A stretch of 64,000 nucleotides of DNA from Burkholderiales bacterium (GTDB lineage Bacteria; Pseudomonadota; Gammaproteobacteria; Burkholderiales; SG8-41): the NCBI GenBank assembly GCA_964203275.1, contig CAXNMF010000004.1, positions 226,748 through 290,747 of the forward strand. Direction: 5' to 3'. Shown here piece after piece: positions 1 through 64,000 of this stretch. Position 1 is the first letter of the stretch. Each line of letters opens with the position of its first letter. Position numbers and translations under genes: made by a program. The notes beneath the pieces are model-generated. The model did not search any database and was not told where the DNA came from. It saw only the letters and a program-made list of their open reading frames with translations.

Positions 1-833
1 AGAATTGCGTAGCCCTCACGCGCAAGCTTTGCCAGCACCGGGATGTTGAGCTCCTTGTTGCGCTGCACGGCCTCGAGATCGCCCAGCTCCAGCTTGGGCA
101 TACCGCAGCAGGCTTCCTTCTCGACCACAGTCGACGGCACTTCGTTGTGCGCGAGGATCTTCAGCAGATCGTGGCCAATGCCCGGCTCGTTGTAATTCAC
201 ATAGCAGGTCGAAAAAATCGCTACCTTGCCCGGGGTCTGCTGGCCGTCCTTGACCGGAAATGACGCATCCGGTTGGGCAGTCGAACGGAATTTTGCGCTG
301 TCGTATTCGGGGAGGACGCGATCTTTGTGAATGCCGAGCACGCTGTCCATGACCTTACGCACCGGCGCGGCCTTGTTCGCGGCATTGACCACCTGCACCA
401 CCACGGGAATCGAGGCGAGCTTGCCCAGTGCATCGGTGCTGGACAGCAATTTGTCGCGGAAGCTGGTCCCGCCCTTGCGGAATTTGACCGCCTTGGCACG
501 CAACATCAAATGGGGGAAATCCAGATTCCATTCGTGCGGCGGCACATAAGGACACTTGGTCATGTAACACATGTCGCAGAGGTAGCAACGATCAATGACT
601 TCCCAGTAATCCTTCTTGGGAATGCCATCAACTTCGAGCGTCGGACTCTCATCGACCAGATCAAACAGCTTGGGAAACGCCGTGCACAGGTTCACACACC
701 GACGGCAGCCATGGCAGATGTCGAATACGCGTTCGAGTTCCTTGTCGAGTTTTTCCTCGTTGTAGAAATCCTCGGATTTCCAGTCCAGGGGATGCCGGGT
801 TGGGGCCTCGAGACTACCTTCGCGTGCGGTCAT
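1..833 (-). CDS. HdrD/GlpC-like (Fe-S)-binding oxidoreductase, N-terminal part only (3' end lies beyond window start)
   Basis: Absent from the ORF track because it has no stop inside the window. The reverse-strand ATG at 833-831 opens [57 protein letters not shown]...[20 protein letters not shown]...[24 protein letters not shown] checked that the frame stays open to position 1. The Cys-cluster motifs are typical of heterodisulfide-reductase D/GlpC-type proteins. The + ORF 273..1067 is its antisense shadow. Confidence 0.75.
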
Positions 834-916
834 GGTCGGATATGCTGCTCAATGGGTTGGGCTGAAAAGAAAGAGGCGCACATGCGCCCCTTTCTCCAAT
901 TGATCCTGGATAAGGA

Positions 917-1336
917 TCAGTCGGCCAAGGCGTCCAGGGCTTTCTGGAAGCGATTGGCGTGCGAGCGTTCGGCTTTCGCCAGCGTCTCGAACCAGTCGGC
1001 GATTTCACCGAAACCTTCGTCGCGCGCGGTTTTCGCCATACCCGGGTACATGTCGGTGTACTCGTGAGTCTCACCGGCAATCGCGGCCTTCAGGTTGTCG
1101 CGGGTGCGGCCGATCGGCAGATCGGTTGCGGGATCACCACAAGCTTCCATGTATTCCAGGTGGCCGTGCGCATGGCCGGTTTCGCCTTCCGCGGTGGAAC
1201 GGAAAACAGCTGCAACATCGTTCTGACCTTCAACGTCGGCTTTGGCTGCGAAGTAGAGATAACGGCGGTTGGCTTGCGATTCACCGGCAAATGCCGCCTT
1301 CAGATTGCCATGGGTCTTTGAATTCTTGAGTTGCAT
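917..1336 (-). CDS. rubrerythrin-family di-iron protein (139 aa, no rubredoxin domain)
   Basis: [37 protein letters not shown]...[13 protein letters not shown]...[14 protein letters not shown]...AERSHANRF. The paired ExxH ferritin-like motifs match rubrerythrin/erythrin. Confidence 0.85.
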
Positions 1337-1514
1337 AAAAACTCCTTTAAAAACAATAGGTTACTTATAGCCTCACACGGTATTTCGCGCTCCGGAACAA
1401 CCTACATGCACAGATATTTAGACTAAATCTAATCTGTATTTAGAGTGTAAATCGAACCACTAAACAGAGTCAACAATAAAGCTGGAAACTGAACGAAAAC
1501 TTTGTACAGAAGGG

Positions 1515-2108
1515 TCAGTGACCGAGACTCGCCTCGATGTCCGCAAAAGTACGCGCAACTGCTTCGGTGGTAATCGCAATGCCCAATTGCCTTGCGATCT
1601 GCGTGGCAGAAAATACGCCGCGGACGCGCTGCCGTCCCTTCGCATCCAGATCAACCACCAATGTGTGCTGACGTCCTGCCGCTTTCAGCGTGGCGACGAC
1701 ATGGCCGACAGTTGCGGCTTTGACATCACGAAGATCCATCGCCTCCAGCGCGTCCCGCGGCGTCATGATGTCGCGGACCTGCACCTCGCTGCGATGAACA
1801 CCTTGCTGCACAGCGGTCTGGACGGGTTTTTCACCGAGCACATCGTTCGCAGTTACAAGACCATGCACGCGTCGATCAGCATCCACCACCAGCAACAGGC
1901 GTACACCTCGCTGAATCATGCGACGGTGGGCTTCATCGACGGTATCCCCGGGGAGAATGATGACCGCGGTGACCTTGTTGAAATCAGTCATCACATCAAG
2001 CGCAGGACTGTCGATGCGTACGCGTTCAAGAACAGCCTGTGTCGGCTGCGCATAACCGCTGTCAGCCTGCAGTGCAACAGGTTTTATTGCTGAATAGTCG
2101 CGAACCAT
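1515..2108 (-). CDS. CBS-domain protein
   Basis: 197 aa. It has tandem CBS-like segments (VMTDFNKVTAVIILPGDTVDEAHRRMIQRGVRLLLVVD ... VRDIMTPRDALEAMDLRDVKAATVGHVVATLKAAGRQHTLVVD). Confidence 0.7.
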   Translation of the reverse strand: MVRDYSAIKPVALQADSGYAQPTQAVLERVRIDSPALDVMTDFNKVTAVIILPGDTVDEAHRRMIQRGVRLLLVVDADRRVHGLVTANDVLGEKPVQTAVQQGVHRSEVQVRDIMTPRDALEAMDLRDVKAATVGHVVATLKAAGRQHTLVVDLDAKGRQRVRGVFSATQIARQLGIAITTEAVARTFADIEASLGH

Positions 2109-2193
2109 TTCCGCCTCCGCCCTCGTCGAGAAACTTCGATCGGAACCGTTACCGTAACGGTCTTGCCGCGTACCGGCTACTGACGGCTGGACT

Positions 2194-2712
2194 CTACACG
2201 CCTAGCAGCGGTGCACGCTGGCGTTTGCGTTGATCCTGACGTTTGACCAAGAAGCGGGACAACTCGTTCAGCGCCTGCTCATAAACAGCACGCTTGAATT
2301 CTATGACATCCTGCGTCGGTGCCCAATACTCGTGCCAGCGCCACGCGTCAAACTCGGGTTTCTCGGATGCGCGCAGACAGACATCGCAATCACGGCCTAC
2401 CAGCCGAAGCAGAAACCATATCTGCTTCTGTCCGCGGTAATTGCCGCGCCACTCCCGCCGTAGCCAGCGTTCCGGCACTTCATAACGCAGCCAGTCACGC
2501 GTGCGCCCCAGCACTTGAACGTGCTCGGGTTTGAGCCCGACCTCTTCATGCAATTCGCGGTACATCGCCGCCTCAGGACGCTCACCGCCCTTGATGCCGC
2601 CCTGCGGAAACTGCCACGAATGCTCGCGTACCCGCTTACCCCAAAAAACCTCGTTTTTCCAATTGCACAAAACGATCCCGACGTTGGGGCGATAGCCATC
2701 TCTGTCGATCAT
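2194..2712 (-). CDS. rppH: RNA pyrophosphohydrolase (Nudix)
   Basis: [17 protein letters not shown]...[30 protein letters not shown] is collinear with enterobacterial RppH, including the Nudix box. I chose the ATG at 2712 (MIDRDGY) rather than the ORF-track start at 2730. Confidence 0.9.
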
Positions 2713-2795
2713 GGTCATCCCCGAATGCATTGAACATATGGAACTGATTTTTTCACAATTCCCCGGGTATTGAAAGCCCGGAAAAACGTGGATTA

Positions 2796-3583
2796 TCAGG
2801 GCTTGAGCACCATCCCGTCATGGCAGTTCATCGTGTGCAGGCCGGCAACGAACTGCGGAAACTCCAGCCCGTAGCGTGCCTCCAGATCCATGGCACGCAA
2901 ACGCAAGTCTTCCCAATGTTGCGGACCCGGCGCATCACGAAAGCCGAAGGCAATCACATTGCCCAGTTTTCGCGCGGGAAGGCACAAGGTTCCGCCCGGG
3001 AAAGCCTCCTCGATCCGTTTCAGGACATCGTTGAACTCCCTGTCCCCCCCCACAGGTTGACCACCAGCATGCCGCCTGGCGCCAGCCGGGCCCGACAATC
3101 GGAGTAAAACACCTTAGTCGCCAACGCTTCCACATAAGACTCGGCATCATAACCGTCAACCATGATGACATCCGCGCGCACGTCCTCACGCGAAATGTAT
3201 TCCGCACCATCACCGACGATGATTTCAAAACGGGGGGCGTTTTCCGGGACCAGAAAACACTGCCTGGCAATCGCCACGACATGGGGATCGATCTCCAGCA
3301 CCCGCACAAACACTTCCGGCATGTGGTGACGCACAAACTTAGCCACAGATCCGCCACCAAGGCCAATCATCAGCACATGCTTGGGCGAAGGGTGGAACAG
3401 CAGAAATGCCATCATCGACCGGGTATAAGACAATTCAAGATCGTTAGGGCGTGAAATACGCATCGAACTCTGCACGGTATCGCTTCCGATATGCAGGGAA
3501 CGCACGCCGAATTTCTCGCTGACGTAAACAGTCTTGGCATCTTCTGCAGGCTTGCGCAGACGCCATTTCGGGACAAAACGCAT
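2796..3583 (-). pseudogene. spermidine synthase-like (class I methyltransferase fold) gene split by a frameshift in a C8/G8 homopolymer
   Basis: The N-terminal part is ORF 3020..3748, with its likely start at MRFVPKWR (3583). It carries VLMIGLGGGSVAKF...VLEIDPHVV...DVIMVDGYD...GGMLVVNLWGG and then stops. The continuation (G)DREFNDVLKRIEEAFPG... is in ORF 2796..3098. The two frames meet at the run of eight C at 3044-3051. Nine G on the coding strand would restore LWGGDREFNDV. Confidence 0.7.
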
Positions 3584-3650
3584 GGTGATTCCGGGGAAAG
3601 GTTGCTCTAGTGTCCTGTAGAATAAGGCCTTTCCCCGATCTGGAACAGGC

Positions 3651-5350
3651 ATGCGCGTCACGCAATTTCTAATCTCCACGCTGAAGGAAGCCCCTTCCGA
3701 AGCCGAAGTCGTCAGCCACAAGCTCATGTTGAGGGCCGGCCTGATCAAACGCCTGACCAGCGGCGTCTACACATGGATGCCGCTGGGTCTGCGCGTGCTG
3801 CGCCGGGTCGAGAACATCATCCGCGAGGAAATGAACCGTGGTGGCGCCATTGAATTGCTGATGCCAGCAGTTCAACCCGCCGAGTTGTGGCAGGAATCGA
3901 CGCGCTGGGAACAGTACGGCCCCGAATTGTTACGCCTGAAGGACCGTCACCAGCGCGATTTCTGCTTTGGTCCCACACATGAGGAAGTAGTCTGCGATGT
4001 CGCCCGCCGCGAAATCAAAAGCTACCGCCAATTGCCCCTGAACCTTTATCAGATCCAGACCAAGTTCCGAGACGAAATCCGCCCGCGCTTCGGCGTGATG
4101 CGCGGTCGCGAATTCCTGATGAAGGACGCGTACTCCTTCCATGTGAACTACGACGATCTGGTACGCGAATATCGCAACATGCACGACACCTACAGCCGCA
4201 TCTTTACGCGACTGGGATTGAAGTTCCGTGCCGTGGCAGCGGATACCGGCTCCATCGGCGGCACAGGCTCCCATGAATTCCATGTGCTCGCAGATTCGGG
4301 TGAAGATGCCATCGCCTACTGTCCGCAGTCGGATTACGCAGCCAATGTCGAACTGGCCGAGGCAGTTGCCCCTGCCGCACCACGCCCCTCCCCAGCACAG
4401 AGCGTGCAGAAAGTGCATACCCCAGGCATCAAGACCATTGCCGACCTGAGCACGTTTCTGAAATTACCCGCAGAGCGCACCGTAAAAGCTGTGGTGGTCG
4501 ACGGCGTCGATGGCAAACCGTTGCTGCTGCTGGTTCGCGGTGATCACGAGCTGAACATGATCAAGGCCGGCAAACTTGAACAAGTACAGCAACCGGTCGC
4601 GTTTTCTTCAGCGGAAGCCATCCGCTCCGCCTTCAACGCAGATCCCGGCTCGCTCGGCCCGGTCGGATTCAACGGCACCGTCATCGCCGACCGTGCCGTC
4701 GGCACCATGGCCGATTTTGTTGTCGGCGCCAACGATAACGATTTTCACCTGACCGGCGTCAACATCGGTCGGGACTTCGCCGAACCGGTATTCGCCGACA
4801 TTCGCAACGTGGTGGCCGGCGACGTGTCTCCCGACGGCAAAGGAACGCTGGAAATTTGCCGAGGCATTGAAGTCGGTCATATCTTCCAGTTGCGCTCCAA
4901 ATATGCGAAAGCAATGAATCTCGCATTCCTCGACGAATCGGGAAAATCGCAGATCATGGAAATGGGCTGCTACGGCATCGGGGTCACACGCATCGTCGCC
5001 GCTGCCATTGAGCAAAACTACGACGACCGCGGCATCATATTTCCGCAGGCAATTGCGCCTTTTGACGTCGCCATCGTACCGATCGGCTATGCCAAGAGCG
5101 CTCAGGTAAAGGAAGCTGCCGACCGCCTGCACGATGCACTCGCCGCTGCCGGCATCGCCGTGCTTCTCGACAATCGAGACGAACGACCTGGCGTGATGTT
5201 CGCAGACATGGAACTGATCGGAATACCGCATCGCGTCGTCATTGGCGACCGCGGACTCAAGGACGGCCAGATCGAATACAAAGGTCGGCGCGATGCCGAG
5301 GCGCGCACCCTGCCGTTGACCGAGGCGGAAACATCATTAAAATCAATGAT

Positions 5351-5375
<25 letters not shown>
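3651..5375 (+). CDS. proS: prolyl-tRNA synthetase
   Basis: 574 aa. [46 protein letters not shown]..., with class II motifs and an editing-domain insertion. Bacterial-type ProS. Confidence 0.95.
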
Positions 5376-6603
<1,228 letters not shown>

Positions 6604-6610
6604 TTCCGGC

Positions 6611-6973
6611 ATGCGCATCACACATCTCATCACCGCAATCACACTCTGCATGCTGATACTTCTGTGCGTGGCATGGGAACTGTGGCTGGCACCACTGCGC
6701 CCCGGCGGCTCATGGCTTGCACTGAAAGTGCTGCCGCTGTTATGGATCAGCCCCGGCATCCTGCGTGGCCGCCTCTACACTTTTCGGGCATCAACCATGC
6801 TGATACTCGCCTACTTTGCAGAGGGCGCGGTACGGGCCTATTCCGACACGGGACTAAGCGCAATGCTGGCGCTGGTTGAAGTTGTGCTGTCGATGGTGTA
6901 TTTCGCCGGAGCTATCGGCCACGTCCGCGCCTGCCGCACAATCAAATCCGCAACAGGTGCAACACCAGCATGA
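6611..6973 (+). CDS. DUF2069-like small membrane protein
   Basis: 120 aa with 4 predicted TM segments. It lies directly after wrbA, as in many proteobacteria. Confidence 0.65.
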   Translation: MRITHLITAITLCMLILLCVAWELWLAPLRPGGSWLALKVLPLLWISPGILRGRLYTFRASTMLILAYFAEGAVRAYSDTGLSAMLALVEVVLSMVYFAGAIGHVRACRTIKSATGATPA

Positions 6974-7142
6974 GGGCCAGCGACAGGACAATACTGGTCG
7001 CGACCGGGAAATAAAAACGCCGGCCATTGCGCTGGACACTGACATCACCCGGCATCCGTCCCAAGCCCAGCCGTGCCAGCCATGGTCCGGCAAGTCCCAA
7101 AACAATAATCACCACCGCCAGGGTGAGCAGCCACTTCAACAT
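6942..7142 (-). CDS. DUF2905-like small membrane protein
   Basis: MLKWLLTLAVVIIVLGLAGPWLARLGLGRMPGDVSVQRNGRRFYFPVATSIVLSLALMLVLHLL. ATG at 7142; the ORF-track start at 7151 is a GTG. Confidence 0.55.
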   Translation of the reverse strand: MLKWLLTLAVVIIVLGLAGPWLARLGLGRMPGDVSVQRNGRRFYFPVATSIVLSLALMLVLHLLRI

Positions 7143-7176
7143 GACAGCCACCCTGGCCCGTGGGATTGTTGTATTT

Positions 7177-8718
7177 TCAAAGCTGAGGGTTCAAGCGCTC
7201 GGCCTTGGCACACAGTTTGTTTACCGCGTTGATATAGGCTTTTGCTGAGGCCACGACAATATCGGTATCAGCACCTTGGCCATTGACGACCCGACCATCC
7301 TTGGACAGTCGCACGGTAACCTCCCCTTGGGCATCGGTCCCCGTGGTGATGGCGTTCACCGAATACAGCAACAACTCGGCATTGCTCGACACCAGCGCCT
7401 CGACCGCTTTGAATGCGGCATCGACAGGGCCGCTGCCCTGGGCTTCGGAAGCACGCTCCTTTCCGTCATCGGACATCACAATCCGCGCATACGGATGTTC
7501 TCCGGTTTCTGAATGTGCCGTCAGCGAAACCAGGTTGTAGCGCTCGTTTTCGATGTGCTCAAGATTCTCTTCGCTGATCAAGGCATGGAGATCCTCATCA
7601 AAAATCTCGCGCTTCTTGTCGGCGAGTTCCTTGAAGCGCTTGAATGCGGCGTTAAGTGCTTCTTCCGAATCAAGTTCAACACCGATCTCCTGCAAGCGTG
7701 TTTTGAACGCATTGCGTCCGGAAAGCTTGCCCAAAGTCAGCCGGTTGGTGGTCCAGCCCACCGATTCGGCACTCATGATCTCGTAGGTTTCACGATGCTT
7801 GAGCACGCCATCCTGATGAATGCCCGATTCATGCGCAAAAGCATTGGCCCCGACAATCGCCTTGTTCGGTTGCACCGGATATCCGGTGATGCCGGAAACC
7901 AGCTTGGATGCCGGCACGATTTGCGTCGCATCGATATTGGTGTCGCATGTAAAGACATCCTGGCGAGTACGCACCGCCATCACGATCTCCTCAAGGGCGG
8001 CATTACCAGCACGTTCGCCTAGACCGTTGATGGTGCATTCCACCTGCCGGGCGCCGTTCTGCACAGCCGACAGGGAGTTTGCAACCGCAAGTCCAAGGTC
8101 GTTGTGGCAATGCACTGACCAGATGGCCTGATCAGCATTAGGGATGCGTTCCCGAAGATTTTTGATCAATCGGCCGAACTGGTCGGGCAGCGTATAGCCC
8201 ACGGTGTCCGGCACATTGATCGTCCTGGCGCCAGCCTTGATCACCTGCTCAAGAATGCGGCACAAAAAATCGAGATCCGAACGGCCGGCATCTTCAGGCG
8301 AAAACTCGACATTGTCGGTGTAATCCCGCGCCCACTTGATCGCACGCACAGCCTGGTCGATGACCTGCGACGGCTCCATGCGCAGCTTTTTCTCCATATG
8401 AATCGGAGAAGTGGCGATAAACGTGTGGATGCGCGGCTGCGCAGCAACACGGACCGCCTCACCGCAGCGGCGGATGTCCTTTTCGTTGGCTCGGGCCAGC
8501 CCGCAGATTGTGCTCTCCTTGATGGCGCGGGCCACTGCCTGGACCGACTCGAAATCGCCATCACTCGCAGCCGGAAATCCGGCTTCAATGACATCGACAC
8601 GCATGCGCTCAAGCTGGCGCGCGATGCGCAACTTGTCTTCCTTGGTCATCGATGCACCAGGACTCTGCTCCCCGTCGCGCATCGTTGTATCAAATATGAT
8701 CAACTTTTCTTTGGCCAT
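7177..8718 (-). CDS. leuA: 2-isopropylmalate synthase
   Basis: 513 aa. [52 protein letters not shown]...[14 protein letters not shown]. Confidence 0.95.
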
Positions 8719-8831
8719 GATTCATACCTCAAAATTCAATCGGGATACGGCAAAGGCATCCCTTAATCGGGTGTTCCGGCCATTTGAAATCGGGCCGGAC
8801 GGAGAACTGCAAATCGGAAGTAGGGGTGTGT

Positions 8832-8918
8832 TTAGCGCGCGCGGCCGCGCAGCAGCAGACCGGCCAGCGCGAGCGCGGCGACGGGGGACAACAATTGGGT
8901 CTGCGTTAAACGACACAT
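8832..8918 (-). promoter_or_regulatory. candidate Leu-rich leader peptide ORF upstream of leuA (28 codons)
   Basis: The reverse-strand ATG at 8918 encodes MCRLTQTQLLSPVAALALAGLLLRGRAR, with its stop at 8834-8832. It has 8 Leu, including three consecutive CTG codons. GGCCGG/CCGGCC/GGCCGG segments follow that could pair in alternative ways. Confidence 0.35.
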
Positions 8919-8962
8919 GGTTTATGAAATATATCGGCTTTCCGTAAGACCTGCAAGCCGGC

Positions 8963-9787
8963 CTATCCGGCCGCGGGCGGCTCGTTAGGCGGCTGCCGCC
9001 GAAATTTGTCATATACCCACAGGACATAGCCCGAAAGGCCGTACACCATGAACAGCGCAAACAGCATCTCAGGAAGTGTGCCCGCGAACGAGATCAGCAG
9101 CACGAATCCCAGCGCAATTGCCACAACTGCAGAAAAAGGCACGCTTTTGCGCAGGTTGATATCCTTGCCACTGTAAAACCGCAGATTGCTGACCATCGTC
9201 AGTCCGGCAACCAGCGTCAGCCCCCACGCCAGCCATTTCACATCGGAGCCCCTGACCTGATATTCGGACATGGCAAGAACCAATCCAGCCACCAAAGCCG
9301 CAGCCGCCGGGCTGGGCAATCCCTGAAAAAACCTTTTGTCGACCACATCAATATTGGTATTGAAACGGGCAAGCCGCAGTGCAGCGCAGGCGCAATAAAC
9401 AAAAGCCGCAATCCAACCCAGTTTGGTGGACAACCAGGGACCGAGCAGTGGCACGGTTTTCATCGCCGCAAAGTCCTTTAACGCCCACACATAAACCACC
9501 AGCGCAGGCGCAACACCGAACGACACCATATCGGAAAGACTGTCGAGTTCGGCGCCAAATGCGCTCTGCGTCCGGGTCAGTCGCGCTATACGGCCATCCA
9601 GGCCATCAAGCACCAACGCCACGAATATGGCAATGGCAGCCAGTTCAAAACGACCGCTGACAGCCTGCACTACGGCGTAAAAGCCCGCGAAGAGCGCCGC
9701 CAGCGTAAACATGTTCGGCAACCAATAGATGCCGCGCCGCGCAAAGCGGGACTTGATGAATAACTTGTGCTCTTTGAGTTCAGCCAT
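8963..9787 (-). CDS. pssA: CDP-diacylglycerol--serine O-phosphatidyltransferase
   Basis: 274 aa. Multi-TM protein with the CDP-alcohol phosphatidyltransferase motif region (DGLDGRIARLTRTQSAFGAELDSLSD). Confidence 0.9.
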   Translation of the reverse strand: MAELKEHKLFIKSRFARRGIYWLPNMFTLAALFAGFYAVVQAVSGRFELAAIAIFVALVLDGLDGRIARLTRTQSAFGAELDSLSDMVSFGVAPALVVYVWALKDFAAMKTVPLLGPWLSTKLGWIAAFVYCACAALRLARFNTNIDVVDKRFFQGLPSPAAAALVAGLVLAMSEYQVRGSDVKWLAWGLTLVAGLTMVSNLRFYSGKDINLRKSVPFSAVVAIALGFVLLISFAGTLPEMLFALFMVYGLSGYVLWVYDKFRRQPPNEPPAAG

Positions 9788-9840
9788 GATCCAGATGTTA
9801 AACCATCCGCCGGCAATCCGTCAGACGGTTTGAATGGCCG

Positions 9841-10515
9841 TCACTGCAGGGAGGCGAGAACGGTTTCCGTCGCGTAGACCTTGTCACCGACAACCGCACG
9901 CGGGGCTGCCGTCGGCGGAAGATAAACATCGACACGCGAACCAAAGCGGATGAAACCGAAACGGTCACCACGGGCAAAGTGCTGCCCTTCTTTTGCATAG
10001 CAGAGAATACGTCGGGCAATCAGGCCTGCGACCTGAACGCAAGTCACATCATGCCCGTCAGAAGTGCGCAAACAGGTTACTGCACGCTCATTTTCGATCG
10101 ATGCCTTAGACAACTCGGCATTGACGAATTTACCCGGGAAATACAGCGTTTTGGTAACAATCCCATCGACAGGGATTCGGTTCGAATGCGCATTGAAAAC
10201 ATTCATGAACACGCTGATCTTCAGTGCATCGCGGTCCAGATAAGGATCACGCACCTTTTCCACGGAAACAATCCGGCCATCGGCCGGTGAAATCACCGCA
10301 TACGGATCTGGGGGAATGGCGCGCTGCGGATCTCGGAAAAACTGCACCATGAACAGCGCGATCAGCCAGGGAAATGCGGCCGCACCGAACCCGGAATAGG
10401 CATGAATGCCAGCAGCAACAGTCAGGGCGAGGGCGATAAAGGGCCAGCCCTCGCGGGCGATGATCGGGTGGGGATATTTTTTCATCAGCAGGCGGACGGA
10501 AACGGTCTGCGACAT
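9841..10515 (-). CDS. psd: phosphatidylserine decarboxylase family protein (short, membrane-anchored type)
   Basis: 224 aa. It ends ...[19 protein letters not shown] (the GS self-cleavage region) and lies directly downstream of pssA. Confidence 0.85.
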
Positions 10516-10558
10516 CCGTGATTACACGGCACGCCGCAAACCGTCTTCCACGCTGGCA

Positions 10559-11629
<1,071 letters not shown>

Positions 11630-11656
11630 TCAGACGCGGCGCCGGGGGTCGGTAAA

Positions 11657-12148
11657 TCAAGCTTTCAGCACGCGGTCGCCACGCCCGATACCGGATGCGC
11701 CTGTGCGCACGGTTTCAAGTATCGCCGTCGGGTCTATCGCTTTCAGGAAGGCATCAAGCTTCGAGCCGGGACCGGTAAGCTCGACCGTGTAGTCCTTGTC
11801 GGTAACATCAATGATGCGGCCGCGGAAAATATCCGCCATCCGCTTCATTTCCTCGCGGTCCTTGCCTACGGCGCGCAATTTCACCAGCATCAGTTCGCGC
11901 TCGATATGTTCGCCTTCGGACAGATCCACCACCTTGACCACATCAACCAGCTTGTTGAGCTGCTTGTTGATCTGCTCGATGATTTCATCAGAACCGGAGG
12001 TGACGATGGTCATGCGCGACAGCGTCGCGTCTTCAGTCGGCGCGACCGTCAGAGACTCGATATTGTAGCCACGCGCCGAAAACAGACCAGCCACACGTGA
12101 CAGCGCCCCCGCTTCGTTTTCCAGCAATACGGAAATGATGTGTCTCAT
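11657..12148 (-). CDS. ilvH: acetolactate synthase small (regulatory) subunit
   Basis: MRHIISVLLENEAGALSRVAGLFSARGYNIESLTVAPTED... (ACT domain). Confidence 0.95.
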   Translation of the reverse strand: MRHIISVLLENEAGALSRVAGLFSARGYNIESLTVAPTEDATLSRMTIVTSGSDEIIEQINKQLNKLVDVVKVVDLSEGEHIERELMLVKLRAVGKDREEMKRMADIFRGRIIDVTDKDYTVELTGPGSKLDAFLKAIDPTAILETVRTGASGIGRGDRVLKA

Positions 12149-12152
12149 GGCG

Positions 12153-13850
12153 TCAGACCAGAATCATTTCGGACAGCCCCTTGCCGCCGGGCACCATCGG
12201 GAACACGTTTTCAGTCTGGTCAGTGATGAAATCCATGAAAACCAGATCCTTCTTGCGGGCAAATGCCTCTTTCAGTGCAGGTTCGACATCCGCAGGTTTC
12301 TCGATGCGCATGCCGACGTGGCCATAAGCCTCGGCGAGTTTGACGAAGTCGGGCAGCGCATCCATGTACGATTCGGAGTAACGGTTGCCGTGGAAAAACT
12401 CCTGCCACTGCCGCACCATGCCCATGTAACGGTTGTTCAGATTGATCATTTTCAGGGGCAACCGGTATTGCTTGCAGGTCGATAGTTCCTGAATACACAT
12501 CTGGATCGAAGCCTCGCCGGTCACGCACGCGACAGTGGCCTTCGGATGCGCCATCTGCACGCCCATCGCGTAAGGCAATCCGACACCCATCGTACCCAGA
12601 CCACCCGAATTGATCCAGCGTCGCGGCTTGTCGAATTTGTAGAACTGCGCGGCCCACATTTGGTGCTGGCCGACGTCGGAAGTGACGAACGCATCCCCCT
12701 TGGTCACCTTGTGCAGCATCTCAATGACAAATTGGGGCTTGATGATCTTGCTTGACCGGTCGTACTTAAGGCAATCGCGGCCACGCCACTGTTCAATCTG
12801 CGACCACCAGGACTTGAGCGCTTCCTTGTCCGTATTGGCGCGTGCAGCTTCGATCTGACGTATCAGTTCCTTGAGCACATCACGCACATTGCCGACAACC
12901 GGCACATCGACCTTGACGCGCTTCGAAATCGAAGCGGGATCAATATCCACATGGATGATCTGCCGCGGCTCCTCAAAGAAATGCTTGGGATTGCCGATCA
13001 CGCGGTCGTCGAAACGCGCACCGACAGCAAGCAGCACATCACAGTGCTGCATGGCCATGTTCGCTTCATAAGTTCCGTGCATGCCCAGCATGCCCAGAAA
13101 CTGTTTGTCGGAAGAAGGGAAACCACCGAGGCCCATCAGAGTATTGGTGCATGGATAACCCAACAGACGCACCAATTGCGCAAGCTCCGCCGATGCATTG
13201 CCGAGAATCACCCCGCCGCCGGTGTAGATCATCGGCCGTTTTGCTTCGAGCAACAGCTTGACCGCCTTCTTGATCTGGCCCGCATGTCCCTTGACCACAG
13301 GATTGTAGGAACGCATGGTGATCGACTTCGGATATTCGAACTCTGTCTTCGCGGCAGTCAGGTCCTTCGGAATATCAACCACCACTGGACCGGGCCTGCC
13401 GGTCGAGGCGATGTAGAAGGCCTTCTTGATCGTCAGCGCCAGATCCTTGATGTCCTTGACCAGAAAGTTGTGTTTGACGCAGGGGCGCGTGATGCCCACC
13501 GTGTCGCATTCCTGGAACGCATCCTCACCGATGGCATACGTGGGCACCTGACCCGTAAGGATGACCATCGGTATCGAATCCATGTATGCCGTGGCAATTC
13601 CGGTGATCGCGTTGGTCACACCCGGACCGGACGTCACCAGCGCAACGCCAACTTTTTCGGTGGAACGCGCGTACGCATCCGCGGCATGAACAGCGGCCTG
13701 CTCATGCCGTACGAGCACGTGCTTCACCTTGTCCTGCTTGAACAGTTCGTCATACAGGAACAGCACCGCACCGCCCGGATATCCGAACACGTGCTCAATG
13801 CCTTCTTCCTGCAGACAACGCACCACGATCTCTGCACCAGACAATTGCAT
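12153..13850 (-). CDS. ilvI: acetolactate synthase large (catalytic) subunit
   Basis: MQLSGAEIVVRCLQEEGIEHVFGYPGGAVLFLYDEL... with a ThDP-binding GDGSFQM-like region (TGEASIQM). The start at 13850 is preferred because the promoter-like element at 13913-13941 lies inside the longer ORF. Confidence 0.95.
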   Translation of the reverse strand: MQLSGAEIVVRCLQEEGIEHVFGYPGGAVLFLYDELFKQDKVKHVLVRHEQAAVHAADAYARSTEKVGVALVTSGPGVTNAITGIATAYMDSIPMVILTGQVPTYAIGEDAFQECDTVGITRPCVKHNFLVKDIKDLALTIKKAFYIASTGRPGPVVVDIPKDLTAAKTEFEYPKSITMRSYNPVVKGHAGQIKKAVKLLLEAKRPMIYTGGGVILGNASAELAQLVRLLGYPCTNTLMGLGGFPSSDKQFLGMLGMHGTYEANMAMQHCDVLLAVGARFDDRVIGNPKHFFEEPRQIIHVDIDPASISKRVKVDVPVVGNVRDVLKELIRQIEAARANTDKEALKSWWSQIEQWRGRDCLKYDRSSKIIKPQFVIEMLHKVTKGDAFVTSDVGQHQMWAAQFYKFDKPRRWINSGGLGTMGVGLPYAMGVQMAHPKATVACVTGEASIQMCIQELSTCKQYRLPLKMINLNNRYMGMVRQWQEFFHGNRYSESYMDALPDFVKLAEAYGHVGMRIEKPADVEPALKEAFARKKDLVFMDFITDQTENVFPMVPGGKGLSEMILV

Positions 13851-13912
13851 GATTTTTGACCCGCGCACGCTGGAAAGCTTCAAGCGGGTTTCTTGCGAGA
13901 AGGAAACCCGAA

Positions 13913-13941
13913 ACATTACCGGCCCACGCTCTCATGGTCAA
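13913..13941 (-). promoter_or_regulatory. sigma70-like promoter for ilvIHC (TTGACC-17 nt-TAATGT)
   Basis: The reverse strand reads ttgaccATGAGAGCGTGGGCCGGtaatgt. An 8-bp stem hairpin follows (cgggtttc...gaaacccg, 13884-13909) in the 5' leader. Confidence 0.4.
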
Positions 13942-14026
13942 GCAAAATATCCCTTTAAACAGCAGGATAGATGCGTTCGCAGATGCGATGCGGCGATAAC
14001 TTGCCTCCGCCCGGTGTTTTGCTAAG

Positions 14027-14668
14027 ATGCCGCGGATTAAAGGGCTTCTGAATGGCCCCGCAGCGCCACAAAGGCGCTGGAACATAAAAAAAGGCATCCA
14101 ACTGGCCTCATACAAGGAACTCGCGGATTTCCTGGCTGAAGTCGAGCGCAGAGCATTCAAGCAAGCGGTGTTTTCCCTGCGGGATGAACATCTTGCATTG
14201 GATATCGTCCAAGAGGCCATGCTCAAACTCTCGGAAAAATACGCGGGGCGTCCTGCGACCGAGTTCCCGATGCTTTTCCAGCGGATACTGCAGAATGCCA
14301 TTCGCGATTTCTTCCGTCGCCAGAAAGTCCGTTCAGCCTGGGTTACCCCTTTGGGATCCCTCTTCGGGTCCGATGCGGACGAAGATTCCGATCCGCTGGA
14401 CGTCATGGAGATCGAAAATTCCTCCAAAGTCGCCTCGCGCCCGGCTGAGCAACTGGAGCAAAAGCAAGTCCTTGATATTATTGAAAAAGCCATAGAAACC
14501 CTGCCGCTGCGTCAACGTCAGGCCTTCATGTTGCGTTACTGGGAGGAACTAGATGTTGCCGAAGCCGCAAAGGCCATGGGATGCTCGGAGGGTAGCGTGA
14601 AAACGCATTGCTCCCGGGCTACGCACGCTTTGTCGATATTGCTTAAAAAACAGGGAATTGAGTTATGA
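14027..14668 (+). CDS. ECF-type RNA polymerase sigma factor
   Basis: Contains the sigma70 region 2 (FKQAVFSLRDEHLALDIVQEAMLKL..FPMLFQRILQNAIRDFFRR) and region 4 (LPLRQRQAFMLRYWEELDVAEAAKAMGCSEGSVKTHCSRA). The true start is probably downstream of 14027, near ..LASYKELADF, where no canonical ATG is obvious. Confidence 0.85.
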   Translation: MPRIKGLLNGPAAPQRRWNIKKGIQLASYKELADFLAEVERRAFKQAVFSLRDEHLALDIVQEAMLKLSEKYAGRPATEFPMLFQRILQNAIRDFFRRQKVRSAWVTPLGSLFGSDADEDSDPLDVMEIENSSKVASRPAEQLEQKQVLDIIEKAIETLPLRQRQAFMLRYWEELDVAEAAKAMGCSEGSVKTHCSRATHALSILLKKQGIEL

Positions 14669-15051
14669 ACGTCCAAGAACGCGAGATTGCGCAGCGAATC
14701 GTTCGTGAACTTGATCGCAGCGCGCATGGTATCGACAAGGATATTTCAGCGCGCCTTCTTGCGGCCCGTGAGCAGGCGCTCGCACAGTACCAGCAAACGT
14801 CCGTCGTCGGGATGGCTGGGGCGGGAACCATTGTTTCTCACTGGTTTGAACGCCCGGCATCCGTAGCCCGGTATGCGTTGTCGTTGGCCGTTCTGATTCT
14901 AGGCTTGGCCGGGATCGTTTTTTGGCAAAGCAGCAACGGGTCGGGTAGTGAGCTCGCCGACATCGATGCGCGCCTGCTGACAGACGATTTGCCGATCGAC
15001 GCCTATCTCGACAAGGGCTTCGATTCATGGCTAAAACGGCAGTCGCGCTGA
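14665..15051 (+). CDS. DUF3619-like membrane protein (possible anti-sigma partner)
   Basis: ATGA start/stop overlap with the sigma gene. 128 aa with one TM segment (YALSLAVLILGLAGIVFW). Confidence 0.65.
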   Translation: MNVQEREIAQRIVRELDRSAHGIDKDISARLLAAREQALAQYQQTSVVGMAGAGTIVSHWFERPASVARYALSLAVLILGLAGIVFWQSSNGSGSELADIDARLLTDDLPIDAYLDKGFDSWLKRQSR

Positions 15052-15500
15052 TTCTCTGGCTATGCCTCGCGCTGCCCGTCATCGCTGCACAGCCGTCCAA
15101 GACAGCCTCTAAACCCATTCGCCCTGCATGGTCGGAGCTTGCACCCGCCCAGCAGCAGGTGTTGGCGCCACTCGCGCCGGAATGGGATGAAATGGATTCC
15201 TCGCAGCGCAAGAAATGGGTCAGCATCGCCAATCGCTACCCGAAAATGAAAAAATCCGAACAAGAACGCCTGCAACAGCGGATGAAGGAATGGGCTGCAC
15301 TGAGTCCTGCGCAACGCCAGGAAGCGCGCGAAAAATATCTGAACCTGAAAAAGCTGAACTCCTCACAGCGTCGTGACGTGGCAAAACAATGGGCCGCGTA
15401 TCGCAAGTCACTAGCTCAACCAGAGACGCAGTTTGACCCACCGGTTGAGGAACCCATTACGCCCAACCCAGGACCGGCAACTACTGTAGAGCGGCAGTGA
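15027..15500 (+). CDS. DUF3106-like secreted protein
   Basis: Has a signal peptide (MAKTAVALILWLCLALPVIAAQP) and repeated W..L.P.Q+ motifs (WSELAPAQQQVLAPLAPEWDEMDSSQRKKW...MKEWAALSPAQRQEAREKY). Confidence 0.65.
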   Translation: MAKTAVALILWLCLALPVIAAQPSKTASKPIRPAWSELAPAQQQVLAPLAPEWDEMDSSQRKKWVSIANRYPKMKKSEQERLQQRMKEWAALSPAQRQEAREKYLNLKKLNSSQRRDVAKQWAAYRKSLAQPETQFDPPVEEPITPNPGPATTVERQ

Positions 15501-15934
15501 CTGGCTCTCCCGAGACGGCCGGCCTCGGCCGACGAGTGCTTTGCCTGATCTACGAGATACTGCTACTCACGGCCGTCGTGCTGATGGCGAGCGGCCTTGC
15601 GACCTGGATTGCGCACGCAACAGGATTGCCGGAGGCGCGGGGGCTGACACAATTCATCGTAACGGCAATATGTGCGGGATACTTTGCCATCCAGTGGTGC
15701 GGTAGGGGGCAAACGTTACCCATGAAAACCTGGCGCATCCGGTTGCAAACCATCTCGGGTAACCGTCTCACGCCAAGACAGGCACTGCTGCGCATGGCCT
15801 TGGCAACCCTCGGCTATCTCACGCTTGGCATGTCGATACTGTGGGCGCTTCTGGACCGGGACAGACAGTTTCTGCACGACCGTCTTTGCGGCACGCGCCT
15901 GGTTGCTGTTGCGGCAGCAGAGTACCCCCGCTGA
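15497..15934 (+). CDS. RDD-family membrane protein
   Basis: 145 aa. It has a GTG start overlapping the previous stop and RR..C..YE....... TM topology typical of RDD proteins. Confidence 0.7.
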   Translation: MTGSPETAGLGRRVLCLIYEILLLTAVVLMASGLATWIAHATGLPEARGLTQFIVTAICAGYFAIQWCGRGQTLPMKTWRIRLQTISGNRLTPRQALLRMALATLGYLTLGMSILWALLDRDRQFLHDRLCGTRLVAVAAAEYPR

Positions 15935-15937
15935 GGG

Positions 15938-17011
15938 TCAACGCCGCTCCTGCCACCACATCATCCCAACAGCGAGACTTAAAAACAGCAAAGTGGGGGC
16001 AACAGCGCTCGCAAATGGCGGCCAGTCATTCAACAATCCCAGGTGGCCGAGAAGTCGATTCAGGAAATGGAAGGCGAGACCAATCATGATGCCGGCGAAA
16101 ATCTTGGCGCCAACCCCGCCCTGCCGGCTCTGGAAATAGGCGAACGGCAGCGCCAGAACCATCATCACCAGCACCGCAACGGGGTAAAGCAGTTTGGTCC
16201 ACAGCGCAATTTCATAACGCAACGCCTTCTGCCGATTCTCCTTCAAGTGCTGGGAGTAGGAATATAGGCTCAATGCCGACATTTTTTCCGGTTTGACGAG
16301 CAGCACGTTGAGCAGTCCTGGCTCAAGAACTGACTCCCATCGCACGAAATCACGAAAACTGACTCGCGTCGTAAGCTGATCAAAGCTGGTTTGCGCCACA
16401 TTCGCCAGAAGCCATTGATTGCTGCCCTCATACTCAGCAGCCTCGGCCGTCCTCAACACACGCAACCGGTAATCTTTGTCAAAGTCGTAGATACGCAAGC
16501 CCTTCAGCCCGCCAGTCGGTGTCACCTCAAGCACATTAACAAACGAAGTGCCGTCCTTGATCCACAAACCCGACCTGAACTCCTGCGCCACGATGCCTGA
16601 TATCGCCTGTGACCGCAGGCGCTGCGCAAACTGCTCAGCGGGCGGCGCCACGAATTCGCCGATCGTGAACGTCAAAATACTGAACGCCGCACCAACCACG
16701 ACCAACGCGCCAACCATGCGCTGCAGCGATACGCCGGAAGCGCGCATCACCGTGTATTCGGAACTCGCCACGAACTGTGCAAGGGTAAAAAGCGTACCGA
16801 TCAACGCCGCAATCGGAAACAGTTCATAAATATGATTCGGGGCAGACAACAGGACATGGAGCAGGATGTGGCGCAACTGGTAACCACCGCGTCCGAGATC
16901 CTTCATCTGCTCAACCAGATCAAAAAAGGCGAACAACAACAGAAGGGAGAGAAAAACCAGTGCGGTCGAAACCGTGATCTCGCGGGCCACATATCGGCGC
17001 AGAGTTTTCAC
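15938..17011 (-). CDS. lptG: LPS export ABC transporter permease LptG
   Basis: VKTLRRYVAREITVSTALVFLSLLLLFAFFDLV... The GTG at 17011 overlaps the lptF stop (GTGA). The ORF-track start at 17098 lies inside lptF. Confidence 0.9.
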   Translation of the reverse strand: MKTLRRYVAREITVSTALVFLSLLLLFAFFDLVEQMKDLGRGGYQLRHILLHVLLSAPNHIYELFPIAALIGTLFTLAQFVASSEYTVMRASGVSLQRMVGALVVVGAAFSILTFTIGEFVAPPAEQFAQRLRSQAISGIVAQEFRSGLWIKDGTSFVNVLEVTPTGGLKGLRIYDFDKDYRLRVLRTAEAAEYEGSNQWLLANVAQTSFDQLTTRVSFRDFVRWESVLEPGLLNVLLVKPEKMSALSLYSYSQHLKENRQKALRYEIALWTKLLYPVAVLVMMVLALPFAYFQSRQGGVGAKIFAGIMIGLAFHFLNRLLGHLGLLNDWPPFASAVAPTLLFLSLAVGMMWWQERR

Positions 17012-18087
17012 TTCAGCAACCGCCAGAAGGAAAACACCGAAAGCCTGCGATAAAACATCAGCGTCAGCAGCAGCAGCATCCCCAGATGAACACCCCACAT
17101 TCCGGCAAAAACGTTGATGCGATCCTGCGCAATCGAAGCCTGCATGATCGACAGCAGATTGCTGTAAACCATATAAACCAGTATGGCCAACACGATATTC
17201 ATCGAACGACCGGCACGAGGATTAACGAACGACAGCGGGATCGCCAGCAGGCAGAGAATCAATGCGCTCGCTGGAAGACCGATGCGCCATGACAGCTCGC
17301 CAAGGTTGCGCGATGTCGGCTCTCTCAGAAGATCCGGTGTCGACATCGTCTTGGTCGTAGGCGCACGTGCGGCAGGGTCGGCAGACTCTATGCGCATGGC
17401 ATAACGTTCAAACTCGAATATCTTGTAATCCGGGGCACCGGGATCGCCCTCGTAACGACGACCATTCTGCAGAACCAGAAATCGATCGCCGTTTTCGGCG
17501 GTTTCCTGGAATCCGCTCTGCGCCACCATGATGCCAAGCTTGCCGTTCTGAGTGGAACTGACAAACACATTTGCAACAAGATTTGTTTTCCCGGAAACCT
17601 CCTCGACCAGGTACACGCGATCAGCCCGCTTGGACTCGTGAAACACCCCCGGCGTCACCTGCGCAACGTCATCACGACTGTCCATTTGTCGCCGAAACTC
17701 CTCGGCTTTTTCCACTGCCCAGGGAGACAACAGCAAGGAGAGCGTGGCAATCGTCAGCACCAGCGGCAGAGCAAAGGTCAGTACCGGCCTAACCCATTGC
17801 GTAAGCCCCTGCCCGCTGGAAAACCATACGACCATCTCGGAGTCACGATAACTCCTCGTCAATGTCATCAACACTGCGATAAACAACGTTACCGACAGCA
17901 GGATTGGCAGGTAACCGACCAGCGTGAAGCCCAAAAGCGCCACAACACCGGTGGATGTGATCTGACCGCCCGCGGCCTGACCAAGGAGACGTACCAGTTG
18001 CGTAGTGATCGATATGCCGAGCAAAACCAGAAAAGTCGCAATGGCCGAAGTGGCCAGTTCGCGGAGCAGTGAAGACCGGAAAATCAT
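17008..18087 (-). CDS. lptF: LPS export ABC transporter permease LptF
   Basis: MIFRSSLLRELATSAIATFLVLLGISITTQLVRLLGQAAGG...; 359 aa. Confidence 0.9.
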   Translation of the reverse strand: MIFRSSLLRELATSAIATFLVLLGISITTQLVRLLGQAAGGQITSTGVVALLGFTLVGYLPILLSVTLFIAVLMTLTRSYRDSEMVVWFSSGQGLTQWVRPVLTFALPLVLTIATLSLLLSPWAVEKAEEFRRQMDSRDDVAQVTPGVFHESKRADRVYLVEEVSGKTNLVANVFVSSTQNGKLGIMVAQSGFQETAENGDRFLVLQNGRRYEGDPGAPDYKIFEFERYAMRIESADPAARAPTTKTMSTPDLLREPTSRNLGELSWRIGLPASALILCLLAIPLSFVNPRAGRSMNIVLAILVYMVYSNLLSIMQASIAQDRINVFAGMWGVHLGMLLLLTLMFYRRLSVFSFWRLLK

Positions 18088-18275
18088 GCCGGCGTTTTGC
18101 TTTTTGAAAGGAACCCGCAGATAATCAATGAGCGATGCCGGAAACCGGCCATGCGCTGGGAGTGCCGCAGCATTTCAGCACCGACCTGAAGATCGGCGCC
18201 CCAGCTTCCGAATTCGCATCGCACGACCGCCAATCATATTTTTGACAAACACGAAATGCGCAGAGGAGTCGACGC

Positions 18276-19766
18276 GTGGAATTTAGCATAAAACCCCTGG
18301 TTCCGGGACAAAACGCCAGCGGCTGTACCGTTGCTGGCGTATATGCCGACGGAAAACTGAGTGAAGCTGCTGCGGCAATCGACAAAGCAGCGAAAGGTTA
18401 TCTGCGGCGCGTGATTGAACGTGGCGACATGAAAGGCCTTATCGGCAGCACCTTGCTGCTCCACGATGTGCCGGGGGTCGCCAGCACGCGCGTGTTGCTG
18501 CTGGGGTTGGGCCCGAAAGCCGAATTCGCGGAAAAACAATTCCGCCGCTGCATCGGTGCCGCTATCGAAGTGCTGGCAAAAACCGGGACCACCGATGCCG
18601 AACTGCATGTCGCCGAGCTTTCAGTCGGGCGCCGGGACGTGGAATGGCGTGTCATGCAGACCGCACGCGCTGCGCGTGAAGCGACCTACCGCTTCGAACA
18701 GATGAAAAGCGCGCCTTCGAAATATACCTCGGCGTTGCGCCGGATCGTCCTCGCCGTTGCCAAAAGCGACGAGAAACGCGCAGCCCGCGGCCTGGCCCAG
18801 GGCCTGGCCCTGGCACACGGTGTCAGCCTGGCACGTGATCTCGGCAATCTTCCCGGAAATATCTGCACCCCTGCCTACCTCGCTGAACAGGCTCGAAAAC
18901 TTGCGAAACATTACCGGATGAAGTTGCAGGTATTGGAACAGGCCGACATGGAAAAACTCGGCATGAATACCCTGCTCTCTGTCGCGGCCGGCAGCAGCCA
19001 GCCGCCGAAACTGATTGTTCTTGAGTATCGCGCCGGCGCAAAGAACCAGAAACCTGTCGTTCTTGTCGGCAAGGGCGTGACCTTCGATACGGGCGGGATT
19101 TCGCTCAAACCCGCACCGGAAATGGACGAGATGAAATACGACATGAGCGGCGCCGGCAGCGTGCTGGGTACGCTCAAGGCAGTTGCCGAAATGAAACTGC
19201 CGGTCAATGTTGTCGGCATCATCCCGGCCACTGAAAACATGCCCGGCGGGCGCGCCACAAAACCCGGCGACATCGTCACCAGCATGTCAGGACAAACCGT
19301 TGAAATCCTCAATACCGACGCTGAGGGCCGCCTGATTCTCTGCGACGCGCTGACCTATGCCGAACGATTCGATCCGGCGGCAGTCATCGATATCGCAACA
19401 CTGACTGGCGCCTGCGTCATCGCACTGGGTCATGTCGTCAGCGGACTGTTCGCCAACGATGATCCGCTTGCCCATGAAGTACTGGCTGCAGGTGAACACG
19501 CCGGTGACGGCGCCTGGCACCTGCCGCTGCATGACGAATACCAGGACCAGCTGCGCAGCAATTTTGCCGACTTTGCCAACATCGGCGGCCGACCGGCCGG
19601 CGCGGTGACTGCAGCCTGCTTCCTTTCGCGGTTTACGAAAAAATACAAATGGGCACATCTTGACGTTGCCGGTACTGCATGGAAATCAGGCAAGGACAAA
19701 GGCTCCACCGGACGCCCGGTGCCGTTGCTGACGCAATTCCTGGTCAACCGCACCGCCAAACGCTGA
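18276..19766 (+). CDS. pepA: leucyl aminopeptidase
   Basis: 496 aa. Contains the M17 signature [14 protein letters not shown]. Divergent from lptFG, as in many proteobacteria. Confidence 0.95.
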
Positions 19767-19779
19767 CACTCCAAGGCCA

Positions 19780-20211
19780 ATGACGCAGATCGACTTCTAC
19801 ACACAGGTTGAAGACAAGCTGCAGACTGCATGCCGTCTGACCGCGAAAGCACGCAGCCGCGGACTGCGTGTGACCCTGTTCTGTCCGGACCGGGACACGG
19901 CCTCCCGGCTTGACCGGATGTTGTGGAGCATTCCCGCGACTGGTTTTATGCCGCACTGCAGGGCGGACGATCCGCTGTCTGCAGTGACGCCGGTATTGAT
20001 CGACACTGCCGGCGACAATCCGCTCCATGACGAAGTGCTGATCAATCTGCACAGCGAATGGCCGGCATGTTTCAGCCGCTTTCAGCGCCTGGCCGAAATC
20101 GTCTGCGTCGATGACGCGGATCGCCGTGAGGCCCGCGCACGTTACAAGTTCTACCGGGACCGGGGTTACGAAATCAACACGCACGACCTCTCCGGCCCGC
20201 AGGCCGGATAA
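19780..20211 (+). CDS. holC: DNA polymerase III chi subunit
   Basis: [37 protein letters not shown]...; 143 aa, in the conserved pepA-holC-valS order. Confidence 0.85.
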
Positions 20212-20225
20212 TCCATCCGCCCAAC

Positions 20226-20765
20226 ATGTCCGATCCGAATACGCCAGACGACAGCGCCCGCGATGTGCTCAGCCGCGCGGATGCGTTGCTGCAGCGGCAC
20301 CGCAAACCAGCGGCACCGGAACCTTCGCGAATCACTCCAGGCAGCGAGATCCCTGTGCTGACCGATATCGTCATGGAAGGGGAAATCATTCCCCGACAGG
20401 AAGCTGTGCCGCAACAGGCGCCTGCGCCACAGCCTGAAGGCGGCGAGATCGTTTCTCGGGTCCAGGCACAAAATATCGAACATGCCGTTTATCTCAAACT
20501 GAAACGCGGCCTTGATGACCAGATTGCAGGTGTCGTGCGTGACCGTTACCTGCCGGAGATTGGCGCAGCACTGGAGCAGGCCTTATCCCGCGTTACCAGT
20601 GAACTGCAGTCCGGCATCGCAGAAATGGTGCGAACCTCAGTCGCCGAAACGCTTCAGGCACAACTCAAACAGATTCAGCTCCAGCCATTGGCGCCAGCGC
20701 CGGAAAACTTGCAACCCTCCGGTATAATCCCGCCCTCCTCAGCAGCGCCTCCCCCGGCACCAAAA
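20226..20765 (+). other. 180-codon in-frame ORF fused upstream of the canonical valS start (separate small protein or N-terminal extension)
   Basis: [27 protein letters not shown]...[11 protein letters not shown]...coiled/Pro-rich...APPPAPK runs straight into MELPKSFEP with no stop codon. Confidence 0.4.
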
Positions 20766-23525
20766 ATGGAACTCCCGAAAAGCTTCGAACCTGCAGCCAT
20801 TGAGTCGCGCTGGTATCCCACCTGGGAAAAAAACGGTTACTTCAGGGCTGGCGCTGATCCTGAGAAAAAAGACGCTTACTGTATTCAACTGCCACCGCCG
20901 AATGTAACCGGCGTGCTGCACATGGGCCACGCCTTCAACCAGACCATCATGGACGGGCTGACGCGCTACCACCGGATGAATGGCAGCAACACGCTGTGGC
21001 AACCGGGCACCGACCACGCCGGCATCGCCACCGAAATGGTGGTGACACGCCAGCTTGAACAGAAGGGCGAATCGCGCAATGCACTTGGTCGCGACGAATT
21101 CATCAAAAAGGTCTGGGAGTGGAAGGAGCAGTCCGGCTCGACGATCACCCGCCAGATGCGCCGCCTCGGCGCCTCCTGCGACTGGGAGCGTGAACGCTTC
21201 ACGATGGATGAGCCGCTGGCCAAACTGGTCACGCACACCTTCGTCAAACTGTACCGCGATGGCCTGATCTACCGCGGCGTGCGCCTGTCGAACTGGGATC
21301 CGGTTCTGCACACCGTCATCTCCGACCTCGAGGTCCAGTCCGAGGAAGAAGACGGCAAGCTGTGGCAGATCCGTTACCCGCTCGCCGATGGCAGCGGTCA
21401 CCTGACCGTCGCCACCACTCGACCGGAAACCATGCTGGGCGATGCGGCTGTCGCCGTGCATCCGGAAGACGAGCGTTATCGCAGTCTGGTCGGCCGTCAG
21501 GTCATCCTGCCGCTGACCGGACGCACAATTCCGGTCATTGCCGACGAATACGTCGACAAAGCCTTCGGCACCGGCTGTGTGAAGATCACCCCGGCGCACG
21601 ACTTCAACGACTACCAGGTCGGCCAGCGCCACAATCTGCCGCAACTGAACATTTTCACGCTCGATGCCGCTGTCAACGACAGCGCACCGGAAAAATATCG
21701 CGGCCTCGATCGTTACGTCGCGCGAGAAGTCATCATCGCCGACCTCAAGGCCCACGGCCTGCTGGAATCGGAAAAACCGCACCGCATGGTGGTACCGCGC
21801 GGCGACCGCACCGGCGTCGTCATCGAGCCGATGCTGACCAGCCAGTGGTTCGTCAAGATGGAACCGTTGGCGAAACTGGGGCTTGATGCCGTAGCCACAG
21901 GGGAAGTCAAACTGTTCCCCGATCAGTGGATCAATACCTATAACCACTGGCTCAACAATATCCAGGACTGGTGCATCTCGCGCCAGCTGTGGTGGGGCCA
22001 TCGCGTTCCGGCCTGGCACGACGAAGCCGGCAATATCTACGTCGCCCACGATGAAGCCGAAGCAAAAACCCTCGCCGGCGGCAAGGCGCTGAAGCAGGAT
22101 CCGGACGTGCTCGACACCTGGTTCTCGTCGCAGCTGTGGTGCTTCTCCACGCTGGACTGGACTCCGGAATGGCCCGCGAAGTCCAATCCGGCGCTGGACC
22201 GTTACCTCCCGTCATCGGTGCTGGTCACCGGCTTCGACATCATCTTTTTCTGGGTCGCGCGCATGGTGATGATCACCAAGTACATGACCGGCAAGGTACC
22301 GTTCCGCCATGTCTACGTGCACGGCCTGGTGCGCGATGCCGAAGGCCAGAAGATGTCCAAATCCAAAGGCAATACGCTGGACCCGCTGGATCTGATCGAC
22401 GGCATCGACATCGAATCGTTGGTCGCCAAGCGTACTTCCGGCCTGATGAATCCGAAACAGGCCGAAGCGATCGCCAAACGCACGCGTTCGGAATTTCCCG
22501 AAGGCATACCCGCTTATGGTACCGATGCAGTGCGCTTCACATTTGCAAGCCTGGCCAGTCTTGGCCGCGATATCAAATTTGATCAAAAACGCTGTGAGGG
22601 TTACCGCAATTTCTGCAACAAGCTTTGGAACGCCACACGCTTCGTGCTGATGAATTGCGACGGCAAGGACACCGGGCTGGATGCCTCAGCGCCGGTCGAA
22701 CTCTCGGTCGCCGACCGCTGGCTGGTCAGCCGCCTGCAGCGCGCCGAGACTGAAGCACGGCAGGCCTACGACGATTACCGCTTCGACAATCTTGCCCGCA
22801 CCATTTATGAACTGGTGTGGGACGAATACTGCGACTGGTATCTCGAACTCGCGAAGGTGCAGTTGGCCAACGGCAGCGAGGAACAATGCCGCGGCACCCG
22901 GCGCACGCTGGTGCGGGTACTCGAAACCATACTGCGCTTGGCCCATCCGGTAATTCCATTCATCACAGAAGAACTGTGGCAAACCGTTGCGCCGCTGGCC
23001 GGCAAAAGCGGCGACAGCATCATGCTGCAGAAATACCCGCAGGCCGAGCCATCAAAAATCGATATCGCGGCCGAACGTGACATTGATTTGCTGAAACAAC
23101 TGGTTTCAGCCTGCCGTACGCTGCGCGGCGAAATGAACATCGCCCCGTCACAGAAACTGCCGCTGCTGGCCCAGGGCGATGCCGCCCAGCTGCGCGCCTG
23201 CGCGCCGCACCTGATGTCGCTGGCGCGGCTGTCAGAAGTGCTGGTTGTCAATGAACTGCCCGCGGAAGATGCGCCGGTATCGATCGTCGGCGATTTCAAG
23301 CTGATGCTCAAAGTCGAAATCAACGTGGCTGCCGAGCGCGAGCGTCTGACCAAGGAAATTGCCCGGCTGGATGCAGAAACCACCAAGGCGCGTGCCAAAC
23401 TCGCAAACGAAAGTTTTGTCGCCAAGGCACCACCGCTGGTCGTCGCCCAGGAACAGGAGCGCCTCGCGCGCTTTTCGGCGACGCTGGAGCAAATGCGCGC
23501 GCAACTCGCCAAGCTCGGCGGCTGA
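20766..23525 (+). CDS. valS: valyl-tRNA synthetase (canonical part, 919 aa)
   Basis: [26 protein letters not shown]...[15 protein letters not shown] (HIGH)...KMSKSKGN (KMSKS)...C-terminal coiled coil. The ORF track extends it to 20226. Confidence 0.95.
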
Positions 23526-23557
23526 TAGCGCGCAGACTGCGCGCCGCACGCAGCACC

Positions 23558-24814
23558 ATGGACTTCAAACACACGCTGCGCGCACTGCGGCACCGCAATT
23601 ACAAGCTGTTCTTCTTCGGCCAGACCCTGTCGATCATCGGCAACTGGGTGCAACAGATTGCGATGGCCTGGCTGGTCTACCGGATGACCGAATCAGCCTG
23701 GCTGCTCGGGGTAACCGGCTTTGCCGGGCAAATCGCGATACTGGTCCTGGCCCCGTTCGGCGGCCTCTGGGCGGACCGCTTCAATCGCCACCGCCTGCTG
23801 CTGATCACCCAGGCGCTGTCGGCCATTCCGCCACTGGTACTGGCAGTACTCAGCTATACCGAAACAATTGCCGTCTGGCATGTCGTGGTGATGGCTTTGC
23901 TCGCCGGCATCGTCAACGCCATTGACACTCCGATCCGGCTGACCTTCACTACCGGACTGGTCTCGCGGGATGATCTGCCCAGCGCCATCGCCATGAATGC
24001 GCTGATGCAAAGCATCGGTCGCATGATCGGACCCACGGTGGCTGGCGCTCTGCTCGCCGTATCGACGGAAGCCTTCTGCTTTGTCGTCAATACACTGAGC
24101 AAAGTCATCATTGTCAGCACCGTCGTCATGATGACGGTGGCGCCACAGGTAATCGCAAAAGCAACCATATCGCCCTGGCAGCAGTTGCGGGAAGGCGTGC
24201 GCTACGCTTGGGAACTCATCCCGGTACGGTGGCTGCTGCCGATCGTGGCGACCATCAGTTTCATGGTGACACCCTACCAGACGCTGATGCCGATTTTTGC
24301 CGCCGAAGTCTTCAAGGGCGACGCCGCACTGCTTGGATTTCTGATGGCCGCGGCAGGTAGCGGCGGCGTGATCGGCATGCTGGCGCTCGCCTCGCGTCGC
24401 GATGTGCGCGGCCTGACGCACTGGGTTTTGTTTGCATCCATGGCCGCAGGGATCAGCGTGATCGTATTTGCGCTGTCATCCTGGCTGCCGCTGTCACTGC
24501 TGGCGATCGCGTTTACCGGATTCGGCATTGTCGTCAACGGAATGTCCGTCAGCACAATGATCCAGACCATTGTCGATGACCGCATGCGCGGTCGCGTCAT
24601 GGGTATCTTCTCAATGGCGTTCCTCGGCATGTTTCCGCTGGGCAGCCTGGCAGGCGGCGCTCTGGCCGCCGTAATTGGTGCGCCGGCCACACTGGCGATT
24701 GGTGGTTGCTTCTGTACCGCAGCAGCGCTGGTGCTCTGGCGGCGCATGCCGGCGCTGCGCGCGCATCTGCGTCCGATCTACGAAAAACTTGAAATAGATA
24801 ATAAAATCAAATAG
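23558..24814 (+). CDS. MFS transporter (EntS/MFS_3-like)
   Basis: 418 aa, about 12 TM segments. MDFKHTLRALRHRNYKLFFFGQTLSIIGNWVQQIAMAWLVY. Confidence 0.8.
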   Translation: MDFKHTLRALRHRNYKLFFFGQTLSIIGNWVQQIAMAWLVYRMTESAWLLGVTGFAGQIAILVLAPFGGLWADRFNRHRLLLITQALSAIPPLVLAVLSYTETIAVWHVVVMALLAGIVNAIDTPIRLTFTTGLVSRDDLPSAIAMNALMQSIGRMIGPTVAGALLAVSTEAFCFVVNTLSKVIIVSTVVMMTVAPQVIAKATISPWQQLREGVRYAWELIPVRWLLPIVATISFMVTPYQTLMPIFAAEVFKGDAALLGFLMAAAGSGGVIGMLALASRRDVRGLTHWVLFASMAAGISVIVFALSSWLPLSLLAIAFTGFGIVVNGMSVSTMIQTIVDDRMRGRVMGIFSMAFLGMFPLGSLAGGALAAVIGAPATLAIGGCFCTAAALVLWRRMPALRAHLRPIYEKLEIDNKIK

Positions 24815-24826
24815 TTAATTAATTCG

Positions 24827-25420
24827 ATGGATCCCCTTTCGCTGGCATTGATTACCGGATTGGGCTGGACCAGCGGCATACGGTTTTATGTGGTGCTGTT
24901 TCTGTTGGGCGTTCTGCATCGCAGCGGACTGCATACACTTCCAGCCAGTCTCGAGACGCTGGCGCATCCATGGGTCATCGCCGTATCCGGATTGCTCTGC
25001 GTCACCGAGTTCCTCGCGGACAAGATTCCGGGCGTGGATTCGCTGTGGGATGCCGTACACACCTTCATCCGCATTCCCGGCGGCGCGCTGCTGGCCACCG
25101 CTGCAGTCATCGACAGCGATCCCGGGCTTGCGCTGGCTGCGGGGCTGCTCGGCGGCACCATTGCAGCTGGCGCGCATTTCACCAAGGCCGGCAGTCGCGC
25201 GTTGATCAATCTTTCCCCGGAACCGTTCAGCAACTGGGTCGCATCTTTCACTGAAGATGTCGCCGTTGTTGCAGCGTTGTGGACGTTGCTCAAATATCCG
25301 CTGGTATTTCTCGTTTTGCTGGCACTGTTTATGATGATTGCAGTATGGCTGTTGCCCAGACTCTGGCGCGGTCTGCGGCAATTGGTCCGGGTTTTCAGGC
25401 AAAACCCGGAACGTCCCTGA
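24827..25420 (+). CDS. DUF4126-like membrane protein
   Basis: 197 aa. ...GIRFYVVLFLLG...EFLADKIPGVDSLWDAVHTFIRIPGGALLA... Confidence 0.7.
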   Translation: MDPLSLALITGLGWTSGIRFYVVLFLLGVLHRSGLHTLPASLETLAHPWVIAVSGLLCVTEFLADKIPGVDSLWDAVHTFIRIPGGALLATAAVIDSDPGLALAAGLLGGTIAAGAHFTKAGSRALINLSPEPFSNWVASFTEDVAVVAALWTLLKYPLVFLVLLALFMMIAVWLLPRLWRGLRQLVRVFRQNPERP

Positions 25421-25452
25421 ACAACCGACTGCTTCTGCTACTGGTGCACTCG

Positions 25453-26127
25453 TCAGTAGAGCCTTGGCTCAAACGGCAGCCTGCGGCCCACCAGCGCCTC
25501 CAGCATCTGCAATTCGAGGTCGGTATGGTTTACGACCGGCGCAACCTCAAGCATCCGCGGCATTCCCTTTCCGTAGATGTAGCGCGGCTGGTCATGCTGT
25601 TTTGTGCGCACCGTTTCAGCGGCTTGCGGTTCATCAACGGGGGTCAGCACCGCCTCTCCATAACAAGTACAGGCGTATGTACGTTTCGGCTCCGACTCGA
25701 CATAGATGCCGGTGCCGCGAATGCCGATGGTTGCAGTTCCGGTGCGAATTTCGCGCCCGCGGCCGGACTCAAAAACCGACAGTAACGCACCGGTCACCAA
25801 ACGCAGTACGGTAACAGCGCCCTGCGCTGCTGCAGAGCCAAATTCGACGCGACTGTTGGCGCGAACCAGAAAAGCGTCCTTCTCGACAACCACCACCAGT
25901 TCCGCACCCTTTCCGGTAACAACCACATCACCCGGTGCTATCCGCTGCCCGCGCTCCGCGGGTTTGCCGTTGATGCGCACATCACCATTGATCCGGGCGA
26001 TACCCGGCGGGAGTGTGCCGGCCGCCAATGCGGCGCGCAGCTTGATCATGCCAGCGGCAACCATTGCAGTTGCAGCGGCCCCACGCAACCAGGCGCGGCG
26101 CCCTGTCTTCATTCCGGCTTGCTTCAT
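25453..26127 (-). CDS. FecR-domain protein with Tat-like signal
   Basis: Has the twin-arginine motif GRRAWLRGAAATAMVAAG. The FecR-like beta region is INGDVRINGKPAERGQRIAPGDVVVTGKGAELVVVVEKDAFLVRANSRVEF. Confidence 0.65.
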   Translation of the reverse strand: MKQAGMKTGRRAWLRGAAATAMVAAGMIKLRAALAAGTLPPGIARINGDVRINGKPAERGQRIAPGDVVVTGKGAELVVVVEKDAFLVRANSRVEFGSAAAQGAVTVLRLVTGALLSVFESGRGREIRTGTATIGIRGTGIYVESEPKRTYACTCYGEAVLTPVDEPQAAETVRTKQHDQPRYIYGKGMPRMLEVAPVVNHTDLELQMLEALVGRRLPFEPRLY

Positions 26128-26185
26128 TGATGACTTCCCCGTTCAGACGCTTGATACACGGATGGTTTTCCGTGCCGGCCGTGAA

Positions 26186-26413
26186 TCATTTTTTCTTCAT
26201 GAAAAACGTAAATTCTTTTTCAACCGTCTCCGAAGACAACAGGTCATTGCCGGTCTGCCTCGCAAAGGCCTGAAAATCCTTCACCGACCCAGGATCAGTG
26301 GCCATGATCTTCAGCACCTGACCGGAAGTCATATCCGTCAATGCCTTTTTGGTGCGCAGAATCGGCAACGGGCAATTCAGGCCGCGTGCGTCGAGTTCCT
26401 TGTCGAACTGCAT
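26186..26413 (-). CDS. tusA: TusA-family sulfurtransferase
   Basis: MQFDKELDARGLNCPLPILRTKKALTDMTSGQVLKIMATDPGSVKDFQAF (CPxP active-site motif). The start is set at the ATG at 26413. Confidence 0.8.
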   Translation of the reverse strand: MQFDKELDARGLNCPLPILRTKKALTDMTSGQVLKIMATDPGSVKDFQAFARQTGNDLLSSETVEKEFTFFMKKK

Positions 26414-26554
26414 GTTTGAACCTCGCTTTTCTGGAAATGATCTAGCTTCAAATTCAATATACGTCTTGTACCCTGGCGTCTCAAGACAAGGCCATATTGA
26501 CGCCAAAAGCCAGTGAACCGTGCGAACAGATTATATAGGCGCTGGCGGCAGAGA

Positions 26555-27907
26555 CTAGAACACGCTGACGTTGCTGTCCGCCAGCAGCCTGGAAAGGCGC
26601 AGATTGGCCGCCGACAGCCGGTCAACCAGCAGCTCAAGAAAGGCTCCATTAAAATGATGCCGGCACAGCTCCGAGGCTCGCGGCAGGGTTTCTGCGCGAA
26701 TCTCGATCACCACCACATCGGACGTCGCCACAACGCTGGCGGAACGCTGGAACTTGTGTTTGCCAAGGTAGGCCATTTCCCCAAAACACTCGCCGGCCTT
26801 CAACACCGTGAGCAGCCGGTCCTGCTTGCGCACTTCGACATGGCCATCGGCAAGAATGAAAAAGGAAGACCCGATGTCCCCTTCCTGGATCAGCACCGAC
26901 GCCGCCGGCAGACGTTGCCATTTCGCAAGCCGCAGCACCTCCCAAAGCTCCACATCACTGAACTCGCGAAAGAATTCGAGACGGCGCAGGGTATCGAACT
27001 TTTCCGCCTCCGGCATGCTGTCGGGCGCTTTCGAACGTGAACCGCTCAGCGCCTCCACCAGATCACCCGCAAGCTCACCCCAGGTTTGATAACGCTCCAG
27101 AGTCCCTTTGCTGAGCATACGCAGCACGATGGCATCGATGCGCGTCGACAGTTCAGCCCGAAGCCGGCTGGGGGGCGCAGGCTCAACATTGATGATTTGA
27201 TAAATGATGCTGTAATTGTTGGTGCCGATAAACGGCAACCGTCCGGTCAGCATCTGGTAAAAAACCACACCCAGCGAAAAAATATCCGTCTGATAAGTCA
27301 GCGATTGTTCGCGCACCTGCTCAGGTGACATGTACGCCGGCGATCCGATGCCGGTGATCTGCGTGGTATCGCTGGATGCGTTCAGCGCCGCCCCGAAATC
27401 CGAGATCTTGATGTCCGCTTCTCCGGACAGCAGGATATTCGCCGGTTTGATATCGCGATGGATGACCCCTTCGAGGGCGGCGTAATCCAGTGCCCGGGCG
27501 CACTTGTAGATGATCTCAAGCACCCGCGGCAGCGGCAACAGATGTTCAACCTGCGTATATCGCTCAAGTGTGGATCCATCCACATACTCCATGACGATAT
27601 AACTTGCCGATTCTTCCGCAACGGCATCGAATATGGCAACGATGTGGGGATGCGCGAGTTTCCCGGCCAGTGACGCCTCGGTAACGAAAAGTTTGCGATA
27701 ACGCCTCCCCTGTTCGTCATCACCGAGGATTTCGGGGTAGACCACCTTTAATGCGACTTCCCTGTCCTGAAAAGGATCGTAAGCCTTGTAAACCACGCTG
27801 GTCGCGCCACGACCGAGCTCGCTGATGATTTCGTACTTGCCGATACGGCGCGCCGCCTCATGGGCCTGCCCCGTTATCTGTCCGGATTCGCGACGAGAAT
27901 CACTCAT
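26555..27907 (-). CDS. Ser/Thr protein kinase fused to a C-terminal cyclic-nucleotide-binding domain
   Basis: Kinase motifs are present: GRGATSVVYKAYD, VALKVV, HRDIKPANILL, DFGAA, GSPAYMSPEQ. The C-terminus has LEFFREFSDVELWEVL...VLIQEGDIGSSFFILADGHVEVRK...LKAGECFGEMAYL (cNMP-binding fold). ATG at 27907; the track start at 27913 is a TTG. Confidence 0.85.
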   Translation of the reverse strand: MSDSRRESGQITGQAHEAARRIGKYEIISELGRGATSVVYKAYDPFQDREVALKVVYPEILGDDEQGRRYRKLFVTEASLAGKLAHPHIVAIFDAVAEESASYIVMEYVDGSTLERYTQVEHLLPLPRVLEIIYKCARALDYAALEGVIHRDIKPANILLSGEADIKISDFGAALNASSDTTQITGIGSPAYMSPEQVREQSLTYQTDIFSLGVVFYQMLTGRLPFIGTNNYSIIYQIINVEPAPPSRLRAELSTRIDAIVLRMLSKGTLERYQTWGELAGDLVEALSGSRSKAPDSMPEAEKFDTLRRLEFFREFSDVELWEVLRLAKWQRLPAASVLIQEGDIGSSFFILADGHVEVRKQDRLLTVLKAGECFGEMAYLGKHKFQRSASVVATSDVVVIEIRAETLPRASELCRHHFNGAFLELLVDRLSAANLRLSRLLADSNVSVF

Positions 27908-27947
27908 GGGCAAAAAATACCACCAAACAGGAGCGGCCGCTCCATCC

Positions 27948-29369
27948 TCAGGGCTTGCGCTCCTGCTCAGCCACCACGCGACGCAATTCGCGCAAGCGCG
28001 CCTCGACCGCGGACAGCTGGTAAAAATCGCCCTGTCCGCTCTTCAAGGCCAGTTGAAACTGCTCCATCGCAGCACCCGGCTGGCCTGACCGGGCAAGCGC
28101 CTCGCCCTGGGCACGATGCTGCAACAGTCGATTACCCTGGGCGGCATATGCCTGCGCCTGCAATTGATAAAGACGCGCCTCTTCCGGCTGAATCTGCAGG
28201 CGTGCATCGATGAGCTGCAACGCTTCCGCCGGTTGACTGAGGCGCAGCAATTGCTCGACGTGGCCATAAAACAATGCCCGCTGATTGGGATAGGTTTTCC
28301 GTGCGGTCTGATAGCAGGCCAAGGCCTGGGACGCGTCACCCGCGGCATCGGGAATCCGGCAAGCCAGGCTCTCGATGATCGGGCTTGCCGTTTTGCGCAA
28401 AGGCGCAAGCTCGCGTCTGGCACGTTCAAATTCGCGCGCGCGTATCAAGCTTGCAACAAGACCGTACCGGGTGGCCGTCTCGGAAAGAAATTTGCGCTCA
28501 CCGAGACTGGATTCGAAAAATGCAACAGCCTCGCGCGGCGTATCGCTTTCAGCACGCAGCTTGGCACGGATCAACTGGAAATCAAGCGTGTCCGGAATCT
28601 GCCGATAGGGCATTTTCTCGACACGACCCTGGATGTCGCCGATGCGTTCGAAAGTCAACGGATGTGTGCGCAGATATGAAGGAGCACCGCCCTCATAGAC
28701 CCGGGTCGCCCGTTGCAGACGCTCAAAAAACGCCGCCATGCCGCGCGGATCAAAACCGGCGCCATCCAGCATCTGCACCCCCACACGATCAGCCTCACGC
28801 TCGTTATCGCGGCTGAAGTTGAGCTGGCTTTGCATCACCCCAGCCTGACCGAACACCATCGCCGCTTCGGCGACCTGGGAGTTGGAACGCGCGGCCAGGA
28901 TCGCAACCGCCATCGCAGCGAGCGACATCAACTGGTTTTGACCCTGCTGGCTGATCATGCGCGCGATATGACGCTGCGTAACGTGTGCGATCTCATGGGC
29001 CACGACACCGGCAACTTCGGATTCGCTCTGTGCTGCAAGCAGCAATCCGCTGTGGATGCCGATAAACCCGCCAGGCAACGCGAATGCATTGATCTGTGGA
29101 TCGCGCACGACAAAAAACTCGAAATCCTGCCTGTTGGCATCGCTCCGTGCCGTCAGCCTGCCCCCGAGATTATTGACGTAATCAACCACCTCGGGATCAT
29201 TGAGATAAGCCGGATCGCGACGAATATCGCGCATGATGCGTTCACCCAGCCGCCGCTCGTCAGCAGGGGAAATCGCAGCGCCCGACACATCCCCCAGTTC
29301 GGGCAATGCCTGCGCCAGCACCCTGGGCACGCAAAGCAGGATCAACAATACGAAAAGACGCTGGATCAT
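27948..29369 (-). CDS. bepA: BepA/YfgC-like M48 metalloprotease with TPR domain
   Basis: Has a signal peptide, the HEIAHV zinc motif and C-terminal TPR repeats. 473 aa. Confidence 0.85.
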   Translation of the reverse strand: MIQRLFVLLILLCVPRVLAQALPELGDVSGAAISPADERRLGERIMRDIRRDPAYLNDPEVVDYVNNLGGRLTARSDANRQDFEFFVVRDPQINAFALPGGFIGIHSGLLLAAQSESEVAGVVAHEIAHVTQRHIARMISQQGQNQLMSLAAMAVAILAARSNSQVAEAAMVFGQAGVMQSQLNFSRDNEREADRVGVQMLDGAGFDPRGMAAFFERLQRATRVYEGGAPSYLRTHPLTFERIGDIQGRVEKMPYRQIPDTLDFQLIRAKLRAESDTPREAVAFFESSLGERKFLSETATRYGLVASLIRAREFERARRELAPLRKTASPIIESLACRIPDAAGDASQALACYQTARKTYPNQRALFYGHVEQLLRLSQPAEALQLIDARLQIQPEEARLYQLQAQAYAAQGNRLLQHRAQGEALARSGQPGAAMEQFQLALKSGQGDFYQLSAVEARLRELRRVVAEQERKP

Positions 29370-29404
29370 GATGCTATGATAAATCCGTCAGTCAGGAGTT
29401 CCCA

Positions 29405-29902
29405 ATGAAAAAACAATCTGTTACACCCAACTTAACGCACTTCGACACGCACGGGCAGGCCTGGATGGTGGATGTCGGCGGCAAAGCCGAAACACTGCGA
29501 CTCGCACGCGCCAGCGGACGCATCGTCATGCAACCCGCAACCTTGCGCCACATCATCGCCGGATCAGCCAAAAAGGGTGATGTGCTCGGTGTTGCGCGAA
29601 TCGCCGGCATACAGGCCGCAAAACAAACCTCAACATTGATTCCCCTATGCCATCCACTGGCCTTGACCCGCGTTGAAATTGAGTTCCGGATCTCCCGCCG
29701 GGAACATGCAGTGACCTGTGTGGCCACCGCCGAAACGTTAGGACGCACCGGCGTCGAGATGGAAGCCTTGACCGCCACCAGCGTAGCCCTGCTGACCATC
29801 TACGACATGTGCAAGGCGGTGGATCGGGGTATGCGCATCGATTCACTGGGACTTGAAGAGAAACGTGGCGGAAAATCAGGACACTGGCTGGCAAAACCAT
29901 AA
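29405..29902 (+). CDS. moaC: cyclic pyranopterin monophosphate synthase
   Basis: [29 protein letters not shown]...[30 protein letters not shown]...; 165 aa. Confidence 0.9.
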
Positions 29903-30206
29903 CCCACTCAGTAGAACCGTTTTCCGCAACAGCCGGTTCCTGGACATGGCTGGCGAGTTTGGCCAGCAACGTCCCACCCGAAATTTAGCCCCTCCGGTCG
30001 GCATGCGGCCTGATGCAAACATGCTCGTCCTGCCGTCTGATTGTGCCTACCTTACCCCATCAGGATAAGCAATTCCGATAAATCATCAAAGCCGTGCTTT
30101 ACTTTGTTTCGCCGGAAGCGCTGGAACGATGCAGCTTGCCTCAACCACAGGATTGCCGAACGCAAAAATGAGTCTGGGCCGCACCCGAGCCCTTTCGGTT
30201 CTATCG

Positions 30207-31715
30207 TTACCGACCGATCAGGCCATGCGTCCAGAATCGCGGCAGCAATTGGGTATCCGGTGGACTGGCAGCCAGGTAAGCACGCTCGCGCTCTTCAATG
30301 CGCGTGATCTCAGGCATCACGCCGTAAACAAGGCCTGCGGCGGCGAAAACCGTCACAACCACCAGCCATACGGGCCGCTTCACCTGATCGCGGACCGATT
30401 CATCCGCATAAGTCATCGCAACCGCACACCCGCAGAGCCCTGCAAGAATGACCTGGCTGACAGGCATCACAAGCACCCCATCTACCATGGCTTGCGCTGC
30501 CGCCCCCACCAGCGCCGCCAGCATTGCAGTACGGAACATGGCTGGCCGCCCGGCTTCCAGCCCAGTTTGATGCCGCACATATTTCGCGTAGGCCAGCCCA
30601 GCGAATGTGCAAACACCGAAAAACAGTACGGCTGAAGGCAGGCCCCATTCCGCCGACCACTGCAACAATGCATTGTGAGGATGCGCACCTACGACCGTCG
30701 CTGAATAGGCATAGTGCATTGGACCAACGCCCAAAACCGGGTGATCTGCTGTAAACGTCAGCGCATTGCGCCACAACACATCCCTCAGCGACAAGGTCAT
30801 GATTTCCCCTGCCCGCTGCAACAGCCACGCTGGCTGATTAAGCCATTTGGGAATCATCAGAATGAACAATGCGTAACAGGCCAAACCGCACACAAGACCA
30901 CTGACCTGCCATTTGATCCATCTGCGTCCGACTGATCCGGAATACAGTGCCACCGCAACAAGGCCGAGAAACAGAGCTACCCAGGTTCCGCGGGTGCCGG
31001 AGGCAACAACCAATGTCCACCATATTGCCGGAACAATCCAAAGCGCTGCGCGACGCAAACGGCTGCTACCCCACCACATTGCAGGCAAGAGCAAGAACGG
31101 AAGCAGCATCGTTTGAATATGGCCGAAAAACCGCATATTCGAAAACGACACATACAACTCGCGAATATCAAATATCTGCCCGTAGTCGGCAGCAAATAGA
31201 AGCATCGAAACATAAACAACGCTCGAACTGGCCGAATAAGCCGTGGCGCTTGCAAAGATCAGAACCACCATCGCTACTTCAGCTTTCTGTCCAAAGCGGC
31301 GAAATTGTCCGGCAACGGACAGCAGCAGAACAATCAGCAGCCAGTACAGCGACCACTCCAGTAACGCCCATCTGGGAAGCGGTGCCCGGATCGTGGAAAC
31401 CAATCCCAGAACAAATGTGACGGCCAAGGCGCCGCGAACCCAAGGCGGTAGCAACATCCAGGTTCCGGAAACTTCGCGCCAAATGCCGGGAATCAAAAAA
31501 GTCGCCAGCACAACCGCCAGCAGCACAAGTTGCGCGAGTCGCTGACCGTCATGCCACTGCAAGCCGGGTGATAAATCGATGTTCGGTGCAATAAATACAA
31601 AGAGAGCAACAGCCAGCAAAGGCCATGCGCCGGGATAAAGCAGCCCTTTTACCCAAGGATCCAGTGTTTTGCGTGGTAATTCAACGGGCATGGGGATGTT
31701 CGATTTCAGCCGCAT
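30207..31715 (-). CDS. O-antigen ligase (Wzy_C) family membrane protein, likely pilin O-oligosaccharyltransferase (TfpO/PglL-like)
   Basis: 502 aa polytopic protein. It carries SGTRGTWVALFLGL and HPHNALLQWSAEWG motifs of the WaaL/PglL family. It lies immediately downstream of pilA on the same strand. Confidence 0.65.
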   Translation of the reverse strand: MRLKSNIPMPVELPRKTLDPWVKGLLYPGAWPLLAVALFVFIAPNIDLSPGLQWHDGQRLAQLVLLAVVLATFLIPGIWREVSGTWMLLPPWVRGALAVTFVLGLVSTIRAPLPRWALLEWSLYWLLIVLLLSVAGQFRRFGQKAEVAMVVLIFASATAYSASSSVVYVSMLLFAADYGQIFDIRELYVSFSNMRFFGHIQTMLLPFLLLPAMWWGSSRLRRAALWIVPAIWWTLVVASGTRGTWVALFLGLVAVALYSGSVGRRWIKWQVSGLVCGLACYALFILMIPKWLNQPAWLLQRAGEIMTLSLRDVLWRNALTFTADHPVLGVGPMHYAYSATVVGAHPHNALLQWSAEWGLPSAVLFFGVCTFAGLAYAKYVRHQTGLEAGRPAMFRTAMLAALVGAAAQAMVDGVLVMPVSQVILAGLCGCAVAMTYADESVRDQVKRPVWLVVVTVFAAAGLVYGVMPEITRIEERERAYLAASPPDTQLLPRFWTHGLIGR

Positions 31716-31836
31716 TCCACGTCAATCGCGGAATATATTGATGTCTTCGCCTGAACGGCAGACCGTCAATGCGGTTGTATTGGCAACGAATGCCGGTCAT
31801 ACCACCTGATAAACTCAAGCTGTTCAGCAAAACCAC

Positions 31837-31865
31837 AAAAAAAACCCCGGTTGCCCGGGGTTTTT
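31837..31865 (-). terminator. rho-independent terminator after pilA (bidirectional shape)
   Basis: The reverse strand reads aaccccgg-gcaa-ccggggtt followed by T8. It lies 16 nt after the pilA stop. Confidence 0.8.
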
Positions 31866-31880
31866 CAGAGCCAGTGTGTA

Positions 31881-32300
31881 TCAGGTGCCCACGCCGGTTT
31901 TTGTTTTGGTGCAACCACCGTTGGTAAACACCCAGCCAACCGAACCTGCGGCCGGGGTCGGGGTCAACGTCACGACGCAGCTGCCAACCGCAGTAGTGCC
32001 GGTTATCACGAGGGCGCCAGTGGTCGCCGTCTGTGTCACGCTGGCCAGCGTTGCAGTAGCTGAGGGGAGCGTGAGGCCAACTTCGGATTCGGTATCGCAC
32101 AGCGTCAGATCGCCGTTATTGTTTTGCATGCATTCAGCGATCCCGGTTTTATACGCTTGCACCCTGGCGAAGTTGTCCTGCCACTTGGCACGGGTGATGT
32201 AGTCCTGATACTGCGGAATCGCAATCGCCGCCAGAATACCGATGATCGCAACGACGATCATCAGTTCGATCAGCGTAAAGCCTTTTTGCAGGTTTCTCAT
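31881..32300 (-). CDS. pilA: type IVa major pilin
   Basis: [39 protein letters not shown] has a class III signal with G-1/F+1/E+5. It also has a C-terminal Cys...Cys loop, and the C-terminal residue is Thr. Confidence 0.9.
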
Positions 32301-32353
32301 ATGAAAGCTCCCAAAATTTAAAGTTAAGCAGGTCTAGCCCGCGACTCATTAAA

Positions 32354-32369
32354 AGCAAACCTCGTACCA
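32354..32369 (-). promoter_or_regulatory. sigma54 (-24/-12) promoter for pilA
   Basis: The reverse strand reads TGGTAC-GAGGT-TTGCT (consensus TGGCAC-N5-TTGCW). It lies about 55-70 nt upstream of the pilA ATG, and GGGAG Shine-Dalgarno sequence sits 7 nt before the ATG. Confidence 0.6.
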
Positions 32370-32585
32370 CCAAAAACACTCGATTCCAGTGCGAGCAAAA
32401 TTAATATGTAACTCATTGTTTATTAAACATTTTTTATCGAACGCCGTAAACCTTGATATAACCGGGCAATTTCTGTGAACTGGCTCACGATGTAAATCCA
32501 TCAAAACCAGCTACATCTGGTCCAAATAATGGTCGGTCAATCCTTTTTCATCGAGGCGTGTCAGAGTATGACAATTTACGTCACC

Positions 32586-34340
32586 TCAATGCGCACTTAA
32601 AAGCACTGAGAGGTCTTCGCGAATTCGCTTAATGACTGGATCCCAATCATCGGGAACAGTTTGCCGACGCAGTCGAACCGATGGATACCATGGCATGGAT
32701 TCCCCTTCCAGTCCGTAACGCCATTCCGGTGCATAAGGCACCATGACCCAGACCGGTCGCCCAAGCGCCCCCCCCAGATGTATCACCGAAGTACAAACAC
32801 TGATGACCAGATCCAAGGCTCCCACAAGCGCCGCAGTTTCGTCGTAATCGCCATCAATCGCTTCAGCCCAGTCCGCGATCTCAACACCGTGTTGCTGCTT
32901 TAGTCCGGTGATCTCCTTTACGCGATCACCGTACTGCAGATTGATCCAATGCACACCCGACGTCGAAAGCAGTGGCAGCAAGCACTCGAGCGACAACGTT
33001 CGCCGATTTCGATGTGTCCGTACCGTACCTCCCTTCCAAGAAATACCAATCTTTAATCCCCCGCCAAGACCGTCGAGTTTTGTACGCCAGTAGGTGACTC
33101 GTTGCGAATCCGCGCAAAGGTACCCTTGATGCGCAGGAAATTCCCGGTTTGAATTTCTAAGATACCCGGGGACGCTGGCACTGAAAATCCTGACATCGAC
33201 GTCTTCTCTTTTGAGAACATCGACTTTTATCGCATTATCAACAATGGGCACAAAAGTAGCCTGCGGAAAAGATCTGACAAACAGCTTCTCCAAACGGGGT
33301 TCGCACTCGATCACGCAGTGCTTCGCATCATTGATCAATTGCGGATAGCACGATGAATACATGATGTCGTCGCCCAACCCTTGCTCACGCAAAACATGCA
33401 GCGTGCGATCACGCAGGCTGGTTCCGTTCCAGCGCGGTTCGCAGGACCGTCTCTTACCACGCGGAAGCTTGAAGCGATATTCAAATCCGGCCCAGCCGTC
33501 ACGATATCGTCCGCGCATCAGGTTAAGCATGCCCAGATGAAATAAAGCGTCAGGGTAGTTTGGCAATACCTTCAGCGAGCGCTTGAACGCAGCAATCGCC
33601 TCATCAATCCGCCGCAATCCCAATAAAGCAGAACCCAGCGTGACAAAGACGCCTGGCTTATTGGTTCGCAATTTGATTGCCCGCTTACACGCCTCGACAG
33701 CCCCCAGGTGATCACCGGTGGAAAAACGGGCATAGCCCAGAAAAAACTGGGTTTCAAAGGTTTCGCCGATCTCCGATATCGCGCGCTCGGCAATTTGCAG
33801 GGCAAGTTCATACTGCCCCAGTTGATCCAGCTTTGATATCAGCCGCTCCAGCACGTCAAGCCGGTCAGGCGCACACTCCTGTGCCAGTGACAACTCCTCC
33901 AGCGCATCCTGGTGGCGCGAAAGTTCTTCCAGGATGTCGACCAAGCAAATGCGGAAACGGGACTCCATGGGCGCAATCGATATTGCACGCCGACAGTAAT
34001 CTTCCGCGGATTGGAGATCTCCAGCCTTGCGCAATACTTCCGCAAGATCAGCATTTGCCTCTGCTACCCCTGGATCCGCTTCCACGGCAGCGCGCAAATA
34101 TTGCTCGGCCTCCGGATACCGATCCAACTCCATCAGCGCACGACCGCAGAAATAGTTGGCTTTTACGTTGCGAGCTTCCTGCTGCAGCGCGGCGAAACAC
34201 TGCTCCATCACCGAAACATAATTCTTTCGCTGAAATGCGGTGACAACCGACTCAAGGCCCGGCCAGGACGAGTTATCACTTTTCAATTTCTGAACTTGTG
34301 GTGAACCGCGAAACAAGTTTTTCAAAAGCTTTATAAGCAT
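32586..34340 (-). CDS. TPR-repeat protein fused to a GT9/heptosyltransferase-like glycosyltransferase domain
   Basis: 584 aa. The N-terminal half has multiple TPR units (e.g. AEANADLAEVLRKAGDLQSAEDYCRRAISIAP). The C-terminal half has ...LREQGLGDDIMYSSCYPQL...IGISWKGG...DYDETAALVGALDLVISVCTSVIHLGGALGRPVWVMVP, typical of GT-B family 9-like domains. The gene is noticeably more AT-rich than its surroundings. Confidence 0.65.
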   Translation of the reverse strand: MLIKLLKNLFRGSPQVQKLKSDNSSWPGLESVVTAFQRKNYVSVMEQCFAALQQEARNVKANYFCGRALMELDRYPEAEQYLRAAVEADPGVAEANADLAEVLRKAGDLQSAEDYCRRAISIAPMESRFRICLVDILEELSRHQDALEELSLAQECAPDRLDVLERLISKLDQLGQYELALQIAERAISEIGETFETQFFLGYARFSTGDHLGAVEACKRAIKLRTNKPGVFVTLGSALLGLRRIDEAIAAFKRSLKVLPNYPDALFHLGMLNLMRGRYRDGWAGFEYRFKLPRGKRRSCEPRWNGTSLRDRTLHVLREQGLGDDIMYSSCYPQLINDAKHCVIECEPRLEKLFVRSFPQATFVPIVDNAIKVDVLKREDVDVRIFSASVPGYLRNSNREFPAHQGYLCADSQRVTYWRTKLDGLGGGLKIGISWKGGTVRTHRNRRTLSLECLLPLLSTSGVHWINLQYGDRVKEITGLKQQHGVEIADWAEAIDGDYDETAALVGALDLVISVCTSVIHLGGALGRPVWVMVPYAPEWRYGLEGESMPWYPSVRLRRQTVPDDWDPVIKRIREDLSVLLSAH

Positions 34341-34560
34341 GATCGGCTTTTAATTTGAAATCGGTGCAGTTTGCATTTTACTTTAACAGGGCAAATCAAC
34401 CGGGCCGCAATTCAACCACCTGCATGACTAAACGCCTTATTTCTCTTGCCCGGACCAGGGTCCGTAATGGCGCAAAGGCGCTTTCCCCGACCCACGGCGC
34501 ATCCATGCCGGGCCTGCGCATGATGAACTCCACGAAAGCACTAAATTTATTATGTTCGAT

Positions 34561-34580
34561 TTCGGAGCAATTCGGAGCAA
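34561..34580. repeat. perfect tandem duplication of a 10-mer (ttcggagcaa x2) in an AT-rich non-coding spacer
   Basis: Read directly at 34561-34570 and 34571-34580. Confidence 0.9.
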
Positions 34581-34799
34581 GGTTGGCGCTGATGCCGCAC
34601 TTGCCACCTGTTGCCCATTGCATCCACTGGCGTGCTCCGAAGGTCTTTCAGAATTTTCAACTTATTTAAATGCGCTCCGGAATTTCGATTTCGAGCTTCG
34701 TACATTTAAAACCCATGGGGCTACACCAGATGTAATTTGCTTGCTATTCTTACGTTATACGCAGACTGGCTCGCACATCGACTCACAGGAATGGATCGC

Positions 34800-35120
34800 A
34801 TGGGACTCTTCGGTTCGGTATCTGGAAAACAGGTTGATGAATTCGCGCATAAACTCGTTGAAGAGGTCTGCCGACTGCGCCCACCAAAAAGCAGGGCCGG
34901 ACTTGGGAATCCGGGCGCATCACTCAAAAATCTCGAGAAGAAAGTTGATGCCCTTTTTGCGACAGCTGCCTCGTTCAGAGCCGAACACAAACTGGGCATT
35001 TACAAAAAAGCCCGCCTCACCAATACGTTCCGCTGGGAAATGAAAGAGCGCGGCTATGACGAGGGCTTTATTGAGATGATTACCGAGAAACTGGTGATCG
35101 CAGTGTCCAGGAAAGACTAG
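34800..35120 (+). CDS. hypothetical protein (106 aa)
   Basis: MGLFGSVSGKQVDEFAHKLVEEVCRLRPPKS...KKARLTNTFRWEMKERGYDEGFIEMITEKLVIAVSRKD. AGGA lies 9 nt upstream of the ATG at 34800. I recognise no family. Confidence 0.45.
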   Translation: MGLFGSVSGKQVDEFAHKLVEEVCRLRPPKSRAGLGNPGASLKNLEKKVDALFATAASFRAEHKLGIYKKARLTNTFRWEMKERGYDEGFIEMITEKLVIAVSRKD

Positions 35121-35131
35121 AAAAGTATAGG

Positions 35132-36790
35132 TTACTGCGGCGGAGCCTGATATCCAGGAATGCTGTCCGGGACAACTTCATCAATCTGATCCGGACTGAG
35201 AAACTCTTTGGCATACTTTTCATAAACCTTGCCCCACATGAACACATCAAAAAGATCGGGGTCGATGTGTCCATTGAGCTTGAATTTCCCCAGAATCGTC
35301 AGTGACTCGGTCAGAGTCTTGCCTTTCTTGTAAGGCCTATCCTTGGCAGTCAGTGCCTCGAAAATGTCGGCAATACCCATGCAGCGGGCCTGTACCGACA
35401 TCTGATCCCGGGTCAGCCCCCGCGGATAACCCTTGCCGTCCATGCGTTCATGATGGCCACCGGCATATTCGGGTACATGCTTCAGGTGTTTGGGCCAAGG
35501 CAGTGACTCGAGCATCTGGATTGTCACCTCGATGTGGTGGTTGATGATCTGCCGTTCCGCTGCGGTCAGGGTACCGGCACGGATCGTCAGATTTTCAATT
35601 TCGTCGACACTGAGAAACTCCGCGGTTGTGCCGTCAGGCTTGCTCCAGCGGTAACGCGCTGAAATCGCCTTGACGCGGGCGATGTCAGCATCGCTCATCA
35701 TCTCGCCGCCGATATTGGCGCGGCGCAGAAATTCGCGGTCGCTCTCAATGTCTTTGAGCAACTCCCGAGTTGCCCCCTCGCTGGCAGCACCGGTCAGCAG
35801 CGCCAGCTGTGCATCGCGGCGAATGACTTCAAAGCGTGTATCAATCAGTTCAATACGGTCATATATGGTCTGGAGCTTGGTGGCCTTGTCGACGACATGA
35901 ACGGGGGTGGTCACCTTGCCGCAGTCGTGCAGCAAGCCGGCAATCTTGAGCTCGTAGCGGTCACGGTCGCTCATCGAAAAATCCTTGAGCGGCCCCGTCT
36001 GGCAATTATTGACCGCCTCGGCCAGCATCATCGTCAGCGTCGGCACACGTTCGCAATGGCCACCGGTATAGGGCGACTTGTCGTCAATCGCCGCATTGAT
36101 CATCTGGATGAACGACTCGAACAGGGTTTCCAAATGGTTGATCAGCAGCCGGTTGGTCAGCGCAATCGCAGCCTGCGACGCCAGGGATTCGGCGAGTTGC
36201 TGGTCTTCTTCTGAAAATGCCACGACCTTGCCTGTCGCCCGGTTCTTGGCGTTGATCAGCTGCAGGACGCCGATGATCTCGCCCTCGTGATTCTTCATCG
36301 GCACCGTCAAAAACGATGTGGACCGGTAGCCGGTTTTTTTATCGAAATTCTTGGTGCCCGAAAAATCAAAACCCGCTTCGGTATAGGCGTCGGCGACATT
36401 GACCGACTGGTCATGATGCACCGAGTAGGAGGCGACCATGCTCAACACCGGCTTTCCGTCCTTGTCGAACAGATTGACCGGGTAAAAGGGAATCTCGACG
36501 CCGCTGGTACCGCCCATTGCGATACCCAGAGAGTCATTGCGCATGATCTCGAAGCGCAATGCCTGCTCGTCGGTCATTCTATAGAGCGTGCCGCCATCGG
36601 CGTTGGTGATGTCCTTGGCGGCTACGAGGATGGCTTCCAGCAGCCGGTTGATGTCACGCTCTTTGGAAAGCGCAACACCGATCCGCAACAGTTCGCCCAA
36701 GCGGTGGGTAAGTTCGCCCTGCGCCGGGAGGGCTTGCATGCGGTTCATCAGAGTGCCCGGGGTTGGCTGATTACTTGATACAGACCGCAC
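35132..36790 (-). CDS. GAF-domain HD-GYP phosphohydrolase (putative c-di-GMP phosphodiesterase)
   Basis: Has an N-terminal GAF-like region, then HDCGKVTTP...(HD) and GGHHERMDGKGYPRGL (HHExxDGxGYP). The start is uncertain: GTG at 36790, ATG at 36748 or ATG at 36739. Confidence 0.85.
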   Translation of the reverse strand: MRSVSSNQPTPGTLMNRMQALPAQGELTHRLGELLRIGVALSKERDINRLLEAILVAAKDITNADGGTLYRMTDEQALRFEIMRNDSLGIAMGGTSGVEIPFYPVNLFDKDGKPVLSMVASYSVHHDQSVNVADAYTEAGFDFSGTKNFDKKTGYRSTSFLTVPMKNHEGEIIGVLQLINAKNRATGKVVAFSEEDQQLAESLASQAAIALTNRLLINHLETLFESFIQMINAAIDDKSPYTGGHCERVPTLTMMLAEAVNNCQTGPLKDFSMSDRDRYELKIAGLLHDCGKVTTPVHVVDKATKLQTIYDRIELIDTRFEVIRRDAQLALLTGAASEGATRELLKDIESDREFLRRANIGGEMMSDADIARVKAISARYRWSKPDGTTAEFLSVDEIENLTIRAGTLTAAERQIINHHIEVTIQMLESLPWPKHLKHVPEYAGGHHERMDGKGYPRGLTRDQMSVQARCMGIADIFEALTAKDRPYKKGKTLTESLTILGKFKLNGHIDPDLFDVFMWGKVYEKYAKEFLSPDQIDEVVPDSIPGYQAPPQ

Positions 36791-39153
36791 GCACCTGCTT
36801 CATGTCGGTGATGCCCATCAGCACCTTTTCAATGCCGTCCTGCTTCAGGGTGCGCATGCCGTGTTCCAGTGCGGTCGCGACCATTTCAGCGACACGCGCA
36901 TGCTCCTGGATGTTTTTCTTCAGCGGATCAGTGCCGACCAGCAGTTCGTGCAGGCCCACCCGGCCCTTGTAACCGCTGCCGCCGCAGACCTCGCAACCCA
37001 CCGGATCGTGGATGACCAGTTTGCCGCTGTCGCCGCCATAGTTGGCGATCCAGTCCTCCAGCAGCTTGGCTTCCGCCGCCTTGGGATCTTTTTTCCAGGT
37101 TTCCGTATTCTTCAGCTCCATCGCGTATTCCACTACCAGCGACTGGATTTCTTCCGGTGTTGCCTCGTGCGGCTTCTTGCATTTGCCGCACAGACGCTTG
37201 GCCAGACGCTGTGCCAGAATGCCCAGCAAGGCGTCGGCGAAGTTGAACGGGTCCATGCCCATGTCCAGCAGACGGATGATCGATTCCGGCGCGCTGTTCG
37301 TATGCAGGGTGGCAAACACCAAGTGACCCGTCAGTGATGCTTCAATGCCGGTACCTGCGGTTTCCTTGTCGCGCATCTCGCCAACCATGATGATGTCCGG
37401 ATCAGCGCGGAGGAAGGCTTTCATTGCCACCGCAAAAGTCATCCCGGCCTTGGGATTCATCTGCACCTGGCGCAGACCCTTCTGCGTAATTTCAACCGGG
37501 TCTTCCGCAGTCCAGATTTTTGTATCCGAGGTCGTTCAGGAATGCCCGAGCACCGAGTGCAGGGTTGTGGTTTTGCCCGAACCCGTTGGGTCCGCAAACG
37601 AAAAACAGGCCGTAAGGCTTGGACACAACCTCCTTCAGGGTTTCGAGGTTGTATTTGGTGAGCCCCAGCTTGTCGAGGGGGATGGGCTCGCCTGCAGCCA
37701 GAATCCGCATGACAATGTCCTCGACACCGCCTGCCGACGGAATAGTCGCTACCCGCAACTCAATGTCCAACGGGCCAAACTTCTTGAACTTGATCTTGCC
37801 GTCCTGCGGTTTGCGACGCTCGGAAATATCAAGATCGCACATGATTTTCAGCCGGGCCGCCAGCGCGCTGCGATAACTGGCGGGTATCTGGATGTATGGC
37901 TGCAGCGAACCGTCCTTGCGAAAACGGATTTCGGTCTTGGCCTTGCCCGGGTAGGGTTCGATATGGATATCCGATGCGCCCTGCTGATAGGCATCAATAA
38001 TCACTTTGTTGACCAGCTTGACCAGTTCGTTGTCCGCTGCGGCTGATACGACATCGTCGGCACCGCCGACCTCGCCTTCAGCATCCTCATCCAGCGTGCC
38101 CAGCAGATCGTCAATATTGCCCGAATCTTCGAGCCCGGTCGTGCCGCCGAACATCAAGTCCAGAGTGCTGGCGAATTCTTTGTTGGTGGTGACTCGAAAA
38201 ACGATTTTGCTTTTGGGGTAAACGTTGTTGACCATCCGCGAGGCTTTCACGCGCTCGGGATCGGTGGTCACGACAATGATCCCCTCCTTGACCTCTTCCA
38301 GCGGAATCCACTGATTCGTCTGGCAGAACTCGCGGTTCATGTTCCTCATCAGGTCGGGCGACTTGATGCGGTCCTGCTTGAACGGTTCGTAGGGAACACC
38401 GAAGTAGCTGCCCAGCGCATCCCCGAGGGCCGGCAACTTGACCTGAAACTCGTCGGTCAACACCACTTCAACATCAAGGTTCTTGCGCCGCGCCGAACGC
38501 TGTGCGAGTTCAAGTTCTTCGCCGGATATCACAGCGTTGGTCACCAGTGCGTCATACTTGCTGCGCACCTGCATCATCGGACCCTGGCGCTGGCGGAACG
38601 CGATCGAAAGCGTTTCAGTCAGGGAAACAACCCCCTCCTCCATCATCGCGGGGAAAGGCTGGCCCGATTTGTTGTTGATGATCTGGACAACGCCGACCAG
38701 TTCCTTGGTCTTCACTTCGAGTACCGGCGCCACCAGCATCTGCTTGGTTCGATAGCCAGTCTTGGCGTCAACCGCCTTCAGGAAATTGAGCTGGGCGCTG
38801 TAAGACTTGAGTTCGACGTCATCATAAACGTCGCGGATGTTGACCACACGCTTGTTGGTCGCGACAAAACCGGCGATCGACTGCTCGTTGATCGGCAGCT
38901 TGATGTCCTTGAAAGAATTAAGGCCGGTCTTGACCTTGGAAATGATCGAGCCTTTGTCTTCGCTGAGCAGATAAATCGTCAACCGATCCGCATTGAACAG
39001 ATTGCAGAGCTCCTGCGACAGTTCGAGGATGATTTCGTCGATGTTCTTGGTCGCATGTATCTTGTTGGTTACCGTTTGAAGCTTCTGCTGAAAACCCAGC
39101 TTCTCAGCCAGATTGTCAGCGGCGACCGGTTTGCTCTGGAGTACTGTGCTCAT
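36771..39153 (-). pseudogene. GAF-domain GspE/PilB-family secretion ATPase, interrupted at the Walker A box (1 frameshift + in-frame TGA)
   Basis: ORF 37492..39240 (ATG 39153, MSTVLQSKP) holds the GAF domain, a T2SSE_N-like domain and ...GASDIHIEPY...RRKPQDGKI...GLFFVCGP, and then derails (NGFGQNHN). The -1 frame continues PTGSGKTTTLHSVLGHS*TTSDTKIWTAEDPVEITQKGLRQVQMNPKAGMTF... into ORF 36771..37466. That ORF carries DPDIIMVGEMRD, LTGHLVFATLHTN and the CGKC..CEVC tetracysteine motif. There is an extra C near 37583-37585 and a TGA at 37536-37538. Confidence 0.8.
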
Positions 39154-39211
39154 GATGACCTCGCTGTTCCCACTGCTGCAGTAGCGGTCGGCGTCTGGCG
39201 CCGCACCGGAC

Positions 39212-39979
39212 TCAGAATTCGAATAACTGGTTTTGCTCAAGCATACGCGCCCGGCGATGCGGTATCCGGGCCGTAATCTGCTCCATGATAAGTTCCGCTT
39301 CCCGCGGTTTGAAGTGTGTCACATAAATGGCCGGATCCAGACTCAGTCTGGCAAGTTCGTCCGCGAGCAGCCCGGGGCAAAGATGCTTCGATGCGACCGC
39401 CAGATCGCGCTCGCCGTCCGATACGGCGGACTCAATGATCAGGAACTTCAAGTTATTGATTTTATTGACATAATCCCAAAGGGGCGGATTGGTCGTTGTG
39501 TCCCCGGTGAAAACGAGCGCACCTCTACCGGAGTCCAGCTGGTAACCCACTGCCGGAACCACATGGTTGGCCGGCAGCGGCGTGACCCATCGGCCATCAC
39601 CCAGCTCAACAGGCTCGCCGATGCGGACCGGCGAGTACCGCAGTATCGGCGCCTCCGCCTCCGGAATCACCCGGAAATCCGGCCAGATCTGCCAGTTGAA
39701 CAAATGGGCGCTGAGAATATCGAGGGTTTCCTGCGTCGCGTGCAGGGTAACCGGGCTGCTCCGCTGAAAACCAACGGTATCAAGCAGGAACGGGATCGAA
39801 GCCACATGATCAAGATGCGAATGCGTCAGGAATATATGGTCGATTTGCGCCAGTTGCTGCAGCGACAGGTCGCCAACCCCTGTACCGGCATCAATCAGCA
39901 CATCCTCATCCAGCAGCATCGACGTCGTTCGCAAATCGCCGCCGATACCGCCGCTGCATCCCAATATTTGCAACCGCAT
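39212..39979 (-). CDS. class II 3',5'-cyclic-nucleotide phosphodiesterase (metallo-beta-lactamase fold)
   Basis: MRLQILGCSGGIGGDLRTTSMLLDEDVLIDAGTG...IFLTHSHLDHVASIPFLLD (the HxHLDH class-II PDE signature region). The ATG at 39979 overlaps the cyclase stop (TGATG). The ORF-track start at 40162 lies inside the cyclase gene. Confidence 0.75.
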   Translation of the reverse strand: MRLQILGCSGGIGGDLRTTSMLLDEDVLIDAGTGVGDLSLQQLAQIDHIFLTHSHLDHVASIPFLLDTVGFQRSSPVTLHATQETLDILSAHLFNWQIWPDFRVIPEAEAPILRYSPVRIGEPVELGDGRWVTPLPANHVVPAVGYQLDSGRGALVFTGDTTTNPPLWDYVNKINNLKFLIIESAVSDGERDLAVASKHLCPGLLADELARLSLDPAIYVTHFKPREAELIMEQITARIPHRRARMLEQNQLFEF

Positions 39980-42213
39980 CACTTGGTATCGAACTTGTGC
40001 ACACCCTTCCAGGTAGGGCCGGGCGGATCGGCGCGGTAGGCCGCGATCCGCTCGAGAAACACCTGGTAGAGATAACGCTGCGCGATTTTCTGCAGATTGA
40101 TCAACTGCAGTTCCGCCTTGTCCCAGTCCTGGGCACGATAAAACCGCAGCGCCTGGTTCCAAAGTTTGATCTCGTCAAGCAAGGCCTGCTCAACCTCACC
40201 TTCAAGCCCCAACGGTTCATAAATGGCGATGGGTTCGTCCTTGCCCTTGACCTGCACAAGGTCAATCTCGCGCAGGACAATCCCGGAAATACGCTCTTTG
40301 GTCACCTGACCGATCAGGATGCCGGCACCATACTGCTTGGTAATGCCCTCAAGCCGTGAACCGAGGTTCACCGCATCACCCATCACCGTGTACGCTTTGC
40401 GGATCTGTGATCCCATGTCACCGACGCGCATCGTGCCCGAATTGACACCAATGCCGATGGCAAATGGCGGCCAGCTTTTGGCGTGAAATTTTTCATTCAG
40501 CACTTTTGCCTGCTTCATCATGTCCAGCGCCGCAAGCACCGCGTCCTGCGCATGGTTGGGGTTGGCGACAGGCGCCCCCCAGAACGCCATCACCGCATCG
40601 CCGATGTATTTGTCGAGCGTGCCGCCGGTGGCCTTCGCGAATGACCAGACTCATCGTCGTCAGGTAATCGTTGATGTAGAGCGAAAGATCGTCAGGCGAG
40701 AGGGTTTCCGAGATCGTGGTGAACCCGCGCACGTCCGAGAACAGCACCGACAGTTCCTCGGCGCGAGGCGCCATGTTGAACTGCTCCGGATTTCGCGCCA
40801 TCTCCTCAACCAGTTCCGGCGGCACGTACTGGCCGAAGAGCCCGGTAATCAGCCTGGTACGCGCGCTTCCACCAGGAAGCCATAAGCCATGTTGAACGTA
40901 AACAGCACCAGTATCAGTATCAGTCCTGATGCAAGCGGCAACACCAAGTTGCCGGAATGGAAAATCAGCAGATTGGCGCCAATCACACCCAGCACGCCCA
41001 CCGCCGACACCAGCATCGACTTGAACGGCGTCAGCAAGGGCAACAGCAGAGACAATGCAAGCCCGGCCACGAGCAGCAATACGAATTCAGCACCGACCAC
41101 ATAGGGCGGGCGCTGCTTGATGTTGCCGTCAAGGATGCCGCCAATCAGGTTCGCGTGGATCTCCACACCGGGGAATACCGGATCGACCGGGGTCGCCCGC
41201 AGATCCAGAAGGCCGGGGGCTGTGGTGCCGACCAGGGCAATCTTGCCCTTGAGTTCGTCAACAGGAATGCGTTCCTGAAGCACGTCAACCAGCGAGTAAT
41301 ACCGATAACTGCCCTTGCCGCCACGATATGGCACCAGCGCAGCGGCCTGGTCATCCACGGGTATTTCGAACGTGCCGGTCTTGACCCACTCCAGCCCGCT
41401 GTAATTCGCGGTACTGCCGTCGTCGCTGACTACTGCCTTCACTGGCGGGTTGCCGTGAACTGCGCGCACCATCGCCAGTGATAAGGGCTCGTAGTAGGCA
41501 TTCTGGTGTTCGACCAAAATCGGCACGCGACGGGTAATGCCGTCCGGGTCAGGCAGCGGATTGATGTGGCCGGCGCTGGCCGCCGATTTCTGCAGCCGCT
41601 CCAGATTCGCGGTATACCCGCTCCAGGTCGTGATGCCGATTTTGCGATTCCCGAAAGCACCTTCCGGCAGGACTGGAGGTGGCAACATGCCCTTGCGGCT
41701 GGCATTCGCAGGATCATCACTGAGGAATACGTGACCGAGCACAACCGCGCGACCTTTCATCTTGCGCGCAAAAATATCGTCGTATTCAAGCTGGGGTCTT
41801 ACCTGGTCAAGCACCGACTGGAACTGCGGCACGCCGCGCAGTTCGCGCTGGCCCAGGCGTTCTAATACGCGTATACCGGATGACTCGTCCCGCTCGGCGA
41901 AAACCACGTCGAAGCCGACTACGGCGATGCCATATTTGTCGAACAGCTTGTCAAGCAGCAGTGCCAGGCGGTCGCGCGGCCACGGCCAGCGTCCTTCACC
42001 GCCTTTTTCCTTCTCAAGCAGGCTTTTTTCGTCAATATCGAGAATGACAACGCGCGGATCCACCGTCCTCGGCATGGTCAGGCGCAGGCGTGTATCGTAA
42101 ACAATCGCCTCAAGTTTTTCGATCAGCGGCAGCCGGAAAAGATGCACCGCATGCGCGAGAAAAAGGCTGGTAATTACCAGACCAATCACGATGCGATTCA
42201 GATTTTTCTTCAC
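39979..42213 (-). pseudogene. CHASE2-sensor class III adenylate/guanylate cyclase, split into three frames (2 frameshifts)
   Basis: ORF 40849..42213 covers the signal/TM, the CHASE2 domain (DIDEKSL...GRWPWPRDRLA...) and 3 TM segments, ending ..GFLVEA. ORF 40493..40825 extends upstream in frame as RTRLITGLFGQYVPPELVEEM...LSVLFSDVRGFTTISE...TTMSLVI. ORF 39979..40593 extends upstream as GGTLDKYIGDAVMAFWGAP...GIGVNSGTMRVGDMGS...YTVMGDAVNLGSRLE. The shifts are at the GCGCGCG run at 40859-40866 and at about 40621-40640. Confidence 0.8.
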
Positions 42214-42404
42214 CCTGTCGTCCTATACCGATCCCGCCGTCGCGGGGCTTCAAGATACGGCGAGAAACGAGTCTCCCGCCTGCGCTTCGAACACCCGATG
42301 CGGGTTACCCGTGCCATCAGAAGTTCCGGCGGCAACCTCGCCCCGCATGCGGATACGCTGCCCGGGGCAACGGCAACACGCCGCAAACGCAAGGCGCAGT
42401 CACG

Positions 42405-43217
42405 TCACTTCTTGATGAAGAACTCCATTTTCACACCGGCAAGTTCGATCACGTCGTGATCGTGCAGCGGCTGTGCCTGGGCATCAATCATTTTTCCGTT
42501 GATGATCGGGAATTTCGCTCCCTCAACGTGAGTGATGAAGTAACCCTGCGGCCGGCGCGTAATAACCGCCACCTGCAGCCCGGGCTTCCCGAGCGTGGTC
42601 AGATTCTTGACGAGATCAAGTTCACGGCCAGCACTCGGTCCCGTAAGGATTTGCACGGCGGCCAGCAGATGCGGCTCGCCGGGCTTGGCCGCTGCGGGTG
42701 CCGTAGCGGGTGCAGCAGCGGGCGCTGGTTTGGCCGAAGGAGCGGCTGACGCCGCGGGTGCCATCGAAGACTTGGGCGTCGGCGGCGGCATCGACGGTTT
42801 GGGTGTGGGCGGCGGCATTGAAGGCTTGGCTGCAGGCGCCGGCTCTGATGCAGGCTTGGGAGCCGCCGGTTTTGCCGACGGACGAAGAATCATCGTTTTT
42901 TCAAAATCTTCGGCCGGCGCCTGCGCGGGCGCGCTGGCAACATACTTGAGCTTGTATTTGCCGATCTCGATCACATCATTGTTCTGCAGGATGTGCTTCT
43001 TGATCGGGTTGCCGTTTACGAGCGTCCCGTTGGTCGAACCCATGTCCTCAAGAAACGAGTCGTTGAGTATCGTTACGATGCAGGCATGTTCGCCGCTGAC
43101 CGCAAGATTCTCGATCTGGATCTCGTTCGACGGCTTGCGTCCGATCATGATGCGCTCCTTGTCGAGCGGCACCTCGCGGATCACCGAGTTTTCGAGAGAA
43201 AGTATCAACTTCGCCAT
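42405..43217 (-). CDS. double FHA-domain protein with Pro/Ala-rich linker
   Basis: The N-terminal FHA is IMIGRKPSNEIQIENLAVSGEHACI...GSTNGTLVNGNPI. The linker has a tandem PSMPPPTPK repeat. The C-terminal FHA-like domain is ..TLGKPGLQVAVITRRPQGYFITHVEG...PIINGKMI. Confidence 0.85.
   Translation of the reverse strand: MAKLILSLENSVIREVPLDKERIMIGRKPSNEIQIENLAVSGEHACIVTILNDSFLEDMGSTNGTLVNGNPIKKHILQNNDVIEIGKYKLKYVASAPAQAPAEDFEKTMILRPSAKPAAPKPASEPAPAAKPSMPPPTPKPSMPPPTPKSSMAPAASAAPSAKPAPAAAPATAPAAAKPGEPHLLAAVQILTGPSAGRELDLVKNLTTLGKPGLQVAVITRRPQGYFITHVEGAKFPIINGKMIDAQAQPLHDHDVIELAGVKMEFFIKK
42771..42824. repeat. imperfect 27-bp tandem repeat encoding PSMPPPTPK x2 in the FHA-protein linker
   Basis: cttgggcgtcggcggcggcatcgacgg / tttgggtgtgggcggcggcattgaagg. 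Confidence 0.8.
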
Positions 43218-43234
43218 AGTGTCATCCCCGTTGC

Positions 43235-44047
43235 TTATCTGAACCAGGACTTCAGCCTGTCCACCAAACCGTTGCGGGCCGGAAAACTCTTCAGCACGCG
43301 CACCAGAATAACCGAAACATTGTCACGACCGCCATTGTCGTTGGCCTGCTGCACCAGCTGCTCCGCCGCAAGGGGCAGATTGGCCTGCAGCGAGGACAGC
43401 GTCAATTCCATATCCTCGTCGGTCACCATGTCGTTGAGACCGTCCGAGCACAATAAATAAATATCGCCAACCTCAACCGGATAACTATGCACTTCGGCTT
43501 CAACTTCGGGATCAATGCCGACTGCGCGAGTCACCAGGTTCTTGTTCTGCGAGTGCCGCGCCTGCTCTTTGGTAATCAGTCCGCTGTCGATCTGCTCCTG
43601 CAGCAGTGAATGATCCCGGGTCACCTGCTCAAGCTTGTTCGCGCGCATGCGATAGAGCCTCGAGTCCCCGATATGGCCAACAATCATCCGATCGTCATGC
43701 CACAGCGCCACCACCAGTGTGGTGCCCATGCCGGCGTACTGCTGCTGGCTCTGCGCAGCCTGGAAAATCGCGTTATTGGCACGAACGGCATGCTCGCCCA
43801 CCAGCTTCTCTGCCGTCGCCACATCAAACTCGCCGGAGATGGAGGCCAGCGCCTTCTTCAACTCGGCGCTGATCATGGCCACGGCAATGCCGCTCGCTAC
43901 TTCCCCTGCATTGTAGCCGCCCATGCCATCGGCAAGCACGGCAAGTCCGGCCGCGGCATCCGCGGCAATGCTGTCTTCGTTATGCGAACGCACCATTCCG
44001 GAGTGCGTCGCCGTTGCAATTTCAATCGCGTTGGTCAGGTCAGCCAT
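43235..44047 (-). CDS. PP2C-family Ser/Thr phosphatase
   Basis: ATHSGMVRSHNEDS...LADGMGGYNAGEVAS...LLCSDGLNDMV...NDNGGRDNVSVILV; 270 aa. Confidence 0.9.
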   Translation of the reverse strand: MADLTNAIEIATATHSGMVRSHNEDSIAADAAAGLAVLADGMGGYNAGEVASGIAVAMISAELKKALASISGEFDVATAEKLVGEHAVRANNAIFQAAQSQQQYAGMGTTLVVALWHDDRMIVGHIGDSRLYRMRANKLEQVTRDHSLLQEQIDSGLITKEQARHSQNKNLVTRAVGIDPEVEAEVHSYPVEVGDIYLLCSDGLNDMVTDEDMELTLSSLQANLPLAAEQLVQQANDNGGRDNVSVILVRVLKSFPARNGLVDRLKSWFR

Positions 44048-44054
44048 GGCTATC

Positions 44055-46621
44055 TCAGGATACCGCGGGCGCAGGCTTGGCTGCAGTCATGGTGCCGAGG
44101 CACAGGCGTATGGCCTTTGCCATCTGCTCACCATTCTGGTAACGCTGATCCGGATCCTTGGCCAGCGATTTGTTGATCACGGCTGCAACGCAGGTCGGCA
44201 ATCCGGGATTTACCGTCCGAATGTCGGCATGCGGTTCATTGGCGATCTTGAACATCAGTTGCGCCATCGATTCACCGGTAAAAGGCAGGCTGCCAGAAAG
44301 CATTTGATAAAGCGTTACCCCGAGAGAGAACAAATCAGACCGGCCTTCAACTTTCTTGCCGGCAAGTTGCTCGGGCGACATGTAGGAGGGGGTGCCAAGC
44401 ACCATTCCGGTCTTGGTCTTGGAAGAGTCAGTGACGCGGGCGATACCGAAGTCCGTCACCTTGGGCGTGTCGCTTTCCGGCTCGTACATAATGTTTGCCG
44501 GCTTGATGTCCCGATGTACGACATTCTGCTGATGCGCGTAACCCAGGGCTTCCGCCACGCGTGCCACGATCGACAGCACCTGCGGCACCGGCAACAACGC
44601 ATCCTTCTTGGTGTATGGCACCAGGTCACGCCCCTTCAGAAACTCCATCGCAATAAACGCAAGATCGTGTTCCTCGCCGGCATCGTAAATCGTGACGATA
44701 TTCGGATGTGTCAGCCGGCCTGCGGTTTCCGCTTCGCGGAAAAAACGCTCCTTGACTTCGATCAGCTCGTCACCCTCAAACTCCTGTGAAAGCGCCATGG
44801 TTTTGATCGCGACAACCCGACCGATCTTGGGGTCCTTGCCGAGGTAAACAACACCCATCGCACCCTTGCCCAGTTCCTTTTCGACCTGATATCGACCCAG
44901 CATGGGCTTTTCCATGCCGCCGCCTTCCAGCATGACCGTTCCGCCTGGATGCCCTTGTGCGCCCCCAAGAATGACTGTCTCCGACAAAGCCTTCGCCCGT
45001 GTCAGCCGCTGCTCCAGATCACGGAATTTCGGATTGAACTCGGCCATGTAGCGAAACACTGACTCTGCCTTGTTGAACTGCCGCTTGCGCTCGAAGTCCA
45101 GCGCCAGGCTGTACAGATTCTCCATCACCGGATCACTGAGCGGACATTGCCTGAACTTGTCCCAGGCCAGATCAAGCTGCCCCTGGGCTTGATAGGCAAT
45201 ACCCAGCATGCGGCTTGATTCGGCGGATTCGGCATCGGATTTTTCCTTGCCACGCTCGGTGACCAGAAAGCGTTTTGTCGTCAATGCCGCGTAGCCGACC
45301 GCCAGCAGCGCGGTCGACGCCATCAACTGGATCCACATGAGTTGCGAAATCATCAGACCGAAATGGGTTGCGATAAGCACAATACCGATACCGAGACTCA
45401 GTATTGCGGCAACACCGGCCTTGAGCCGCGGCAGCAGGATGATCAAATAAAGCGCTATCGCAAGAAACACGCCCGCCTGAACCCAGATGCCCCAAGAGGG
45501 GGTGATGAAAAAGTGTTCGCCCAGAATGCTCGATACCGTATGCGCCAGCGTCATGACTGGCGCTGTGGCCGGTGACACCGGCGTCACCTGCGCCGTACCC
45601 AGACCCGCCGCGGTCGCACCAATCAAGACAATCTTGTCCTGATACTTTGATGCAGGAACCTTGCCGCTGATGACATCAAAAAAAGAATCCACCGGAAACG
45701 GCGGCCGGCCATCACGATCCGCATAGAAAAAGGTGTGCATGCGCAGTTCCGGATCAGTCAGCACGCTGCAATTTTCCTACCTGCAGCGCCTCGCCCCAGA
45801 TCGGCTTGATGTCGGAAATTCCGAGATTCAGGCTGCGCGCCGCAATCTGCACTGACAAGGCGGGGAACAGTGCTGGTCGTAATACCGAACCAGCAATGGC
45901 TCCGCACGAACTGCACCATCGACATCATTGTCCGCATTCAGGTGGCCTATCCCTGGAACGGGCGGCGCCCAGTTCGGCAATTGGATAAATCGGCAGGATA
46001 CCCGGTGGCGGCAAAAACTCTCCAGCTCCGGCTGACGTAACGCTGTTTGCGCTGACATAGGGCGGCAGCGGCTTGTCGGGATTGCCCTGTGGTTCGGCCA
46101 GTTGCTGGAACACCATCGGCAATACAACAGTTCCGGCCATTCTTGATGCTGCTGGCCAGCTTCCGGTCGGTATTCAGCGCCTGCTCTGCCTCGGTCAGCA
46201 GACTGCCAATGCGTGTGAGTGTGTCTGAACTCGCCGCTGGCTTGGCTGGGTCTGCCGCGGATTCCATTTCCTTTTGCAGAGCGATGAGTTTTTCGACATA
46301 GGCCAGCCCAGCGTCCCGCTGCGGTTCGAAAAAGAACGTGGTATTGGCAATGACTTTCGCTTTGGCACCACCCAGCAGATCTATCATCCGGGCGTGAACG
46401 TCACGCGACCAGGGCCAGCGACCGATATTGGCAATGCTGGCATCATCAATGGCGATGATCGCAATGCGATCAGAGGGCGTGCGCGACGCGGCCTTTACCC
46501 CTAAATCGTAGGCCTTGCGCTCCAGGCTCTGGATCAGGTCTCCTCGAGCGGCAACCAGCATCACGATGGCTACCAGAACCCCGAGAAACCAGTCGGCCTT
46601 CCAGAAACTCAGCTTTTTCAT
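44055..46621 (-). pseudogene. CHASE2-sensor / TM / TPR-like / Ser/Thr kinase, CHASE2 part broken by 4 frameshifts
   Basis: The gene reads through five frame segments. (1) 46621->about 46137: MKKLSFWKADWF...IDDASIANIGRWPWSRDVHA...LASSIKN. (2) ->about 45961: AGTVVLPMVFQQ...PIAELGAA. (3) ->about 45870: VPGIGHLNADNDVDGAVRAEPLLVRYYDQH. (4) ->about 45766: LFPALSVQIAARSLNLGISDIKPIWGEALQVGKLQR. (5) ORF 44055..45764: LTDPELRMHTFFY...3 TM...GRYQVEKELGKGAMGVVYLGKD...HRDIKPANIM...DFGIA...GTPSYMSPEQ. Confidence 0.8.
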
Positions 46622-46734
46622 CCCTAATACGCCCCGGTCCGCGTTGTTTTTATGTTTCGGCTGAATGGCTTAACGACGGAATTTCAAAGATTTTACGATA
46701 TTCCCCTCAAAAAGTTTTGTTTTTTTAAGTACTT

Positions 46735-46764
46735 AGTGCCAAAGGTCACACGATCATTGGCACT
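46735..46764. repeat. inverted repeat AGTGCCAA-N14-TTGGCACT upstream of the signalling operon
   Basis: Read directly. It also carries the direct repeat ACTTAGT. It lies 114-143 nt upstream of the CHASE2-kinase ATG (46621). Confidence 0.6.
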
Positions 46765-46944
46765 TAGTCCGACCGCCGGTCATCGACGCACCGACGAACG
46801 TTGCCCTGTGGCTGCCCAGCCTAATGTGATGCCCCGTCACTATTAGAAATTAAAAATGTCAATAAAAACAGATATTTATAATGAACAAAGAAAAGGCCAC
46901 GCCGCAGCGTGACCCCATACCCAACAAAACGATCAGTAATTGAA

Positions 46945-47884
46945 TCAGGTCCCGAGCAAGGCACCCTTCGCCAGTTCATTTGCTCGGGCAAAGTCGCCGC
47001 CGGAAAGTTTCTTGCCGTCTTCGCCACGTGCGCGCAACACCTCAATGAAACCGCCCTGCGCAGTCACTTTAAAACTGCCTTCAGTGACTTCAGCCACTTC
47101 GCCGATTTTGCCGGCCACATCGGCAAATCGGCGGAACAGATGCTTGCGGGCATCAAAAATCTGCACTCTTCTTGCCGTTGAGCGTGGTCCAGGCGCCCGG
47201 CGCCGGATTGGTGCCGCGGATCAGGTTGTAGACGAAATCGACATGGTTGGCCCATTGGATGTGCGCCTCGCCGGCCCGGCACCAGCCCTCATAGCTGGCC
47301 TTCGACTCATCCTGCACCGTCTCGCGTGTGTTTGCCGGCGTAAACCAGGTCGGCCGCTTCGAACATGGCCTTGACACCCATCGGGAACAGCTTGTTGAAA
47401 TACACCTCACCGATGGTTTCGTCGGGACCGATGTCGCAGGTTTTCTGCAAAATCACCGGACCTTCGTCGAGACCTTCGTTCGGCCGGAAAATGGTCAGGC
47501 CGGTTTTGGTATCGCCGCGAATGATCGGCCAGTTGATCGACGACGGGCCACGATAGAGCGGCAGCAGCGAAGGGTGATACTGGATCATCCCGATGCTTGG
47601 GAGATTTGCACGCAAGTATTGCGGCGCAAACTGCAGCACATAGGCCATCACGCCGATATCGACATTCAGCGATTTCAGTGCGTCGTGCGCTTCCGGCACC
47701 CGCAGCGACGGAAACTGGAACACCTTCAGGCCATGCGCCTCGGCTGCAGTACGTAAGCGGATCGGCTTTGGCTCCGGGTTTCTCCGGGCGCGCAGAACAC
47801 CCCCGCCACTTCGTCCTTGCGAGCGAGGAATGCCTCGAGCACTTCCTTGCCGAAATCCTGCTGTCCGATGATTGCGATTTTCAT
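46945..47884 (-). pseudogene. formyltransferase (Fmt/PurN/ArnA-N-like) gene broken by 4 single-base insertions
   Basis: The frames read in order: MKIAIIGQQDFGKEVLEAFLARKDEVAGVFCAP | EKPGAKADPL | RTAAEAHGLKVFQFPSLRVPEAHDALKSLNVDIGVMAYVLQFAP...IQYHPSLLPLYRGPSSINWPII..GDTKTGLTIF...DEGPVILQK... | TRETVQDESKASYEGWC...NLIRGTNPAPGAWTTLNGKK | VQIFDARK...KLSGGDFARANELAKG. The junctions are near 47787, 47754, 47322 and 47167. The 940 nt span minus 4 gives 312 codons. Confidence 0.7.
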
Positions 47885-47919
47885 TGCGAGTCCTTTGAAG
47901 AATTTCGATCTTGCCGCGA

Positions 47920-49189
47920 TTATTTTTTCTTCGGCGGCAGACTGAATGCGCCGGAAGCCTTCAGCTTATCGACCTGGTCATTGCCGTAGCCGAGGACATC
48001 CTTCAGCACCTCGTCGGTGTGTTCACCCAACAACGGTGAACGTTTGATTACCGCCGGCGACGCCGACAGTTTGATCGGCATGCCCACGTTGTACCACTTG
48101 CCGCGCTGCGGATGATCCAGTTCAACATACATCTCGCGACCGCGCACGTGCTCGTCGTTGGCGAGGTCTTCCGTTGACATTATCGGACCGCAGGGCACAT
48201 CCAGCGGATTGAGGATGGCCATGAATTCACGCTTGGTGAATTTCTCGGCGAACTTGTTGATCAGCGTCCACATCAGCTGCTGATTCTTGCGACGCTCACC
48301 GATCGTGGCAAAACGCGCATCGGTGGCGAGATCGGGCATGCCAACATCCGGACCGATGCGTTTTGCCAGCGCATCCCACACGGCTTCCTGCACGACAATG
48401 TACAGCCAGTCGTTGGCGCCATGCGGTTTGCAGTGAATGGCATTGCCGAGCTGACCGCCGCCGGAGTCATTGCCCGCGCGCGGGGTCTCGCCCATTCCCT
48501 TGTAGGTCGGCACCGAATATTCGGGCAGGTCGCCGCGGGTCAGACGCTGGTGATCACGCCACTTTACGCGGCACAGATTCATCACACCGTCCATCATCGC
48601 CACTTCGACATACTGGCCCTGGCCAGTACGGTTGGCCTGATGCAAGGCGGCCAGCAAACCGATCGCCAGATGCAGGCCGGTGCCGGAATCGCCGATCTGG
48701 GCGCCGGTCACAAAGGGGGCGCCATCGGGCACGCCGGTGGTACTCATGGCACCACCCATCGCCTGCGCAACGTTTTCATAAGCCTTGAAATCCGCAGTAG
48801 GGGCCGCTCGAGCCAAACCCCTTGATCGAACCCATGACTATTTTCGGATTGATCTCGTGAATCTTTTCCCAGGTGAAACCGAAACGGTCGAGCACACCGG
48901 GACCGAAGTTCTCCATGATGATGTCGCACTTTTTCAGCAGATCAATGAAGACCGTTTTGCCATCCGGGTTCTTCATGTTCACCGTAATCGACCGCTTGTT
49001 GCAGTTGAGCATCGTGAAATACAGGCTGTCGGCATTCGGAACATCGCGCAGTTGGCCGCGCGTTGCATCACCCTGCGGCGGCTCGAACTTGATGACGTCC
49101 GCGCCCATCCACGCCAGCAACTGGGAGCAGGTCGGCCCCGCCTGAACGTGGGTCATGTCGAGAATTCGAACACCCTTCAATGCTTCCAT
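47920..49189 (-). pseudogene. frc: formyl-CoA:oxalate CoA-transferase, one frameshift
   Basis: [36 protein letters not shown]...[14 protein letters not shown]...[12 protein letters not shown] is followed in another frame by [21 protein letters not shown]...GDSGTGLHL...PLLGEHTDEVL. This is collinear with E. coli/O. formigenes Frc. Removing the T at about 48796 (TAC-T-GCG GAT TTC) restores the frame. Confidence 0.85.
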
Positions 49190-49361
49190 TTTGATCTCCA
49201 GAAAATTCTGTGGCAGAAAAAAGGCTGCCTGCCGGTTATGTTCGCCGTGTTGAACGCAGCGGAAAGGCCTTTAGCACAATTTTAAGTGCAGTCGCGCCTA
49301 CCCCCCATAATTCGTTACTTGGGAGAGGGCGCCACTATAGGTAATGACCATTTCGCTGGCC

Positions 49362-49375
49362 TTGACCAGAGTCAA
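49362..49375. promoter_or_regulatory. perfect TTGAC-N4-GTCAA palindrome (FNR/FixK/Crp-family box) between frc and the regulator gene
   Basis: ttgacCAGAgtcaa read directly. It lies 173 nt from the frc ATG and 86 nt from the regulator ATG. Confidence 0.5.
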
Positions 49376-49460
49376 GATTCCACGCCAAAATTTTACCCAA
49401 TAAAACAAATAGTTATAAAATCCCACTGTCTGTCTTCCCGTCTAGTTTCATTGGCCATCC

Positions 49461-50069
49461 ATGACCCAGCTCGCGCTGCACCCCCAATCCAAAATCATCC
49501 GCCTGCAATTACGGCAGAACATGGTTTTGAAAAGTCTCGGCGCAGCGCAATGGAACGAATTCGAACCCTTGCTGGAAATCACCGATTACGCCAAAGGCGA
49601 AACTCTGGAGCATCAGGGTACGCATTCGATGGAACAGTATTTCATCATCGACGGCATCCTAAAACGCACGGTCTCCAATGCGCAGGGAAAGGAAATGATC
49701 CTGCGTTTTGCCGCTGAAAGCGACATCGACACCAGCTACGCGGCCTGGCGCCTGAAAACCCCGATGCCTTACTCGATCCGCGCGGTCACACGCGTGCGCG
49801 CTGCCAAACTGTCGATGTTGCAATGGGCGGCATTCCTCGAGCGCCATGCCAGGATCAAGGGGGAGTTCGAACTGGAAGTCATGCGCCTCATGAGCGAAGT
49901 CATGGCGCACACCATCACCCTGCATCTGCTCGACGCGCCGGGCCGGGTGCAGCGTTTCATGCGCAAAAACGCCGAACTGGGTGAACGACTGCCGAAAAAA
50001 GAACTCGCCTCCTACCTGAATCTGTCCCCGGAAACGCTGAGCCGGCTGAAACGGCGCGGGAAAATCTGA
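49461..50069 (+). CDS. Crp/Fnr-family transcriptional regulator
   Basis: 202 aa. It has a cNMP-binding-like beta barrel (GETLEHQGTHSMEQYFIIDGILKRTVSNAQGKEMILRF) and a C-terminal HTH (KKELASYLNLSPETLSRLKRRG). There is no N-terminal Cys cluster, so it is not an O2-sensing FNR proper. Confidence 0.75.
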   Translation: MTQLALHPQSKIIRLQLRQNMVLKSLGAAQWNEFEPLLEITDYAKGETLEHQGTHSMEQYFIIDGILKRTVSNAQGKEMILRFAAESDIDTSYAAWRLKTPMPYSIRAVTRVRAAKLSMLQWAAFLERHARIKGEFELEVMRLMSEVMAHTITLHLLDAPGRVQRFMRKNAELGERLPKKELASYLNLSPETLSRLKRRGKI

Positions 50070-50165
50070 TTACAACCCGGCCGGCACGTAGCAATGCGGC
50101 ACCGTTTTTTGATGCATTGCAATACCGGCTTCCCAACAGATAAGATCCTCCGCCACCGAACAAAA

Positions 50166-50179
50166 TTGACCGGGGTCAA
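50166..50179. promoter_or_regulatory. perfect TTGAC-N4-GTCAA palindrome upstream of oxc
   Basis: ttgacCGGGgtcaa read directly. It lies 166 nt upstream of the oxc ATG (50345). Confidence 0.5.
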
Positions 50180-50344
50180 GAGCGCAGACCTGCGCCCGCC
50201 CCTATGATACGGGCCTGCTATTTACAGCCACGTCCCCGGGGCGTGGATCCGCCGCAAATACTGCAACACCGCATGGCCCGCCGCGGCGGAAATAAAAATA
50301 CGAAACCCTGTTCAATTGACGGCAAGAACGCGAGGCATCCCGAG

Positions 50345-52081
50345 ATGACGACTGACACGCAAGCACAAGAAATGACCGACGGCTTCAACCTGGTCATCGA
50401 TGCACTGAAACTCAACGGCATCGACACCATTTTCGGCCTGCCCGGCATTCCGATCACCGACCTCACCCGCAAGATGCAGGCCGCCGGAATGCGCGTGATT
50501 TCGTTCCGCCACGAACAGAACGCCGGCAATGCCGCGGCGATCGCCGGATTCCTGACGCAAAAACCCGGCATCTGCCTGACGGTATCCGCGCCCGGTTTTC
50601 TAAACGGTCTGAACGCGCTGACCAATGCCACCACCAACTGCTTCCCGATGATCCTGATCAGCGGCTCCAGCGAGCGCGAGATCGTTGATCTGCAGCAGGG
50701 TGACTATGAAGAGATGGACCAGTTGGCTATCGCCAAGCCGCTGTGCAAAGCCGCCTACCGCGTATTGAATGCGGAAGACATCGGCATCGGCGTCGCACGT
50801 GCCATCCGTGCCGCCGTCTCCGGCCGTCCGGGCGGCGTCTACCTCGACTTGCCGGCGAAACTGTTCGCGCAGAGCGTCGATGCGGCTGCTGGCAAAGCCT
50901 CACTGATCAAGGTCGTTGATCCGGCGCCGCGCCAGATCCCGGCTCCCGATGCCGTCCAGCGCGCGCTGGACATGCTGAAAACCGCAAAACGTCCGCTGAT
51001 CATCTTGGGCAAAGGCGCTGCCTACGCCCAAGCCGATGACGATATCCGTGCACTGGTCGAAAAAACCGGAATCCCCTACCTGCCGATGTCGATGGCCAAG
51101 GGCCTGCTGCCGGACACGCATAAACAATCCGCAGCCGCTGCACGTTCCTACGTGCTGCCGGAAGCCGACGTGGTGATGCTGATCGGCGCACGCCTTAACT
51201 GGCTGCTGTCGCACGGCAAGGGCAAGACCTGGGGCGGCAAGGATCACAAGGCCTGGGGCGGTCAGAAATACATCCAGGTCGACATCTCGCCCCAGGAAGC
51301 CGACAGCAACGTGCGCATTGACGCACCGGTGGTCGGTGATATCGGCTCCTGCGTCGCTGCGATGCTCGGCGGCATCAAGGCTGCAGGCGCCGGTTGGCCG
51401 CAGCCCTCGGGCGATTGGCTGGGCGCGATTGACGAGCGCAAGACCAAGAACATCGCCAAGATGACCGAGACGCTTGCCAAAAATCCGGCTCCGATGAATT
51501 TCCACAGCGCGCTGAACGTGATGCGCGACATCATCAAGGACAACCCGGACGCGATGCTGGTCAACGAAGGCGCCAATGCGCTCGACTTCACCCGCAGCAT
51601 TGTCGATATGTACAAACCCCGCAAGCGCCTCGACGTCGGCACCTGGGGCGTCATGGGTATCGGCATGGGCTTTGCCGTTGCCGCAGCGGTGGTGAGCGGA
51701 AAGCCGGTGATTGCCGTGGAAGGCGATAGCGCCTTCGGTTTCTCCGGCATGGAAGTCGAGACCATCTGCCGCTACAACCTGCCGGTCTGCGTGGTGGTCA
51801 TGAACAACAACGGCGTCTACAAGGGCACCGACGTCAATCCGACCGGCGGTGCCGATGTGGCACCCACCGTATTCGTCAAAAACGCGCGCTACGACAAAAT
51901 GATGGAAGCCTTCGGCGGCGTGGGCGTGCATGCCACGACGCCGGCAGAACTACGCAAGGCGGTGGAAGAAGCCGTGCGTTCGCGCAAGCCGACGCTGATC
52001 AATGCCGTGATCGACGAAACCGCGGGCACCGAAAGCGGCCGCATCACCAGTCTGAATCCGACGGCAGCCAAAAAGAAGTAA
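50345..52081 (+). CDS. oxc: oxalyl-CoA decarboxylase (ThDP-dependent)
   Basis: [40 protein letters not shown]...[22 protein letters not shown]...; 578 aa from the ATG at 50345. The ORF-track start at 50204 adds an implausible leader. Confidence 0.9.
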
Positions 52082-52097
52082 GCACTCAAACAAAAAC

Positions 52098-52138
52098 CCC
52101 CGGTCATGGCTGGCGCCCGGACCGGGGGTTTTTATTTG
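52098..52138 (+). terminator. rho-independent terminator between oxc and tctA (convergent)
   Basis: A cccccggtc ... gaccggggg 9-bp stem followed by TTTTTATTT. An A-run on the other side serves the minus-strand gene. Confidence 0.75.
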
Positions 52139-52145
52139 AACAGGA

Positions 52146-53645
52146 TCAGGCCGCGCTTCTGCGCAGCTGCGCCATCATCTTGCCCATCAGCGGCCATACC
52201 AGCATCAGCAGGCCAAGGCCCATGATGCTGCCAACCAGCCAGTTCGAGAAAAAGATGCGCACGTCACCCTGCGAAATCAACATCGACTGGCGGAAAGCGT
52301 CCTCGGCCTGGTCACCCAGCACCAGGGCCAGCACGAGTGGCGCTAGCGGGTAGGACAGCTTTTTGAACGCGTAGCCAAGCACGCCGAAAAGCAGCATGAA
52401 CCAGATGTCCAGCATCGCATTGTTCACGGTGAAAGCACCGATGGCGCAGATGACAATGATCACCGGCGCCACGATCGAGAACGGAATGCGCAGGATCGCA
52501 GCGAACAGCGGCACGCAGGTCAGCACGATGATCAGTCCGACGATATTGCCCAGATACATGCTGGCAATCAGGCCCCAGACAAAATCCTTCTGCTCGACAA
52601 AGAGCAGCGGCCCGGGTTGCAAACCCCAGATCAGCAGCCCGCCCAGCAATACCGCGGCGGTGGGCGAACCGGGCATGCCGAGCGACAACATCGGCAACAG
52701 GGCTGCCGTTCCGGCGGCATGGGCTGCTGTTTCCGGCGCAACGATACCCTCGGGCATGCCGGTGCCGAACTTGGCACCGCCTGGTGACATGCGTTTGGCA
52801 ATGCCGTAACTCATGAACGAAGCGGGTGTTGCGCCGCCCGGGGTAATGCCCATCCAGCAACCGATAACGCAGCTGCGCAACGAGGTGACCCAGAATTTGG
52901 GCAGCTTTTTCCAGGTTTCGATAACAATGCGCGTATTGATCTTTGCTGTGCGTCCCTGGAACGAAAGACCCTCCTCCATCGACAGCAGTATCTCGCCAAT
53001 GCCGAACAATCCGATCACCGCAATCAGGAAATCAAAACCGCGCATCAACTCATGCCAGCCGAAGATCAGGCGGAGTTGCCCGGTCACCGTGTCGATGCCC
53101 ACCGCAGCGAGCGCGAACCCGAGCATCATCGCCGCAATAATCTTGAAGGGGGGCTCCTTGCCCATGCCAATGAAACTGCAGAAGGTCAGGAAAAACACCG
53201 AGAAGAATTCCGGTGGACCGAACTGCAAAGCAAACTTGGCGACCAGCGGCGCGAGGAAGGTGATCATCACCACCGCAAAGAAGGCGCCGATAAACGAGGA
53301 AGTGAATGCCGTAGTCAGCGCCTCGCCGGCCTTTCCCTGCTGCGCCATCGGGTAACCATCGAACGTGGTCGCAACCGACCAGGGTTCACCCGGAATGTTG
53401 AACAGGATCGAGGTAATCGCACCGCCAAACAGTGCGCCCCAGTAAATGCATGACAGCATGATGACCGCAGATGTCGGCGGCATGGTGAATGTCAGCGGCA
53501 GCAGGATCGCGATGCCGTTGGCGCCGCCAAGACCAGGCAGCACACCGATCAGCACGCCCAACACAATCCCGATCACCATCAACATCAGGTTGAACGGCGT
53601 CAGCGCAACGGAGAACCCGTGAAATAGGGCGTTGATTTCTTCCAA
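52146..53645 (-). CDS. tctA: tripartite tricarboxylate transporter large permease TctA
   Basis: 499 aa polytopic protein. MEEINALFHGFSVALTPFNLMLMVIGIVLGVLIGVLPGLGGANGIAILLPLTF. Confidence 0.9.
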   Translation of the reverse strand: MEEINALFHGFSVALTPFNLMLMVIGIVLGVLIGVLPGLGGANGIAILLPLTFTMPPTSAVIMLSCIYWGALFGGAITSILFNIPGEPWSVATTFDGYPMAQQGKAGEALTTAFTSSFIGAFFAVVMITFLAPLVAKFALQFGPPEFFSVFFLTFCSFIGMGKEPPFKIIAAMMLGFALAAVGIDTVTGQLRLIFGWHELMRGFDFLIAVIGLFGIGEILLSMEEGLSFQGRTAKINTRIVIETWKKLPKFWVTSLRSCVIGCWMGITPGGATPASFMSYGIAKRMSPGGAKFGTGMPEGIVAPETAAHAAGTAALLPMLSLGMPGSPTAAVLLGGLLIWGLQPGPLLFVEQKDFVWGLIASMYLGNIVGLIIVLTCVPLFAAILRIPFSIVAPVIIVICAIGAFTVNNAMLDIWFMLLFGVLGYAFKKLSYPLAPLVLALVLGDQAEDAFRQSMLISQGDVRIFFSNWLVGSIMGLGLLMLVWPLMGKMMAQLRRSAA

Positions 53646-53672
53646 GTCGCCTGCTCCTCTAAATCAATGCGA

Positions 53673-54206
53673 TCAGTAACCAATAATGCTGAGGGGATTG
53701 ATCAAGCCCTTGAACAACGGAACCTTGAACCAAATTTCGAACATCATGAACGTGGCGACACTGACGGCGATGCCGAGCAGCACGCTCTTGATCCAACTGT
53801 ATTTGCCGAGCCAAACCATGAAAAAAGCAATGTAAGCCACCGACGCGACATAAATGCCGATAATCTGAATGGCGAATACAAATACTGCAGCCGGCACCAG
53901 CACGGAGAGCACCAGCTTGAGCTGATCCCACTCGACGAATACTTTGTGCACCTTGCTCGCCTTGCCGAAAAGCACCTGGCTCAACACGCCCAGGCTGGAG
54001 ACGCAGATGAAGACAGCGATGTAAAACGGAAAATAACCTGCTTCAGGCCCGTCCCCCGCCCAACGAAAACCCAGCCGGACGCTGTCGTACATGATCAGTC
54101 CGCCCAATATCAACAGAAACAGGGAAACTGCGATCTCTGCAGCCCGCACCGAGATGCCTGAGGACGCCACTTCACCGGAAACCTGTTTGTCTTTCATGCC
54201 ATTCAA
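53673..54206 (-). CDS. tctB: tripartite tricarboxylate transporter small subunit TctB
   Basis: About 170 aa with 4 TM segments, lying between tctC and tctA. Confidence 0.7.
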   Translation of the reverse strand: MNGMKDKQVSGEVASSGISVRAAEIAVSLFLLILGGLIMYDSVRLGFRWAGDGPEAGYFPFYIAVFICVSSLGVLSQVLFGKASKVHKVFVEWDQLKLVLSVLVPAAVFVFAIQIIGIYVASVAYIAFFMVWLGKYSWIKSVLLGIAVSVATFMMFEIWFKVPLFKGLINPLSIIGY

Positions 54207-54301
54207 CCCAGCGTGTTAACAATTTTCATGACAAATGGACGCATCCCTGGAGATGCAGCGACCCGACGAGCAGGAAGCTCGTCGGGATGGCACAGCAATA
54301 A

Positions 54302-55315
54302 TCAGGGTTTGGCGAGGAAACCCGAGTCTTTCATCAAACCGTGGTGCAGCGTTTCCGCCTTGCCTACCCAGTCAGCGTAAGCCTTGCCGGTCAGGAAAGT
54401 CTGGTTGAACGCGCCATCTTCCATGAACTTCTTCCACTCGGGCGTGGCACGCACCTTGTTGAACAGGTCAATGTAGAAGCTGACCACGTCCGGTGACACG
54501 CCGGCCGGCATGAAGATGCCGCGCAGCATGACGTAGTCGGTCGGGATGCCGGCTTCCCTGCAGGTCGGAATATCACCCCAGGCTTGCGTGTCCGTAACCT
54601 TGTTCTTGTACGGCAGCCGCACATCGTCAAACACGCAGAGTGCGCGCAGTTTGCCGGCGCGCCACTGCGCCACAGCCTCAATCGGGTTGTTGACGCTGGA
54701 GTTGATGTGTTTGCCGACCAATTGCGTCGCTACGGCGCCGCCGCCCTTGAACGGTATATAAGTGAACTTGACGCCAGCCGCCTTCTCGATCGCTGCGGTG
54801 ACAATCTGGTCCTCCTGCTTGGAGCCGGTGCCCCCCATCTTGAACGTGTTGGGTTCAGCCTTTTTGACGGCATCCAGATATTCCTTTGCCGTCTTGTAAG
54901 GATCTTCAGCATTCACCCACAGAACAAACTGGTCCAGCGACAGCATCGCCACCGGCGTCAGGTCTTTCCAGTTGAAAGGCACGCCGGTTGCCATTGGCGT
55001 CGTAAACAGGTTGGACAGGGTAATGATGATCTTGTGCGGATCGCCCTTGGCTGCCTTGACCTCAAGGAAACCCTCTGCACCGGCACCACCCGATTTGTTT
55101 ACGGGAATCAATGCCTGTTTCATCAGGTTGTGCTTGGCAACAATGCCCTGGATAAGGCGCGCCATCTGGTCGGCCCCACCACCGGTTCCTGCCGGGATTA
55201 CGAATTCAACCGGTTTGGTCGGCTCCCACGCCGCTGCCGGAGCTGCTGTCGAAAAAATACCAAATGCCGCCACGAGCGGCAGTACGCCGCGCGCCAATGC
55301 TCGCTGAATGTTCAT
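54302..55315 (-). CDS. tctC: TctC/Bug-family periplasmic solute-binding protein
   Basis: Has a signal peptide, then KPVEFVIPAGTGGGADQMARL..., typical of the Bug family. 337 aa. Confidence 0.85.
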   Translation of the reverse strand: MNIQRALARGVLPLVAAFGIFSTAAPAAAWEPTKPVEFVIPAGTGGGADQMARLIQGIVAKHNLMKQALIPVNKSGGAGAEGFLEVKAAKGDPHKIIITLSNLFTTPMATGVPFNWKDLTPVAMLSLDQFVLWVNAEDPYKTAKEYLDAVKKAEPNTFKMGGTGSKQEDQIVTAAIEKAAGVKFTYIPFKGGGAVATQLVGKHINSSVNNPIEAVAQWRAGKLRALCVFDDVRLPYKNKVTDTQAWGDIPTCREAGIPTDYVMLRGIFMPAGVSPDVVSFYIDLFNKVRATPEWKKFMEDGAFNQTFLTGKAYADWVGKAETLHHGLMKDSGFLAKP

Positions 55316-55433
55316 ATCACTCCTCCTAATCAGTTAAACGACGGCTTCATGAGTACACCCGTGATACCGCCACGGCCCAACTTTTATTGTGTTTGTCGCA
55401 GCCCATTCTTCCGCATCCGGAGACAGGAAAGAA

Positions 55434-55447
55434 TTGACCGCAATCAA
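55434..55447. promoter_or_regulatory. TTGAC-N4-ATCAA box (TTGA-N6-TCAA) upstream of tctCBA
   Basis: ttgacCGCAatcaa read directly. It lies 119 nt upstream of the tctC ATG (55315). Confidence 0.45.
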
Positions 55448-55475
55448 GATTCCGTAACATCCGGAACCGGCAGGA

Positions 55476-55907
55476 CTACTTCACCAGCAAAACGGGGATC
55501 TCCGAAAGATGGAGCACCTTGGTTGCCACCGACCCCATGATCAGGCTGGACACCGAACCCAGACCGCGCGACCCCATGACGATTTGGTCGCACTTCTTTT
55601 CCTTGGCGTAATTGACAATGGTCTCTGCGGCGTCGCCTACGCCGATGTGGAATACGTATTTGATCCCCGCCGCATCGAGTTTGGCCCGTGTCGGTTGCAG
55701 TGCGGCCATGCCTTCATCGTGGTGATACTGGGCAACCTTGTCGTGCCCGACGGCAGAAGTAACGCGATTGCCGTAAGGCATGGGGTGCTGCACATTCAAC
55801 AAATGAATTTCAATGGGCTGCTTGAACCACTGCATTTTGTCGATCATGTGGCTTACCGCGCGCACAGAGCTCTCGGAACCATCTACCGAAACCAGCCATT
55901 TCAACAT
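55476..55907 (-). CDS. universal stress protein (UspA family)
   Basis: 143 aa. MLKWLVSVDGSESSVRAV...DQIVMGSRGLGSVSSLIMGSVATKVLHLSEIPVLLV. Confidence 0.85.
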   Translation of the reverse strand: MLKWLVSVDGSESSVRAVSHMIDKMQWFKQPIEIHLLNVQHPMPYGNRVTSAVGHDKVAQYHHDEGMAALQPTRAKLDAAGIKYVFHIGVGDAAETIVNYAKEKKCDQIVMGSRGLGSVSSLIMGSVATKVLHLSEIPVLLVK

Positions 55908-55946
55908 GAGATACCTCTAAATCTGTTTAAAAACAATATATTACGA

Positions 55947-56666
55947 TTAAGACTTCTGGTCGCCACTGGCCAAATCCACAACCTCTTTGTGTTCGCCCTC
56001 AGCTTTTGCAGCAAGGAATCTGCCCAGTGCAACAACAAAAATTGCACCCGCAGCCGGTGCCACGTAATGCAACCAGGCCATGTTGGCGTTGACCCAGTCC
56101 TTCACCAGCGGATCGGTAATGGCCATTTCGCCGGCAACCCAGCCGAGCAATGCTGCACCGATGGTGATGATGATCGGGTAACGGTCCATCAGTTTCAGAA
56201 GAAGCGTGGAGCCAAAAATCACGAGAGGAATCGAAATCGCCAGGCCGGCGATCAGCAGGACCATGCTGCCTTTGGCCGCGGCGGCGACTGCAATCACGTT
56301 ATCCAGACTCATCACCAGATCGGCAATCAGGATGGTCTTGATGGCCGCAGCCATGCTGCCGCTCGCCTGAATGCCGTCCTCGCCGCCGTCTTCCGGCAAC
56401 AGCAGTTTCACGGCAATCCACAACAGCAGCACGGCGCCGATCAACTTGAGATATGGCCATTTCAGCATCTCGACCGCAATGATGGTCAGCACGATCCGCA
56501 TCACCACAGCGGCACCGCTGCCCCACATCACGGCCGCTTTTTGCTGCTTCGGCGGCAATGAACGCGCCGCCAGCGCAATCACTACGGCGTTATCGCCTGA
56601 CAAAACGATGTTGACCCCGATGATCTGCAAGAGGGCCACCCAGAACGCGGTATCACCAAAACTCAT
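55947..56666 (-). CDS. TerC-family integral membrane protein
   Basis: MSFGDTAFWVALLQIIGVNIVLSGDNAVVIALAA... and a second ..SLDNVIAVAAAA half-repeat. The start is set at the ATG at 56666. Confidence 0.85.
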   Translation of the reverse strand: MSFGDTAFWVALLQIIGVNIVLSGDNAVVIALAARSLPPKQQKAAVMWGSGAAVVMRIVLTIIAVEMLKWPYLKLIGAVLLLWIAVKLLLPEDGGEDGIQASGSMAAAIKTILIADLVMSLDNVIAVAAAAKGSMVLLIAGLAISIPLVIFGSTLLLKLMDRYPIIITIGAALLGWVAGEMAITDPLVKDWVNANMAWLHYVAPAAGAIFVVALGRFLAAKAEGEHKEVVDLASGDQKS

Positions 56667-56679
56667 GAGAAATTTCACT

Positions 56680-56790
56680 CCCTGAATTGCGCCGATTCGT
56701 CTCTGTAGACGCATTGGCAAAAATTAAAAGTTGCTGCGGTTCTGGCTCCTCCGGACCCGCGATCACTACTCGGAGAATTATAGCGCGAAG
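56680..56790 (-). ncRNA. possible yybP-ykoY (Mn2+) riboswitch-like leader of the TerC gene
   Basis: The reverse strand has a perfect TATAAT (56777-56782). It is followed by cuCCGAGUAGug..., ..UUGCCAAUG.. and ..ACAGAGACG.., which resemble the conserved GGGGAGUAG / UUGACAU / AGAGAC blocks. TerC genes are the classic context for this element. Matched by eye only. Confidence 0.35.
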
Positions 56791-56840
56791 ACCCCGAAAA
56801 AACCCCGCATAAAGCCCGTAATCACCGACGATTCAGGCGT

Positions 56841-58220
56841 TCATCGCGAAGCACCGGCATCCGGCATCACTGCCTGTTGCGCTGCCGCAGGCGGAGCGTC
56901 CCTTTTGTGAGGTTCATGCGGCTCCCAGCCCAGGACCGCCAGCATCACAAAAAAACCAACCACATAGGCCACCGCCACATGCCAGCCATGACGCAGCCAT
57001 AATCCGACCGAACGCGCCTCAGGATACATGCTGGACAGCGCGACGCCGGCACTGGATCCGAACCAGATCATCGAACCGCCGAAACCGACTGCATAGGCCA
57101 GCACGCCCCAGTCATACCCGCCCTGCTTGAGCGCCAGCGCCGTCAACGGGATATTGTCGAAAACCGATGAAATGAAGCCGAGTCCGAACGCCGACTGCCA
57201 CGACGCGACTGGCAGTTTCTCCACTGGCATCAATGATGCACACAACACCAGCGACAGCAGAAAGATACTGCCCTTGAAGGCTTCGGGCACGAGATTCCAT
57301 TGCGGCTTGCGCAGGGGTACGCACACCAGAATGGCCATCCATACCGCAACGCCGATGAACGGGAAAGCATCGGAGAGATGATTGAAGTGCAGATTGACCG
57401 TGACATTGGTGATGACCGCAACCACCAGGATGAAGGCCACGATGCCGAGACGCGCCCAGTCGACTGGCGCATGCCGACCTTCATTCTTGACGATTGGCGA
57501 ATAACGCTGCTGTTGCAAAGACGCCGGGATACCGAAAACCACCAGCGCCGCTACGGCTGCCGCATATGCATGCAGCACATCGCGCGGATCAACCCCGTCC
57601 AACCACATCATCGTCGTCGTGGTGTCACCAACCACGCTGCCTGATCCTCCGGCATTGGATGCGGCGACAATCGCCGCCAGATAACCGATGTGCACCTTGT
57701 GACGGAATACCGTGGCAGCAACGGTGCCACCGATGAGAGCCGCAGCGATGTTGTCTAGAAACGCCGACAACACAAAAATCATCAACAGCAGGACAAAACA
57801 GCCCTTCCAATCATCGGGCAGGAAACGCGGCAGCACCTGCGGCAGGTGGCTTTTCTCAAAATGGTTCGACAGCAGCGCAAATCCGACCAGCAGTCCGAGC
57901 AGGTTGGTCAGAATGACCCATTCATGCCCGAGATGGGCGACGAGGCCGGCCACACCATCACCGGTCTTGAAGCCTGTAAACCCGAGCTTGTACAGCGTGA
58001 TCACCGCCAACCCGGTGAGGGCTACGCGCAAAGTATGTTTGTGGAACAGCGCAACCCCGAGCAGGGTCAGTGCAAACAGGATGAAATCAACAGGGATGCC
58101 GAATACCGCCGGATGCTCGCCGGTGGACGCCAACGCTTCGCCGCTGAACAAGACGGCAGCAATCCCAACGGTGACCGACATGGCCATGAATTGCGATCCT
58201 GCACGAGCGTTTTTCTGCAT
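56841..58220 (-). CDS. ion-transporter-superfamily permease (ArsB/NhaD/CitMHS-like)
   Basis: About 460 aa with at least 10 TM segments. It has motifs such as FLDNIAAALIGG and SVFDNIPLTALAL in two half-repeats. The start is uncertain (58220 MQKNARAG.. or 58187 MAMSVTV..). Confidence 0.65.
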   Translation of the reverse strand: MQKNARAGSQFMAMSVTVGIAAVLFSGEALASTGEHPAVFGIPVDFILFALTLLGVALFHKHTLRVALTGLAVITLYKLGFTGFKTGDGVAGLVAHLGHEWVILTNLLGLLVGFALLSNHFEKSHLPQVLPRFLPDDWKGCFVLLLMIFVLSAFLDNIAAALIGGTVAATVFRHKVHIGYLAAIVAASNAGGSGSVVGDTTTTMMWLDGVDPRDVLHAYAAAVAALVVFGIPASLQQQRYSPIVKNEGRHAPVDWARLGIVAFILVVAVITNVTVNLHFNHLSDAFPFIGVAVWMAILVCVPLRKPQWNLVPEAFKGSIFLLSLVLCASLMPVEKLPVASWQSAFGLGFISSVFDNIPLTALALKQGGYDWGVLAYAVGFGGSMIWFGSSAGVALSSMYPEARSVGLWLRHGWHVAVAYVVGFFVMLAVLGWEPHEPHKRDAPPAAAQQAVMPDAGASR

Positions 58221-58352
58221 GCCTCCCCCGTCTTTAACGAGCCGCAGGAACTCCGCCCTGGCGCAATGTTGCAGACCCTGCAACACAATCCAGATTTTCT
58301 GTATTGACTGATGCGGCAGCCCCGGCTGAAGCAAGAACTGCCGCAAAACCAA

Positions 58353-60027
58353 TCAGAACAGCCCGATTACCTTGCCATCATCGGTCAAGTCAATCTTCTC
58401 CGACGACGGCACCTTGGGCAGGCCCGGCATGGTCATGATGTCGCCACAGATCATCACGATGAATTCCGCACCGGCAGCCAGCCGCACTTCACGGACGTTG
58501 ACCATGTGACCGCTCGGCGCACCGCGTACGCTGGCATCGGTCGAAAACGACGACTGGGTTTTTGCCACACACACCGGGTAATGGCCGTAACCGGCTTCCT
58601 GCAGTTCCTTGATGCGGTTTCGCACCTTGGAGTCCGCGGAAATGTCGGCCGCGCCATAAACCTTGGTCGCGATCTTTTTCATCTTGTCCCACAAGGTGTC
58701 GCTGTCTTCGTAAACAAAGGTCGGGCTCGACTTCTGTTCACACAGCTCGACCACGATGTTGGCCAGCTCTGCGGCGCCCTTGCCGCCCTCGCCCCAGTGG
58801 TTCGCCACGACAACGCGCGCGCCGAGCTTGGCAATGCGGTCAGTGAGCAGATCCATCTCGGCCTTGGTATCTGCGGTGAAGCGGTTGACCGACACCACGC
58901 AGGGAATGTTGTAGACGTTCTTGACGTTGTGAACGTGGCGCTCAAGGTTGACCAGGCCTTTTTCCAGCGCGACCAGGTTTTCCTTGTTGAGGTCTTCCTT
59001 GCCGACGCCGCCGTGGTGTTTCAGTGCGCGCACGGTGGCGACAATCACCGCAGCAGCGGGCTTGAGGCCGGCCTTGCGGCATTTGATGTCGAGGAACTTC
59101 TCGGCGCCGAGGTCGGCGCCGAAGCCGGCTTCGGTCACAACGTAGTCAACCAGTTTCAGCGCGGTCTTGGTGGCGATCACCGAGTTGCAGCCGTGGGCGA
59201 TGTTGGCAAATGGGCCACCGTGGATAAACGCGGCGTTGTTTTCCAGCGTCTGCACCAGGTTCGGCGCCAGCTGGTCTTTCAGCAGCACGGTCATCGCGCC
59301 ATGCGCCTTCAGGTCGCGCGCGCGCAAAGCCTTGCCGTCGCGGGTGTAGCCGAACACGATATTGCCGAGACGCTCTTTCAAATCCTTCAGCGAGGTCGCC
59401 AGACAGAAAATCGCCATGACTTCGGAGGCCACAACAATGTCGAAACCGTCTTCACGCGGATAACCGTTGGCGGTGCCGCCGAGGGACACAACGATATCGC
59501 GCAATGCGCGATCGTTCATGTCCATCACACGCTTCCAGGTGATGCGGCGCGGGTCGATGCCGAGTTCATTGCCATGCGTAAATGTGGTTGTCGATCATCG
59601 CGGCGAGCAAGTTGTTCGCCAGTGCGATGGCACCGAAGTCACCGGTGAAGTGCAGGTTGATGTCTTCCATCGGCACGACCTGGGCGTAACCGCCGCCGGC
59701 CGCGCCGCCCTTGACACCGAACACCGGGCCCAGCGAGGGCTCGCGCAGGCAGATCATCGCTTTCTTGCCGATGTGGTTCAACGCATCGCCGAGGCCCACG
59801 GTGGTGGTCGTCTTGCCTTCGCCGGCGGGCGTCGGGCTGATCGCCGTAACGAGAATCAGTTTGCCGTCTTTTTTGTCTTTCAGGCTGTCGACATATTCCA
59901 GCGACACTTTGGTCTTGTAGTGGCCATAGGGCACCAGATGTTCTTCGGGTATGCCCAGCTTCTGCGCAATCTTGTTGATGCGCTCCATTTTTGCCGCCTG
60001 GGCAATTTCGATGTCCGACAGTGCCAT
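58353..60027 (-). pseudogene. fhs: formate--tetrahydrofolate ligase, one frameshift
   Basis: [26 protein letters not shown]...[14 protein letters not shown]...AAMIDNHIY is followed in another frame by [30 protein letters not shown]...[10 protein letters not shown]... Removing the extra base at about 59577 (TAC-G-CAT GGC AAT GAA) restores the frame. The 1675 nt span minus 1 gives 558 codons. GGAGAGGA Shine-Dalgarno sequence lies before the ATG at 60027. Confidence 0.85.
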
Positions 60028-60095
60028 GTTGATTCCTCTCCTGAACAAAAAATAATTATTGGTACCCGCGTCTGCGAGCCTCGTGTTTTACAGCC

Positions 60096-62906
60096 TTAAA
60101 CCTTGGCCAGTTTCGCCAGCACCTGCCCGCCACCGTAACTGGAACGCGGCGTCAGTTCACCGCCTTTCATGACCTTCACCGCGCAATACTTGAACTCGGG
60201 AATCTTGCCGAAGGGGTCAAGCGCAGCGTTGGTCAGCATATTGGCCGCCGCCTCGTAGAACGCAAACGGAATGAACACTGCACCGCGCGGAGTGCCGTCG
60301 TCGGCACGTGCATGCAGCGAAATGATGCCGCGGCGTGATGCGACAGTAATCACATCGCCGCCCTTTGCACCCATGGCATCGAGATCCAGCGGATGCATCG
60401 ATACGGTGGGTTCCGGCTCGATTGCATCGAGCACGCCGGCACGGCGGGTCATCGACCCGGTATGCCAGTGCTCCAGTTGCCGCCCGGTGATCAGCACAAA
60501 CGGGAATTCGTGGTCGGGTCGCTCGTGGGCCGGAATAATGTCGGCCGGCACAAACTTCGCACGCCCCGTCGGCGTCGGAAATTTATCAATAAATACAATA
60601 GGTTGCCCGGGGTCACCCTCATTGAGGCAAGGGTAGGTCACGCTGCTCTCGGCTTCCAGACGCTCCCAAGTGATGCCGGCAATCGAGTTCATTGCGAGTC
60701 GCATCTCGTTGAACACGTCCTTCGGACCGCTGTAATTCCAGTTCAGCCCCAGACGACGTCCCAGTTCCTGGATGATCCACAGATCCGGCTTGGCTTCGCC
60801 CGGTGCATCGACCGCCTTGCGGCCCAGTTGCACCATGCGATCGGTGTTGGTCACCGTGCCGTCTTTTTCAGGCCATACGGTCGCCGGCAGAATCACGTCG
60901 GCGTGATAACAGGTTTCGGTCAGGAAGATTTCCTGCACCACCAGCCAGTCGAGCTTGGCGAGTGCTTCGCGCGCGTGGTTGGCATCCGGATCGGACATCG
61001 CCGGATTTTCGCCCATCACATACATACCGCGGATGTCGCCATCGAGAATCGCATGGACGATTTCAACCACGGTCAGGCCCGGCTTCGGGTCGAGCTTGGT
61101 ACCCCAGAGTTTTTCGAAACGCGCCAGCGCTTCAGGATTATCAACACGCTGATAATCAGGGAACACCATCGGGATCAGCCCCGAGTCGGATGCGCCCTGC
61201 ACGTTGTTCTGACCGCGCAGCGGATGCAGTCCCGAGCCCGGCTTGCCGATCTGGCCGGTCATCAGGCACAACGCGATCAGGCAGCGTGCGTTGTCGGTGC
61301 CGTGGATATGCTGCGAAATGCCCATGCCCCACAGAATCATCGAGGCCCTCGAAGTCGCATACAGCCGCGCCACGTCCTTGATGGTTTCCGCCGGGATGCC
61401 GCACAAGGGCGCCATCGCTTCCGGGCTGTAACCTTCGACGTTCTTCTTCAGATCTTCATAGCCGATGGTGCGTGACTTGATGAAGTCCTCGTCGACAAGG
61501 CCTTCATGCACGATGACATGCATCATCGCATTGAGCAGCGCAACGTCGGTATCCGGCTTGAACTGCAGCGAATGGGTGGCGTGACGCGACAACTCGTTGC
61601 GCCGCGGATCGGCATAGACCAGCTTCGCACCGTTTTTCACCGCATTCTTGATCCAGGTCGCCGCCACCGGGTGGTTGGACAAGGGGTTCGCGCCGATCAG
61701 GAAAATCACTTCGGCATGCGCCACATCATTGACCTGGTTCGAGACCGCGCCTGAACTGACAGCTTCCATCAGCGCCGCCACGCTAGAGGCATGGCAAAGA
61801 CGGGTGCAATGGTCGACGTTGTTGGAACCGAAACCGGTACGCACCAGTTTCTGGAACAGATAGGCTTCTTCGTTACTGCCCTTGGCCGAACCGAATCCGG
61901 CCAACGCCTTGTTGCCGTACTGGTCGCGGATGCCTTTCAGTTTGCTCGCAGCAAGATCAAGCGCTTCTTCCCAGCTCGCTTCACGGAAATGCTCCAGCGG
62001 ATTCGCCGGATCCATCGTGAAATCAGCATGCTTCGGCACACCGGGCTTGCGGATCAGCGGCTTGGTCAGACGCTGCGGATGGTGGGCGTAATCAAAACCG
62101 TAACGGCCCTTGACGCACAGCCGGCCGTGATTCGACGGACCGTCGCGGCCATCGACCGACATGATCTTGTTGTCCTTGACGTTGTAGGTCAGCTGGCAGC
62201 CGACGCCGCAATACGGGCACACCGAGTGAACCTGCTTGTCGGGTTTGACCAGTCCCGCCTCGCGCGCCGGCATCAGTGCACCGGTCGGACAGGCCTGCAC
62301 GCATTCGCCGCAGGCCACGCAAGTCGACTCACCCATCGGATCATTGAGATCAAAAACGATCTTCGAATGATCGCCGCGGAAAGCGTAGCCGATGACGTCA
62401 TTGACCTGCTCTTCGCGGCAGGCGCGCACGCAGCGCGTACACTGAATACAGGAGTCGAGATTGACCGCAATGCCGTGATGCGACAGGTCGGCCTTCGGCT
62501 GGTGGCGCGGCGCGAAACGCGGCTTGCCCACCTGCAATTTGCCGGCCCAGAGGTCCAGCTCGGAATTGTTGGTGTGACGCTCTTCAGGCATATCCGAGAG
62601 CAGCAACTCCATCACCATTTTCTGCGACGCAACAGCGCGCGTGCTGTTGGTGGTGACTTCCATGCCGGGCGAGGGATTGCGGCAACACGACGCCGCCAGC
62701 ACGCGCTCGCCCTTGACCTCGACCACGCAGGCCCGGCAGTTACCGTCGGGGCGCATGCCTTCCTTGTAGCAAAGATGCGGAATCTCGACACCGTGGCGCT
62801 TCGCGGTCTGGATGATGGTTTCCGACGCGTAGCCGACGACATCCTTGCCGTTCAGTTTGAACTCGACCGGCATCGCCGCGAGTTCGTCTTTGCTCATTGC
62901 AGTCAT
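60096..62906 (-). CDS. fdsA: NAD-dependent formate dehydrogenase alpha subunit (NuoG-like N-terminus + Mo/W-bisPGD domain)
   Basis: 936 aa. It has an N-terminal 2Fe-2S/4Fe-4S region (CYKEGMRPDGNCRACVVEV...CIQCTRCVRAC...CVACGECVQACP) followed by the molybdopterin oxidoreductase domains. The frame is uninterrupted, so the active site carries Cys rather than Sec. Confidence 0.9.
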   Translation of the reverse strand: MTAMSKDELAAMPVEFKLNGKDVVGYASETIIQTAKRHGVEIPHLCYKEGMRPDGNCRACVVEVKGERVLAASCCRNPSPGMEVTTNSTRAVASQKMVMELLLSDMPEERHTNNSELDLWAGKLQVGKPRFAPRHQPKADLSHHGIAVNLDSCIQCTRCVRACREEQVNDVIGYAFRGDHSKIVFDLNDPMGESTCVACGECVQACPTGALMPAREAGLVKPDKQVHSVCPYCGVGCQLTYNVKDNKIMSVDGRDGPSNHGRLCVKGRYGFDYAHHPQRLTKPLIRKPGVPKHADFTMDPANPLEHFREASWEEALDLAASKLKGIRDQYGNKALAGFGSAKGSNEEAYLFQKLVRTGFGSNNVDHCTRLCHASSVAALMEAVSSGAVSNQVNDVAHAEVIFLIGANPLSNHPVAATWIKNAVKNGAKLVYADPRRNELSRHATHSLQFKPDTDVALLNAMMHVIVHEGLVDEDFIKSRTIGYEDLKKNVEGYSPEAMAPLCGIPAETIKDVARLYATSRASMILWGMGISQHIHGTDNARCLIALCLMTGQIGKPGSGLHPLRGQNNVQGASDSGLIPMVFPDYQRVDNPEALARFEKLWGTKLDPKPGLTVVEIVHAILDGDIRGMYVMGENPAMSDPDANHAREALAKLDWLVVQEIFLTETCYHADVILPATVWPEKDGTVTNTDRMVQLGRKAVDAPGEAKPDLWIIQELGRRLGLNWNYSGPKDVFNEMRLAMNSIAGITWERLEAESSVTYPCLNEGDPGQPIVFIDKFPTPTGRAKFVPADIIPAHERPDHEFPFVLITGRQLEHWHTGSMTRRAGVLDAIEPEPTVSMHPLDLDAMGAKGGDVITVASRRGIISLHARADDGTPRGAVFIPFAFYEAAANMLTNAALDPFGKIPEFKYCAVKVMKGGELTPRSSYGGGQVLAKLAKV

Positions 62907-62949
62907 GACATGACCTCCGGTAAGACGCGGCGCAGTTGCGCCGGCATCC

Positions 62950-64000
62950 CTACTCGACTTCCTTGGGGAAATACTTCATCACGGTACGGATCGGGTTCGG
63001 CGCCGCCTGACCCAGACCGCAGATCGACGCATCAGCCATCGCGCCCGACAACTCTTCAAGCAGTCCGCGGTTCCATTTCGGCGCTTCCATCAGCTGCAGC
63101 GCTTTTGCGGTGCCAACACGGCAGGGCGTGCACTGGCCGCAGGATTCTTCCGAGAAAAACTTCATCACGTTGCGCGCTGCGCCGCGTGCCTTGTCCTTGT
63201 CGGAGAAAATAATCACCGCAGCAGAACCGATGAAACAGCCGTATTGATTGAGCGTATCGAAATCCAGCGGAATGTCGCCCATGGATTCCGGCAGGATGCC
63301 GCCCGACGCGCCACCCGGCAGATAGCCGTAGAACTGATGGCCCGGTAGCATGCCGCCGCAATATTCAGCAATCAGTTCTTTCACCGTGACACCCGCCGGC
63401 GCCAGATGCACGCCGGGTTTCTTCACGCGGCCTGACACCGAGAACGAGCGCAGGCCTTTACGACCGTTGCGGCCATGGCCGGCAAACCAGTCAGCGCCCT
63501 TTTCCAGGATGTCGCGCACCCAATACAGGGTTTCCATGTTGTGCTCGAGCGTCGGGTAACCGAACAGGCCGACCTGCGCCACATAGGGCGGACGCAGCCG
63601 CGGCATGCCGCGCTTGCCTTCGATCGATTCGATCATCGCCGACTCTTCACCGCAGATGTAGGCGCCTGCACCGCGGCGCAGGAATATCGGCGGCAACGGG
63701 CAGGGCGGATTCGCCTGCAGCGCCTTGATCTCTTTTTCGAGGATCGCCCGCACGCCGGCGTATTCGTCGCGCAGATAGATGTAAACCTCGGAAATCTGTA
63801 CCGTCCACGCGGCAATGATCATGCCTTCGAGGAAACGATGCGGATCACGCTCGAGATAGTGCCGGTCCTTGAACGTCCCCGGCTCACCTTCGTCGATATT
63901 GATCGCCATCACCCGCGGCCCTTTTTCGCCGCGCACGATGCGCCACTTGCGACCCGACGGGAAACCCGCGCCGCCCAGACCGCGCAGCCCCGAGCTCTCC
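62950..64000 (-). CDS. fdsB: formate dehydrogenase beta subunit (NuoF-like, NAD/FMN-binding), 5' end beyond window
   Basis: ...LRGLGGAGFPSGRKWRIVRGEKGPRVMAINIDEGEPGTFKDR...ESCGQCTPCRVGT... I checked that the frame is open to position 64000. The ORF-track start at 63936 is an internal GTG. Confidence 0.85.
   Translation of the reverse strand, partial: ESSGLRGLGGAGFPSGRKWRIVRGEKGPRVMAINIDEGEPGTFKDRHYLERDPHRFLEGMIIAAWTVQISEVYIYLRDEYAGVRAILEKEIKALQANPPCPLPPIFLRRGAGAYICGEESAMIESIEGKRGMPRLRPPYVAQVGLFGYPTLEHNMETLYWVRDILEKGADWFAGHGRNGRKGLRSFSVSGRVKKPGVHLAPAGVTVKELIAEYCGGMLPGHQFYGYLPGGASGGILPESMGDIPLDFDTLNQYGCFIGSAAVIIFSDKDKARGAARNVMKFFSEESCGQCTPCRVGTAKALQLMEAPKWNRGLLEELSGAMADASICGLGQAAPNPIRTVMKYFPKEVE

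Follow-up and report, generated by a model that had tools for sequence, protein, structure and literature searches.

The window, a 64,000-nucleotide stretch of a Burkholderiales contig, contains seven minus-strand genes in the order kinase, PP2C, FHA, cyclase, PDE, ATPase and HD-GYP. A sequence-only reading had described them as an operon-like unit, and its gene order, coordinates and spacings all hold on rechecking, although three of the seven genes have no continuous open reading frame in the window. The kinase stop (44055) and PP2C start (44047) are separated by 7 nt, the PP2C stop (43235) and FHA start (43217) by 17 nt, the FHA stop (42405) and cyclase GTG (42213) by 191 nt, and the PDE stop (39212) and ATPase ATG (39153) by 58 nt. 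The cyclase TGA and PDE ATG share base 39979 in a 1 nt overlap, and beyond the ATPase stop (36771) the HD-GYP gene starts either at ATG 36748, 22 nt later, or at GTG 36790. Spacing is conserved across genomes, the median gaps from kinase to HD-GYP being 15, 17, 139, -1, 63 and 22 nt. A strong terminator-like hairpin with 10 pairs and a T-run (46893..46916, minus strand) sits immediately ahead of the kinase gene, between it and a formyltransferase-like gene, and sets the upstream limit of the unit; no terminator is present inside the seven-gene cluster.

The kinase gene (44055..46621) encodes a CHASE2 sensor joined to a Hanks-type Ser/Thr kinase, of 853 aa when intact; Pfam CHASE2 and Pkinase match its fragments, and an intact orthologue is found in the public contig L001 (2260-4821). 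The adjacent PP2C Ser/Thr phosphatase (43235..44047; 270 aa, intact) matches Pfam PP2C_2 and scores 248.6 bits against the NCBIfam Stp1/IreP model NF033484, above its cut-off of 230. The FHA protein (42405..43217; 270 aa, intact) consists of a canonical N-terminal FHA domain (PF00498, 73 bits) that a Pro/Ala-rich linker joins to a C-terminal region, both ends being highly conserved. Two FHA domains had been proposed, of which the first stands; the second falls below the Pfam cut-off (16.8 bits; hhalign probability 68%), has its pThr-binding residues replaced, and can be called no more than a degenerate FHA-like fold. Hanks kinase, PP2C and FHA genes beside a potential target machine component recall PpkA-PppA-Fha1 of the Pseudomonas aeruginosa type VI system, but here a CHASE2 sensor is part of the kinase, the FHA protein has the additional degenerate domain, and the neighbour is a PilB-like ATPase rather than a type VI system.

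A second CHASE2 sensor is fused to a class III (IIIb-type) cyclase (39979..42213; 744 aa when intact; Pfam CHASE2 and Guanylate_cyc), whose best PDB matches are the Cya2-derived 6FHT and P. aeruginosa CyaB (3R5G). The cyclase has Lys (GTLDKYIGD) and Thr (YTVMGDAVNLGSRLE) as substrate residues, the pair also seen in P. aeruginosa CyaB, to which the catalytic domain is closely similar (E 1.4e-30), and they predict an adenylate cyclase. The sequence-only reading placed this cyclase and a phosphodiesterase in one unit, as is the case. The latter (39212..39979; 255 aa, intact) has a metallo-beta-lactamase fold, matches Pfam Lactamase_B_2 and PDEase_II (43 bits) and carries the HxHxDH motif as THSHLDH, but in the PDB it matches yeast PDE1 best (4OJV, E 1e-5) and its NCBIfam NF041851 score is only 37 bits where the cut-off is 400, such that its assignment as a class II cNMP phosphodiesterase is weak.

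The ATPase (36771..39153; 792 aa when intact) has a Pfam GAF-MshEN-T2SSE architecture. PilB of Myxococcus xanthus (3JC8, E 6e-108) is the best PDB match to its core, and Geobacter PilB (5TSG) and Thermus PilF are also among the top matches (to E 1e-100). It shares with these an MshEN-like N-domain, N2 and C-terminal ATPase domains, Walker A/B, Asp and His boxes, a nearby pilin gene and the tetracysteine Zn motif noted earlier (CGKC ... CEVC). It differs in an additional N-terminal GAF domain, about 30 aa inserted between the two CxxC pairs, loss of c-di-GMP motif residues and the lack of adjacent pilC or pilD, and it scores below the NCBIfam equivalog cut-offs for PilB (484 bits versus 675.65), GspE (442 versus 630.25) and TfpB. 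The GAF domain (aa 30-187; 38593..39066) has a TGYRT motif and is of the cNMP-binding subtype, as had been suggested: its top PDB match is the cAMP-binding tandem GAF of Anabaena CyaB2 (1YKD, E 1.6e-28), followed by PDE2A GAF-B, PDE6 and PDE10A. A structure model of low confidence (pLDDT 59) gives the same neighbours. cAMP is thus a putative ligand, with the preference for cAMP over cGMP not settled by sequence.

The following region (aa 198-250; 38404..38562) aligns with the M. xanthus PilB N-terminus and corresponds to two degenerate c-di-GMP-binding MshEN motifs, defined as RLGxx(L/V/I)(L/V/I)xxG(L/V/I)(L/V/I)xxxxLxxxLxxQ (PMC12943098). RLG is replaced by SKY and the terminal Gln by Ala in the first motif, and by DVE and Tyr in the second, and the Arg and Gln are lost from both 24-residue motifs throughout the family. 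Direct gating by c-di-GMP through an MshE-type N-domain, as the sequence-only reading had allowed, is therefore not supported, these being residues needed for binding. Vibrio cholerae MshE, described as a c-di-GMP receptor ATPase (Wang et al. 2016, as cited in PMC12943098), similarly has an MshEN fold ahead of a T2SSE ATPase gated by a nucleotide second messenger through its N-terminal domain; by comparison with the motif given in that citing source, the ATPase here has Arg changed to Ser or Asp and Gln to Ala or Tyr. The GAF domain appears to have taken over the sensing role from MshEN, with a change of messenger.

The last gene of the unit encodes a GAF-HD-GYP protein (35132..36748; 538 aa from the ATG, intact; Pfam GAF, HD and HD_5) that among PDB entries is most similar to PmGH (4MCW, E 1e-29), with which it shares its architecture, an HD motif, HHExxDGxGYP (HHERMDGKGYP) and RxxK (DRPYKK). 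RxxK is a c-di-GMP-type motif (bioRxiv 10.1101/600031), and the enzyme is predicted to hydrolyse c-di-GMP. Thermosynechococcus Tlr0485, as cited in bioRxiv 10.1101/2021.11.05.467447, provides a precedent for a GAF-HD-GYP protein in which bound cAMP switches on this hydrolysis. The protein described here, with its predicted activity and ligand, differs from both in an insertion of about 95 aa within the HD-GYP domain, and in that its gene directly follows that of a PilB-like ATPase, in one unit with that of its presumed cyclase.

Just past the HD-GYP gene is a divergent small ORF (34803..35120, plus strand; 106 aa), which has no Pfam match, is called in both L001 and a second contig, L002, and is present in most loci. 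A minus-strand gene for a 584 aa TPR-repeat protein (32586..34340), of which relatives have from zero to about three copies, separates the HD-GYP gene from pilA (31881..32300, minus strand), a 139 aa type IV prepilin gene identified by N_methyl/Pilin and NCBIfam prepilin models. The latter is flanked by a sigma54-like site (32354-32369) and a strong terminator (31839-31866) and, as proposed earlier, probably has its own promoter; the suggestion that it is unrelated to the cluster is not supported, since a same-strand prepilin gene is located 3' of the ATPase gene in 31 of 41 assessable loci. In several more distant loci the prepilin gene starts about 160-500 nt past the ATPase stop, and in L060, L100, L101 and L102 it follows directly. 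A gene for a Wzy_C (O-antigen-ligase-like) membrane protein (30207..31715, minus strand) is conserved behind the pilin gene in many of the loci, and its product is a candidate TfpO-type pilin glycosylase.

The seven-gene arrangement is conserved far above chance, and its order recurs in 80 species-level MAGs, all from uncultured Betaproteobacteria/Burkholderiales of a freshwater and groundwater group. The signalling genes co-occur with the ATPase gene across these genomes, with PP2C present in 52 of 52, FHA in 54 of 55, cyclase in 62 of 64, HD-GYP in 54 of 56, kinase in 38 of 44 and PDE in 53 of 76. The ATPase is the best conserved product (71-99% identity, compared with 41-97% for the kinase and cyclase). 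Cyclase and HD-GYP genes are absent jointly in L060 and L064, the only two genome loci without either, and partial clusters in metagenomes extend to 58-73% ATPase identity, with FHA, PDE and ATPase genes together in other contexts at 58-65%. However, the unrelated formyltransferase-like gene beside the cluster is equally kept (40 of 40 loci), the whole neighbourhood being syntenic in the lineage, and order conservation alone is therefore no proof of functional coupling. The ATPase falls within a broad and as yet unstudied GAF-PilB-like family whose members are usually encoded by lone genes. Those at 53% identity or less, in Nitrospinota and other lineages, lie amid housekeeping genes with no pilin, platform, secretin, cyclase or kinase genes nearby, and the basic function of the family therefore needs no such partners. 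Neither platform and secretin genes nor a second ATPase gene is found within 10 kb on either side in two Pfam-annotated relatives, in accord with the earlier reading, and literature searches yielded no paper describing this gene combination.

The favoured scenario, to which we give slightly less than an even chance, is that the seven genes form a genuine, vertically conserved signalling operon controlling a cAMP-gated ATPase that is probably linked to type IV pili. The domains, the state of their motifs, the conserved order and spacing and the linkage to a pilin gene are observed; that cAMP is the ligand, which way regulation runs, a pilus as output and the target of the kinase and FHA protein are what we infer here. 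The two membrane CHASE2 sensors would provide two inputs, one through the Hanks kinase, countered by the PP2C phosphatase and read by the FHA adaptor, and the other through the adenylate cyclase, countered in most genomes by the translationally coupled phosphodiesterase. The cAMP would be read by two cytoplasmic GAF domains of cNMP type, one stimulating c-di-GMP hydrolysis by the HD-GYP enzyme, as in cAMP-activated Tlr0485, and the other gating a PilB-like hexamer that has lost its ancestral c-di-GMP site. With no platform protein of its own, the ATPase may dock on the type IV pilus machinery of the cell, as suggested by the major pilin gene persistently just downstream, and act as a cAMP-gated, possibly phospho-regulated, motor or accessory motor. 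The P. aeruginosa CyaB circuit also ties cAMP to type IV pili, but there cAMP acts on transcription through Vfr and the cyclase sensor is MASE2, whereas here the sensor is CHASE2 and the ATPase itself carries the receiver as a fused domain. Counted against this scenario are the lineage-wide synteny, the lone relatives at 53% identity or less, the promoter and terminator of pilA, the missed PilB cut-off, the weak phosphodiesterase assignment and the low pLDDT of the model.

It is somewhat unlikely that the ATPase is instead a stand-alone ligand-gated enzyme with another substrate (for example in another type IV filament-like or secretion process) or a purely regulatory role, and that pilin adjacency is incidental. 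The lone distant relatives, the missed PilB, GspE and TfpB cut-offs and the separate pilA signals are consistent with this, but the prepilin gene adjoins the ATPase gene over a range of 58-99% identity, even where other cluster genes are lost, and in sequence the core matches PilB and PilF best. Moreover, PilT and PilU are pilus ATPases that are sometimes encoded apart from the platform. It is unlikely that the GAF domains sense not cAMP but cGMP, a different nucleotide or some metabolite, or that c-di-GMP still controls the ATPase, at a non-canonical site or indirectly via the HD-GYP enzyme. GAF specificity is not readable from sequence, the cGMP binders PDE2A, PDE5 and PDE6 are also good matches, and an HD-GYP enzyme is encoded right beside the ATPase in 54 of 56 loci; set against these are the Lys/Thr pair of the cyclase, the CyaB2 match and the family-wide loss of the MshEN Arg and Gln. 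We regard as distinctly unlikely the division of the cluster into two or three independent units (kinase-PP2C-FHA, cyclase-PDE and ATPase-HD-GYP) held together by lineage-wide synteny without a single pathway. The large FHA-cyclase gap, the equally conserved formyltransferase-like flank and the loss of PDE, kinase, cyclase or HD-GYP genes in some genomes would fit such units, but the other junctions are tight and conserved with no intervening terminator, the two GAF receivers suit the messenger of the in-cluster cyclase, cyclase and HD-GYP genes are lost jointly, and FHA, PDE and ATPase genes stay joined in other contexts.

Among the differences from related genomes, we note that in the window clustered 1 nt indels, 11 in all, interrupt the reading frames of the kinase, cyclase and ATPase genes. 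The kinase gene is split into 45947-46621, 45828-46127 and 44055-45764 by five single-base insertions within about 370 nt (at approximately 46137, 45959, 45874, 45868 and 45767), beside a single substitution. The cyclase gene is split into 40849-42213, 40493-40825 and 39979-40593 by a 1 nt deletion near 40860 and a 1 nt insertion near 40625. The ATPase gene is divided into 37492-39240 and 36771-37466 by four inserted bases (37533-37588), which lie in and after the Walker A box, the site of the break. These are probably assembly or sequencing errors, because L001, at 99.6% DNA identity to the window, has all seven genes intact; relative to it the window has 27 short insertions and one deletion, clustered and mostly outside homopolymers, with no mismatches between 45767 and 40860. 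That the organism carries a decaying pseudogene array with real frameshifts is highly improbable, for although the 11 indels fall in three of the seven genes, insertions make up 27 of the 28 indels, the affected genes are otherwise identical to those of L001 apart from four substitutions (46044 in the kinase gene and three at 37541-37587, beside the ATPase indels), the neighbouring formyltransferase-like and CoA-transferase genes are also disrupted though intact in L001 and L002, and nearly every ATPase orthologue at 96-99% identity is a full-length protein of 792 aa. The rebuilt ATPase differs from the 792 aa protein P0001 at just one of 792 residues (about 100% identity).

Between 46621 and 35132 the ORF listing and six-frame inspection show seven leftward-transcribed genes, their reading frames following one another on the minus strand. 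Pfam searches confirm all of the domains that an earlier, sequence-only reading had assigned to their products: CHASE2 with Pkinase, PP2C, FHA, CHASE2 with Guanylate_cyc, Lactamase_B_2/PDEase_II (the phosphodiesterase, PDE), GAF with MshEN and T2SSE (the ATPase), and GAF with HD/HD_5 (the HD-GYP protein). The parts were analysed on the intact proteins of L001 (GCA_945862135.1), a near-identical public MAG contig in which the seven products, from kinase to HD-GYP protein, are 853, 270, 270, 744, 255, 792 and 538 aa long. All of the parts belong to known families, and what is new is the combination and the exchange of a c-di-GMP site for a GAF domain in a PilB-like ATPase. We propose that two CHASE2 sensors would report an extracytoplasmic signal, that kinase and PP2C would determine how far the proteins recognised by the FHA adaptor are phosphorylated, and that cyclase and PDE would set the level of cAMP, which would bind two GAF receivers. 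The receiver of the HD-GYP protein would gate that enzyme and lower c-di-GMP, and the receiver of the PilB-like ATPase would gate the motor directly; having no platform of its own, the ATPase would most likely have the type IV pilus machine as its client, the gene for the major pilin being a neighbour. This overall reading, a cAMP-gated, pilus-linked ATPase within a signalling operon, is tentative and falls a little short of an even call; it builds on what is observed (the identity of the domains, the state of their motifs, the conservation and spacing of the genes, and the linked pilin), and proposes from this a ligand, a sign of regulation, a client machine and a phospho-target.

The ATPase core finds its best PDB matches in M. 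xanthus PilB (3JC8, E 6e-108), Geobacter PilB and Thermus PilF. Compared with the PilB motif set (Walker A GPTGSGKT, Walker B, Asp/His boxes and a tetracysteine motif), the intact 792-aa orthologue P0001 has GPTGSGKTTT as Walker A, DPDIIMVGEMRD, TGHLVFATLHTN and CGKC...CEVC, all invariant in the family alignment. The protein nonetheless scores below the equivalog cut-offs for PilB (TIGR02538, 484.3 bits against 675.65, in two stretches that span aa 202-674), GspE (TIGR02533, 442 bits against 630.25) and TfpB (NCBIfam). An insertion of about 30 aa separates the two CxxC pairs of the zinc-binding motif (ATPase aa ~670-730; window 36960-37160, minus strand) in a closer subgroup of the family (P0001, P0105, P0121, P0123 and P0128) and is absent from more distant members. 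The sequence-only reading was right that a platform gene is missing nearby: the 10 kb on either side in L001 and in the homologous locus L002 contain neither T2SSF nor peptidase A24 nor secretin genes, and the annotated neighbourhoods of these two contain no gsp genes. Large ORFs elsewhere in the window (beyond 10521 and outside 26771-48902) likewise gave no platform, secretin or other pilus gene; those with Pfam matches are housekeeping genes (ValRS, LptF/G, PepA, acetolactate-synthase-like, TctA/B and formate dehydrogenase-like) and the others are unmatched.

Downstream of the operon lies pilA, a PilA-like prepilin gene (31881-32300, minus strand), which had been set apart from the operon as having its own promoter and terminator. 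The sigma54-like site (TGGTACGAGGTTTGCT, 32354-32369) and a strong terminator are present, but the dismissal is unsupported, as 31 of the 41 assessable genomes have a prepilin gene on the same strand, 0.5-7.7 kb downstream from the ATPase gene, and none of the 41 has one on the opposite strand. What lies in the interval varies (the HD-GYP gene, a small conserved ORF, one to three TPR genes), and in L060, L100, L101 and L102 the pilin gene follows the ATPase gene at about 160-500 nt. This adjacency is the best available hint to the client of the ATPase. A role of the ATPase outside pili would accord with its scores below the PilB, GspE and TfpB cut-offs and with the Pfam-annotated neighbourhoods of four distant family members at or below 53% identity (L083-L087), which hold housekeeping genes and no signalling, pilin, platform or secretin genes alongside; in view of the PilB and PilF matches of the core and the pilin linkage, we consider such a role rather unlikely.

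The region of the TPR and Wzy_C genes (30207-34340, minus strand) was compared with its counterparts in L002, L014, L017, L029, L037, L067 and L082. Large TPR-repeat genes between the HD-GYP gene and pilA number none in some genomes and one here, and form arrays of up to ~5 kb in others. The Wzy_C (O-antigen-ligase-like) gene that follows pilA suggests pilin glycosylation of the TfpO type.

In the ATPase, the N-terminal GAF domain (aa 30-187) has its closest match in the tandem GAFs of Anabaena CyaB2, which bind cAMP (1YKD, E 1.6e-28), followed by the cGMP/cAMP GAFs of PDE2A (GAF-B, E 7e-13), PDE6, PDE10A and PDE5. It retains TGYRT, aligned with TGYRT in CyaB2 and TGFRT in PDE2A, and so has both marks of a cNMP-type GAF, nearest relatives with proven cyclic-nucleotide ligands and a conserved (S/T)G(F/Y)RT phosphate/ribose-contact motif, the Thr residues of which we take to be ligand contacts from the PDE2A structure. 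A structure model of ATPase aa 1-410, built on a shallow alignment, is poor (pLDDT 59), and its Foldseek neighbours, the GAF domains of PmGH, PDE2A, PDE5, CyaB2 and PDE10A, are therefore weak corroboration only. At the level of sequence, the earlier proposal that the GAF domain would sense a cyclic mononucleotide appears right. Its companion, c-di-GMP sensing through an MshE-type domain, finds no support. The MshEN fold is present (PF05157, 41.3 bits against a cut-off of 23.1), and PMC12943098 defines its c-di-GMP receptors by two 24-residue motifs, RLGxxLLxxGLLxxxxLxxxLxxQ, with key Arg and Gln residues; the corresponding segments of the ATPase are SKYDALVTNAVISGEELELAQRSA and DVEVVLTDEFQVKLPALGDALGSY, and by this definition the Arg and Gln of both are missing. 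The loss is common to all aligned family members, in which motif 1 begins with Lys/Arg/Pro and then Tyr/Phe/Trp, mostly as (S/T)K(Y/F)D and never as RLG, and c-di-GMP binding by the MshEN domain is rejected on motif grounds.

The cyclase aligns with P. aeruginosa CyaB (3R5G, E 1.4e-30), and FSDVRGFT, GTLDKYIGD and YTVMGDAVNLGSRLE supply in that alignment the residues of an adenylate-type class IIIb enzyme: two metal-binding Asp, a substrate-specifying Lys plus Thr/Asp, and transition-state Asn/Arg. The Lys stands where the guanylate-type Cya2 (2W01) has Glu and the IIIb-type Thr is also there, which points to cAMP as the predicted product. The PDE is an MBL-fold enzyme with the HxHxDH motif in the form THSHLDH; it scores 43.3 bits against a cut-off of 23.7 with PDEase_II (PF02112), yet only over profile positions 82-141 of 340, matches yeast PDE1 at E 1e-5, and misses the NCBIfam model for cyclic nucleotide-degrading phosphodiesterases (NF041851, 37 bits against 400). 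Its identity as a class II cyclic-nucleotide phosphodiesterase is moderately supported, the probable substrate being taken from context. A GAF ligand other than cAMP would be in keeping with the cGMP/cAMP GAFs among the next-best matches; with CyaB2 the nearest relative and an adenylate-type cyclase encoded in the same operon, it is unlikely.

The second candidate cAMP receiver, the HD-GYP protein, belongs to the PmGH family (4MCW, E 1e-29) and has LLHDCGK, HHERMDGKGYP and DRPYKK aligned to the motifs of PmGH. Rxx(K/R) is the guanine-recognition motif of HD-GYP domains, RxxK being of the c-di-GMP type and RxxQ/N that of cGAMP enzymes (bioRxiv 10.1101/600031); cGAMP, raised as a substrate by the second-best PDB match (V-cGAP3, 5Z7C), is unlikely in view of the RxxK. 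The HD and GYP halves are separated by an insertion of about 95 aa (aa 294-388; window 35584-35868, minus strand), and a GAF-associated insertion is described in the HD-GYP domain of Leptospira LIC_11189 and of many other bacteria (PMC12943098). In the phosphorylation arm, the PP2C protein scores 248.6 bits against a cut-off of 230 with the Stp1/IreP equivalog (NF033484). The FHA protein (270 aa) has a canonical N-terminal domain (PF00498, 73 bits) and a C-terminal domain that scores 16.8 bits with the FHA-like Yop-YscD_cpl (cut-off 33.2; hhalign probability 68%) and in which the S-T-N-G residues are replaced by A-K-F-P; this second domain appears to be a degenerate FHA-like domain, as conserved as the first. 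The idea that the FHA adaptor targets a Thr in the ATPase's acidic linker was dropped, the position not being conserved.

Spacing and gene order bear on whether these genes work together. The kinase stop (44055) and PP2C start (44047) are separated by 7 nt, the PP2C stop (43235) and FHA start (43217) by 17 nt, the FHA stop (42405) and cyclase GTG (42213) by 191 nt, and the PDE stop (39212) and ATPase ATG (39153) by 58 nt; the cyclase TGA and PDE ATG share the single base 39979, and the ATPase stop (36771) and HD-GYP ATG (36748) are 22 nt apart, with an alternative upstream GTG (36790) that creates an overlap. The junction coordinates reported previously all match. A strong terminator-like hairpin (46916-46893) lies between the formyltransferase-like and kinase genes, and no terminators were found inside the gene cluster. 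An Rfam search of 31000-47500 gave no riboswitch or known RNA above noise in the leader or the 191-nt gap, and no tRNAs were found in the window.

A one-genome-per-species (GTDB) scan, queried with aligned N-terminal regions of the ATPase (410 aa, specific to the family), found relatives in 239 genomes, of which the best 80 (67-98% identity) are all MAGs of uncultured Betaproteobacteria/Burkholderiales from lakes, groundwater and soil. The synteny survey called for by the sequence-only reading (tblastn of the L001 proteins against these 80 loci) reveals a single order, formyltransferase-like gene, kinase, PP2C, FHA, cyclase, PDE, ATPase and HD-GYP, with median gaps from kinase to HD-GYP of 15, 17, 139, -1, 63 and 22 nt. 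Counting only loci whose contig reaches far enough, PP2C is present in 52/52, FHA in 54/55, cyclase in 62/64, HD-GYP in 54/56, kinase in 38/44 and PDE in 53/76. The cyclase and HD-GYP genes are absent from the same two loci, which keep PP2C-FHA-PDE-ATPase followed directly by the pilin gene. The unrelated formyltransferase-like gene upstream is equally conserved (40/40), and part of the order signal is therefore lineage-wide synteny, as would be expected if the genes were independent neighbouring units. We regard that explanation as improbable, given junctions as tight as those between kinase, PP2C and FHA, the shared base of cyclase and PDE, and a cluster free of detected terminators. In loci without the PDE gene (L007, L023 and others) the median cyclase-ATPase gap is ~340 nt, and in some of them a faint, incomplete match to the PDE persists (in L007, 36% identity across 42% of the protein); the PDE gene thus seems to have been lost repeatedly through decay rather than never gained.

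Beyond the best 80, a metagenome scan seeded with distant family members, followed by tblastn, shows that partial clusters survive at 58-73% ATPase identity: FHA-cyclase-PDE-ATPase-HD-GYP in L096, PP2C-FHA-PDE-ATPase-HD-GYP-pilin in L097, kinase-PP2C-FHA-cyclase-PDE-ATPase-pilin in L100, and further examples in L101, L102 and L104. At or below 53% identity the ATPase gene is solitary. When 1.84 billion cluster representatives were scanned in full, the best 150 matches included about 45 distinct clusters (at 50% identity) that align from the GAF domain onward, with members of 745-810 aa that are 35-55% identical. Other members have two or three GAF domains. The family occurs in Proteobacteria and Nitrospinota (one Nitrospinota subgroup, its matches coming from MAGs or enrichments), and its annotation is generic only ("GspE/PulE family protein", "pilus assembly protein" or "TadA").

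Second messengers are known to control type IV pili and type II secretion chiefly by two routes, c-di-GMP binding to MshEN or PilZ-type adaptors and cAMP acting on transcription. A PilB-like ATPase with a cNMP-type GAF and a decayed c-di-GMP site would connect cAMP to a filament motor directly, and in this operon its gene stands alongside those for the enzymes that would make and destroy the messenger. It is a speculative possibility that GAF-MshEN-T2SSE proteins are a distinct, widespread class of cyclic-mononucleotide-gated motors, in which the ancestral MshEN c-di-GMP site was swapped for a cAMP/cGMP-binding GAF, that serve as alternative motors in an existing type IV pilus (or related) machine, the betaproteobacterial operon having recruited a sensor-cyclase, a phosphodiesterase, a c-di-GMP hydrolase and a Ser/Thr phospho-switch; if so, pilus dynamics would be under direct post-translational second-messenger control. 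Precedents include a cAMP-dependent GAF-HD-GYP protein, Tlr0485 (bioRxiv 10.1101/2021.11.05.467447), a GAF-GGDEF enzyme activated by cAMP (bioRxiv 10.1101/600031) and c-di-GMP binding by MshEN ATPases (PMC12943098). Literature searches, including literal architecture strings, found neither a GAF-fused PilB/GspE ATPase nor this set of genes described, in line with the novelty first suspected. The family is large, generically annotated and without a paper that we could find, and so is an accessible, testable gap; in the operon itself, cAMP, c-di-GMP and Ser/Thr phosphorylation would meet in a naturally occurring case of cross-talk.

The seven-gene arrangement is real, with the caveat that in the window the kinase, cyclase and ATPase frames are each split over two or three frames, the ATPase within its Walker A box (GPNGFGQN for the expected GPTGSGKT). 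L001 is 99.6% identical to window 26771-48902, and a base-by-base comparison counts 27 short insertions in the window against one deletion; they lie in clusters, for the most part not in homopolymers. Between 45767 and 40860 the two sequences are identical, and from 37532 to 26771 they differ only by two mismatches, without indels. The formyltransferase-like gene (47167-47834) has six insertion events (seven bases), 36 mismatches and a frame broken by insertions at 47167-47789, a 146-nt intergenic stretch (46745-46891) has ten insertion events (fourteen bases) and 8 mismatches, and the CoA-transferase gene is split by one insertion at 48795. Five independent insertions in ~370 nt of the kinase gene beside a single substitution are not pseudogene-like decay, and the frameshifts in the three operon genes are very probably local assembly errors. 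Real pseudogenisation in the sequenced strain, which the broken frames taken by themselves would resemble, is highly improbable, ATPase orthologues at 96-99% identity being nearly all full-length (792 aa). The window seems to come from a more contiguous, locally error-prone assembly, and gene calls from it need a reference-guided check.

Among other features of these loci, we note that several cluster-bearing MAG records (L003, L015, L017, L030, L039 and L072-L076) are titled 'Bordetella parapertussis', 'uncultured Bordetella sp.' or 'uncultured Streptomycetaceae bacterium', which look like automatic mis-assignments because of their lake or groundwater origin and gene content. A divergent 106-aa ORF (34803-35120, plus strand) that directly follows the HD-GYP gene is without a Pfam match and is conserved in most related loci (47-83% identity); other loci have a 30-38%-identical copy further downstream on the other strand. 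About 7 kb past the operon, a second Ser/Thr kinase gene (26555-28042, minus strand) encodes a C-terminal cNMP_binding (CAP-type) domain and adjoins an M48 peptidase gene, an arrangement also found in L001, L003 and L026; the lineage appears to have more than one link between cyclic nucleotides and Ser/Thr phosphorylation.
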